From positions 15,748,001-15,812,000 of the forward strand of contig CM060733.1 in assembly GCA_030704615.1 (NCBI GenBank): DNA of 64,000 nt, in the 5' to 3' direction. Origin of the DNA: Takakia lepidozioides. Taxonomy: Eukaryota > Plantae > Bryophyta. The notes below the pieces were generated by a model that was given only the letters and a program-made list of their open reading frames with translations, was not told the DNA's origin and did no database searches. Position 1 is the stretch's first letter. Every line of letters begins with the position of its first letter. Shown here in pieces: positions 1 through 64,000 of the stretch. The position numbers and the translations under genes were made by a program.

Positions 1-744
1 TCGAGGCGTTATATATTATATATATGTGTGTGTGTGTGTAGCTAAATTTTTAGTATGTGGCACTACCTGCATTCAATGTTGAATTTTTTGCTCAAAATTA
101 CATCTTCCTTTATGGTGCCGAATGGCTCTACACCAATTTTATACAGAATTGGAGTGAATGCTTATCTGAGCTGGTCACCACCCTCCTTCCAATTTTCAGT
201 ATTTTCTGAATGCTTCTCCTTTGCATGTCCTGACTAGGAAGGTAGGTCAATTGGGACTTCCAATTTCTGGGCAGCCCAAAATGTTCCTCAAAAAATGATG
301 AATTGAGTTGTTTTCTTTTGGAGAAGACTACGCTTATCCAACGAGTTGAATGCAAGCATGGGAGCCTTGATGTTGCCGGGGATGGCCATACCGGCAATGT
401 TTCGGCGGGGCGCATTGTCAAATCTCCAACCCCCATTGCTCCCCTCTCACCTGCGACGGTGTTGTAGAGTAAAGGATTAAAAATCAAAGGCAAGAAGTGG
501 ATGGTAGTGTGGTGGCTAGGCGATATGTGTTATGTATAGTTACAAGATCCTAGTATCAAATCGTGGCGGTCAAAGTACATTGAGTGATAGGTTGCACATG
601 CGATTAATTGTTTAAAATTTCATCTCCAACATAACTCAAGTCCAAGATCCTTGTTCCAAGTGTCCGCTCATCTGTCCCCTCCTTGTTCCCAGTCACGCTC
701 CCCTATCAATGTCTTGTGTCCCCGCTTCCCTCCTCATCCTATGG

Positions 745-935
745 AATGGCTTGCTCCCCTGTTCCCGCTCCCCGCTCCCCTCCTCGCCTTGTGGGATGGC
801 TTGCTCCCATGTCCTAGTCCCCGCTCTTTTCCTCGTCCTTTGGAATGTGGCTTGTTCCGCTGTTCCCGGTCCCGCTCATTTCCTCGCCCTTTGGAACGTG
901 GCTTGCTCCTCTGTTCCCAATCCCCGCTCCCCTGT
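745..935. repeat. Degenerate ~55-60 bp tandem repeat (TGGCTTGCTCCC...GTTCCC...TCCCGCTC unit)
   Basis: 'tggcttg(c/t)t' recurs four times at ~50-60 bp spacing and explains the repetitive ORFs 651..1076 and 709..1026. Confidence 0.75.
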
Positions 936-1618
936 CCCACTATGGGGAGCAGAGATCCGGCAGCAGGAACTGGGGAGCAGAATTGGAGAATGTTTGGGAA
1001 CATGGTCCCAAAGGTGGGGAGCATGAGGAGCGTACAGGAGGTGTGGAGTGCTCCCCATCTTCTGAATGGGGGATGAGATTTGACTTGTAGTCTCACTAAG
1101 CCTCCAGAGTTTTGGCGAGACCCCAGAACCTCACACACTTGCCTTAAACTCGTAACACCTTTTGCTATGTCGCTCTTTGTATTTTGACCATGTCTCCCAA
1201 GTGTGAATATCAGGGCATCCTGACAGTCAGCCCTTCCGCTAAAACCTTCCGGCTTGGAGTGCCTGTGGACCTCCACATGTGGGACCTTCGCGTAAAGCAT
1301 TGCCAAAAATATCTGTTTGTATTTACCGTGTCATTAAAAAGCAGAATTCGTAGGGGCGCATTCCACCTGGTGGAATGCACCCCATCGGCTCCCTCGAGTG
1401 CATTCCGAAAGATGTCAGCCTTACAAGACTCCCTATCTAAATTTGGCCAATTTAATACATCTCGCGTTGGACCCCTTGATCTCATTCCTTAATACACGTG
1501 GCCTTACTACATAAGCCCCACTCTAATTCATGGCCACGGTAATTCCTGGACCACTCTAGAATGAACAGGCCCGAATGAAACTGCTCTACATATTAGATTT
1601 GTTTTTGGCATTTCTTTA

Positions 1619-1737
1619 CACAGGTAATGCCCCTCCTGTGGGCATTCCCAGATTTTCGGGCCTTTCCCCTGGGGCTACCGCCCGAGGCGTCAGGCCCTTA
1701 AATCCGGGAATGCCCTCCACTGAGGGCATTACCCTAT
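1619..1737. mobile_element. Small fold-back MITE (~120 bp)
   Basis: The left arm ggtaatgccc..gggcattcccagattt..gggcct is the imperfect reverse complement of the right arm aggccc..aaatccgggaatgccc..gggcattacc. TA dinucleotides lie at both outer edges. Confidence 0.6.
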
Positions 1738-3639
1738 AGGTAAAGGAAGCGTAGTCCTAGCCCCCCTTTTTTTTTTTTTTTTCTAAGCAAAGGGGAGGTG
1801 TTTGTTTCACAATACAATCCAGGTTAATCTGCTGCATTGCAATTTTTCATAGGGTGACCATGCATATGCAGCCACGTGGACCCTCAATATCCTCGGAAGG
1901 ACTCAGAGCTCTAGAGTGACCCAGGAAGAGGGAGAGTGGAGTATGACCAGACAGGCAGATGGTTCTAGATGGCGGGTTGAGAGTCCGTAATAATTGAAAG
2001 GCGGCTGCTGTAAGTACTGGGGTGACGAGCCTGGGGTAATGAAGAGCTTGGCGCCGGATGAAGGGGTGATGAACATCCTGGGTTCCATCCGTGCATTCGA
2101 AGGGCCGCCCGCGTCTTCCACGGGTCCAGATCCAGACTGTGTTCGGTGCTTTGGCTGTCATTTTTGGGGTTAAAGCTTAAATGCAGGAGATGTTGCCCGA
2201 AACTGATGAAATCATTTTTGCATGCGAATGCTTCGATGCTTCAACGTCCTCTTTGGCTAAAATATTCACGCCAAATCCATATGCTTGTGATCATGTCATA
2301 GTTTCACCTTTACACAGGGCTATGGTCTCTATCTAGACTTCGATAATCGAGGAAGACAACCCATTTAATGGGATTGTCGAACAAGGAACATCCAACTCGC
2401 CAAGGGCCCCTTTGGAAAGTGTGTAAACTGATAAGATAGTTCTCATTCAACAACCAACCAGTTGAATGTACTATCCTGGTGAACAGATCTGGTGAATCGG
2501 TTCCGATTCATGAATGAGGGATACTACTACGGCTACATGCTAAGAACTATCATCTACTGGTTGATACCATGCAACTATGAACCCATTGACTCGAGAATTG
2601 CTATCCAAACCGAGTTGAACCAAACCACCAAACCAGATGCATTATGACGTGCCCACACTGGCACTTCTTCCCCAGTTTTCTTGTGTGATGATCAGGTGCT
2701 GCTTGTCAATGGTGCCCATTGCTTCAACAATCTGCTGCATTTGCTCCTGTCATGCATCATCTCTGAACTGTGTTGATGGTAACCCTTACACTCCCAAGTC
2801 CCATAATATACCTCGAATTTCCCACAGACCTGCAACTTTTGTGTGCCTTGCTGGTGGCAAATAAGATGCTATGTCCAAAAATAGGCCTTCAGAGCAAGGT
2901 TTAGGGGAAATAAATAAAAAGGACAGACAAGTGCATGGCCACAGGGACTAACAGGGACTGAGTAACTGAGAAGGGACAGGTTAGCGAAAAAAAAACAATG
3001 ACTGTACTCACCACCAGATCACAATATGTAGCTTTATTGAGTATATACAAAGAAGATGATGACATACTTGAGTTATTCTAGTCACACATTATTCTTAGAA
3101 GTTTTTCAATCCTATACATCGTCCACATTATTGAAGGGGACAATAGAAAGGCCTAAATAGCCACGAACGACGGAAAACAGGTAATCAGTAATCAAGTACA
3201 AGTTGGCCACACTCTTAACTGAACTAAGATATGGACAAGCTACACTGTCAATAATCAAACACTATTTGAACCTTCTTCAATCAGGCACATTCCCTCCTAC
3301 TGGCTTCCATTGCAGATCCAATGATACAGCAGATCACAAAGGTTTTAACCCCAAGTTAGATTCCCCTTCATAATATGCAGGAAGAATACTCCTCGGCAGG
3401 TCCTTCGCATGTCCATCTTACGGGTGAACCTGCATGCCATAGCCCTTGCCTGTTTTCCGAGGACTTCCATGACGAGTAATGCACCACAAACGGAATTGAA
3501 CCCATGCTGCAGGGAGCATGCAACCCAACGATTTGAATACATAGGCCACAGGGGAAGTATACATGGATAAGTAGCAACCTGGGAAAATGAGCCCTCCCAG
3601 ACTTGGTGGAGTGACAAAGAGCCCTTGTTAACAACACAC

Positions 3640-5856
3640 TCAATATAAAGCAGCCAAGACCTTCAATAGAGCAGCCACAAATTGAATCTGGCTCTTCTCG
3701 TCAATCACTGCAAACAAGGGCACGTGCACAAACAGGCTTCTGCATTTATGGGCTCCTGAGTGATGTAATGAATGGTAATAAATAAAGTTGCACACGAAGC
3801 GCCCGGCATCATATGACTCCATGACATCAAAACCCTCCTTCCCTAGTGCAGCAACAATGTCTCGCACAGGCAAGGTTGTCTGACACATCACCATCATACC
3901 CCAAAGGTTAGAACTGCATCCCAAAAATTGCATCAGTTGGGCACTGGAGTTCCACAATGCCTGTGAAGGAAAAGAATGATTATAAAATATATATACTCAA
4001 TTCTCATACAAGACAATGAAGGGGGCTCATCTACAGATGCTTCTTGCTTCTTCCTTCTAATGCCCAACAGAACTGCATTCAGAAAGATCTAAATCCATCA
4101 ATAGAGCTAATTCCTTGCCCATCACCAACTCAATCACCTATTGCATGGCCGACCACCAGAGAACTTTGTTGAAGTCAACCTGCTGTCAAAGGAAGCTTGA
4201 GGGGCTGACTGACCATCTACTTCAACTCACCAACTGCAAACTAGTACTCGTGATCAACACAGTGAATAATATGGAAGAAAAGGGTTACAAGCAAAGGCCT
4301 ACCTCGCGGATGTGAGAGAGAGGACCATCCTCAGCAACAATGGGAACTTGCTGTACACATTGCAGAGGGATGAGACAACACGGAGGGCATCACATTATCC
4401 ACAGCCTTGTGCAAAAGTGGCATTAGTACTGAGAATCCCGTACATAATGTGGCCTACCTGCTGCTAAGTACGCGCAGGGGGTGCTTCTAATATTCAAACT
4501 AGAATGTTTAAACTTTGCTATTGGGAATTCAAACAAACACCACATGTGGAATCAAAGCTACCAAGGCCGGTAACCATAACTACCCTGGATGTATGCCAGA
4601 CGCATGTCACAAGCCTAAAAATGCAAGGTGTCATCAAGCTTAAGAGAGAGAGCATATTAGATTTAAGATTGGAACTGGAGCACAGACCTGAGGCTGCCAG
4701 CCCATCTCATCAGGGCACCGAAACGTGGCCTCATTCACTGCACGGCGTTCCACAGCAAACTTACAGGCCCCACTATTCACACCAAGATGGACCTGAGCAT
4801 AGATTTCAGAATAGTCACACACAGTCTGGACTGTTTCCCTCAAGCACAGAGGCAGTCTGTTCCCCTCTGCACCTATACACTGTTGCCAACAAGGACAACT
4901 TGCCCAACTGCAAAGTAAGTCCGTGCCAAAATCCAGTGACAGCTTATGTCAACATCGGAAATTTGTGGAAACTTGGGAAGTACCAGCAGACAAAAAGATA
5001 TCTGTGAAACTTTTTGACTTCAATAAAACCAACTTCTCACCAGCTTCATGCGTGGTAGACAATCAACAAAAACTAGTAATCCAGCTACTACTTCCTAGTT
5101 CACCTGGCCACGATGGAGTGTTCTGTGGTTGATCTCAACACACCCAAATTCAAACCCAGCACCTTCACCTTGCACTCGTTATGCAGTTACGAATCCTGGA
5201 AATTGAAGGGCAGCTTCCTTCCAAGCGATGCCCTCTCTTACTCTACTATCTGTGGGCCCTAGCCCACAACAATATTTTGCGGTGCAACATGGCACACGCA
5301 ATAATTCGATGCAGAGTGATTTAATGTGAAAGGTTCCATTCAAGAGCTGCCTGATGCACGTTATGTCCTCTATGTTCGTTCGAAGTGTTTGTTAGATGTA
5401 AACTCTCTGTTCATCAACCAGCTCGCTCTTCCACCCTGAATCCGCATCACACATTTAACCCTAACAGCTGATGAGTGGAAGCAGGCACGCACACATGAAC
5501 TTGCACGCATCCTACATGAGTGAAAACGACTATACCCAGACAACTCGCTTGTCAGTCGTTGGCAAAGGACTTGCATGCAAAACTTCCAAAGCTGCATCTT
5601 TTACGGAGTGTCGCAGTATGCCTGAGTCTTCTGCAACGGCTGAGTCTAGAAGATCCAGAAAGGGGACGAGTGCCCCCTCTCCAGCGGTTTCCAGAACGGT
5701 GCAGCTCCCAAGAACAGCACCAATTGGAAGGCCATTCTTCTTCAGATACTCTGGCAAGCCTCTGACTATAACCTCTGTCGGATTTTCAGTGACTCCGTGG
5801 AACTTCTTGAACCCAGTGATATGGAATTCGACCAAAGCACGTGCCTCCGACCCCAT
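3640..5856 (-). CDS. Pyroglutamyl peptidase I / pyrrolidone-carboxylate peptidase (peptidase C15), 4 exons, ~237 aa
   Basis: Exons 5856-5536, 4792-4688, 4350-4303 and 3879-3640 are all GT-AG and phase-consistent. Motifs: ITGFKKFHGVTENPT, VHLGV, FAVERRAVNEATF (catalytic Glu), DAGRFVCN (Cys), FVHVP (His). Confidence 0.95.
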
Positions 5857-8800
5857 CTTGCCCAAAACAGCACACAAGCTCGTGCCCTAAATTCAACAGA
5901 TCCTCACAAAACCAACCCAGGTTCTCCCCTGCCACCAAAAGACTCACAAATCCACACGTGAATATGCAGCTGTGAATTGCCACATCGTCCAGGCAGAGAA
6001 AGAGCCTCACTCCGCTCTCAAAGTCACTTCGCCATCCGATCTACCACACGCTGACTTCACAACGAATTACCGAGATGCAGATGCTCTTACGGGAATCTGC
6101 AACTACAACATCCTTCAAACCATATTACGATAACTTCCACCGGACATCATGGACTCTCATAACAAAAAGCAAGAACTCAGTAAACAATCCGATCTATCAT
6201 CTCCCACAAAGAACCCTGCATTTAACAGCAGCTCACATTTCAGACTTGGGGGTCTGAGCCACGGGGATTTCGAAGGTCACAATTGGCCTACCTGTGAGCT
6301 CAGCGATTTCCCCCGTCCAGACTCAAGAGCATATTTGACGAATGATCCCTACCTTCCGTCCAACGAACGACAAAACGTTTACACCCCTTCATCTGATGGA
6401 TGTACGATTAATGGTCTTCGACTGGATGGAAGGGCATATTCGTTGCATACAACGGATCACACTACTGTGGTTAGGCGGCCGGTCAGACTCATCATGAAGT
6501 TCACATTATTACGTTCCACACGCTCACCAAACATTTGACCTACGGTCAATCTCATTTTAATATTATTCACTTTTTGGATGCATAAAGTAAGTGAACCTGA
6601 GCTCAATTTCTCAATAATGTAATGTATTATAGTATAATAATTATTTTTTCTATTAATATTTGTTCGATGGTTTCCAGAGAGTGGGGTGCAGTATGTGCCA
6701 CAGATGCGCGGCCAGAGGATAATCATCATCCACCCCCAATGAAAATCGCAGCCGTCTGCCTGTTGATGTTGAGTGGTTTTCATCCATCCAAATGGAGGGA
6801 GACGGGAAGTCACACGGAAAGCAGGTTGAAGCTGAAAAGGCGGTGGAGCGAATCTCTGAGCCTTTTAGGGATGTGACGGTATCGTGTAAGAAAAGCCTGT
6901 CAGAAGCCTGTAGAAGCCGGTGATGTCTGCAGAAGCAAGATCAATTTATGTTTCTTCAATCCTGTGTGTGGTGATTGGAAAACTGTTGCTCGATCGACGC
7001 TAGGTCGAACCAGAAGAGACTTACGTAAGGAGCAGATTACGATCAGGTTCCAACTTTTCAAATGAGATCGACGGGTTTTCTGCGCACTGCATTTCATTAC
7101 CATGATTCGTATGTGTTATTTAAATTTCCTACTGTACTCTTGGATGGCCCTAACATTTCGAGCTAACTTGATCAATTTTGGTTTCTTTCGCTTCGAGTTC
7201 TGTTAGTGTATACAGAAAGTTTCCATCTACGGTAATGGACTTGTGGACACAGACGTTTACTGATGTGAAGATCACATGTGTTCCAAGAATTTTCAGGTGC
7301 GTATCGACACCGTTTATCATTGTCTTGAAGTGTTGCAGTTGAAGTTATCCTTGAAGAGATTGATTGACTTCAACCATTTCAGTTGTGAAACAAGGAAAGC
7401 AGGTAGTACATTTCCATGGATGTCAAAGTTAATATAAAATGAGAAACATTACACCTTACAGCTTGGTCTTGAATCACGTCAACTTGACTCTGTCAACTAT
7501 TCTGTCTCATCAAGCATTCAGCATTCTAAACCGAGATTGATCATGAACGCGCATATAACACAATCCCACCAAACATGCCAGCTGTACCCAGAGAAAACTG
7601 TATATTGGACGTTGTGTATCATGTGTCCATAATACAAATACTATAACGTCTTCACGTACGCCGTTGCCCGTTGACAGTAATCTTGTTAGATTATTGTCCC
7701 TAAATTATCAAATCTACAGAGCCATAGTAGAAGCGATGGGAGGTGGATCAACCTCTGTCCTGGAAAGCGACTTACCACCGCTCAACACGAGCTCACTGGA
7801 AGAAACGTTTCGAAATTTGTTCTGTCCCGAAACGTCAGACTCTGTACCTGACGAAGGTGCCACCAAATGTCAGCCCTGTCAGTAGTTCCGTAATTTCTTC
7901 TGTGATTAGCTCTACTTTCGTTAAAATACTCCTTGAATGCTTGCCTAGAGAGTGAACATGTGGTTATTCTAAGCAACACTGCGATATTAGTCCTGAAGTG
8001 CTCAATGTATGCACGACTGGATAAACCTTAGGCAACCAGGAGGCGAAGGGCTTAAGTAGAGATTGATTTTGAGAAGGTTTTGTAGCCTAGGTTCTTGACA
8101 AATTGGTCTATAGAACAACTTGAAATCCAAAAATTGTCCAACGGAAACTTTCTAGAGTGAACATGATCTGGATTAGGCACCAAAATCAGGTGGTATCGAA
8201 CCAGCGAACAACATTCGAGCATTTATCGAAAGTGTCGAAGCTGGCAAGGATCTGATGGCGCAATTCCAAAATGCCGTGAGATGCTCCATGGAGGGATGCG
8301 GTAACATAGGTTCGTCTTACTGGGCCTCCGATACAACTAGAAAGAAAAATTCTCGTGTTTGAGCTGCAAGACATACAGTTCTTCTTTCCGTAGTTCGGAT
8401 GGACTTGTCAAAGTAAGAAAACATCTCCGAGGTGAGATACAGAGCTATGTGTACCTGAGGTATGAGCCTGGCTGTCTTCAGATTCACCCGAAGATGAGGA
8501 GTGGGAAGCTCAGGGTGTGGATACACTACCCGGTATCTCTGCTTTCACCGGAGTTCTCGCAAACTGCAGTTTTCAAAGTTTGGCTTGTCAGGATGGCTTA
8601 AATGAAACTTCCTTCCGTGAGAGGACTGCTCACGAGAACGTAATCTTTGAACAGGTATTCACAATGATCTACAGGAAAGGTTATGTGCGCCGGATATCGT
8701 AACTTAGCTCTTAAAAGCAGTTCGGCTACCATGGATAGCTCCGTCTTTCTGAAATAGCTCATCGCAGAGAAGGATATTTGAAATCAAGTGAGTTAACGGA

Positions 8801-9131
8801 CTCGGAGGGCATAACTTATTACATGTATATGTTAGTTGTTGGTACAGTCCACTCTCAGCATGGGACACCTTACCCTGGCAGACGTCAAATGTCTATTGCC
8901 AGTAGTATTCTCACTAGACGGCTCTGTTATCAGTAGGATTAATTAATAGACGGCTCACTTAGTAAGCTTAATCAAGCCGCCAGTAACAGTCATTAGCTGA
9001 CACTGACCCTCTATTTACTTCAACTCCCTCTGCAGTATACTTAGTACTTAAGTCGAGCTTTCCTCTTTGTTGTATAGTCGAAGGCATTGCTGTACTGTTT
9101 CTACATTAGTCTAGACAGTTGATATACCAAG

Positions 9132-10897
9132 ATGACGTTACAGGTACCTGAACCATTGTCGAAGGTAGCTGCAGATGTCCTACAACAAGCAGTCGAAAGG
9201 ATTGCGCTGCTGTCGAAGATCGACAAAACTGAGAGGAACACACCCAAGCTGTTGGGTCTAATATGTGACCTTCTACGAATGGTAGGCTCAGATGATGCCG
9301 TGCGTGTGCTGCAAACCTGCAGCTTTAGGTCTCCGTCCGATGTAGATTTCTTGCGTCGCTCAATCGAGAATCTCACCCAGGTATGCTGTGTTCTGCTCTT
9401 ATGATTAGTTGAGCGATGTGGCAGATGCTCCTTCTCTACCCATTCTCAGTAATATGAAGTCTTCCTAATTTGAGTCCACCTAATTTGGCCACCTTGAAGG
9501 TCGAGCGACAAGCACAAACTTGTAGATACATATATGTATTTACATTGCCAATCTTGAGAGGCGTAGACCTTGAACAGTACAATGCTTGCAAAATTATCTG
9601 CTTCGAACAGCCTGAACACTACTATAACTAGCACGGTCCTGGAAATCATTATACTGACAATTATGTTGCAAAATGAACAAATGTTGCCATTCAGGTCCTC
9701 CAGGCCCCTCTCGTCTGGCAGCTCAAGAAGGACGAGAAGCAGAAGCTCTTGGAGTTTTTGGCAGCGTTAGGTGCGGTGGGGGCCGTAGGCGCCCTAGCCT
9801 GGTTGGGAACCACATACGCATCATTGCTGTCAGCCCAGGCGGTAGTGCAGTCTTTGTGGACCTTGCTGGGTCGCAATGCTGCAGTGGCAGCATTGGAATC
9901 GGCTGCCCGCGAGTTTGGCATGGCTTGTACGTCCATGGCCATGGGTACTGCTGCAGCTACTGCTGGTATTAGTGGTTCCAAATTACGCATGAAATTTGTG
10001 ATGAACAAATACCCCTTGATTCTGCGAGTGATTCTCAACTTCTTGCTGTATACGGAACCAATAGTTGACGACTGTGATATTTTGGAGCTGGAGAAGCTGG
10101 TGGTGCAGAGATGGACCGTGGATTTTAAAAATCTCATCCACTGCAGTATCGAAGAGATCCTTGACTCCCCAGCCTTCTCTTTGCAGACCGCCTTTTATGA
10201 AGAGAAAACTTCGAAAGATATTTTGCTGAGGATGAGAATGCTGGAAAGAATTGCGGAGCTTAGAAGCATTCTAGACAGCACTTGCTTTGTGGCCGTGGTT
10301 GGTCCAGAAAGTGCAGGCAAGTCAACACTCACGGAGTCACTCATGTGGTCGTTAGGGAAGACGCAGGGAGTGGCAAACATTGGGATGCTTCAGCACACAG
10401 ACGAGGTAGGTGGGTACGAGCTTCATGACAAGCTGTGGATAATTGACTTCCCCGCCAGCAATGGACTGTCGAAAGAGATTGCCCAAGCATGGCAAGGGTT
10501 TTGTCATCTGCCAAGCTTTTGCGTCTTAGTGGTACGCTTTACTGGAGATATAGATGGCGACCTCGTGAACCTGTACAGAGAATGCAAGACACAATTTGCA
10601 GGTACCGACGTGGTCGTCTTACTGAATCAGGTCGACAATGTGCTGATGAAGGACAAACATAATGAGTTCACTGTAGAGGCTATGACGGACTGCAAACATA
10701 AATTCTGTAGAGTGCTGAACTGTGTCGAGGACAATCTGCTGTTCACGGTACTGACTTGGGGCAACCACAATGCATCGTGGAAAGTAAAAGGTGCTATGGG
10801 ACACCGAGAAGTCTGTAAATACATCGTGCAGAAGGCTGCAGCTACAGTCAATGACGATTCTGATCTTCAGCAAGTTGCAAGCAGCCTAAGTCAATAA
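9132..10897 (+). CDS. Uncharacterised protein with a hydrophobic Ala-rich segment and a C-terminal P-loop GTPase-like domain; at least 2 exons (9132-9380, 9695-10897), possibly more upstream (~7720-8654)
   Basis: The donor CAG|GTATGC at 9380 and acceptor CAG|GTC at 9695 join in frame to the 382-aa ORF. G1 is GPESAGKST, the G2 Thr is in QHTDEV, G3-like IIDFPA, G4-like LLNQVD. Confidence 0.75.
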
Positions 10898-11373
10898 AGA
10901 GCTCGGCCAATTGCGTGGTCGATCGACGCCAAGAACAAGATTCCTTCTTCGATACAAATCGTTTCCTGCATCAACGAAGATGTCAACCGAGTACAAACGG
11001 AAGACGAAATACTACCAAAGAGGGACAACTACGTGAACCACCAAACTGAAAGACTAGGACTGACTAGAGAACTTTGTCATGCACCTTTCATTATCTAACA
11101 TTATGAAACCGAACTTGCCAGCGTCCGATTTACATTGCTAGTGTACTTAGTGATGTGCTAGACTGCTCAATGCTAGATCGCTCCTCCACCGAACCGGAGT
11201 GTACCAGAAGGAAGTGCGCTAGAGACAATGGCTATCAATACATAACTTCGAAAATGCAGTAGGCACAACCGAGTCCTTTAATACCACCAGCATTTGCTCA
11301 TTCTTCCCTCACTTCTCATCTGAAGTCTTCTAATAATCTACTCTAGTAGAAGTGGGTCCCTATTTCACGCTCA

Positions 11374-11715
11374 ACCTGGGAGTGACATCTCACAACTTAA
11401 GCCCTTTGTTTCCGAATGGAGGGGGGCACCCTACCCAAGGCTACCCGTCGAAGGAGACGAAAGTCCCTTTATTAGAACTGACCAACAGTCCTGAACTCAG
11501 ATCTAACTGCATGTGGTCTTCAGGCCCCTTAATTATAGTGAGAGGAAAAATAACCTCTTTCAGAGTAATCTCGCCGTGAAGGCGTTCGCATGGGACACCG
11601 CCCAAGGGAAGGGGGAGAAGAACATACCACAGCCATCAAGGTAGCAGGATTTGACCCCAGACTCATCTGGGTGGCACTGAGTGCACTATCCAACTGAGCT
11701 ACCAGCTATTGGTTA
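11374..11715 (-). mobile_element. tRNA-derived SINE copy with ~115-bp internal insertion
   Basis: Its reverse complement matches 16993-17205 (A-box TAGCTCAGTTGG, B-box GGGGTCAAATCC, body, 3' end ...TCCCAGGT). 11407-11519 is absent from the other copy. Confidence 0.8.
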
Positions 11716-12801
11716 GTTTTCTACTATCAAAACCTTCAGAGCAAAGTGACTTGCCCCATATACATTTGTTTAATGGGCTCTGTGCCAGAATTGGATTCCA
11801 GCGTGAAGTCACTAGTATGTCATGCTGGTGCAAGTTTGGTTATCAGTTATCACAACCCTAGTAAGATACTCTTCATTCAAGCGGCGCCACTACAGCAGTG
11901 ACTATTAGATCAAGTGTAAGTGTGGGGCAGACAAGTAGAGCACTGTTTCCAATTTCGCTGGTGGTTGCCGTTTTCGTTTGTCACCGTGAGTTGTGGATTG
12001 ACTATCTAGTACTAATAATCCACTTCTCAGGTTTTTCTCAGTACCAACATCCACATCTGTTTTTTCTCTGTTGATGACAGCAAGTTTTGTTGAAGTGCTG
12101 AGAGATTGAATTTTCAATGCCCCAGGCCAACTTGTTGGGGGTGTGCGTCTGTTTCTCGCTTAAGACTCTGCAGGCCTACCGAGCTCTAAAACCCCACCCT
12201 TGATCCGTCCATAAATTTCATTCATTCGTTTCACTTGCCATTGACAGGAGGACTTAGGATGGCCAGGAGGAGGAGCGACAGCAGCTGATGTCATACACAG
12301 GATTACCATGTCAGATGTCACACACTTTAGGGTTGCATACATGTATTTGCATTAGTACTACGCACGCTCAGTAACTCCCACTCTGTCCTCCTGAAGTTCT
12401 TAGTACTAGGTCTGTGCAACACAGACATGATCGAAGTCCTCGTCGCTGGTTAGTCATAGTTTACTTACCTAGGGGTTCTAGGCTAATCGGTATTGGCAGT
12501 GACAAAAGCCAAGTTATGACTGGAAACCCAAATTACAGACACTAAAACATTGCATGAAACCCAATTCATCAGAAAATGCCAAGATGGATCTTTGCAGAAG
12601 CTGGCTGCAGCCAAAGGTTGGCCTATAGCTAACTAGGAGACTCTTGGGGCTTTAGCAAAAGTATGGGGTTACATGCTACATCTCAGTATGAGAGTCAGGC
12701 AGCTTTTAAATTGTGATATTCTTTGGTACATCTCGCCAAAAGATGAAAGGTAGAACCCATAGCCGGATGTGGTGAAATGCCTCAACTGTGGGCTAAAATT
12801 A

Positions 12802-13370
12802 CCGTCCCTGGACAACCATTTAGGTGATAATTAAATCAAAATGAAAGTGCCTAACACGTTTTGGGAATTTTTCAGATTTTGGCCTAATTGTTCGGAAACT
12901 ATGGGACCAAAGTGCCTGATGCCTAAAAATTCCAGCAAAATACTTTCAAGCCTCTTCTCATGTTGTTTGTAATAAGATGAAAATGTCATTGAACAAAAAT
13001 CAATACAAATATATGCGTGCGGAAATAACTTCCTACAAATCCCAGTCTATTTGCGAAAACCTAATGGAGTATGGACTCATGAGGCGGGGCCGGCTAGGTG
13101 CAAGCTCGGAGGAGATTTGAGCTGGGCCTGTTGGCATGGGACAAGGGGCCCATGGGCATTGGGTTTCTATTTTGTATTTTTATTCTTAAGAAAATAAATG
13201 TTTTCTCTTCTCTTTTTTTCCTTTTTTCTCTTCTCATGTGCCTAATTCAAAAAACTTATAGCATGAAGATGCCTAATGTGGGAAATGGTTTGAGAAACGT
13301 GCCTAAGCAGTCTGTTTGGTTATTAATAATTATTAGGCGCAAAAATGCCTAAACGGTTGTCCGCGGAGGG
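12802..13370. mobile_element. Tc1/mariner (Stowaway-like) MITE, TA target duplication
   Basis: TA|ccgtccctggacaaccatttagg ... cctaaacggttgtccgcggaggg|TA, an imperfect ~23-bp TIR. The left end is repeated at 28128-28207. Confidence 0.8.
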
Positions 13371-13598
13371 TATGCACAACGCATTACATTGCCTTCAAGA
13401 TTTTGCACGTCAGTTCCTTGCACTGTATTTGTACTGTCAAATGTACATATGTAGCCTGGTACTCTTGAGTGTCCGATCACAGACGTGGGAAGGTTGAAAG
13501 TACCTTGGTACTGCGATTTTGGGCGTGGTAGACTGCTCTTGGCCGTCAGGTTCCAGAAGAGTCCAGCTTTGATGTTGCAGACCTGGTCACAAGATTAA

Positions 13599-14932
13599 CC
13601 CCTAAAGGACAAGGGACAATTTTTGCCAAGACCTCAAAAACTGGACCCTGGCCCTCTAAAACATTTATATCTTGAGATTTACTAAGGCACTGTAAAACTA
13701 ACCGCTAGAATATACTCTCAACCACCCCATCTACGACCACAAAAATCCCTGTCTAAATCCAACCAGCAGATCCAAAGAATATAATGTCTAAAGGGGTGCA
13801 AAAAAAAAACAAATGAAGTAAATAGGGAAAAAAAAAGTGCTTTTTCTATCGAATTTCCCATCTGCAAACTGGTCTGACATGACACTCTCCAGAATCTGGT
13901 GCCCTGTCATATAAGCCACCTTCCCTGCAAATTTCATCTTTTTCTGACATAATCTCAGGTGGGCTGCTTTGTATGCTAAAAATGGGGGGTCAAATTTGGG
14001 GTTTTCCTTCGGCAGGTAAAAAGGTTTGTTCAGAAAATTGAGGAAACATTTTGAGCCGTTCATTTGGCAATCGCTCCGGTGGGAATGTTGTGGGTGGGTA
14101 TGGCTTTTCCGCAAAAACATTTCGGGCCAATCTGAATCTCCTACTAGGTCTTTTTACCCCCTGCCCATGAGACTTGCAATTGCACCTATGTGGGCCTATA
14201 ATTTTTGGGCGGTAGCCCTCTCTTGTGGAGGGTTTTAGGGGATGGCTCATCCTACCCGTCCCTAAACTGATTAGGCCTCCACCCCTCACAAGGCATGTCC
14301 CCCCCCCACCCAGGTTCGGGCCACCCCTATGTTTATTGGGTTTTGGGGTCACCCACCCCACGCGTTCATGGGCCACCCATGCCGGAAATGTGTCCCGGTT
14401 TTCAGGACGGGAAAAAAAAACTCGCCGGATTTTACAAAGTGGGTGGAAGCATCTCCAGGCAGCTCTCCGGCTGCGCATCAATTGAGCCTCTTCCCGCGCT
14501 CTCCCCCACCCCCCCCACAACAACAGGTTTGACACCAAACCACGCCCGGAGCTACCATCGCCATTGATTCCAGCTTGGGGATTAGGCATGGAGATATCCG
14601 AGGCAGGTCGGCTGCGGGTGCCATTTAGGGGGTAAGTGGCGCAATAAAGGGTGTTGGGAGACACGCCATGGGGGGTGCATGGAATTTCACCCTAACCTGA
14701 CCCTAGTTGCCACATCATCCTCAGGGCAGGTTAGATGGTGGAAAGTGGCCTCAAAATCACGAGTGTGGCAGACTCTACGCTTTTTACGTGGCAATTGCCA
14801 AGTCGTATGACCAATTGGGAAATGCCACATCATATCAGACTTGATTTCCAGTCGAATGAGCCTATGTCAGAGATAACCAGCCTGTTTTCTAAACCCAACC
14901 GACCCAAGTTGGGTCGTTTTGACGCTTAGGGG
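13599..14932. mobile_element. Non-autonomous piggyBac-like element (TTAA TSD)
   Basis: TTAA(13595-98)|CCCCTAAAGGACAA ... TTGACGCTTAGGGG|TTAA(14933-36). The 7-bp perfect TIR extends imperfectly. No transposase motif inside. Confidence 0.55.
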
Positions 14933-16992
14933 TTAAATGTGTGGACCATATGGCTTCAAAGTTCACACCTCGATCATTCTGTAATGACGGCCTGCCCTGT
15001 GCTGCAACAAATGTATGCAAATGTATGCTAGAGTACACTGCTCCCCCAGCTCCCAGGGTACACATTCACATTGTCTCCTTGGATGTTGTCACGTTATCAC
15101 CTCCATTGGGAGCTCAGGCTCATCACTGCAAGGCTGCAAAATTTGTGGGCAATTTGGGCAGGTGGGTACCGTCGTGTCAGTGTCTACTCGCAAATAGCTA
15201 AATTTCCCTGACAGATACTGCACATGGTAAAATTATTTGCTTAACCTAAGTAGATCAGCAACAGCTACCGGCCCTCCAGCTCCCTCAAGCTCCGAGCAGG
15301 CCCCCTAAGATACTAGGACGTAGCTGTAACTTTTACACTACAGTGACCACTACTTACGTGCCACAGCTCTCTCTAAAATTCAGCTCACTTATCCCTTGTG
15401 GGCCTTATTAGCAACAAGTGTTGCATAGGATCAAGCTAGCCTTGACCAAGTGTGAACAACACATATATGTTACACCTGCAGATAGAGGACCTGCAATGAA
15501 GATAGATACTTGCTATTACAATGGATGATGTCCTGAATTGCAACAGACAACTAGACGTTCATTCAGGTAATTGTTGTGCCTTTGGTTGTTGGGCAATTAC
15601 AGAGCCCCTCAGTCAACCACTTCTTCAATCCACGGTTGTGACTTCCATTCATTTGTGTGAGCCCACATTTGAGAGGGGGACCCAGAATGGGTGAACAAAC
15701 CTGCCATACCCTTGCTTCTTTCATCGCTGTACCCGAACCAAATCCAACTCAACCCCAAGTGCATAGGTGTGCACATGCGCTCTACATACATAGTAACTAT
15801 GGTACTAGGGATTCTTGTACTGAGAGTCATACAAAGGCAGGGGGACAGCATCACAACACTCTCACTGTGACCAGGCTACGACCACCATGATGGATATTCT
15901 GTCGAATCTGAAGAGGCCGATAGAGAATCATTTGCCCCACTTGCCGCTCTCTGCAGCGGCTGACTACTGCCGGGCCACTAGACTTTTCTACAAGCTGCTT
16001 CAAGTCTCCAGCCAATCAGTAGCTGGAAACCCTATCCATCTGTGTCTACAGCCAATCAGGTCCAGCGCAATCCTGGGTATGATGGTGGGGCACTTGGAGT
16101 GCCGAGCATAGCCACCATAAATGGCAGGTGGGTGGCTCATTCCAAGGTACTAAATAAATTCTCCCTCTCGAAGGTTATCTCAGAGCAGATTGTGTGAAAA
16201 TGTGTTTAAAAAAGGGGAGGAAGCCCTGTAAATCATATTAAAACACACAGGAAAAGGGGTAGCTTGATATAATAATCCGCTTCCAAAGATGGGTTTGTAG
16301 TTGGCAATCAAAGAATCCCCAGAAAGATGGCTCCAAAGATCCTGCTCTCTTGTGGGTTCACTCTCAATACACATCCTTCCCTGGGGACCCACAACCACAA
16401 TCGGAAGGTGCAGATAAGGATACATCCTATATGTATGACATGGAGATGCAATGCCTGTAACTCTTCTATTTACTCTTCTCTGAACTGTATTTAGGGTGAG
16501 CAATCCTGGGAAATTTGCTGAGTAATCCCTGCTTGTGTGATTGCTCTTCCAAACAGTGAGGCCAGCCTCATACAGACTAGGTAGTACTTTGGCTCAGTTA
16601 CTGCACCCTCTCAATACGTTATAAATAGAAACCCCAGGGAGCTCACTGACTGAGGCCTTTCGCTGCATTCATCCAGGATCTCAGTTGCAGTCTCACCCAC
16701 AACACGGGCCCCCATTTGGAAGGTACTATTGTGTAGCCCCACCGCGCGGCGACCGCGCCGCAGCAGGGCTGCCCGTCTCCAAACAAAAACAGATTCTTCT
16801 GGGCAGACCGGCCGCGGTTGTAGGGTGACTCGACTGAGAATACAGGCTTGGAATTCATTGGATGTTTATTTGTGCACACAAGACAAACCGTTCATTCATC
16901 TGAGTCATTGGATGTCGATTTGAATGTCTTCTGACTTCTGGTATTTGAGCTGTTATTTTTGGAAGATTGTGAGGCCAATAATACACAAGTGT

Positions 16993-17240
16993 GACCAACA
17001 GTCAGTAGCTCAGTTGGATAGTGCAGACCCAGATGATTCTGGGGTCAAATCCAGCTACCTAGATGGGTGTGGTATGTTCTTCTCCCCCTTCCCTTGGGCG
17101 GTGTCCCATGCGAAAGCCTTCACGGCCAGGTTACTCTGAAAGAGGTTATTTTCTCCTCTAACCATAATTAAGGGCCTGATTCGTGAGCTGTCGCTCCCAG
17201 GTGTTTCCCTTTTAAAAAATTAAAAAGAAAAAAGAGAAGG
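16993..17240 (+). mobile_element. tRNA-derived SINE, near full length
   Basis: Pol III A-box TAGCTCAGTTGG (17006-17017), B-box GGGGTCAAATCC (17041-17052), a ~150-bp body shared with two other copies, and an A-rich tail. Confidence 0.85.
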
Positions 17241-19016
17241 AATAGTTTGCCGCTCTAAGTTCACCTTAGGGCGGACGGGCAGCCAGTTTGCAGTAAACTC
17301 AAAATATGGCCTACCAGAACACGGGTGGATACGGTACAAGTGCCACACAACTTGTTTTGTCCACCCCTTGTACAAACTTTTGCAAGAGCTCAAAGAGTTC
17401 ACTTGCACATTGTGGTCCGCGCACAAGAGAGGTAGGAAAAAAATTGGTTGTCTTTTATCCTCCCGTATCTACAGCATTCATCTCGTGCCACGCATGCAAT
17501 CGCCAGATGCCCTGGAAGTTACTGGCCCATTGTTGTTTTTTGGCTTTTGGATAGAGGGGTCGTCAGCTTGGGTACCGACTCGGAACAAGTCTAGTGGAAC
17601 TCCAGCCTTCCTGCGGGGGGATCCCCAAACTTCTGGAGGATATCAATTAGCCCCATCACAATAATCAAAGCACCGACACCATAGCGCACCTGAATTTCAA
17701 ACTACTCTGGAGCAAGCATTTTAGGCCTTCACTGGCTCTCTGTTTTGGGCAGATGTTTTATCTTGCTGGTCCGGTGGAGACCTTCTGGAAGCTGCCCGTC
17801 GCTTGTTTCGCCTCTCTTTTTTGTTAATTTTATTTCCAGTACCATCCCCTGTTTCCAAAATCCAAAAGTACATTTTTTAATATAAAATTATGTCCATTGA
17901 CCCATTCCACAAAAATAATGTTTATTTTATTTTGTCGCACTCAAATGAGAGTCGTTGCACTTCAAGTTTGTCGTGGGAAACGTGGTAGAAAAGAAAAAGA
18001 ATAGTCAAGTTGGTCCAATAATCTCATCGTCAATAATATTATCATTCTGGAAATGAAAAACACCTGGGAACAATATTGATTATTCGTACACCACAATCAT
18101 TGGACACTCTAAAAATAGTTTCCTTCATGAAAAAATCATGGACTCGATTTATTTCTATACAAAAACAATTTGATGCTATGTAAAGTTCAGGCTTCATTTT
18201 CACAGTAGGAGCCTGCTCATCACAGTGCCTACCTTCCCAAGTACGATTGTACAGTACATCAACATGGATGAAAAATATCATGAAAGTAGATGAGAAATCA
18301 GAAAGTGAGATAACTGCATAATTTTATCATTCTTTAATTAAATTATAATTCAATCTCGCTATGATTCACGTTAGTGCTTTGTGGATGCAGCGCAGATGTA
18401 CTTCGGTGAAATGGTGTGCCCAATTTGCAGATTTCAACGACACTGCAGAAGGTCTCCATCGAACATCTCTGGACAGACACCCTCCCAACCTTTGGTGACT
18501 CCCCGGCGAAATTGACGTCCAGTGACCGAAAAACTGGGACTCCAAAATGAAAAGCTCACTTGAATTTGAGCAATTCCCAAAAAACGCTAACCCACCGTTA
18601 AACCACAGTTCAGATGGTGCTCCTTAGCAGGGGATTCCTTTCCACTCCAGTAATTACCCCTCAGTTTCTGCAGGCACCCAGCTTATCTACTTGCCATAGT
18701 CTCTTTTCGAGAGTATGTTACTTTCTAGTGGAGAGCAGCATTGCACTTCCTATGGCACGGTTCGCAGTGAATCCGTTGTTGTGGGTAGTTAAGGCTTGAC
18801 TCTTTGGCTATGGATGTTACCGAATCCTATGATGTTTTAGCCTGTTATGGCCTCCTATCTTCGTTGATTTTTACAAGATGACCACTTAATATGACTTCCG
18901 GGCTGAGTCCGTCCCTTTTATAAAATGTAACGGGGTTATGGTGATAGTACACCAATCAATATTGCCATTGCATCTCTGCCATGGCTATTTTCTTAATGGC
19001 TTTTCTCAATACATTG

Positions 19017-19066
19017 TTTTTTTTTAACACCTGGGAGCGACAGCTCCCAAATCAGGCCCCTTAATT
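19017..19066 (-). mobile_element. 5'-truncated copy of the same SINE
   Basis: The reverse complement aattaaggggcctgatttgggagctgtcgctcccaggtgtt plus an A-run matches the 3' end of the 16993-17240 copy. Confidence 0.7.
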
Positions 19067-19574
19067 TTAATTTTTTTTTAAGGGAAATACCCGGGAGGGG
19101 GGTTGGTAACTTAGAAGGTGAGCACTGCTCATGTGAGCATAGGAAAACAGAGGCGAGAGCACAAAAATACGGCAATAGGGTACCCATGTTTCCACGGAAA
19201 TAGAATACGCGTGAATAGGGTCCCTCCATGCGAAATAGGGAGTTATGTGCCTATTTCTGTCCCTATTTCTGTCCCTAAACCCTAATGCGAAATAGACACC
19301 CCTAATGTATATCTACAAGCTCCAAGCTCCAAGTTCTTAGAAATATAACTAGAGATGAGCTCTAAGATACAAGGTAGTATAATTATGGTCGCGTAAGTGC
19401 AAAGACTCGATCTGTAATGCTTTGCGGGATATGCAAGCACCCGGGCAGGAGGCCATTACAGGTCTTCCCAAAGATAACATTGTCTGATTAACTTCTTAAA
19501 AGCCTCATCCTCAGTATAGCATACTAAACAGAACAAGAGCAATGAAATGAATACATGGAAGAGGTGATTCGAAT

Positions 19575-19958
19575 ATACATGTGTGGTTTTATATGTAATT
19601 TTGGGCCTGAAAGGATTTATGGCAATAGATATTAGAGCTGCCTATTGAGTTGTATTTCCTTGATAGAGCTGAAATATAGGGTGTCGATAAAAACGTTTCG
19701 CAAGCGAAACGGTATTACCAAGACCATTCTATATTAGTTGTGGTGAAGTACTTACCTACTGCTAGAGCTTCTGAGGCTTGAGATATATGGTAATATCACC
19801 ATATTATTGTTGTTTGCTGTCGTGAGCATTGTCACATGCTACCCAACGATACAGCAAAGATCATCAACGTAAAAAAGAATATCGGAGAGACAGGAAGATA
19901 TTTAACTTCACTGGCAAAATACATATGTGGCTCTTAGTTACGCCTGTCCCGTGACCAG

Positions 19959-20036
<78 letters not shown>

Positions 20037-20253
20037 ATGTAATTTTGGAGTCATGGATGGATTTCTGGCAACAGATATTAGGGCTGCCTAGTGAGTTGTA
20101 TTTCCTTGATAGAACTGAAATATAGTGTGTCGATAAAAATGTTTCGCAAGCGAAACGGTATTAACGAGACAATTCGGTGGAATATATTGGTTCTGGTGAA
20201 GTACTTACCTACTGCTCAAGCTTCTGCGGTTCAAGATATATGGCTATGTCACC
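19575..20253. repeat. Local direct duplication (~19575-19800 and ~19918-20253); copy 2 is interrupted by a ~105-bp (CT)n-containing insert
   Basis: Shared blocks ttatatgtaattttgg, gagttgtatttccttgatag, gtgtcgataaaaa.gtttcgcaagcgaaacggtatta and ggtgaagtacttacctactgct. (CT)n at 19961-20032. Confidence 0.85.
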
Positions 20254-21506
20254 GGTGAGAGTCAAACATGGAATATCAGTGATTGCTTATCGAGATACGT
20301 GTGTTGTGTCAGCTTGCATCCTCAAATATGTGTAGACTATTTTTTCCGAGCCGGGTTCCAAGTTCAGGGTGGGACCACGCTACATTTCGCTAACGAAAAC
20401 TGATGATCCTCATAATATAATGTTGGATATTGGTCGAGGTGTAACAAATTAGCGCTTTAATTGTGTCTGTAAGTATCATTTCATTCTGTTTGATAGCATC
20501 TCATATCTTGTTCCTATTTTCCTTGGATTTCCATTTCTGTTCTCTTCACTATGTAACAGTAAGAAAAGGAATACTTGACGGTAGATCTGTTTGGTTACTC
20601 TCAAATGTTCGTTAGTTACAGTTTATTGCAAAATTCAATGACAAGTTGAGATATGCATCTCTCCTCGATATCGTCCATTTGTTTCACTTGATATAGTTTA
20701 GGTGGTTATGGCGGCGGACTGATGTTGATGACCCTCTTGAATTGAAGAACAATTTTGAATAAAAAAATTGAAGCCTCTGAAAATATCATTTGTACGACTC
20801 ACAAATTGTCGAGATGCAATAATGTATAGTTTCGCATATTAGTGATTGCTACAAGCGTCAACTACACATGATTAAATATATAACTATCAATAAACGAGAT
20901 TGTTGATGGAGACGGCACTAACGGGAAATTCCCTATGTTCCAACTTCGCGCGGCTTGTGCTCACGTGAGCAGACTAATTTGACATTTTAGTTTCGCTAAA
21001 TCATTTTTCTAAGAATATTCTTGGGTAGCATGCATGCTGCTTACTGACTACGAAGATAAGCCAGATGTATGTTTTGACGATGTAGATTCACAAGACAATT
21101 GATTACTTAGACATGAACGTGAAGAACATTGTTAGGGTACTGGGTGTGCAGAATGAGTCCAAGGCAAGAGTGAACCACCTTTCAAGCGCAACTACTGAGG
21201 AGAATTGTCAAATGCACTGCAAAATTCTCAAAACCTCACTTTTGTTTCAAACAAAAATTCTTCAAAATTGGAAGCATCCAGACATGCTCTATGACCGTGA
21301 GTACTAGTAAATCAATCTGAAATCAATCCGAAACACCTACCTTGTATTCCAGCCTCCAAACGCTCTACTTGCCCACTCCATCAAACCAAAACAATGTTTA
21401 TTCATATTCCAAAACCTGAACATTTAAAACCTAAAGTTCGTTTTGAACTTTTATCAGCCAACAAAGCCAACTATGGCTGTTACAAATCCACCAAATGATA
21501 TTTACA

Positions 21507-24500
21507 TCAGTCCAATGTGGTGGAGTTTCGTCGCGGAAAGAGCTGATCAATGACATCATTGGCAAGAACATTATTTGGATCAAGGTCTGAACGCGCCTGG
21601 TTGAATGCTTCTACAGGGAAACGCTTTCGGATTCTCTCTCGCAACCATGTCATCGACTTCTCATCTTTTGGGATCTGCAACCCACAATCCAAAGAAAGTT
21701 CTCTCTTAGTCCAACCTTCTACTCCCTCTCACTCTTCTTGGGAAGCCATAGTGGAGAGAGCGAGCGAAGCAGAGAGAGAGAATGTGTGGTCACTGTTGTA
21801 CCTCAATCTTAGCCCAGTGTTCAAATGCACCATACGCATCCCACAGCTGCTGTTGTGTGGCCTTACGGTACTCAAAGAACCGATCAGTGATGGCTGCCCT
21901 TTGTTCCTCATCCGTGGTGGGCAAGTACATTATAATTCCAACCTGGGCCCACCAACAAACAACTTGCCCTGATGAAACAGAAGGTAATAAACAGTAAGAC
22001 ATTATCGTCTAAAGGGAGATAAAACTGCCTGATAATGAAGTACCCATCAAACAGCAGAGAAGGAGAGGCTATTTGATATATTGGAAAGTAAACTGAAGAC
22101 AGCACACCCCAATCCACGATTGCAAGCTCAAGCCACCCAATTGAGAAGATCCAAAACACAGAATTTGGGAGGACTTCAGAGGCAATCCGTACCGGTACTG
22201 CTGACTTGGTTCATAATGGAGGCCAGTCGAACTGGGTAAAATCGGACCCACTAGATACTGATACTGGGGCTTGCAAAATACAGAACATCCTGCTGATTAT
22301 TGTGCCAGCAACCAGAAAGACCAGCACAGCACAGCACAACCAGAAAGAGATGCATTGAAAAAGTATGGTACCCAGGAATAAATTGTATCATATGACGAGC
22401 TGGAGGCTGGGCTCAGCGGACTCCGGCTGCTGGCAGTCCACCGTTGCTCAATTGGTGCTGGTGCGGGGATGCCCTCTTTCTTTATTAATCGTAGAACTTG
22501 TTCCATGTACTTTACATCCTGTAGATCGGGTTTCCGCAGTGTGCCCGTTGGGAAGGACATTTCAGAGACCCATTGTTGGCCACCACAGTCAAAACCCAGA
22601 ATTTCATCACTCCAGCCAATTCGATAACCCTCGCTCTTTTTCCAGTACTCAGCCTCTGCTTGATTGACCTGCAGACTGAAACAGTTAGATTTGCTGCAGA
22701 GGATGTCAAACAACCCAACCGCCTACAAATCTCCTTCTCTTCCTATTGCTCTCTCTAGCCATGATTCCTCAGCGATGTTAGTGGTGCCCAGTATGCTCTC
22801 ATCCTCCATTATTTTATGTCCTGACCAGGCCCTATCCTCTATTTCCAAAAGGAAACAGCAATGTAGTGTACTGAAAACATTTTTTATTTTTATCTTTAGT
22901 GAGAGGCTAAATTCACCTTGGCCAACATATAGTTTTAACTTACAAAGAGAGATAATTCAACCATATTACAGAATTTGCAGAGATGAGGTAATGATTCTAA
23001 TCAACGTGAGGAACTCGACACAGGGAAAGGAGCTCTCACCTTAGTGACATGAGCCTTGTTTAGCGGGTCAAATGCTAGCAACTTATCACGAAGCTCCGTA
23101 AATGACAGAGATACTATCTCCTCTTCGGAGAGAACTCCCAGAGGCTCTCGGCTTCCTGCGCTGGTGCCACTCCACAAGCCAGCCTCTGCTGGTGGGCTGC
23201 CATCTCTGTGCCCTCCTTGTGTATATGCTATCTCTTCCTCAGGCCTGCCCCACAACACTAAAAATTCAATATTCCACTTCACTGTCTCTCTTTCCACCCA
23301 TCCGTGTGTCGGAGTCCTGAAATTGGTAGAGCGTATTGAGAACGCACACTATGAAAAGACCAGTACACAACTCATACCTGCAACACTAACATTGGAAGCT
23401 ATCAAACACCTTGCCCCTGCATGAGTACACCTCCATCCCCTGGGCTAATCTCTCATACTCTAGAAGATAACCAAAAATCAAGACCAACTTTAGAATTTTA
23501 ACTTCACATTGCTTTCCAGCATACATATGCAGATATCATGGTATTTAAAACTGGGGGTGTCCCCACATAGCTTTAGTTCTTCGATCATCTAATCAGGAAA
23601 GTACAACTAAACAACAACAAATGTTCTTGTGAACCTTCACCTTTGTGGGAAGTAGTCATTCAACTTACAAGTATTTAGCAGCCACTTCCCTATAAAGAGA
23701 TCGTGCTGCACTCAGCCTTTCATCCGGACTGTATTTATGAGCCATCTCCTTGAGAGTTTCCCGACCCTCTGGCAAAGGATTGCATTGAACCACCACTACT
23801 GTGTCTGTGTCAGGGATCCACATGTAACGCAAATGCTTGTTCTCCTGCAGCCATTTCCTGAAAGTTCAAGCCAACACAACTCACTCTCATGCAACAGAAC
23901 AAACAGAGAACAATCCAATCATTGAACTTTGCATAACCGAGAAAGCAAGCGTGCGAGAGAGAGAAACCAGAATTAAATTCATATTAGTAATACATCTCGG
24001 CAAAGGATCAAGCTTTTATTGAAACTTTCCAGCAGAGACCACCGCAGCCACAGAGGCAGCACAGAATTAATGATTCAACTCCTATCAAAGCCTTACTTGC
24101 ATATGGAGAACCCGCCCAAGTCCAAAGAAAACAATTATAGAAGGTGAGACAGTACTCATACTTGTGATTCTTTCGTACTTGCTTCATGTTGGTGACAAAT
24201 GTGTTCTCCAATAGCTGGTGCGCTGGGACACACTGAAGGGTGACTTCGGCAACCACTCCAAGAGCTCCAAGGCCACACCGGGCAAGGTAAAACAAGTCGC
24301 CATCAGTTTCAGCAGAGAGGTCCAATGTTCCCTTACCAGGAGTTACCAGCTTCAGGCTAACCACCTGCTCATCCACTGGGGGTAACTTTGCTCCGGTTCC
24401 ATGTGCCCCAACCTGCCAAGGAGAAAAAGACCATCTTCAGAACATATAAGTGTGCATCAAGCAAAGATTCTGCTGTCAAGCACACTGATGTTTTAGAGTC

Positions 24501-25756
24501 ATTCTTGGTCAATGACTGCTGACTCAGGCCTTGTAACCCGCCCAATTGACTTGCCAAGAAGGGGACATAACTCTCTCTTCAATGACAAATGGCTACATGC
24601 AGGACCTTCCACAATTTGTAGGAATAAAGTTGCTGGATGGAATCTTAAATTGCCATGGTCTGAGTGTTATGTTTAGCTCCCGTGCTCACAGACAGGAAAC
24701 GGGTGCCGTTGAGAAGAGGGTTATCCTTATGCTTCAGGAGTTGAGAACATCGGACCTCATTTTTCATTTCAGGGTTTAGGGTTTAACATCCCAAGTTACC
24801 GAATTTTACCTTTGAAGACGAGAAGATCTACTCGAAAAGTGGCATAAGATGCCTGGGTTAATGTGCCGATGCAAAGAAGGATACTACAAACTGATACTCA
24901 TGCTTTGCACATTATCGAAGCTCAGAGATATGACCTGTATAAAGCCGCCGATTTGTTGCTCCCGAATGGAGGCAAAATTCTGCAAAGTCAGGCCATGTGG
25001 TCTCAATGCCTCGACCACTTCTGCCACTCTAGCGCCCGCCTGCACTCTTACTTTCTTTGTCTCTTTGTCAATGCTCATAATTTTGTCCATCAATGCCAGA
25101 TTCACCATCCCGTCGTTGCATAGCCCTATACCATTCGGAGACAAACCGGATCCAACCGCCCGTATCTTCTGCTTCTTCTCATTCGCGTAGTGAACTACGG
25201 CTTCCAATTCTTCCAGAGTCTCTGGTTGTATGTAAACTCTAGTTCGAGCCTCGTGAGTCCCGCTCCAATTTGTTATTATGTGTTCATCCGGAGGCGTAAC
25301 AGGCCTGACTCTTTGTGGATACGGATAACAGTAGTAAGTTGCAAGACCAGATCCAACAAGAAGGCCAGCATACCCTAGGTAGCGGGCAAGGGGGGAAGAC
25401 GGATCGGCGGCAGGTGCGTATGCAAAGGCGGAAGAAAATGCTCTCGATGGAATTCTTGCTGCTGTGCGAAAGCTTGTTGAGGAGGAAAATCCTGAAATTC
25501 CATGCTGCTTAGAAAACAATGAGATTTGAGGCTGCGAAAGGGATGGTGACGAGGAAGCTACGGCATCTGCGTGTGCAAACCTGACCCTGCTTCTCGATAA
25601 ACAAGAAACCGACGAACCAGAGAGACAAGTCGTCAAATATGTAAGAACTCCGGTGCATGCATCTGAGCTCCTGCAGCTCAGAGACGTCGTCGATCCTCGA
25701 GAAACTGCATTGATAATGTGCAGTAGTTCCTTCCTAAATCTCTGGCGGTTTCGCAT
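21507..25756 (-). CDS. GLDH: L-galactono-1,4-lactone dehydrogenase, mitochondrial (last step of ascorbate synthesis), 7 exons, ~690 aa
   Basis: Exons 25756-24935, 24412-24162, 23857-23669, 23244-23040, 22668-22372, 21942-21802 and 21674-21507 (2073 nt, all GT-AG, phases consistent). Motifs: NWSGTHE, GSGLSPNG, LQNFASIREQQIGGFIQVGAHGTG, FDCGGQQWVSE, APIEQRW, EHWAKIE. Ser/Arg-rich transit peptide. Confidence 0.97.
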
Positions 25757-26339
25757 TGAAGATGATTTTCATATAACCAATTCCACAGCAAATTGTTTGC
25801 AAAACAATGCTTCACACTAGATGAGTGGTGGATCCAGCTGCTGCTCAGAAAGATCTTGCAACATCCAGCGCATTCTTGCTCGATCGTTGGCAGCAGGTAA
25901 CCGCCTTGCTCACAAAGCGCTGCTCCGGTTATGTTAACCGTGGTGGCTCTAAAACAGGTCATCCCATATACCCATCCCCTCAGTTTGTGGGGTTTCATCT
26001 AACTCCAGTTACCTCAAGCTTTTCCTAGCTCCAGGCTCCCTAAAGGAGCTTAATTTCTTTTCTTTTCCTTAGCATGGCAGCTAGTGCCAATTTGTTTTTT
26101 TTTTTAAAGAGGTACGGAGGCCTCATGAACTTTATATATAAAGCAATGTACAAATAGGAAAAAATAACCTCTATCTCGAAGCGGGTCTTCACAAAGTTTT
26201 TGTTTCTCAGCAAGACAGAAGGCCACGTCGACAAGTTCTGGCTAATCCCTAATATATTTTAGCCAAAAGGTCACTTTTTTGCCAAATGGTTGAATTATTG
26301 AAGGGGAAAAAGAGTTAAATCCCAAAGGGTGCCACATGG

Positions 26340-27260
26340 CCTCAACAGTAAACCGTGACCAAGGAAAAAAAACCCTAACATATTTTTTACATTTATGCTA
26401 ATGATCCCTTAGAGCCAATGTAAGGATCTCTTGAATTGGGAAAGTAGAAAAAGCTAAATTGTTATTTACATTCGTTCTAAGGATCCCTTAGAGCTGTTCT
26501 AAGCGGCTCTAAGGATTTCATAGAGCGGAAACAAAAAAGTCAACCATGACCAAGAAGATAAACCTTATCATATTGTTTTTACATTTATTCTAACGATCCC
26601 TTATCCTTAGAGCCAATGTAAGGATTTGTTAGATTGGGAAAATAGAACAAGCTAAATTGCTATTTACGTTCGTTCTAAGGATCCCTTAAGGATCCCTTAG
26701 AGCCGCTATAAGCCACTCACTAAGCCACTCTAAGGATTCCATACAGCAGGAATCCAGAAAAAGCTAAATTGCTATTTATATTCGCTCTAAGAATCCTTTA
26801 GAGCGCTCTAGGGATTTTTTAGAGCGGAAAAATACAAAAACTGAATTGCTATTTACATTCTAAGTATTACTTAGAGTAAGAAAACAAAAAAAGATAAATT
26901 GATATTTACATTCGCTCTAAGCATCCCTTAGAGCCACTCTAAGCCGCGGCTCTAAGGATTTTTTAGAGCGGGGAAACAGAAAAAGCTAAATTGCTATTTG
27001 TATTTGCTCTAAGGATCCTTTAGAGCCACTCTAAGGATCCTTTAGAGCCACTCTAAGGATCCTTTAGAGCCACTCTAAGGATTTATTAGAGCAGGAAAAC
27101 AAAAGAAATCTAAATGGCTATTCACATTTGATCTAAGCATTACTTAGAGCAAGAAAACAGAATAAACTATATTGCGCTCTAAAGATCCCTTAGAGCCGCT
27201 CTAAGCCGCTCTAAGAATTTTTTAGATGAAAAAAAAAAAAAACATTCACTCTAAGAGTTT
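26340..27260. repeat. Degenerate tandem array built on the hairpin CTCTAAG-GATCC-(C/T)TTAGAG
   Basis: Higher-order units of roughly 110-130 bp (aaagctaaattgctatttacattcgctctaag...). Three exact 22-mers at ~27008-27073. Confidence 0.85.
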
Positions 27261-27346
27261 CTTAGAATCACAATATAATACATGTCATATTTGATGTATA
27301 CATATGGATATATACACATTATACGATATATGAATATGAACTCGTA

Positions 27347-28013
27347 CCGTAGGTTCATAGCAGATTAGGCACCCCAGTGCCTAATAATTATTAAATTTAG
27401 AATATTCATTTTAGGCACTTTGAAAAAAGATTTATGTAAATTAGACACTTTTCATCCATAATTTTTGATGTTAGGCACCTTTCATCACTTGGAACTTCTC
27501 CTTCCATCCCCAAAGGTCTCACGTACCCTCTCTCTTCTTCCCCAAGACAAACCCTAAAAAAAATCTTTTCTAATGGAGATGGCATCCGCGAACCCACTAC
27601 ACGATGCGGGCGCAAATGTGGAGATGGCTAACAATGGAGTAACCCAGCCTGGGCCAAGCTTAGGTCAGGCGCAACTTTTAGCCCGGAGGCTAAATCCTGG
27701 CCCAAACACACTAATGGGCTCAAATTGTGCTTCAATTTTTTGCCATGTCCTCGTTGGAACGACCCCGAGAAGTGGTTGGCCTAGGAGATGGAATTAAGCA
27801 GTGACATTTGAGAGTGAGAGAGAAATCCAGGCATTTGCTTTTTGGCTTTCAATAGAAATTATATAGAGTAAGATTTTTTTAGACAATTTTACTGAATTAG
27901 GCACTTTCATATTATTTTTCCAACCTTTTAGGCATAAATCTTGAAACATCACAGATTTGCTTAGGCACTTTTTTTTAAAATTAATTTGCGCCTAATCTGC
28001 TGTGAACCTACGA
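27347..28013. mobile_element. MITE with ~24-bp TIR and TA TSD
   Basis: TA|ccgtaggttcatagcagattaggc ... gcctaatctgctgtgaacctacga|TA. Repeated TAGGCAC motifs are shared with the 12802-13370 MITE. Confidence 0.8.
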
Positions 28014-28127
28014 TATATCAGATTGGACTGGTTTCAGCTCTGGTTTTTTTTCTTTTTTTTTTTTTTTTGAAAGTATAGGGATTCGAACCCTTATAGCTGT
28101 AATGGATGGGGGAACACACTAGAAATA

Positions 28128-28207
28128 CCGTCCCTGGACAACCGTTTAGGCGATAATTAATTCAAAATGAAAGTGCCTAATCAATTCTATGAATTTTTCA
28201 GATTTAT
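28128..28207 (+). mobile_element. Truncated left end of the 12802-13370 MITE family
   Basis: ccgtccctggacaaccgtttaggcgataattaattcaaaatgaaagtgcctaa is nearly identical to 12802-12855. It abuts the broken end of the Ty3 pol. Confidence 0.75.
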
Positions 28208-30210
28208 GGTTTAGATGGGTCTGCATATACCAATATTGGAGCCGTTGTAAATGTCTGCTTCAGCCTTTCAAATGCTTGGTCAGCCTCCTCGTCCCATACA
28301 AATTTGTCCTTCCCTGTAAGTCGTGTCAATGGTGCAGCAATTTTGGAGTAGTTAATGAAGATTTTATAGAAATTTGCAAATCCCAAAAAACATTGTACAT
28401 CTCAGACCGAAGTTGGTTTAATCCACTCGATGAGGGTTTGTATTTTCTTCTGATCCATAGAGACGTTTTTGTCGGAAATAGTGTAGCCCAGAAATTCGAC
28501 CTCAGATTGATGGAAAAAACATTTTTCCAACTTGGCATATAGCCCTCTTTTTCTTAATTTATCAAGGACAAGGCGTACATGGCGGCCATGTTCTTCTTCA
28601 TTCTGTGAAAATATTAAAATGTCGTCCAAATAGATGACTACAAAGTCATCTAAAAATTCTCGAAATATGTTATTCGTCATGTGTTGAAAAATTGTTGGAA
28701 TATTTATTTGTAAGACCGAAAGGCATAACACTGTATTCAAAATGTCCATACCTTATTCGAAAAGCTGTTTTCCATTTGTCTCATTCTTTTATCCGTACAA
28801 GGTTATAAACTCCTTGGTGAAAATCTTCGCTCGTCTCAGTTGGTCGAGAAGCCCAGAAATCAGCGGCAACGGATAACGATTCTTAATTGTGACTTTGTTG
28901 AGACCGGGACAGTCCACACACATGCGTAATGATCCGTCCTTTTTTTTCACAAACAAGATAGGCGCCCCCACAGGTGATTTTGAATGTCAGATGAAGTTCT
29001 TCGACAAATTTTCATCAATATACTCACGTAATGCAGCCAACTCCGTCTGGGATAAGTTATAGATTGGGCTGAATGGTGGTTGGGCTCCTTCTTGTAACTC
29101 AATTGCACAGTCATAAGGTCGATGTTCTGGCAATATGTCTGCATTTTTCTTCTCGAAGACATCCTTGATATCTTGATATTGAGTGGGTAATGTCGAAGTA
29201 CCTTTGTCTGTTGTGGTCTTGATCGGAGTCACATAAAGTGCAAATGCCGCATCTTTTTTGGTAGCTCTCATGAAAGCTCTAGCTCCAAGGAACAGGGGTT
29301 GAATACCTTTGATATTTCTACATTTTTGTCTTGTAGAAATTTTTCGTGATCGCCAGTCGATGTCAGGATTGTGAAGTATGAACCAGGGAAGTCCAAGGAT
29401 CACAGGATTCGTTGGAGACTGGATGATGTTGAAAACAATATGTAATGCTTGATCTTCAAGCTTCACTTCAAGTGGTCGAGTTTCATGGTCAACATTTCCT
29501 TATGCTAACGGTCGTCCATTGATGACTTCAACGGGGACTGAGAGTTTCTTCTTTACGAACGTTAAATTATATTGCTTCGCAAAGTTTTTGTCAATAAAAC
29601 ATGTTGAAGCCTCTAAGTCTAAAAGTGCTTCTACAGAGATATCTCGATTTTGCACTCTGATTTTTACCAGAACTATGAAGCAAGGTGCAAGGTCTGGAGG
29701 TAGAAAGAGACATTTTTTTGGTGAGGAATTTGTGGTGTTTAGCCGCATGGTCCCTACTGTGACTGGACATCTTCGTTTTCCGACCTCCTCGTATCGAATA
29801 CTTGAGTTGCGCCCCGAGCTTTTAATCTTCTCTTGTTGGGGCAGTTTAATGCTATGTGATCTTCTTCTCCGCAATAGAGGCATAATCCATTCGAGCGTCG
29901 TCTTTGTTTTTCTTGTGGCGTCAATGGCTTGAATCGGACAGCATCAATCTGCATAGGATCACTACCGGATGTCTGATGGATTGTTGTATTTGGTGCTGTA
30001 ATAGCAGCGGCATGATGCGTCGTCGACCATCCAAATCGCTTCTCTTGATAACTTTCGAACAAACGATTATCGCATGCAATGACTTGGGTGATGAATTCGC
30101 TTAGTGTGCTCACGTTTGGCATGTCAGCAACAAATCTTTTACATCCTCCTTTAGTCCACATCAAAACTGACTAATGAGGCTCTTCTCATTCCAGTCGAGG
30201 TTGCATGCAA

Positions 30211-31611
30211 CACTACAACAGATCGCGGTAGTTATGACTGCCAAACCGTGGTACATGGTTTTCATGACTTTGACCATGACTGCACCATGTTTTTATATGA
30301 AATTGACCTCCCGCAGTCGTTCCTACGACTGTACGTCTGTATGACTATATGGCTCCGGAATGGGCGGAAGGCTGGTCAATGGCAATTGACCAGATTTAGC
30401 TCACCATTCATAGTCATTTCCACGACTACAGTGTACATGGATGAGGTTACGTAGTCATCATGAGTACTGGGGATTTTGTAATTTGGTGTGTATAATACAA
30501 TTAAAACACCATATGATCATATGAATGACTAATGGGTGTATTCAATCACGAGGTGAAAGATCTGAGGTACATCCTTGGATAAAAGACTTGACAGAAATCT
30601 TTGATAAGAGTTGGCATGGAACACCAAAAGCAGGAACTCCAGTTTCTGAAGCAGAAGATGAAGAAGGAGAAGAGGATGTGGCAGAGCCAACGGAGAGTTC
30701 AGACTCTCCAACACCATTACAGTTGAGTTACATGAGTGAAGAAGAAACCCAAGGGCAGAACTTGGAGGATGAAAACAGAGAGAAGAAATTAGAAGAGGAA
30801 GAATATGAAGAAGTAGACCCAACAGCTGAGGTTGAGACTACAACCAGGACATCCCAACCCGTTGGACCTGGATCAAGTGGAGCACTTGGATCACATGCCA
30901 ACGAAGGTGTCGGCTCAGGGGGATCAGGCGGGCTGCCTGGATCTGGCTCTGGGGGGACAGAGAGTGTGGGAAGTAGTGCAACTGAAGCTGGGAATACTGT
31001 GAATATCGTGGGGCCAGAAGCAAGGAGTGCTCAAGGGCCACCACTTAGTGGAAGATCCACCACAAAAACAACAGGTCCAGAAGGACCAGCACCAGCAAGG
31101 GTGCCAGCACCTGTCAGTGGGCAGAAGGTAGCAGGTAGTGAACTATAACTCTTATAGTAAAGAGGTTGTAGGTTCAAACTTCTCTAAGTACAATCAAATG
31201 GATAAAATGGCCCTAGGGTTAGTAGATGAGCTAGGGATAGCACGTGATACCCTAGATGGACTGCCACGTGGTTTTTTCATTATTATAAAATGCATTATGT
31301 CACGTGGCACAATGCGGTGCGACGCGGCGTTTAACATATGTTTTTATTTTTTATTTATTTTATTTTATTTTATTTTTTAAATCAATTGCGCCTCATCACG
31401 TGGCGCGGCAGCGGCGGTTGCAGTATGGTATATATGACTGCAGTGAGAGATATCACTTGGTTCATATGACTGTAATCATCCAGACCGTACCATCATGTAC
31501 TCATTGTATTGACTTGGTTTGCATGACTTATAGTCATAGAAGTCATATGTACCATTTATGACTATAGAATAGTCATAAATACAGTCATAAATACCGCGAT
31601 CTGTTGTAATG
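30211..31611. mobile_element. Non-autonomous CACTA (Pack-CACTA), 1401 bp, 3-bp TSD CAA
   Basis: 30-bp TIR CACTACAACAGATCGCGGTAGTTATGACTG / CAGTCATAAATACCGCGATCTGTTGTAATG (2 mismatches). CAA at 30208-10 and 31612-14; subterminal ATGACT/AGTCAT repeats. Removing it restores the gag frame EFRQL|ACNLDW. Confidence 0.95.
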
Positions 31612-32230
31612 CAAGTTGTCGAAATTCAGCAGCATAAACGGAAGCAGGACGTGCTCATTGTCAAATATTTCGCATCTTTGTCTCTACAACTCTCTCCCTA
31701 TCATTTTCTCCAAACGTTGCAGTGAACTCGGACATGAATGCTTCAAAATTGTATAGTAAATGCGAATTTTTTTCTAATACCGGTGCAAACCAAGATAAGG
31801 CAGTGCCTGATAAAAGGGTGCCCACGAATCCCACTTGAATACCTTCATCGGGGTAACGTTGTGGATGTAGTCGTAGGAACAGTCGTATTTGTAGAACAAA
31901 ACCGCAAAATCTTCATCTTGTCCCATCAAATTTCTCGGGCATGCTGATCTCTGGTTCTCTCGTAATATGTTGAAGAGGAACCGTTGCAGTAGGAGCTGAT
32001 AGAGACTCGTATGGTTGATGATCCATTGTTCGACTCATTTAACTCTGAAATTTGTTGTTGCAATTTGTGGAGAGCGTTGCCAAGATCTTGAGACTGATTA
32101 GCTTGTAATTGGGCGGTAGAGGTACGAAGTTCTTGCATCTGGAGCTGAAGACTCTGCAATGTGGCGACCATTTCTGCAAATGTGTCTTCAATCTTAACTA
32201 ACTAGGGAACAAACTTTAGTCTCGCCAAAC

Positions 32231-32842
32231 TGTCAAGGACGAGAACATGACTGAACACAAACAAGATATCAGACTAGAGGTACAAGACTAGACAAGAAGT
32301 CAAGGTCGGCGTGGCCGAATGCATGATGGATAAACATGAATTAAGATGATCTTTATAACATTGGACAAGAGTATAAGATACTGGAATTCGACTCGAATAC
32401 TGGAATGCTGGAAACTGGGCTAGAGTATTGAAAGTTGGACTGGAGTACTGGGACTGGAAACAAGAGAAGCTTGAACTTGTGTTGGCGAAACTGAAGAGTA
32501 TCCAGTCTCGCCTCCTATATATACTGGCTACTAGGAGGTTCCCTGATAAGCTTCCACAAAAGAGGTTTCTTGATGGAGAAGTTTTCTTAAACAAAGGAGG
32601 TATCTTAATGGAGAAGTTTCTTTAAACAAAGGAGGTATCTTGATGGAGAAGTTTCATCCAAATGAAGCTTCCTAAGCAGTTTCCCAAGTTACTCTCGGTA
32701 ATTTGATAAACTCCTGGTAACTTGGTAACTAATGATAACTTATGGTAAATCATGGTAGATCACGGTAACTTTTGGTAACATTGTAACTTGGTAACTTCTG
32801 GTATTTACTCCTGGTAAGTTCCTCTGGGCTATGTCTGTGACA
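32231..32842 (-). repeat. 5' LTR (612 bp) of the minus-strand Ty3 element
   Basis: Termini TGTCA...TGACA. TATATATA at 32516-32523, internal GGTAACT repeats and a short duplication. A PBS-position motif follows at 32228-32218. Confidence 0.75.
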
Positions 32843-33244
32843 GGCTATGCTCAACAATGGTGGCAGAAACGTCTTCATGACCAAGGTCCAAACCCAGAAA
32901 GCTTGAGCTGGAGTGGGTTCAAGGAACTCATGAAAAGACAGTTTGTGCCCCTCAACGCGTCATGGCTCGCCCGAGACAAGATGAGGAATTTGAAGCAAAC
33001 GGATGACATTCGGGGATATGTTCAGGCTTTCAATGTGCTGTTGCTCGAAGTTGCGGATATGGCAGAACCAAAAATGGTCTTCAACGTTGTGGCAGGACTG
33101 GCCCTATGGGCCAGCCGGAAGTTGGAGGAGAAGCCACCTAAGACTTTGAATGAGGCAGTTGAAAGGGCTGAATGTTTCTCGGATGTCCCTAGGGGCGAAA
33201 GACAAGGCCGTACGGAGCTGAACCACAAGAACACCCAACAATGA
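32843..33244 (+). pseudogene. Fragment of a second Ty3/gypsy gag (retrotrans_gag) cut by the LTR
   Basis: AQQWW...LSWSGFKELMKRQF...LKQTDDIRGYVQAF...GL...PKTLNEAVERAE. It starts exactly at the LTR boundary. Confidence 0.8.
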
Positions 33245-33246
33245 GT

Positions 33247-36200
33247 AGGAAGACACTGAAGGAGTTTTTGACGAACCTCCTTCTCTAGATGCAAAACAAG
33301 CCATCATACTTGAGAAAAAAGAAAACCTGAATGTCATCTTTAGGTCCCTTCTGATTGAGGTTGGTATACTCGAGATCCCACTGTGTCGCATGATCTCAAT
33401 GCAAGTGGTAAGGCCTGCCCTTGCCAATGACATTCTTAAACTAAGAGCTGATTTCTACTCAGGATATCACCTTGGGGCCTCAGTATTTTATGTATCTCTT
33501 GAGGGGATTGAGGGATCCATTGTTGATGTCACCCCCGATATCACATCCACATGGGATATCCATTGGAAGGAGGTGAACAAAGAATTTGAAGACTATCTTG
33601 AGTCAAAGCCTACATTGCACCATTTGAGGGGCAAGATGTTCCATGTCTGGGACGGCAATCACAGACTTCAAGCATGGTTGTCTTACATCAAAGAAGTTCA
33701 TAAAGCAAACAAATTAAGGCATGTGCGTGTAACAAGCTGGGTTTTGAATGCTGAGATCAACAATCGTGGATCACTTAGGTCCATCATGGATGGAGTCAAT
33801 GTGTAATTATTTTTTTCCATCGTCATCAATTACATTTCTCTATTTGACTTCATTTGGAAAGTGTGGTCATGCGTTGCTTGTGTATCAATGTGTAAGGCGA
33901 CCGAGAGAGCTTATGTCACATCCAAGTTTGTTCACCTGGTGTGTAAGGTGAATATAATTGGTCTTACCCAAGTCACAGAGTGGGAGAATGTCTTAAAGAG
34001 CAATATGAGGAATGTTTGAAGAAGGTGGAAAGACTTGGTACAATCTCACCGTCCATGCGATGACGGAAATTCTATACAAGGTCAGTTTTATACACTGCTA
34101 CATCATTTCTGTACTTCTATACTTTGATAAATTCAAGGTTGCAAGATTGTTGATGGATGGTTGTTTGTTTCTATAGCATGAAATTGTGGAGGCACAACGC
34201 ATGGCAGGGGAAGCATATAGATTGCAAGATGGGCCAAAGTCTCAGGAAGGATTGGAAGATGTCATGAAACAGGGTGGACTTAAGGCAAGGGAACACCACA
34301 AGAGTCAACTGGTGAAGCTACTACCTGTGGCCGATCCCACCTTGGGGGAAGGATTCCTCAAGGAATTGAAGTTGCACTGGTCACGTGCTAAGGCAGGGTC
34401 CGAGGAGATGACTCAGGAGAAGATGGTAATCATATCCACGGCAAGGGTGGATCTAGAAAAGAAGGTGGAATGGCTGCATATTTGGAATGGAGATCAAGCA
34501 TTGAGAGACCAAAAATTCTACCCACCGAGGCCCATCAGTGGGCCAACACTGGATCCCTGGCTCAATAGAAGAATATTTTGGTGGCAGGTGCAAATTTGCA
34601 TTGCTCTTGCTCTTTCGAAAAGGTCCTTATGTGCAAGATACCTGTTCTTTGCAAGTTTTTTCCACTTCGCAACAAAATGACATCATACATTGTTTGTTTC
34701 ATACACAGCTTCGAAATGTGGCTTTGGCACAATTTGCTTTGTATACCACCCAGTCTGGACAATTCCATATTGCTTTGGAGGAAGGTGAGGGTGAGAGTTT
34801 GGGAGACTATATTGACACGTGAAAAATGGCTCATTTCAATGAGTTGTTCCATAGAGAGTTCTATTTGCCAAAAGGACCATTTCGAGGCAATGACTGGGAA
34901 CAGCAAGTTGGGGGAGAAAAAGTTGTCAAACGGATTCACTTCAGGTATTGTCATATATATCCATCAATTCTGTTTTACTGAACTGTGCAAACAATTCAAA
35001 GGTTTTTGTGGTTGTGGAATTACAATTTGTTGCAATTTGTGTTTGTTCTCTTGTTGTTCAGGTACATGAGATTTGTTCTTGGACCTGATGATCGGCTCAA
35101 AGCGGAGCCAAAATTTCTTATGGCTTGGAAATTTGGTGCACCTCCAGCCACAATGTACACCCCATAAATTGAGAATGATTGGGGTAGAGAGCATCGCGAG
35201 GGAGGGGGGTGGTACTTGGATATGCCAAAAGGGAGTGTTCCATATGCAGAATCGGCTCTTTCACAAGGATTGTGTTGCTAGGCAACAGCTAAGTGATACT
35301 AGAGTGGCCACTACTGAGGTTCCACTCAAAGAACTGGAATAAGCTGAGCAGATAGCGTCCTAGGCTGCTAATGTTGTGGCTGAGGCAATCCCTGCAGCAG
35401 TTGGTGTGCCAAAGCGGAAAGCTCGTAAGAGAAAAGAGGTGGAAGTTGTTGGTGTGGTTGGTCCACTGTCTTTAGTGCCTGCACCTGATAGCTCCACTCA
35501 GGCTTCGGGACAGCTGATCATTTCCCCTCAGCCACCAGCTAGTCTAGGTGTTAAGTCGGGAGAGCGTCCTTTCAAGGCAGTGTCATTTCCATCTCGCAAC
35601 CTGGGCCCCTATTGCATGAAGATTTTTCCAACACATTTTATTGACATGGTCATGGCCTCCTCCATTGAGCAACATCCTACCCTTGTGGAGCTTCTTGGGT
35701 TTTTCAAAAATGTGAGATCTCATTTTTTGTTCATGATGATGTGGTTTGCTTTCTTCTCTTTGTGTCTTGTTGTATTCAGATGCGTTTTAAATTTTGCTCT
35801 CATGTGTTCTTTTGCAGCTTCTAGGACCTTGGCTGAGTGTCATTGACGGGCAGCGGGCACCTTTCTCTGTGGATATGATCATCGTCGACTGTCCTACTGG
35901 AATGCCCGTTGAGGGTTGCTTAATTGGATGGGGTGTCACCTTGGAATGCTTTTGACAAGCGTTATTGGGAGTTTGCTTTTTCCATTGCAAATGACTTGTT
36001 GGATGACAACGGTTGTTTAGTGTTCTTGCAGGGCACTGATGATACTTCCGCTATGGAGCTGCATTCTTTTTCAAAAGGCAACAAAGTGTCTGTCTTGTCA
36101 AGGAAGTTCACATGTATTAACACCATCCCTCTCCATACAAGCACTGGAAAGGTATTGATCTTAATCAACCACCTTGCTTGCTTCTATTCTTTGTACTGAG

Positions 36201-37247
36201 AATGTTCTCTATCTTCTACTTGTGAACTTTTCAAAATCTTGGAATGTGCGTTAATACTCTTTGGTGTGAATACATGTGTGGCAGACCATCTTCTTCCATG
36301 CACATGTCTTGACTAAGCAAGGTGGATGTTTTAAATTTCACGAGTCTGGCAAACTGGTGGATCCCCTTGTGGATCCTGTTCAGTTGGATGCACTCTTCAA
36401 CCACATTCCGGATGGTTGTTTGCCTATGCAATCTGCTGGACAGGCTTGGAGGGGTGCACGGGATCATAGTCCTGCATTTATGCAGGTGCTGTTGGAGACA
36501 TGTTCGCCTCCAGGTTCACGGATTCTGGATCTGACAGTTGGGACAGGTAAATTCAGTTTTTGCACACTGTCTTTGGATGCATGTCAATAAATTTGCAGTG
36601 TTGTAAATGGTTTGGGTATGTTGTGGTGCACGTTCAACTTTCATTGCTGCAAGTGCGTCGAGTCATCATGTCTTTGGTCTTGAAGGGGACAAAGCGCTGT
36701 ATGCAGCACGTTTGTCTGCACTTCAAGAACATGTTCCCAATGTTGTTTCGTCAGCACTTGTTACTCCTACCATTCAGCATCCTCTCACTTTGTTGGAGCC
36801 CCCTGCTCCAAAGCAAGCACGCAAACTTGCACTTAACCTCAACTATATTTTGTAGTGAATGTACGTCTCTTCTTCTTTGGCTTTATTATCATGCTAGTTA
36901 AACTTTGAATTGAGTCCACTACATGTTCTTGTTTTGTGTGCATTATTTAGTTGTTTTTTTCTTCTCTTGTGTGCAGTCATGGACTCATGCGGTCTATCTT
37001 CGACGATCTGCCTGCTAGTCCATCTTCATCTTTCTCTCTCCCAAAGTATGCAGAGGACTTAGCTATGCATTCTAATGAGCTAGAGAATGCAAATGTAGGT
37101 TTTCGTGGTTTTGGGTTCCGTGGGTCTCAAGCTAGTGCTTCTAATCGCGGGGAGATGTTCCGTCGGGCAGAGGTTTTCATGGACATAGATGCTTATGTGT
37201 CTACTGGAGATATTGAGGATGACGTCTCTACCGAGGATGATTCTTAG
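33247..37247 (+). pseudogene. Multi-exon ParB/Srx-like plus beta-class N6A/N4C DNA methyltransferase-like gene, 5'-truncated and disrupted
   Basis: WDGNHRLQAW at 33648-33677. Motif IV-like SVDMIIVDCPTG at 35866-35901, then ..AFSIANDLLDDNGCLVFL. Motif X/I region SPAFMQVLLETCSPPGSRILDLTVGTG|STFIAA..HHVFGLEGD at ~36468-36690. About 9 exons with GT-AG introns, several in-frame stops and frameshifts. Confidence 0.75.
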
Positions 37248-38116
37248 AAAAACAATGTAGTTGGTTTTTTCTTATGCATTGAGCTGCAAGTACTTTCTTT
37301 GAAATGAAGAGAATATGAAGTTATTCATTCTCCTCCTTCAGAATCCAAGTTTTGGGGATTCATTTTTTGTGCATCATTCTGTGTAACAAATGGTTACAAT
37401 TAGACTTAAAAAATATTACATGCACATAAAACATGAAGTTGGAGGCATGCAAACCAAAATAGGAAATAACTTCACAAGGTGTGTAATTCGGAGTACTTGA
37501 CTAGAATCATGTGGAGGTGCACGGTTGTACTTGGAAAAATAAAATAAAATCCGTGGGAATAGGGTGTTCTTCAATTGTAAGGCAACACGGTTATAGGTCT
37601 ACTAGTATTCAATATGTTATCCGCGGTACTAGGGGGGGGTCATCCGTGAGCCTATGCTCACCAATGCAAGCTCACCGCTCTAGGCTCACGGAATAGCATC
37701 CATGCTATGCGCAGCCAAGACCAGATGTGTCGTTCTATGGGCTTGGAGTGTTACTACCTCATTCAATCGGAGTTCGTTCAGATATAGGAGTTGGCTGCGC
37801 CTCCGATAAATGTCTTCCTGCATTGTGAAACATCTGAAGCACGACACTTCAAGTAACTGTACATTTGAACAGACCTACTTACACCTACAGCTTTCAACAG
37901 AAGTACATTGTTTTTCAGCTTGACAACACATTTTTTGAATGTCGAGTCATTTCTCAATTGTCTTGTTTCTGATGGGTAGATAGGTGTCATCCACATACCA
38001 TCTGACCTAGAGTAGTACTGCCAGAAGGCTACGCAGTACTCTGCTCTATCAAAGCCCACTTGATCAAGTCATGCCTTTAAACCTACACCATTCAGGGACA
38101 TCAGGTTTGAACTTAC

Positions 38117-38487
38117 CAAGTCAATTGTGGATATCGACTTGTTCCGCTTCAAGGCATCAACTACTCTCTCAACGCCCTGGAAAAATGAAATCAGACCAAT
38201 CTCTAACGTCTTTACTTTGTGGAGTACACTACAGAGTGAAAGCACATAATTTCTATTTCAATAATGAATAAAAGGAAGAAATCAAGATTGTGGTTAAAAT
38301 GTGATACTGTCAGTCCCAAGTATTCTGAAGGTTTTGGAAAGGATTGGAGGTTGAACCTGGTCATGAACATCATTCATGTACAGATTCAGCCATTGCAAGC
38401 TTTTGCTCTTTTTAATGTATTGTGTCACATGGAATGCTCCCTTAGGCCTTATATTGTTGTTCCCAAGGTCCAGACTTGTTATCTTTC
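38117..38487 (-). pseudogene. Two orphan exons of a host RNI-like leucine-rich-repeat gene (resembles Arabidopsis At1g10510/EMB2004, from memory)
   Basis: Exon 38487-38357 KITSLDLGNNNIRPKGAFHVTQYIKKSKSLQWLNLYMNDVHDQ and exon 38176-38117 GVERVVDALKRNKSISTIDL. Both have AG/GT borders and join in phase. Confidence 0.75.
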
Positions 38488-38754
38488 CTACAATGGAGGA
38501 GCCGGTTAGTCAATGAAATCCTCCTTCCTCACTAACTTTTGAAGGAAACGCACATCCTGACAAAGTTCCTTCATTAGCTCATCATAAAATCACCTTTAGG
38601 TGCACCCATCTCTATAGAGGGCTGCATGAACCATGATTGTTGTGTGAACTCTCATTGGCCACTTGTAGGGGACGGGTAGATGCAGACTACACTGGTTCTG
38701 TTTGGACTGCAATTTGCAGTTTTCGACTGACTGCTTATCATATTATTCTTCACC

Positions 38755-39099
38755 CTATACAAATGTGCTCCTTTCTGGTCGGGCATAGTTCCTGACATAC
38801 CCCTTCAAGGTTTTCATGTACCTTTCAATGGGGTACATCCAGCGGGTACAAACCGGGCCACAAAGCGCCAATTCATCCACAAGGTGGAGTATAAGGTGGG
38901 ACATAACATCAAAGAAAGAGGGGGGGAATTCTTTCTCAACCAAACAAAGGGTAAGAACCACATCATCCTTCAAGGCCCCCGAACTTTCGGGATCCACGGT
39001 CTTCATGCATAAATGATGAAAAACCCTTGAAATCCTCATGATGGCTTGCCTTGCACCTTTACCCAACAATCCCCGGATGCAAAGGGGAAGAACATTCAT
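38755..39099 (-). mobile_element. CACTA (En/Spm) transposase fragment (DUF4218 region)
   Basis: EKEFPPSFFDVMSHLILHL...GPVCTRWMYPIERYMKTLKGYVRNYARPE is the canonical En/Spm transposase segment. Confidence 0.92.
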
Positions 39100-39765
39100 A
39101 GCAAATGGACTTAGAATGGGTTAGCCACTTACCATATGTACATGTGGGTATATTTATTTTGGAATTTGGATGAAATCTTATGAAGCTATGGACATTTGTA
39201 CGGAATTCCAATGGACTGTCACAGTCCATCTAATGTCCCAAATGCCATCTGAAAAACCTATTTGTGCAAAACCAATTCATATATGGACTTTACAACTAGA
39301 TACACAATGTTTGAATAGACACAAATATAAATTTGTGAACAATTCCATCCATCCACCAAGACACTATGGACTTTTTTGTACCCAAAAAACCCCCAAAATG
39401 ACGATTTGTCCATAGCATTTTGAAAAACTCATATTTGGGTGGAGATCTTTGCTAAGAATATATATATTGTTATTGTCTCTAGGAGCTTATTTTTATATGG
39501 ACAAATTTCATAAACTACAAGATAATAATAAATAGCTATTATTTCTAAATAAGGAAAAATTATTTAAAAACAATTATAATAAAAATAAATATCTCAAATA
39601 TTTGGGATGAGACCATTTACTAAATATGATTAGTATACCATTACCTATGAAGATAAAAATATATTTGAACAAATATCCTTAAATAAAAATTTAATTGATT
39701 TTTTCTCATGGACTTTCAGTGGAGGGCACATCTGCCGCTTGTGAGCCAGTGTAGTCAGCACTTAC

Positions 39766-40192
39766 CCGGACATAGTAGTAGAGTATGGCATGTACAAGTT
39801 TTCCCTCTACCGTAGGGGGAGCCTTGTTATGATAGATTGGGTTTATGTGCTTCACTTGCCTTGTAAAATGGCACTGTAAAATATCAATGCAGTGTGCAAG
39901 CACTTTAATGACCTAAAGGGTCCTTCAAAGCAGGGAATCTCTTTGTTAATCTAATTCCTAATCATACACAGAAAAGTTTTGGGACATGGGTGCCAAGCCC
40001 CGCATTGACCCCCTTCTTTTCCCCAGCTTTGGGCCCTTGTTACGCTTACCCTTCTGTTGGGAGGTATCTCCCTGCAACCTCTTCAAGTTTTGTACCAAAG
40101 CAGCGTGGCGCGCATTTATGTGCAGCTTGAGTGCACGTTTGGAGTCAAGTTGTTGTCGACAATATGGGCACCTTCCACCATCTTGGCTTTTC
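39766..40192 (-). pseudogene. Two orphan exons of an unidentified host gene, one with a C2H2-like zinc finger
   Basis: CPYCRQQLDSKRALKLHINARH at ~40170-40105, then AG|VIKVLAHCIDIL...EGKLVHAILYYYVR|GT at 39912-39766 (147 nt). Confidence 0.55.
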
Positions 40193-43079
40193 TATTCTGT
40201 TGACAAAGCATTAAAAAAGAGGTCAGGTCTAGGTAACATGTTCTTGATTTGCATAAATTTCACTTCTCATTCATGTGGATAGTGCATGGCTGCCCAATTT
40301 TGGACCGATGGTTCTATCTCTGTTCCAGATCTATGACGTTGTCAGTGTGTGAGTATTAGCAAAAAGATATTGATGGCATAATACAACTGTTGGGGGCAGC
40401 ATTGATAGGCTGCATTGCTGCAATGCTCTTAGGAACACACTGCAATAATTTTCCTACAATAGCACCACTCACAGTCACAACTATGTCGTAGCAGTCTTGC
40501 ACAACCAACAATAATCTAGTTTTGGTGCTGACTGAGAGTTCATTTCGGGGTTGACTGAAAACACTTTGTAAGGTTCTGGAACTACAAATGTAGCCTGCGT
40601 GGTTACAAATACTAGATACATGTGACTATGGGTGATCTGCCCAACCTTATGGAGGTACAGATGAGGGAGGATGCACATAGTTCCCAGTTTACTCACCTCA
40701 CATTTTCCTCTGGTTGACATCATCAACGGGCATTATGTAAGTGGATTGTAGTTGTAAGGGTCTGATGAGGAAGAAGCCTGTGCTATGGCACCTGAGGCAA
40801 GGAGCTGTTCGTATGAGATAGCATTCAAGTCCAATGGTATTGATTTTTGCCGTCGGCTCTCTTCTTCTCTTGCTTTAGCTTCTTCTGCTGCTACCTGTGT
40901 TTTCTCCTCCTGCATGCCATTGCCACTCCATTCAGGTCTCCTTATCAGCCCTTCAATCATGAAGAACGCTAGGCAACATACATTGCACTAAAGACTGCAC
41001 ATGTCAAGTTTATATAACCAAAATGGCATTTACAGGATTGAAACTTGAGAATTTTTTTACAGGGCAGCCCTTGAACTCAGTAAGTGCTTGAACCCAAGAT
41101 GTCATACTTTCTACCATCAAACAAGGTTTGTAAACATCACCCACCTTCATGAAATCATATACATGGTACTAAGACAGTTTGTATTGTAGCAGATACTCTT
41201 CAGCAATGAAGGTGTTCAATGTGGCAAGAAAGCTACCAAGCACTACAAGAACAAGACTGTGACTGAGAGTGATTGCAACATTGAATATAGGGGCCAGTCC
41301 CTGAGTGACTGATTTGAGCTGGATCCAAAAATAGTCTAGTGGAGATTAGCCCTTCGGGGGTAGTGACACCATAAGTTACACCCGCTTCTGGCATGAGCCT
41401 TCCTTGGGGAGGGAATCTACAATTGATCAAATGGACTGAGCCATGATTAAGACTTCCCTTACTCACTAGCCTATTTTTTGAACTATCCTCATATTAGTTT
41501 AAGTGGCCTTAAATTTATTTGTTCAGAACTTGAAAGTTTTACTGTGCCTAGGAGCTCCAAAAGGTTTGGGATCTCTGGCAGAACATGTATGTCAACAATA
41601 TAATTCAATCCCCAAGTAGTGCTGCTCACACTCAACTGCTCTATGGCAAAGAGAAAGAAAGAAGGAAGGACATATAGTTTTAAACTTTTGCGGGAGGGCT
41701 AGCATCTCCTTTGGATCTCTACAAAGAAAACTTGTCAATTTCAGATAAAGACGCCAACTTGTTGCACAGCTTACAACTGCTTGAAGTGATCCTATATTAG
41801 AAAGTAAAAGGCAGTCACACATGAAAACAGGTCATTAAGCATTATCTAACCAAAGCAATGTCAGGGCTCTCATAAATATCTGTTTAATGCAGAATCTATA
41901 CCATTGCCACCGTAGCCAATATAGCACACAGTCCTGCTATGGATGTTTCTTTGACATATATCCTACGTTCATTACAAGCTGCTCAGAATCGCAACATAAT
42001 TACCTTTTGGTCCTATTGACTTGGGATATCTATCCCTTTGTGTTCCGGTCAAACTGGGCGCCGGGTGAATGGCTTCAAGGTTACATCATGAATTCATACC
42101 CTCCAACCTTTCATACCCAAGTTAATTGAGATTGCAGATTCCCCCTGCAAGAAGTTTTTCGCTGGCACCATGAGATAGATCACAACATAAATTCTTCACT
42201 GATGCGAGTACTGTGATCTCACTATAAATCTGATTCTCACACCCAACAAAATCATCATTACTTGTGAGAACAAATCTAGCCGAAACCCATACACAATTCA
42301 ATCTTGGTGTTTCTAACAGCGTCTTCCAGCCAATGCTCCTGCAATCTTGTTGTAAATGAGGTTACAGCTTTCCTGAAGACTTGAAACATACCTACAGTAT
42401 CCAATCCACTATTCCTGCAGATGTCTGTGATGGACAGAGAACATAAACAATGACAAACACAGCCCATATGCCAATCCTACCCACTTGTTAGGTGAATTAT
42501 GGAGCTCGCCTTGTTACATGAATTACATAACTTTGCCAAGAGAGAGTTTCTTTTCTTAGTAGCTTTATGGCCAGGAAATCTGATCTTCACAACAAGACAG
42601 TAATACGTGGGTCGACTTGCCAATTGTTAGCGCATATCCTCTTTTCCCTCATCGTCTCCATCTCCCCTCTCTCGGACACTTGTAATAACTATCTCCACTC
42701 GCACTCGATTTCCCCAATATGCACCCTCCTATCACAACTGCAACAATTACCACCCCAACCGCATAACTACCACCCCCCCCCCCCCCCCCCCCCCCCCCCA
42801 CTACTTGTCTGAGATCCACTCCTCTCTCAACATATTAAACTCCACAATTGGAGCAGTCCATAAAATTCTAGGGGATCACCTTGCAACAGTCACCCCAGCC
42901 TCCCAAGATCTCCTCCTCACCTCCAAAAAATTCCCATTTCTCTCCAAAAACATCCTCTCTGCCACACTCAAGGCAGTCACTCCGATACCTAGGTACGAAC
43001 CCCCACAACGGCACTACCCAGGACACCCCCACCCGCCGCCACCACCACCAATACCCCCCCTACCCCCGTCCTGCACCCC

Positions 43080-44270
43080 AACACTCTCATAATAACTTCC
43101 TGGAATGTTGGATCCTTAGCGACCAGCATACAGAGCCTCCTCCATCTCTTCACATAATCTTCACAGCCACACATTTTTCTCCTACAAGAAACCAAGTTAC
43201 ACACTACCCACACCAGTAGCTCCTACATAAATAAATTATTACCAAACTACTACATCCTATACGGCAACCCCTTGACAGCCCAACAATGCACCGTATGAAG
43301 ATCCGCACCCTACAAACCTACCCGGGGTGGTCTTGCACTAGGTATTCTTCCTATGCACCACTCCCCCAGCACCACCACCAAACTCACCATACCTCTCCCT
43401 CTCTGATCTCACCTTCAAATCATACAACTACACCCCCCATGCTTATGCCCGATCCTCCTCATACATCTGTATATGCCTTCCTAGACGGACGACCTTTCCC
43501 TTATACCAGACATACTACACACTATAACCAATACAATCACCCATACGGACTATCAGCAATGTTCACCATGTCATCCTAGCAGGAGACTTCAACAGAGATA
43601 TCGCTATGACCGGGCACTCATCCAATGGCGCTCACGTATCCCCATCCTCAACTGTAAATGGGCCAGATTCACCCAAAACCTACAACTCAAATATATCCCA
43701 GATGTCCACCATTATTCTAGGCAGGGCGGCCTCAACTATTCATCCCTAAGTCTACTAGACAGCTTCTACCTCAAAACAAACAACACAATTCCATCCTACC
43801 TCCTTGGTCACGTGCATATCCAGCACTACCCTGTATCCATCTCCCTCCCACCGTCCCTCGTCCCTTTCCGACCCCTTCCGGATATACTCACCCCGCCCCC
43901 ACAGCCGCGGATCCTCTCACCTATACCACAATGCAATATCACAGCCTTCCAAAAACACTTCCAACCTGCCTCCTCTAACTTCATACACAAAATATCCCCA
44001 ATATTGTTAGACACCAACCTTCCCCCCACCGAAGCCTAGGCCATAACTGAAAACCTACTTACAGCCACTATACAAGAAATGACAAAAAAACGTTTTGGCA
44101 ACATGCTCCTCTCCCCTGACCTCCCACAAACTACTCGATCCACATAAAATGGAGGCTATCTCAACCGCACCCAAAAACGCGAATGGATTCTACACCTCAA
44201 TATCTATCACTCCATTAGACGCGCCCTCTCTATCACTCCTACTGGCCCAATCCCAAGACCCTGCAGTTTG
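43080..44270 (+). mobile_element. Degenerate LINE ORF2 5' fragment (APE endonuclease)
   Basis: Frameshifted motifs in the correct order: SWNV (~43098), FLLQETK (~43180), VILAGDFN (~43570-43593), QHYPV (SDHxP-like, ~43821). C/A-rich strand. Confidence 0.7.
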
Positions 44271-46060
44271 GGAGATCTCCACGTCATTGTTCCAACAAAG
44301 CCCACTTTCTTATTTTTGCAATCTCCCCTGTCGAGGCTTCATATATTGATATATCCACTTGGCTATTTTTTGCAAATTTCCAACGACCAAAAGTACTCGA
44401 AATTCCAAATCTCCCACATGAAGGGCCAATCACTGCTCCAGGAAAGCCCACTTTGCTATTTTTCGCGAGTTTCCAGCGACCAAAAGCACTTGAAACTCCA
44501 AATCTCCCACCTGAAGGGCCAATCATTGAAATATTACATCTCCCACACTGCCGGTCCAAAAATCATGAGACCAAGCCGGTGCACCCCTCCTCATTGAGGG
44601 CTTTCCAACGGCACCAAGCACCGGGGCTGGGGCCCCGCGGTTTGGGAGATCTCAACGACGCTACAAACAAAACAAACAAAACAAAACAAACGTCTCGCTT
44701 CATATATTGACTAGGGTAGCCTGTGCCATTGGCCCAAGTGTCCAGTGTCATCTAAGTCCAAGTGCAATCCCCTATGTATCAAAGTGCGTCTCCTATGTCG
44801 AGGCCCAAATGCAACCTCTAGGGTAGCCTGTGTCGTTGGCCAAAGTGTCCAGTGTCATCTAAGTCCAAGTGCAATCCCCTATGTATCTAGAGACCTCCTG
44901 TTTGGGAGATCTAGGCCTAGGGTAGTCTGCACCATTGGCCCATGGGTTAAGAATGAAATCTAAGTCCAAGTGCAATCCCCTATGTATTCAAGTAGCGTCT
45001 CATATGTTAAGGCCCATGTGTGAAGAATTGAAATCTAAGCCCAAGTGCAATTTCTTATGTATCCAAAGTGGGTCTCTTATGTCGAGGCCCAAGTGCAATC
45101 CTCTATCCAAGTATCCAAGCGCATCTCCCGTGTACAGGCCCAAGTGTCCAATGTCATCTAAGTCCAAGTGCAATCCCATATCTGATCATTTTTATTTTTT
45201 TCAGAGAGCCTACGACCAGATTTGAACCGGAGACCTTTCCCTTGATATCTCTCCCGTCGAGGCTCCAACCATTGTCCCAGGAATGCCCACTTTGCCATTT
45301 TTGCTATTTTTTGTGAATTTCCAGAGACCCAAAGTACTTGGAATCCACATCTCCCACACCGCGGGTCCAAAAATCCTGAGACCAAGCCCGTGCACCCCTC
45401 CTCATCGAGGGCTTTCCAGCGGTACCAAGCACCAGCGCCGGGGCCTCGCGGTTTGGGACATCTAAACGTGACAAAACAAAACAAAACAAAACAAACATCT
45501 CGATTCATAGATTGACTAGGGTAGCCTGTGTCGTTGGCCCAAGTGTCCAGTGTCATCTAAGTCCAAGTGCAATCCCCTATGTATCAAAGTGCGTCTCCTA
45601 TGTCGAGCCCAAATGCAACCTCTAGGGTAGCATTTGCCGTTGGCCCAAGTAGCCACTGTCATCTAAGTAAGTTTTTTTCCACAGAGCCTACGACCAGGTT
45701 TGAACCGGACACCTTTCCCTTGATATCTCTCCCGTCGAGGCTCCAACCATTGTCCCAGGAATGCCCACTTTGCCATTTTTGCTATTTTTTGTGAATTTCC
45801 AGCGACCAAAATTACTTGAAATTCCAATCTCGCACGTGAAGGGCCAATCACTGCTCCAGGAAAGCTCACTTTGCTATTTTTCTCGAATTTCCAGCGACCA
45901 AAAGTACTCAGAATTCCACATCTCGCACACCGCGGGTCCAAAAATCATGAGACCAAGCCGGTGCACCCCTCCTCCTCGAGGGCTTTCCATCGGCACCAAG
46001 CACCGGGGCTGGGAGATCTCAACGACGCTACAAACAAAACAAAACAAAACAAAACAGACG
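44270..46060. repeat. Complex duplicated repeat block with two interleaved unit types
   Basis: Unit A (gcccactttgctattt...ccagcgaccaaaagtact...ggtccaaaaatcatgagaccaagcc...(caaaa)n) occurs three times. Unit B (tctaagtccaagtgcaatccc) occurs about six times. Confidence 0.85.
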
Positions 46061-47589
46061 TCTCGCTTCATATATTGATATGGCATATGTTTTTTACCCC
46101 TTATTTTTTTTCCTTGTTTTTATATAAAACTGACGTGACGCAGGCCCGCGTTAGCGTCGGATTTGACGCGACCTGGCGTCACGTCAGTGTGCAACCTTGG
46201 CCAGGAGTAGGTACACCATTGAGGTGGGTACACCATTCCCTCTTCAAATCCATCAAGGGAATTATGCTTGTACTGTTGTACTTTGAAAATGTGGGGGCTG
46301 GGCCTAAAGCCCATCCCCTTTTGGGGCCTACATATTGGGCAAACCACACATAACATATTGATGATTATGTAAATTCATTTCTAGAGGATAGGTGAAAACT
46401 TGGACCAATGCTCTGCTCCAAGGACCAATATAAGTCATACTCGGTGTCAATCCCTTACCCAGGTAGTTTTTGTCCCTTTGTGTTCCGTTAGAAATTGAGT
46501 GCAGGGTCAATGGCCACCAAGCTACGGAAAACACCATTTGCACCAAACCAAAAGCCATTTGCAACCTCCTGATGAGTTGGACAAAGATCCCGCAAAGCCT
46601 ACTCCTATTTTACGCTTAAATTTGGCTTGGAACCCATCCCCTGTTTTGGATAAGAATATGTGCATACCTACAGGACACGACAAGACATGACCAGCCTGCA
46701 CCTTCCTTAGAGACAATGTCTCTACCTGTTCATGATGAAGGTTTGGGGCATGCAGATCCTATAAAACAACAACCCTGCAAAGTTTCTCAGGAGAATATGG
46801 AAGCAATCACGGGTGGAGATAATGTTCCTTCTGATCCCAAACCCACGGGCTTCAACTTGTCATCAGCTTGGACAACGGTACATGATACAATCACAAGTTT
46901 TCTGGACACCAAGCTTGCAAATGCCAAAAATTCCACAAATATGGCCATGAAAAGTGCTGGCAAAAAGAAGTGACATCATGTTAGTGAGGAAGAGTCTCAC
47001 AAGACTTCTTTCTATGAGAGTGAGGAAGTGGCTCTAGTGTGTATGGAGATTCGTGGTTCAAGTGGTACTGATGACAACACATCTGATGATTTAGACACCG
47101 CAAATAGTTTTGGATGCCACGATGATGTAAAAGTGGGTATTGATGAGCCCAATATTGCAAAAAATCTACCTCCAACACATATTGCTCCCATGAAGGTATG
47201 CTTGCACTTGTATTGGTGAAGACCAACTTGTGAGGTTATCGCAGATTTATTACAAGCATACTTGTCAATTTGGCCTATTCCATATTGGTGATCCACTAAT
47301 GGCATTGCATGTTACCTTGTGTGCAGAGGGTTGACACATTGGCCATTTCCTTGAAGGTGGATGTGGGGGAGAAAAGGGATTAGTTGGCCAAGATCATTCT
47401 TTGGGGATGGAGAAGGCTGCACCCATCATAGAGTCACAAGTAAAATTTCAGTAGATAATACTGAAGTTGAATTCGTGTGCACCATGGCCAGTCCTGTAAA
47501 ATATAGAGGTACAAGACTGTTTCCTTCTAGTTGTGGCTTTGGGACAACTCCCTCATGTGCTGAATAGATATTGCTTGTGTGCAGATTGC

Positions 47590-47900
47590 ACTACCTGCTA
47601 AAGGTGAAGACGACTCGTAATTGGCAGCATGACTTGCGTGGTTTGAGTATTCGGCACTTGGATCCAAGTATCCAAGATATGAAGGGACAAGATGCAACTG
47701 CCATCACGACATTTATGGATGCCATGAACTCCTTGTATGAGTATAGTCCAATGCATGTTAACAAAGATTTTGTTTTTGAAGGCATCTAGCAGGATACTGA
47801 AAACCGAGCGTGGACGTTTGAAAAACATTAAATGGAAGAAGAAAGGTAACAAGCCATTCAATTGTGAAAAGGATTTGGCACAACAACAGATTGCGATTTT
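47590..47900 (+). mobile_element. Probable CACTA accessory-ORF (TnpA/Ptta-like) remnant
   Basis: WQHDLRGLSIRHLDPSIQDMKGQ...SRILKTERGRLK (frameshifted) resembles CACTA ORF2-type proteins as I recall them. CACTA-style GCGGTCGCT and ATGACT repeats follow at 48140-48310. Confidence 0.4.
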
Positions 47901-48320
47901 CATGACTGCCATTTGTGTGCAATCATGGCAGATCTGTCTACAAAATGCCATATGCAGACGCAAAGGACATTGCAGTTGACATGTAGATGCGGGGAAGTCG
48001 TACATGCGACTGTATGACTCTGCACTCTGCTCATATGAGGTCAAATTTGTTTGACCACGAATATTGACAGGGCAGATATGACGAGTAGTCACGGACACCA
48101 CTATACTGGAATGACGTGTGCATATGAATAGATGCACATATGACTACATGACTATGACTTCGTGTTTTTTTTAAGAAATTTGGAAAACAAAAGTTATATG
48201 AATGACTCCGAGGTTGACGTCGACTTATTGGTGATTTATAAAACGGCGGTCGCTTTATTTAAGAATACAAATAAAAATAAGTGACCGCTGCTAAATGGTG
48301 GTCGCTAAAATATTGAAAAA

Positions 48321-48322
<2 letters not shown>

Positions 48323-48400
<78 letters not shown>
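48323..48400. repeat. (AG)n microsatellite
   Basis: ~39 uninterrupted AG units. Confidence 0.97.
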
Positions 48401-48404
<4 letters not shown>

Positions 48405-48472
48405 CTCCGACCGTGGCCGGCGTAACTAAGAGCCACTTCGCCTCGCGGCTACTGCCCTTTTTCTGGTGGGCC

Positions 48473-49468
48473 TGTTAGAGGGCTGCTTGGGACTTAGACG
48501 CTTTTACGGGATCTGTGGGGTACCCTTAATTTTTACACAGACTGAGACCAACAGGAGCCTTAGGGGTGACAGCAACAGGCTTTAGGGGGGAAGATACACA
48601 GCCCGACACAGTCCATCACCCGACACAGTCACCACAGCCGTCACAGCTTTGCACAGCCAACACAGTCTGTCACAGTCCGACACAGCCGTCACAGCTTCGC
48701 ACAGCCAACACAGTCCGTCACAGCCAGTCACAGCCCGACACAGCCGCCACAGCTTCGCACAGCCCTACACAGCCCGACACAGCCAGTCACAGCCCGCCAT
48801 AGCCTGATACAGCCAGTCACAGCTCGGCACAGCTGGGGAACAGTTACCATTGGCAGGGAACGACTGTGGGGGAACGACATCTGAAAAAGGAACGTGTACT
48901 ACAGGGATAACGGTTAGTTAGGAAAGCGGTTAGAACAGCTTGTAAGTAGATAAAGCGAAGAGCGGGGACGTCTCGGGGATCACTTCTTGGGGGGGACTTC
49001 TGGCATCACGGCTTGGAAATAGAGGGGAGAGCACATCTCTGAGTGGAAAGATGAAGAGCATGGAGTAGGAGAAGTGACGATCTGTTGTTACTTGATGAAT
49101 GCAAGCTGTAGAATTGTAATGTAGAGTAGATAAGAGACACCATGACTTCAGCCTGATACTTGATAGATATTAATCTGATACATACTTCATACTCACACTG
49201 TGTAGAGAGACCTGAGTGAAGCTGTGGAATGAATGGATGGAACTTGATAGATTTATGAAGCAAACTGATACTTAATTGCAGATAGTAAGGTAACTCACTA
49301 ACATGAATGCGGGAATGAGTACAAATAGGAAACACCCCCATGATACACTAGTTGTAGGTCATGACTAATTGTTCTGAGCGGGCTGAGTGCTTAGAGATTT
49401 TCAACTCTTCTATCTTGGAGTTCCCACCTCGGATAGCGAAGGGATGGGTGAGTAAAAGCCGCGCGACA
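48473..49468 (+). repeat. 5' LTR (996 bp)
   Basis: TGTTAGAGGG...GCGCGACA, colinear with 60693-61717. CACAGC tandem array at ~48596-48832. Confidence 0.96.
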
Positions 49469-52400
49469 TTTGGCGACCATACTAGGGAGTTGGGTCATGA
49501 ACAACCAGATGTGACAGGCATCTGGTGGGATCATGGTGGATGGAGAATTAAAGAATTTGATGTGAATCAAATTCCCTGTGAAACTGAGAAGGAAAGATTG
49601 TCCAAACGATTCTTTCAGAGGTTCTTGGAATTGCCAGACGGTTGTAAAGAAAACAATCTTAAAAGAGTGCATGATGCTGACCCTGAATGGGGTCTGGAGA
49701 AAGGAGTGATAAAGATTTATCAGGTGGCCTGTAGAGGAAGAGCACGTTGGTTACCAACACTGGTTTATGTGATAGCATTGTTATCCATTAAGCGAGTAGA
49801 GTTTGAAGGCTGGGAGGAAAGAAAGGTGAATGTTTATACTCATATGCATGAAGAGCTTGTACTGGTAAAGAATTGGATTCCAAAGGATATTTTGTGGATC
49901 AAACTCACACCAAGAACAGCTTTCCAGACTTGTTTGCCATATGGTTATATGGTAACGGAGACTTCTAGTATAGCCAAGGGTGCATTGAAGCTTGAAAGAA
50001 ACCCAGGCATATACGAGAGATATTACAGAAGAGAGTTTTGGTTATTGCCACATTAAAAGAAATGAAATACATGGGACATGAGTGATGAAAGATAAGCTAG
50101 ACTCCAGAGATATTCAGCAAAAAGAGAAAGCTATCTGAAAGCTAATTATCCATATCTTTGGGAGAGAGGAATAGACATAGGGGAATCATCTGGACCTCTC
50201 ACACCATTAAGATCAGAGAGTACATCACCCATACCGGAAGAACTAGAGTTGGATGCCACTCCTTCTTTTTCCTTGCAAGAAAGATTAAGAAAATTGGTAC
50301 GGGAAGAAGATCAATCACGAGGTGAAAGATCTGAGGTACATCCCTGGATAAAAGATTTGACAGAAATCTTTGATAAGAGTTGGCATGGAACACCAAAAGC
50401 AGGAACTCCAGTTTCTGAAGCGGAGGGTGAAGAAGGAGGAGAGGATGTGGCAGAGCCAACGGAGAGTTCAGACTCTCCAACACCATTGCAGTTGAGTTAC
50501 ATGAGTGAAGAAGAAACCCAAGGACAGAACTTGGAGGATGAAAATAGAGAGAAGAAATTGGAAGAGGAAGAGTATGAAGAAGTAGACCCAACAGCTGAGG
50601 TTGAGACTACAACCAGGACATTCCAACCCATTGGACCCGGATCAAGTGGAACACTTGGATCACAGGCCAACGAAGGTGTCGGCTCAGGGGGATCAGGCGG
50701 GCTGCCTGGATCTGGCTCTGGGGGGACAGGGAGTGTGGGAAGTAGTGCAACTGGAGCTGGGAATACTGTGAATATCGTGGGGCCAGTAGCAGGGAGTGCT
50801 CAGGGGCCACCACTGGGTGGAAGATCCACCACAACTACAATAGGTCCTCAAGGACCAGCACCAGCAAGGGTGCCAGCACCTGTCAGTGGGCAGAAGGTAG
50901 GGCCACAGATGGCGTTACAACCAACACGGGCAAAACCACCTTTTCCAATATATTCAGGAAAAGGGGATCCTGATGTACACATTAGCCAATTTGAGCACAT
51001 GTGTATAGTGAACAATGAGAATGGCAATGATGCCAAGATGAGATTGTTTCTTTGTTCACTTATCAAGAAAGCAAGTGAATGGTATGCAAGATTCCTTGAT
51101 AATCATTTCCTAACCTGGAATGGCTTGAATATAGCATTCCAAAATAGGTTCAGGACAAGTAAAACTGAGGATGAAGTGTATGGAAGTTTACAACAGTTAA
51201 AGCAAAAGAAGCATGAAACTGTTGAGGAGTATATGGAAAAGATGGAATTGATGATGAAAAAGCTGGCTGCTGTACCAGCACCAGGTTTACAGAAGACTTG
51301 GTTTGTGAGTGGAGTAAGACCAGAGTTGCAAAAGAAAGTGGATATGTTACCCCATAATACAGTGGAGGAGGCATTTGAAACAGCAAACAGAATTGAGCAA
51401 TTGGGAATGCTCAGGAGAGAGAAAAGGGATGATGAGGACTCTGAGGATGAGTCAGATGAAGAAGAAGAGCAAGAACTGAAAAGGAAGAGTAAGAGAAAGG
51501 AGAAGTTGAAGAGGGATAACTATGAGAAAATATTAGAAGAAATCTTGAAGAAGTATGCCACAGAGGCTGCAACACATTGGAGGAAGGGTGTTTGGTGTGC
51601 AAAGTGCCAGAATGAAGCCATACCACCACTGAATGCCACATAAAGGAGAAACATTGTACCATCTGTAAGATGGATAACCATTCTACTGAGAATTGTTACT
51701 ACAACAGAAGGACAGCTGCAAGAGAACCTAGGCAAGTAAGGGTGCATCAAGTGCAGCCCCAGCCAAGAAGAAACAATGATCAAGACCACTATGGTAGGCC
51801 TGGTGGTTATAACAATGGCATGGAAGGGAGAGGTAATTCAAGAGGGAATTACCAAGGAAATTCCAGAGGCAACTATCAGGGTAATCCAAGGGGGAATTAC
51901 CAGCCAGGGAATCAGGATTACAGAAATAATCCAAGAGCAGACCAAGGGCGAGGACCCAATGGTGAAGAACTGTGTTACTATTGTAATCAGCCAGGACATC
52001 GCAAGGCAGCCTGTTCATTTAGACACCAGAATGAGATGAGAGCTCCTGTGAATGAGGGCCCAGTGGTGGCAGCTCACATGGTTAGGCCATGTGTTGTACC
52101 AGAAGTAAGTACAATGATAGTAACAAGAAGCAAAGCCAAACTAATACCTCCAGTAGTTGAGGAAGATGATGATAATGAAGATGGCAGTGATCTGCCTGAA
52201 GATGATGAGGCTTGGAGAGATGAGAAGGAACTCCACAAGGACGTGGCAGATACCATAAGGGAAATGCAGAAGAGTACTGATATTCCTGTGGCAGATTCCT
52301 CTGATTCTGATGGAGAAGAAGAAGTGAGTGAGGATGAAAGGAAAAAAGAAGTTGTAGACATGCAAAGTAATGAAGGGACTTTGGCTGAAGTAATATGCCA

Positions 52401-52557
52401 GACCAAAGGAGAGATTACCATTGGACAGCTATTGGCTGTGGCACCTTATTGTAGACACAGGCTGTATCAAGCAATCAATCGAATTGCCCAGGAGACAGGA
52501 AACACAGACCTGAACAGCAAGGTGACCAGTTATAATGTGAAGCCGGAAGGGCGTTAA
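49361..52557 (+). pseudogene. gag with a long N-terminal extension and three CCHC knuckles (broken by stops and a frameshift)
   Basis: ORFs 49361-50056 and 50249-51643 share a frame. The capsid core starts at MALQP (~50909; FLCSL..KASEWY, LKQKKHETVEEY, WFVSG). Knuckles CAKC..H, CTICKMDNHSTENC, CYYCNQPGHRKAAC. Confidence 0.85.
49471..49490 (+). promoter_or_regulatory. Primer-binding site, probably tRNA-Arg
   Basis: TGGCGACCATACTAGGGAGT lies 2 nt after the LTR and resembles the complement of a plant tRNA-Arg 3' end (recalled, not aligned). Confidence 0.6.
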
Positions 52558-52563
52558 ACAGTC

Positions 52564-55500
52564 ATGGACTTTGATGATTCTATGCCAGTAATCCAATTGA
52601 GAATTGGAAGCACAGAACTAACTGATGTACTGATAGATGGAGGCTCTGGAGTAAATATCATGACAGACCAATTAAGGAAGAAGCTTGGTCTAAGTAACAT
52701 GAAACCAGCCCCATTTACAGTAACAATGGCAGATCAAAGAAGTGTACAGCCATTGGGATTGATAAGAGGAGTTAAGATACAGATACAGAAGATGATCTTT
52801 ATGATCACAGTAACTGTGTTGAAGATGGATGAAGTCATGGAGGCTTACTCCTTATTATTGGGACGTCCGTGGCTGAAACATGCCAGGGTATTCCATGACT
52901 GGAATTCTCAGTTACTAACTGTGCATAATGGGATGCATGAGATACAAATTACCACTAAGAAATCTAGTAGATTACCTGCTACGAGAAGACCTCGAGGGGT
53001 CAGAGAGTATGACTGGAGGGAGGACTGGATGAGGAGCAGGAAGCTACCCTTCGCTGCACACCCAGAGTGGGAGCAGGTTGCAGAGATACGGCTGGAAAGC
53101 CTAAGTTGTTTAAGAGGTATCTGCTGTGGTGTAGTGTCAGCAATACCAATTGAAGAGGAAACCAGCAGTTACCCATCACATTTCTATGAAGAAAGAGAAG
53201 GAGAAATGGAAATCCTAGAGGAACCAGCCACTGTGAGTTTACAGGATGAAGTGGTGACTGGTTGGACAATCACAGCTGATGAGCAAGTGAGGGAAGTGAA
53301 TGTGGGAACTGAAGAGGAACCGAGGATGGTGAAGGTAGGAGCTGATTTGGAGCCAGAATTCTTTGAAGAAGCTAAGAGTTTGTTATCAAATACAGAGATG
53401 TATTTGCTTGGAGCTACGAGGATCTAAAAGGGATACCACCTGAGATCTGTCAGCATAAGATTGAACTGGAACCAGGGTCAGTACCAATCAAGCAGGCAAG
53501 GTACAGAATGAATCCCAACTATGCACAGAAGGTTGGAGAAGAGATCAAGAAGTTGACTGAGGCTAAGTTTATATACCCGATAGAGTATACAACTTGGTTG
53601 TCACCCATTGTGATAGTTCTCAAGAAAAATGGTAAACTGAAAGTTTGTGTGAATTATAAGAAGTTGAATGCTTGCACGAAGAAAGATCCTTTTCCTTTAC
53701 CATTCACAGAAGCGGTATTGGACACTGTGGCAGGCCATGAGATGTACTCATTCATGGATGCTTCAGTGGTTATAATCAAGTGCAAGTGGCAGAAGAAGAC
53801 CAGGGAAAGACAGCTTTCATCACAGACTGGGGTGCTTATGCATACAAAGTCATGCCCTTTGGACTTTGTAATGCACCAGCAACCTTTCAGAGAGTGATAA
53901 GTGAATCTTTTCATGAGTATCTGGATGATTTCATGCAGGTGTTCTTGGATGATTTAGTGTGTACAGCTCTAAGAATGAGCACTTGCATAAATTGAGTTAT
54001 GTCTGGCCAGATGCAGGATGAGAGGTCTGGGCCTGAATCCAGAGAAGTGTACTTTCTGTGTGAACTCAGGGGTGCTTTTGGGACACATTGTGTGTAAGAG
54101 GGGACTTCTTGTGGATCCCAAGAAACAGAGGCCATTAAAAGCCTCTCCACCACTAGTAAATGTTAGAGTCTAAGGAGATTCCTTGGGCAAACCAGTTATT
54201 ACAGAAGATTTGTCAAAAGGTATGCACAAGTAGCAACACCATTGAGCAAGCTTCTGAAGAAAGATGCAGTGTTTGCATGGACAGCTGAATGTCAACAGGC
54301 TTTTGAGGAACTTACATTGTCAGTAACAACTACACCTGTGCTGATTAACCCTCACTGGCATGTAGTATTTCATGTTTCATGTGATGCCTCAGGAGAAGCA
54401 TTGGGAGCAGTGTTAGCCAGAATGTTACAGGAAATATAGATTCACCTGTGTACTATGCTAGCAGGTTGATGAACAGTGCTGAAAGGAACTATAGCACAAC
54501 TGAAAGAGAAACACTGGCAATTATTTAAGTAGTCAAGAAATTTAGGCATTACCTATTGGGAAGAAAGTTTATGTTTATGTGGATCACCAGGCTCTGATAT
54601 ATCTGGTGAACAAACCTTTGATAAGTGGAAGGATAGCAAGGTGGTTAATAATCTTGCACGAGTTTGAGTTCGAGGTTGTTTACAAGCCTCGCCGTTTGCA
54701 TCTTGTGGCAGATCATTTGTCACGACTAACAACAGGAGAAGCCGCCACAGGAGTAGACAATCAGTTACCTGATGCGAGTTTATTTGTAATGGAGGTGCAA
54801 GGAAGTGCAGATGAATGGTTAGATTGGCAGTGGCCAATCAGATACTACCTTACTCATGGTCAGTGCCCACCTAGTTATGGTAAGGAGCAGAGGAAGAAAA
54901 TCGCTATCAAGGCTTTACCTTATACTATGGTAGGAGCATAATGTATAAGCTAGGGACCTGATGGAGTACTTAAACGATGCTTGTACCACCATGAAGTAAA
55001 ATAAAGTTTTGGAGGAAGTTCATAAAGGAGTGGCTGGAGGTCATTTTGGAGAAGAACTACCAGTAGGAAGATACTACTTGCAGGTTACTAGTGACCTACT
55101 TTGTTCAAAGATGTACACAAGTATTGTCAGAGTTGTGATGAATGTCAGAGGCTAGGACCTTTGCAGAGATCTGGGAAGATGGCTTTGCATCCTACGATGC
55201 CTACTGAACCATTTCAGAAATGGGACTAGACTTTGTTGGACCAATTAACCACCAGCCAAGAATACACAGAACAGTACATAATTACGGCCACTGATTATAC
55301 TATGAAGTGGGTTGAAAGCTAAAGCTTTGAGGGACAACACAAGCCAAGTCCACAGCAGGTTCCTGTATGAGAACATTACTTACACGATTGGCTGTCCTTG
55401 GAATTTATCAGTGATCATGGAAGTCACTTCATTAATGAGACCATTGAACTATTGGACTAAAGAGTTCATGATTGTGCATAGGAAGAGTACAACATATTTA

Positions 55501-56075
55501 CCCACAGGGTAATGGGCAGGGCAGAGGCTACCAACAAAATACTATGTACTATCTTGGCTAAGATAGTCAATGGAAACAGAACGGATTGCAATACAAAGCT
55601 GCTGACAGCTTTGTGGTCATACAGGACTTCATATAAAGTCAACCACTAAGTATACACCATTCTAATTAGTTTTATGGTAAGGAAGCTTTACTTCCAGTGG
55701 AATTCCTGTTACCTACCATGAGAACGGAATGGGGAAAGAGAATGGAATTGCAAGATTCAATTAAGGTCAGGAAACATGAATTATACCATGTGGAAGAAGT
55801 ACGTGCTGATGCAGCTGATAACATGACCAGAATTCAGATGAAGAAAAGGAACAGTTTGATGAAGGCAAGTTAAAGACTTTTAAGACGGGAGATTTGGTTC
55901 TCTGGTTCAGAAGGGGAAGATTAAAGCTTCTAAGCTTAAATCACCATGGAAAGGACCTTATGTCATAGAAGATGTATGATAACAACACCGCCATGTTACA
56001 AAACATTAACAAAGAGATGCTGGAAGAGTCAATGCAATAAGTTGAAGGGTACAGTGGTATCCATGACAAACCATT
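52564..56075 (+). pseudogene. pol (protease, RT, RNase H, integrase), heavily frameshifted
   Basis: VLIDGGSGVNIM; WLSPIVIVLKKNGKLKVC; MPFGLCNAPATFQR; VFLDD; VSCDAS; DHQAL; integrase GGHF..CQSCDECQ, LDFVGP, NGQ.EATNK. Confidence 0.92.
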
Positions 56076-57109
56076 GCAGCATGATTTGCATGTTGAAACG
56101 CAAGAAGCAGTCACGGGCTGCGCCAGTGATACCAACAGAGTATGGCACTTGTCGCTAGGCCGAGCGTATATGACCAGGGTGGGTACAAGCGCAGTCACAG
56201 ACGGCGCGGCACAGCCTATCACAGCCCATCACGCACAGCCTATCACAGCCCATCACAGGCGACACAGCCTATCACTAACCTACCACAGCGTGTCACAGCC
56301 TATCAAGCTTACCACAGTGCCACACAGCCTATCACAGCGTACCACAGTATGACACAGCCTGTCACAGCTCAACACAGCCTACTGGGGTTACACAGTCCAT
56401 AGGATCCGTGACAGGTGGACGTGGGTTAACATCCGGACAGTGGCCGGCGGAAAAGTGGACGGAGGCACGTTTAGAAATGGACACGTGGACGCCAGGGCGA
56501 GACACACAGCCGGACATGGATTGCAAGAGCGAGTGTCATCAAGGAAGAAGACAAAATTGGCCGTCAAAGTACCTACCCGCACATTAACTTATTATGGGCC
56601 CATTAATGCATACGGGAAAGGGTAACGAACCCTTTAAAAGTACCGAAAAGCAAAATCCATGTCACATGTGCTATCCTAGTGGACAGTCCAGAGTGGAAAT
56701 CCATGGAAGGAAATTAAATTACAAAACAAATCACAAAGCCAACAGCCAATCATGAGCCAGAATTACCTGCAGAAGGTATTTTCCAAGAAGCAAAATCAAG
56801 AAATTGGAAGGATTCTGCGCGCAAGAGTCGGCGTCGTTCTAAGTAACGGGCGTCTCGTCAGGAGAGACAATCAAAGCTATAGCTTTGAAGCTATGGCGGA
56901 AATAACAGACTACACGCTCGCTTACTACTTACGCACACAGTGGCACAAGGACAGACGAACGCAGAGTACATTTTCTCTAAATCGCTACTTGCAAGCCCCG
57001 CAGGCTTACAAGCACTTACCCATTTCATTCTTCGCCAACCATACTTTTATGCTTTGTGCCCTGCAGGCGTTCTTCAGTTGTTGCAACCAAAACTTTCTGT
57101 TTGTCCAGA

Positions 57110-60100
57110 ATGAAGAGAGTGAGAGGAATGGAAGATATCAGGGTGAAAAGCACCACAATCTTACAGAAGCAAACGATCGCTGCACCACAGGCGGTGCAGC
57201 TACTGAAGGAGCTGCGATTGGAGGGGTTGCTACGCAAGGACTGGTCCTTGCATCATCGACAGTTCATGATACAATTTCTTCAAAACTTTGAGCCTCGGAC
57301 AGGAGTTACTCAGGTGAGGGGAGTAGATATAGAAATTACTCCCCAGTACCTGCAGCAACTGTTTGATTTGCCATCAGGACATGTGAATGTGGATGAGCAC
57401 AGGGCAAGATTGCAGATAGGGAATTTGTTCCAAGAAGGGAGTTTCTTTAAAACTCAAGGTTTTGCTTGTACCAAGGCGGAGTACCCAGGGCTTAGAGAAG
57501 TTGGACAAATCTTGAATGTTCTGTTTGCCATGAAACAGAACCAACAGTATTTGAGCAGGTCCTTCACAGAGGAGATCCTGAAAGCTTTGAGGGGAGAGGA
57601 TGTTGCTTGGGCAAAGTTAATGTACAACGGATTGGTGGACGAGATGAAGAGGTTACAGGGCACTGCTGCAAAGTCTCCGATCATTGTGTCCGGTCCAATC
57701 ATTGCTCAAATAATTCTTGATTCTTGCATACTTGATACTCGGGAGAGAAAGGAGATGGGAGTGTTTGAAGCAGAAACCACTGCCATTGAAGAGCAAGGCT
57801 CTTCACACAGTGAGGGTGGACTGGCAGTGCAACCCCAGTCTAAGAGACAGAGGCGGGGAAAGACTGTAGTGGCGGATCCACTGGCTTCACGGAAAACCGC
57901 ATGATAATGTTTCCCAAGCTCTTGTGCAGGAAGGGGCACACAGCACAGAGAGCTGCTATATTGGAAGCAGGGCCTTCAGAGAGGGAAGAGAAGTCACTTT
58001 GATACCACAACCACCACAACCAATTGACTGTGTTTTGAGGCTCCACAATTAGTATATGTTGTGGCATCACCACCAATTGCTCTGGAAGGAGAAAGGTTGG
58101 ACATACCAACTACAGAGCAGGTCGTGGCCGAAATTGAGAAGGGGACCTTCTCTATGAAAATTCTGGTTTGGTCAGGGAAACAGTGATTCCGGAGGTGCAG
58201 CGGTTGTCCAGGGGAAACCCTGTTGTTGTAATACCCACACCTCTGACGGAGGTACCACAGGTAGAATGTCAAGACACTGCAGCACCTGTAGCGGATGAGG
58301 TGGTTCAGGAAGAAAATCTGGTGGGGCAATGGCCTGAATGGTTCGTGAGGCATCACACTGTTGAGGATCAGGGAGAAAGAACAGAGCAAGCTCACCATGA
58401 TGACCTCAACAGGCCATGCTTATGAGTTCCATAAGCAGGACACTTAATTTGTTGGGCACTTATGTCAAATCCCATGTTCCAACTACCCAATTGGCAGCTT
58501 TGAGGGAGGAACTCAGGAAGGAGTTTGAGGCTCGACTTGCCACTGAGTGTGCAAACAAGGTCGATGAGGAGGTCACTCTCAAATTAGCAAGAGTTAGAGG
58601 ATACAACAGCTGCTTTGCAGTTGGCCAAGGAACATTTGATTGAAGCAGGCCTCGCGCAGGACCAGTTGCACGAAGCACATAAGCAACAGCTATACCAAAT
58701 GCAGGTGAAGCATGAGAGCAAGTTGCAAGAAGTGAATGCACTACATACAGAGTTGCAGACAGTGCATGACAGGATGGCCATACAATGTGCTACACTCACA
58801 ACTACGCTTGAGCAAACTACATTAGAAGTTAACACCAAGCGGAAAGATGTATAAAGCACAGGCAGATAATGTCGAGCAGACAAAACTCATTATTGATATG
58901 AAGAATACAATCTGTCGCAATGAGAATACTTTCAAGCAATACAGGCAGGTTGAAGCTGACCAAGAGAGGTACATCCTGGAATTGCAACAAACGGTCATGG
59001 CCAATAGAAATGAACTCTCTGTCACTAACAAGGCTTGGAAGGAAGCCAATAATCTGCTTGCCTATGCGAGTTTGGTTGAACCTCATGCGAAGCGCATGGA
59101 GGCTTTACAACAGCAGTTAGATATGTACAAACTCAGAGAGGAGCAGACTCTCAGAGGTACCACAACCAACTTGGTGGATAACCACCTTCTGCAGGTCTGG
59201 TTAGCACAAGGACCGGTGGAAGGCAAAGCACCACGGAAGCTCACCCAAGGCGAGATGAATGAGCTCAGACTGCAGGTGCAGAACATTGCCACAACTACTA
59301 TAGACAATGTCTATAGTAGGATAGCGGAGTTACAGGAGGATGTAGATGGCCTGCAAACTCAGGTGGAGGACCTCACTTCAAATATTGACAAGAGAGTCTT
59401 TGTATCTAAGGAGCAGCTGATGGCTTCTTATTTACAAGCCAGAACTCTAGCTTTTCAGTCTTCTTCGCAGGGGTTGCAGGAGATGCCAGTGGTACAAGAG
59501 CCAGTGCTACCAATACCACAACAAGTGACTGTGCCAGTAGCTGACCCTGTTATTATTACAGCCACACCACAGCCGCCACAGCCTGAGGTATGGGGGGATG
59601 TTGCTTTTAACCCACCTAAAACTCCTGCTGCACGGGAGTACAGTCGGGCTATGATTATGCCCTTCAACCAAATTCCAATTGTGTTGGATTTGGCTTGGAA
59701 GGAATTTAGTCCTCCACAGTCGTTGGCACATTACTACCAGATCATGCGCATTTGGCTGCCAGTGGCAACTAGGACTAAGGTTCTTCCGAACAATCGACCC
59801 ATTGAGGATCATCACTTTGCGAGGTACTGGCATGAGACAAGTACCATGTTGAAGGAATTAATTGCCTTCCAAGTTGTACATGGGTACATTTATACCAAGA
59901 CCAAGGAGGTAGCAAGTATTGTCATGGGCTGCAGGTTATACTATGATGCTTGTTTTCTGGCACGTTATCACATTGAGCAGCAGAAAATGCAATCGCAATT
60001 TCTGAGTTATTCCAGTGGGGATCATTGGGTCTTACCTTCAGTGCCACCTCATATGTACCTCTATGATGCAAAGGTGATGATGCAAAATGATTCCCAACTA

Positions 60101-60653
60101 CGTTCATGGTTTCATTCGGCTTGGAACAATTTGACAACACAAAAATTTGGCACTGAAGATATTTTCTTTTAAGGGCCATGAGGCATGGAAATACTTGCAC
60201 TGTTCCCAAGTCATTGGCACACCACTCACCTATATGGACAAGGAGTTCAGGGTGTTCACCAATTTTGCCATTAAGACCTTACAGCAAGTTATACGGTTTA
60301 AACTTCCAGACATGGTGGGAACACATTATATGCCCGAACGGATTCCAGTTAGAGTTCGACCATTAAAACACCTCAGAGGGGACGAGGATTCTGATACAAC
60401 TGTTACTTCAGTGGACTCTTTTGACATGACAGAGGACTATGCAATTCAGATGGCAGAGAAGAAACGACGGGGATCTCCTATGCCTGAAAGGTTACCTCCA
60501 TATCAGCCAAAAGAAGGACTGACATATCCAGGTAGTGTTCAATCATCTCCATCAACCAGTGACAGGACTCGAGCTTGCACAAGGAGTCCTTCACGAGACT
60601 CTAACCGTCAGAAGGGTGCTCGCTCACAAAGGTTTCCAAATCCCAAACAGTAA
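57110..60653 (+). pseudogene. Extra 3' ORF region of the retrotransposon (env-position, coiled-coil-rich, function unknown), split into ~6 overlapping or abutting frames
   Basis: ORFs 57056-57904, 58168-58425, 58416-58643, 58615-58854, 58847-60172 and 60147-60653 nearly tile the region in sense orientation and end ~20 bp before the PPT. Confidence 0.7.
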
Positions 60654-60674
60654 ACCGTGGGGACACGGCTTTTT

Positions 60675-60692
60675 GAGAGGGGGAGGGGTAAA
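60675..60692 (+). promoter_or_regulatory. Polypurine tract
   Basis: GAGAGGGGGAGGGGTAAA immediately before the 3' LTR TG. Confidence 0.9.
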
Positions 60693-61717
60693 TGTTAGAG
60701 GGCTGCTTGGGACTTAGACGCTTTTACGGGATCTGTGGGGTACCCTTAATTTTTACCAGACTGAGACCAGTAGGAGCCTTAGGGGTGACAGCAACAGGCT
60801 TTAGGGGGGAAGATACACAGCCCGACACAGTCCATCATAGTCCAACACAGCCGACACAGTCACCACAACCGTCACAGCTTCGCACAGCCAACACAGCCCG
60901 TCACAGTCCAACACAGCCGTCACAGCTTCGCACAGCCAACACAGCCCGTCACAGCCAACACAGCCCGTCACAGCCAGTCACAGCCCGACACAGCCGCCAC
61001 AGCTTCGCACAGCCCTACACAGCCCGACACATCCAGTCACAGCCCGCCACAGCCTGATACAGCCAGTCACAACTCGGCACAGCTGGGGAACAGTTACCAT
61101 TGGCAGGGAACGACTGTGGGGGAACGACATCTGAAAAATGAACGTGTATTACAGGAATAACGGTTAGTTAGGAAAGCGGTTAGAACAGTTTGTAAGTAGA
61201 TAAAGCGAAGAGCGGGGACGTCTCGGGGATCACTTCTTGGGGGGGACTTCTGGCATTACGGCTTGGAAATAGAGGGGAGAGCACATCTCTGAGTGGAAAG
61301 ATGAAGAGCACGGAGAGTAGAAGTGACGATCTGTTGTTACTTGATGAATGCAAGCTGTAGAATTGTAATGTAGAGTAGATAAGAGACACCATGACTTCAG
61401 CCTGATACTTGAAAGATATTAATCTGATACATACTTCATACTCACACTGTGTAGAGAGACCTGAGTGAAGCTGTGGAATTAATGGATGGAACTTGATAGA
61501 TTTATGAAGCAAACTGATACTTAATTGCAGATAGTAAGGTAACTCGCTAACATGAATGCGGGAAGGAGTACAAATAGGAAACACCCCCATGATACACTAG
61601 CTGTAGGTCATGACTGATTGTTCTGAGCGGGCTGAGTGCTTAGAGATTTCCAACTCTTCTATCTTGGAGTTCCCACCTAAGATAGCGAAGGGATGGGTGA
61701 GTAAAAGCCGCTCGACA
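60693..61717 (+). repeat. 3' LTR (1025 bp)
   Basis: TGTTAGAGGG...GCTCGACA. It differs from the 5' LTR mainly by indels in the CACAGC array plus scattered substitutions. Confidence 0.96.
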
Positions 61718-62539
61718 CGTCCCCTGTCGGGGGGCTGCTATTTCATGAGCGGGAAAAAAAAAAACATGAGCAGACCATTGTGTGTCCACGGAAATAGGGT
61801 TAGGAGGCACGAAAATAGGGTCATGTGAAGTTGGAATGTGGCACCAGTGGACTTGAAATGCAACATTTTATTGCAAATTTTGTGGCAAGCCACGTCTATA
61901 CAAGTGTGTTCTAACTGTCATAGCCGGAATGGGCACTACTCTCCTACACCCTCCGAGGAACTTGCCCCACCTTCTTCCTCATCCCCTCATCCCCTCATCC
62001 CCCTCATCCTCTGAGCTCTGTGGTGCATCAGTTCTACTATGCCTCTCAAAAATCTCGTCCTCTTGGGGGACTGTACACCTCACCTACTGGGAATCTTTTG
62101 CATCTTCTCCCCCACTTTCCTCAGCTGAATCCAAGACAAATCTACGAGCCTGACGGGCTCTAATAGCTGCTGCCTCCTCCCTCATCTTCATTTTCTTGAG
62201 GCTTGCCTCGTCTAAAATCTGTTGTACACGACTAGGTTCGGAACACCTCCTAATGGACACCGAAGCAAGCCGGGCAACATAAGTATGAAGGATGTAGTCC
62301 CTTTCTGGACTAGGCATGAAATCCCCCCTGGCAAAAAAATGCACGTTCGTCCTGCCCATGAACTGCGGTGTAGACGTCCCTCCTACAGTACTTGGCATCC
62401 TACAGTAAGAACAAATCCACTTGAAGAATGTCAATACCAGTAGAAGCGAAAACGGTCTTTCAATGAAATAAAAGAGCGAGGGGAGGTGCCTCACAAAATC
62501 AGGAGGCAACTTACAATGCGACCACTCACTCGTAAACCA

Positions 62540-63586
62540 TTTTCGGCACCATTTTCCTAGGTTGGGCCCGGAAATGGCTAAGTCCCAGAACTGACTGGGC
62601 GCGGAACTAGAAAATGGCACCGAATTTCCGGTTGCGGTTCCAGCACACCTAGGGACTTAGCCATTTTCGGGGCCTTGAACTAGAAAAATGGCGCCATTTT
62701 TCCAGTTCGGGGCCGAAAATGGCTAAGTCCCAGATCTGACTGGGCCCAGAACTGGAAAAATGGCGCCGAATTTCCGATTTTGGTGCCAGTCAGATCTGGG
62801 ACTTAGCCATTTTCGGCCCCGAACAAGAAAAATGGCGTTTTTTTTTTTTTTTTTTTTTTTTTTTCGGCGCCATTTTTCCAGTTCGGGGCCGAAAATGGCT
62901 AAGTCCCAGATCTGACTGGGTCCGGAACTAAAAAAATGGCGCCGAATTTCCGATTTTGCTGCCAGCCACCCTAAGGACTTAGCCATTTTCGGCCCCGAAC
63001 TGGAAAAATGGCGCCATTTTTCCAGTTCGGGGCCAAAAATGGCTAAGTCCCAGATCTGACAGGGCGCGGAACTGGAAAAATGCGCCGAATTTCCGGTTGC
63101 GGTTCTAGCCACCTTAGGGACTTAGCCATTTTCGGGGCCTTAAACTGGAAAATGGCGCCATTTTTCCATTTCGGGGCCGAAAATGGCTTAGTCCCAGATC
63201 TGATACGGCGCGGAACAGGAAAAATGGTGCCGAATTTCCAGTTGCGGTTCCAGCCACCGTAGGGACTTAGCCATTTTCGGGGCCCTGAACTGGAAAAATG
63301 ACGTCATTTTTCCATTTCGAGGCCGAAATGACTAAGTCAGATCTGACTGGGCCCAGAACTGGAAAAAATGGCGGCGAATTTCCGATTTTGGTGCCAGTCA
63401 GATCTGGGACTTAGCCGTTTTCGGCCCCCAAATGGAAAAATGGCGTTGTTTTTTTTTTTTTTTTTAAAAAAAAATTATTATATTTGTTTTGTTTTTTCGG
63501 AGCCATTTTTCCAGTTCGGGGCCGAAAATGGCTAAGTCCCAAATCTGACTGGCACCAAACTCGGAAATTCGCCGCCATTTTTCCAG
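62540..63586. repeat. Satellite-like array with inverted subunits
   Basis: aaaatggctaagtcccagatctg alternates with its complement gggacttagccattttcgg, and ttccagttcggggccgaaaatgg recurs many times. Confidence 0.9.
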
Positions 63587-64000
63587 TCATGCAGGTAATT
63601 CGAAGAGCGGATGGATGGAAATCCGGCGCCGGATTTCCATCCGCAGGTTAGTCGGTGCGCAAAATTTCCGCCATGCAGGTAATTCGAAGAGCGGATGGAT
63701 GGAAATCCGGCGCCGGATTTCCATCCTCCAGGTAAGTCGGCGCTGCAAATTTCTGTCATGCAGGTTACTTGTGAGCGGATGGAAGGAAATCCGGCGCATG
63801 ATTTCCATCCGCCAGGTACAAAACTTCCGTCATGCAGGTAATTCGGAGTGCGGATGGATGGAAATCCGGCGACGGATTTCCATCCTCCAGGTAAGTCGGC
63901 GCGCAAAATATCCGTCATGCAGGTAATTCGAAGAGCGGATGGATGGAAATCCGGCGCCGGATTTCCATCCGCCAGCTAAGTCGGCGCGCAAAATTTCCGT
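63587..64000. repeat. ~85-bp tandem repeat with a 30-bp palindrome core, running off the window edge
   Basis: Units start catgcagg at ~63588, 63672, 63757, 63831 and 63916. Core GGATGGAAATCCGGCGCCGGATTTCCATCC. Confidence 0.92.

Follow-up and report, generated by a model that had tools for sequence, protein, structure and literature searches.

The window, as we call the whole 64,000-nucleotide stretch of Takakia lepidozioides DNA analysed here, carries on its plus strand a chain of exon-like blocks at 33249-37247, the borders of which mostly follow GT-AG. A sequence-only reading of this DNA had described the chain as an intron-containing fusion of a ParB/sulfiredoxin (Srx) domain with a beta-class amino-methyltransferase, and the motifs it named, together with all four peptide strings it quoted, were recovered from the plus-strand translations at the places it had given. 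The chain and the surrounding features are as follows.

26475 to 27195, no strand assigned: palindrome array, 11-12 copies of the 19-nt near-palindrome CTCTAAGGATCCYTTAGAG
32831 to 33244, plus strand: retrotransposon gag fragment (PF03732, E 6e-14), abutting the start of homology to relatives and not part of the gene
33249 to 33802, plus strand: exon 1, predicted ParB/Srx-fold domain with DGNHR motif; donor GT at 33803-04
33897 to 34080, plus strand: exon 2, conserved, 77% amino acid identity to the related copy L001
34177 to 34588, plus strand: exon 3, middle region; 67% amino acid identity to L001
34709 to 34944, plus strand: exon 4, carrying an in-frame TGA
35062 to 35711, plus strand: exon 5, with an in-frame TAA, an additional stop/frame break and a K/R-rich linker
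35818 to 36151, plus strand: exon 6, first half of the methyltransferase-like domain; motif IV equivalent DCPTG at 35887-35901
36285 to 36546, plus strand: exon 7, motif X, then the start of motif I (... SPAF ... ILDLTVGTG)
36632 to 36851, plus strand: exon 8, remainder of motif I and motif II (STFIAAS ... FGLEGD)
36977 to 37247, plus strand: exon 9, acidic C-terminal tail; stop codon at 37245-37247
38758 to 39120, minus strand: CACTA/EnSpm TNP2-type transposase fragment (DUF4218, E 3e-27), 1.5 kb downstream of the gene

The exon blocks recur in the same order and frames, at 55-77% amino acid identity, in unrelated contigs (L001/L002 and L015-L018), and a colinear chain of exons is present in L001, L018, L020, L083 and L085. 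The stretches separating the blocks, by contrast, are not conserved across L001/L002 and L015-L018. Since the blocks are conserved and the sequences between them are not, the exon-intron structure was considered real rather than a chance chain. The first 240 bases of exon 5 are inverted in the lineage of L001-L004/L009 and not in L015-L018. The chain originally proposed therefore stands as regards its conserved blocks and its exon ends, which fall mostly on GT/AG, but it does not constitute one open chain. Comparison with relatives places a TGA at 34820-34822 of exon 4 where L001 encodes W, a TAA at 35165-35167 of exon 5 where L001 encodes E, and a stop and frame break within 35279-35363 of the same exon. 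Exon 2 shifts frame at ~33996 and at ~34030-34036, where L001 remains in a single frame, and exon 6 contains a +1 shift at ~35920-35926, within a stretch that L018 encodes in a single frame (DCPVG ... PPWN). The window copy thus accumulates two in-frame stops and at least four frame breaks, and no AG acceptor was found in it before exon 8 (~36632).

The 5' end of the gene is also affected. Exon 1 presents neither a start codon nor an upstream exon in the window, and homology to relatives begins abruptly at 33241-33249, right after the gag fragment, which is unrelated to the gene and marks the point of truncation; hence, the window copy lacks both of the N-terminal exons that L085 possesses, together with the upstream region. 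Because a fern annotation (P0114) fuses gag with a ParB-like domain, gag was considered as a possible part of the gene, and it was rejected on the grounds that the two gag pieces are dissimilar and that other copies have no gag upstream. A putative synteny between 29.3-31.9 kb of the window and 4.2-5.1 kb of L001 was likewise rejected, the weak matches being Ty3/gypsy sequence. A Ty3/gypsy reverse transcriptase (PF00078) lies at 28402-28746 on the minus strand, and the adjoining minus-strand open reading frames include a zinc-knuckle motif. Judged from its sequence, the window copy is a pseudogene and not an expressible chain. The stops, the frame shifts, the lost splice site and the loss of the 5' end, of the immediate upstream region and of the partner gene described below mean that the mode of action outlined further on for intact members cannot operate here.

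Relatives of this gene were found in ferns and in moss-associated samples. A phmmer search yielded 395 cluster representatives, and a metagenome scan identified 241 stretches encoding a relative; most family copies carry stops. In ferns, the family protein spans ~700-1000 aa and comprises an N-terminal ParB/Srx domain, a middle region of ~400 aa and a C-terminal methyltransferase-like domain. The two halves are held in one protein by the intact Adiantum homologues P0106, P0170 and P0171, as the sequence-only reading had supposed. The ParB exon of the family is under strong purifying selection, with a median dN/dS of 0.10 for exon 1 (33 pairs from 24 stop-free copies), and comparison of the window exons with those of L001 and L018 gave omega values of 0.07-0.27 at saturated dS. 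The family is both abundant and old, synonymous sites being saturated between its copies.

An AlphaFold2 model of exon 1, based on a 78-sequence alignment, reached a pLDDT of 92.9. Foldseek returned only matches with E>1 for this model, after which an all-against-all structural aligner was used. Among PDB representatives, 17 structures aligned with Z≥2 and the top 11 all adopt the ParB/Srx fold; scores included KorB (Z 6.4, rmsd 2.4, 81 residues aligned), PadC (5.5), sulfiredoxin (4.9), Pnob8 ParB-N (4.8) and SerK (4.7). The DGNHR-type phosphate-binding motif, which reads FHVWDGNHRLQAW in the window, has its residues G89, N90 and H91 conserved at 90% or more over 78 homologues, and is altered in some decayed copies (DGNRM in L001, DGNHH in L083). 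No match to the ParB half was obtained among Pfam sequence profiles at E≤1, ParB_N being only a weak language-model neighbour, and a profile of this part searched against PDB sequences returned no ParB match and a single ribosomal protein, which was dismissed as spurious. The middle region yielded no identifiable helix-turn-helix domain. The structural model assigns the N-terminal part to the ParB/Srx fold, and the DGNHR motif is conserved across the family, which upholds the assignment first made from the DGxHR signature.

The methyltransferase fold was modelled on residues 560-854 of the fern homologue P0170, instead of on the broken spliced sequence of the window, exons 6-8 of which align colinearly with the methyltransferase half of P0170. 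With this model (pTM 0.73), Foldseek ranks 1-42 were exclusively beta-class and type III Mod amino-methyltransferases (best E 4.5e-8). VIA-align gave Z scores of 19.3-14.6 over M.MboIIA, M1.HpyAVI, M.BceJIV, CcrM, N4CMT, RsrI, PvuII and type III Mod (19.3 for M.MboIIA, 18.2 for M1.HpyAVI, 17.1 for CcrM and 16.1 for the rotifer N4CMT, 8s9n); the MT-A70 family occupied ranks 12-20, with Z 8-13, and unrelated folds stayed below 7. The best match in a PDB profile search was M1.HpyAVI, a beta-class N6A methyltransferase (E 0.029), with motifs IV, X and I colinear. The L085 exon at 1522-1935 scored 27.8 bits against PF01555, above the gathering score of 26.7, and L083 scored a sub-threshold 19.1 bits. 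Neither the window exons nor the full-length fern proteins matched PF01555 or other Pfam profiles, and the window exons, searched one by one, gave no Pfam match at E≤1. The C-terminal half is hence predicted to adopt the beta-class (permuted) amino-methyltransferase fold, with the motif order IV, X, I, in agreement with the earlier observation that motif IV precedes the SAM-binding motif.

Predicted fold and predicted activity diverge at the catalytic loop. The SAM-binding motif I and the ensuing acidic motif II are retained in the window (ILDLTVGTG, then FGLEGD) and in relatives (DLTASTGAS ... GVERD in L083; ELGAGTG ... VIDND in ferns). Active enzymes of the beta class are defined by a (D/S)PP(Y/F/H) motif. 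The loop of this family follows the pattern D-x-P-x, DCPTG in the window, with a fourth position that is unconstrained among copies: DCPT, DCPV, DLPT, DFPI, DVPF, DIPE, DMLE, DHPH and NQPS were all observed, and the canonical motif IV, (D/S)PP(Y/F/H/W), is absent from the window and from every relative compared. Canonical catalysis is therefore doubtful, since the loop is not canonical and varies freely between copies, and the designation of the locus as a DNA-modification module is at most a putative one.

In eight lineages (L005, L023, L063, L074/75, L080, L083, L084 and L085), including one, L005, that belongs to the closest group of the window copy, a transposase-like partner gene lies upstream of the family gene on the opposite strand, in a head-to-head arrangement. 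The partner is itself multi-copy (62 clusters), with one homologue from the liverwort Riccia. A SWIM zinc finger (PF04434, best E 2e-4) closes the last exon of 6 of 26 partner homologues, and the consensus C-terminus reads CxC ... CKH (SWIM, CxCxnCxH). Pfam and the protein atlas were otherwise uninformative as to its identity, and the partner-gene pieces gave no match to the MULE DDE domain PF10551 at E≤0.1-1. A Mutator-like partner is suggested by the SWIM finger, by the arrangement of the genes and by a Cys/His-rich piece at the N-terminus. In the window, neither a partner-type transposase nor terminal inverted repeats around the gene were found, and the transposon context of this copy is consequently inferred from its relatives only. 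On the evidence of the conserved introns, the 241 stretches and the partner gene in eight lineages, the family is intron-containing and multi-copy and appears to be transposon-linked, as had been claimed.

L001 and L005 have palindrome arrays immediately 5' of the gene, at 9117-9715 and 7464-8308 respectively. The only candidate array in the window (26475-27195) is located 6 kb upstream of the gene, past nested retroelement pieces. No match to the L001-type palindrome was found in the window, and the window palindrome had no match among 85 loci. The window array may nonetheless be the palindrome array of the element.

Taken together, these results indicate that the region very probably represents a dead copy, lacking its 5' end, of an accessory gene that DNA transposons of seed-free land plants carry. 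The sequence-only reading had instead regarded the gene as cargo of a CACTA/EnSpm element in this block, whose product, an active N4C/N6A DNA methyltransferase, would mark or protect that element. The TNP2-type fragment downstream, which corresponds to the TNP2 C-terminus, is 57% identical in amino acids to the TNP2 gene (PF02992, E 1e-51) located directly upstream of the family gene in L018, the closest well-covered relative, and this divergence is comparable to that of the gene itself. Nevertheless, gene and TNP2 are arranged in tandem in L018 and tail to tail in the window, where just a 120-aa transposase fragment is left, on the other strand, and no CACTA inverted repeats flank the gene; the single pair in the window bounds a separate 1.4-kb element at 30211-31611. 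In L018, too, the copy is truncated on the 5' side, suggesting nesting, and the constant partner in eight lineages, L005 among them, is of the SWIM type instead. As for an active enzyme, the retained SAM-binding motifs are countered by a variable catalytic motif that never takes the form (D/S)PP(Y/F/H/W), and by the broken state of the window copy. We consequently regard this combined explanation as improbable, while noting that the TNP2 gene beside the L018 copy and the fragment near the window gene leave room for a carrier that may differ between copies. An ordinary host gene family, acquired horizontally long ago and domesticated, with the locus as a decayed paralogue and the proximity to transposons due to repeat-rich surroundings, would accord with strong purifying selection on both halves at saturated synonymous distances, with intron positions shared by distant copies and with the annotation of the fern members as ordinary hypothetical proteins, but it is rendered highly implausible by the hundreds of diverged copies in the same samples, mostly with stops, by the constant, multi-copy, SWIM-ending head-to-head partner, by the palindrome arrays adjoining the gene and by published algal transposons of the same design (PMC12477816).

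If the family does consist of transposon accessory genes, a possible mode of action for its intact members can be outlined. By analogy with ParB and parS, an intact protein would recognise the palindrome array of its own element and would then deliver a SAM-binding methyltransferase-like module to the element DNA. The outcome could be marking of that DNA or, as we judge likelier given the unconstrained catalytic loop, an action without methyl transfer. In its full form, the proposal would make intact members working element-encoded modifiers, guided by ParB to palindromes and depositing 4mC/6mA or otherwise using SAM, so that the transposon controls its own chromatin state; they would be, among eukaryotes, the transposon-borne equivalent of the ParB-methyltransferase modules of phages, maybe exchanged between Mutator-like and EnSpm carriers. 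We put this full form forward tentatively and consider it rather unlikely. The prokaryotic derivation assumed at the outset is plausible from the predicted fold, but close relatives did not emerge: no match was obtained when 50,697 phage records were searched by tblastn with the fern protein, and scanning prokaryotic genomes and viral contigs for patterns yielded no relative.

Should intact members indeed bind the palindromes of the element that encodes them and modify or shield it, this would constitute a new route for plant transposons against host silencing. The window locus adds one more data point, a dead copy, and corrects both the carrier assignment and the assumption of an active methyltransferase. 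Published accounts of transposon accessory proteins combining ParB-like and DNA methyltransferase domains concern, up to now, predicted proteins of brown, red and green algae, and in a limited literature search no paper was found that places them in land plants. Similar transposon helper genes were published from algae in 2025.

With the bacterial PF01555 enzymes (M.MboIIA, M1.HpyAVI, CcrM, M.RsrI and M.PvuII), the family shares the fold and the permuted motif order, at Z scores of 15-19, and recognisable motifs X, I and II, at a sequence identity of 10-16%; it differs from them in presenting D-x-P-x in place of (D/S)PP(Y/F/H), and in its introns and 400-aa middle region. An N-terminal ParB/Srx-type domain is shared with phage ParB-methyltransferase fusions. 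The beta-class fold is also that of the bdelloid N4CMT (8s9n, Z 16.1), which however bears a chromodomain rather than ParB and, like Marchantia DN4MT1 (10.1101/2021.02.12.428880), is a host gene with demonstrated 4mC activity; no specific sequence relationship between the family and eukaryotic N4C methyltransferases was seen, in a comparison that did not extend to DN4MT1. Closer in setting are the Plavaka elements of the red alga Bostrychia moritziana, in which tandem inverted repeats adjoin a ParB-like accessory gene and for which self-binding of the element has been proposed (Petroll et al. 2025, 10.1101/2025.02.11.637652). Their PAG2/PAG3 proteins resemble the land-plant family in the N-terminal ParB-like domain of a transposon accessory protein and in the repeat arrays beside the gene, but there the fusion partner of the ParB-like domain is a 2OG-dependent oxygenase, and the N6-adenine methylase has a gene of its own (PAG2), in which it is joined to SET. 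Sola1-1_Ec32 of Ectocarpus encodes, on the opposite strand to its transposase, a 1104-aa accessory protein with ParB-like and DNA methyltransferase domains (Dinatale et al. 2025, PMC12477816). Host and carrier differ, an alga and Sola1 as against a land plant and a SWIM-ending (Mutator-like) partner, and the catalytic loop of the land-plant family is degenerate and variable, the two systems being likened here by description and not by sequence. In both, ParB-like and N4C/N6A-type methyltransferase domains are joined in a single large protein encoded by an intron-containing gene, which is borne by a DNA transposon, as is probable for the land-plant family, and transcribed opposite the transposase (here, the head-to-head partner of eight related lineages, not of the window), and the protein is proposed to act by binding and modifying the DNA of the element itself.

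The peptide strings quoted in the sequence-only reading are present on the plus strand at 33249-37247, and a check of its coordinates against the sequence placed GT donors at 33803, 34081, 34945, 35712, 36152, 36547 and 36852 and AG acceptors at 33895, 34175, 34707, 35060, 35816, 36283 and 36975. The chain is not a product of chance, because exon 1, used as query in a phmmer search of 1.8 billion cluster representatives, returned 395 matches, and because in the closest contigs (loci L001/L002 and L015-L018) the blocks recur in identical order and frames at 55-77% amino-acid identity, separated by unconserved sequence. In locus L083, the counterparts of window exons 7 and 8 form a single continuous reading frame (13453-14217) from which the intron is absent; this intron has therefore been gained or lost within the family.

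Although most of its ends fall on GT or AG and its blocks are conserved, the proposed chain is not open. An exon-by-exon comparison of the window gene with its relatives identified the following breaks:

~33996 and ~34030-36, plus strand: two frame shifts in exon 2
34820-22, plus strand: in-frame TGA, where L001 encodes W
35165-67, plus strand: in-frame TAA, where L001 encodes E
35279-35363, plus strand: additional stop and frame break
~35920-26, plus strand: +1 shift within a stretch that L018 reads in a single frame

In addition, exon 8 of the window gene has no AG acceptor in front of it. Homology to all relatives begins at 33241-33249, directly 3' of an unrelated retrotransposon gag fragment (PF03732), and the gene is without both the N-terminal exons seen in L085 and its entire upstream region. 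The window locus is an orphaned pseudogene. The L001-L004 copies are likewise decayed. A small inversion, private to this lineage and lying within a decayed copy, affects the first 240 bases of exon 5 in L001 (11747-11980), L002-L004 and L009; in L015-L018 exon 5 is oriented as it is in the window.

A scan of metagenome contigs yielded 241 stretches encoding a relative, from which 80 loci, mostly from moss-associated and peatland samples, were retained. Stops occur in most copies of the family. For exon 1, the median dN/dS was 0.10 over 33 pairs drawn from 24 stop-free sequences, and comparison of the window exons with those of L001 and L018 gave omega values of 0.07-0.27 in both halves of the gene, with saturated dS. 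Such low ratios, combined with saturated dS, indicate that the lineages split long ago under constraint and that decay came later. The family as such is genuine and of interest.

The ParB-like domain at the N-terminus went undetected by any Pfam or PDB sequence profile. The exon 1 structure was modeled with AlphaFold2 from 78 homologues (pLDDT 92.9), and a structural search against PDB representatives returned just 17 chains at Z≥2, the best 11 of which all adopt the ParB/Srx fold. These comprise KorB (Z 6.4; 81 residues aligned at rmsd 2.4), PadC (Z 5.5), plant and human sulfiredoxin (Z 4.9 and 4.0), Pnob8 ParB-N (Z 4.8), and SerK, Atu1540, SbnI, Spo0J, SspE and BrxU. Despite the modest Z values, the exclusiveness of this match list and the almost invariant DGNHR motif across the family make the predicted ParB/Srx fold a sound assignment for the N-terminal half, in agreement with the original call.

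As had been anticipated, the two halves are united in a single protein in full-length homologues from the ferns Adiantum nelumboides and A. capillus-veneris. A profile built from the C-terminal region of the fern homologues and single exons from the window and locus L020 had as its best PDB match the beta-class N6A methyltransferase M1.HpyAVI (E 0.029), and the colinear alignment runs from motif IV through the 'NPNGC' strand to motifs X and I; M.RsrI was found as well. The methyltransferase fold was assessed on residues 560-854 of the fern homologue P0170. The AlphaFold2 model of this region has a mean pLDDT of 67.7 and a pTM of 0.73, with core blocks at 85-93, and Foldseek ranks 1-42 contained nothing other than amino-methyltransferases of the beta class or the type III Mod group (best E 4.5e-8). 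Alignment with VIA-align gave Z scores of 19.3 for M.MboIIA, 18.2 for M1.HpyAVI, 17.7 for M.BceJIV, 17.1 for CcrM, 16.1 for rotifer N4CMT and 14.8 for M.PvuII; the MT-A70 family followed at ranks 12-20 (Z 8-13), and everything else scored Z<7. The last methyltransferase exon of L085 also passes the Pfam cut-off of 26.7 bits for PF01555 (27.8 bits, E 3e-6), and L083 reaches 19.1 bits. The C-terminal half is thus predicted to be a beta-class amino-methyltransferase fold, which bears out the class proposed from the sequence.

The motif assignment within this domain held in part: motifs IV, X and I are colinear and the SAM-binding motif is kept, but motif IV is non-canonical and variable. The window copy keeps motif I and the acidic residue of motif II (ILDLTVGTG ... 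FGLEGD), as does L083 (DLTASTGAS ... GVERD). At the motif IV position the window copy has DCPT, L018 has DCPV and the ferns have DLPT, DFPI or DVPF, and further relatives show DIPE (L020), DMLE (L083), DHPH (L084) and NQPS (L085), so that its fourth residue is unconstrained between copies. In (D/S)PP(Y/F/H/W) enzymes the residue at this position makes a stacking contact with the target base. METTL14, an inactive partner whose motif is disrupted (PMC4738411), provides an analogy. Given this analogy and the unconstrained fourth residue, a module that binds SAM but is altered or inactive in catalysis appears more probable than a canonical N4C/N6A methyltransferase, and enzymatic activity of the family protein, judged from its sequence, is doubtful.

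Upstream of the window gene lie the gag fragment and then a minus-strand Ty3/gypsy fragment (RT 28402-28746). Three further features surround the gene:

26475-27195: 19-nt near-palindrome (CTCTAAGGATCCYTTAGAG, core GGATCC) arrayed in 11-12 copies within 84-nt repeats
30211-31611: CACTA-type element of 1.4 kb with its own inverted repeats, interrupting the Ty3/gypsy fragment
38758-39120, minus strand: DUF4218 fragment (120 aa) of a CACTA TNP2 transposase, downstream of the window gene

This TNP2 fragment favors the proposal that the gene is cargo of a CACTA element, and a TNP2 gene (PF02992, E 1e-51), the DUF4218 part of which is 57% identical to the window fragment, likewise neighbors the gene in L018. 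The two layouts differ, however, since the L018 TNP2 gene lies upstream on the same strand; moreover, the L018 copy is truncated 5', and the window gene is not flanked by CACTA repeats. Because of these discrepancies, we read the TNP2 proximity as nesting in CACTA-rich DNA and regard the CACTA assignment as unsupported, although EnSpm elements may carry some lineages. A single gene combining gag with the ParB-like domain was also considered, since gag lies directly upstream in the same orientation both in the Adiantum nelumboides gene model P0114 and in the window (32831-33803); the gag pieces are unlike each other, and the arrangement was dismissed as coincidence. Stop-free leucine-rich-repeat (RNI-type)-like fragments occupy the minus strand at 37781-38509, between the gene end and the TNP2 fragment.

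Elsewhere in the window, a full-length LTR retrotransposon of ~13 kb (48473-61615) encodes gag (PF03732/Ty3 capsid), a zinc knuckle and a protease between LTRs of ~900 bp (48473-49366 and 60693-61615; 89-100% identical), and 590 bp of the gag region (50311-50900) have been copied into the small CACTA-type element (30542-31131, 95% identity). At 11547-17152, two inverted repeats of 126 nt that are 94% complementary lie 5.35 kb apart and may represent a non-autonomous DNA transposon. On the minus strand, host-gene-like exons at 22297-25756 with FAD_binding_4 (E 4e-23) and ALO (D-arabinono-1,4-lactone oxidase) domains look like a gulonolactone/arabinonolactone oxidase-type gene. The region 42000-44000 shows extreme GC skew (-0.46), proline-rich reading frames and a 27-C run (42773-42799), and a dense satellite-like array of 72/144-nt units, inverted repeats of one another (GGCGCCATTTTTCC...), fills 62545-64000.

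Comparison of upstream flanks, and then of the long contigs L083 and L085 with better-preserved copies, revealed a conserved, transposase-like partner gene upstream on the opposite strand in L005, a member of the group nearest the window copy, and in L023, L063, L074/75, L080, L083, L084 and L085; it was not found in the window. The partner gene is highly multi-copy (62 clusters, one of them from the liverwort Riccia sorocarpa), with a Cys/His-rich N-terminal piece and a last-exon consensus of N-x-x-E-T-V-H-N-K-W near its start and C-x-C ... C-K-H at its end. Pfam searches detected SWIM in 6 of 26 partner homologues (E 2e-4 at best) and never matched PF10551 (MULE) in its pieces, so that 'Mutator-like' is an inference from architecture. 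In L001 the gene is immediately preceded by arrays of a palindrome of ~40 nt, and in L005 a related array is found on its upstream side. The window array at 26475-27195 could be what is left of such an array of this element after nested insertions moved it away; its palindrome occurs nowhere else in the window or in the 85 loci compared, and no evidence connects it with the gene.

The 2016 survey of eukaryotic adenine methyltransferases described ParB-linked clades in chlorophytes, chytrids and haptophytes, and lists no ParB-linked land-plant clade of this kind (PMC4738411). With these clades and algal ParB/methyltransferase accessory proteins published, the ParB plus methyltransferase transposon-accessory design is already known, from algae; as far as a limited literature search shows, no description exists of the land-plant family, of the SWIM-type partner or of the degenerate catalytic loop. 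The Ectocarpus element Sola1-1_Ec32 encodes an accessory protein of 1104 aa with ParB-like and N4C/N6A-type DNA methyltransferase domains, transcribed opposite to the transposase (Dinatale et al. 2025, PMC12477816), and the land-plant family similarly unites both domains in one protein. In red-algal Plavaka elements, ParB-like accessory proteins adjoin tandem inverted repeats (Petroll et al. 2025, 10.1101/2025.02.11.637652).
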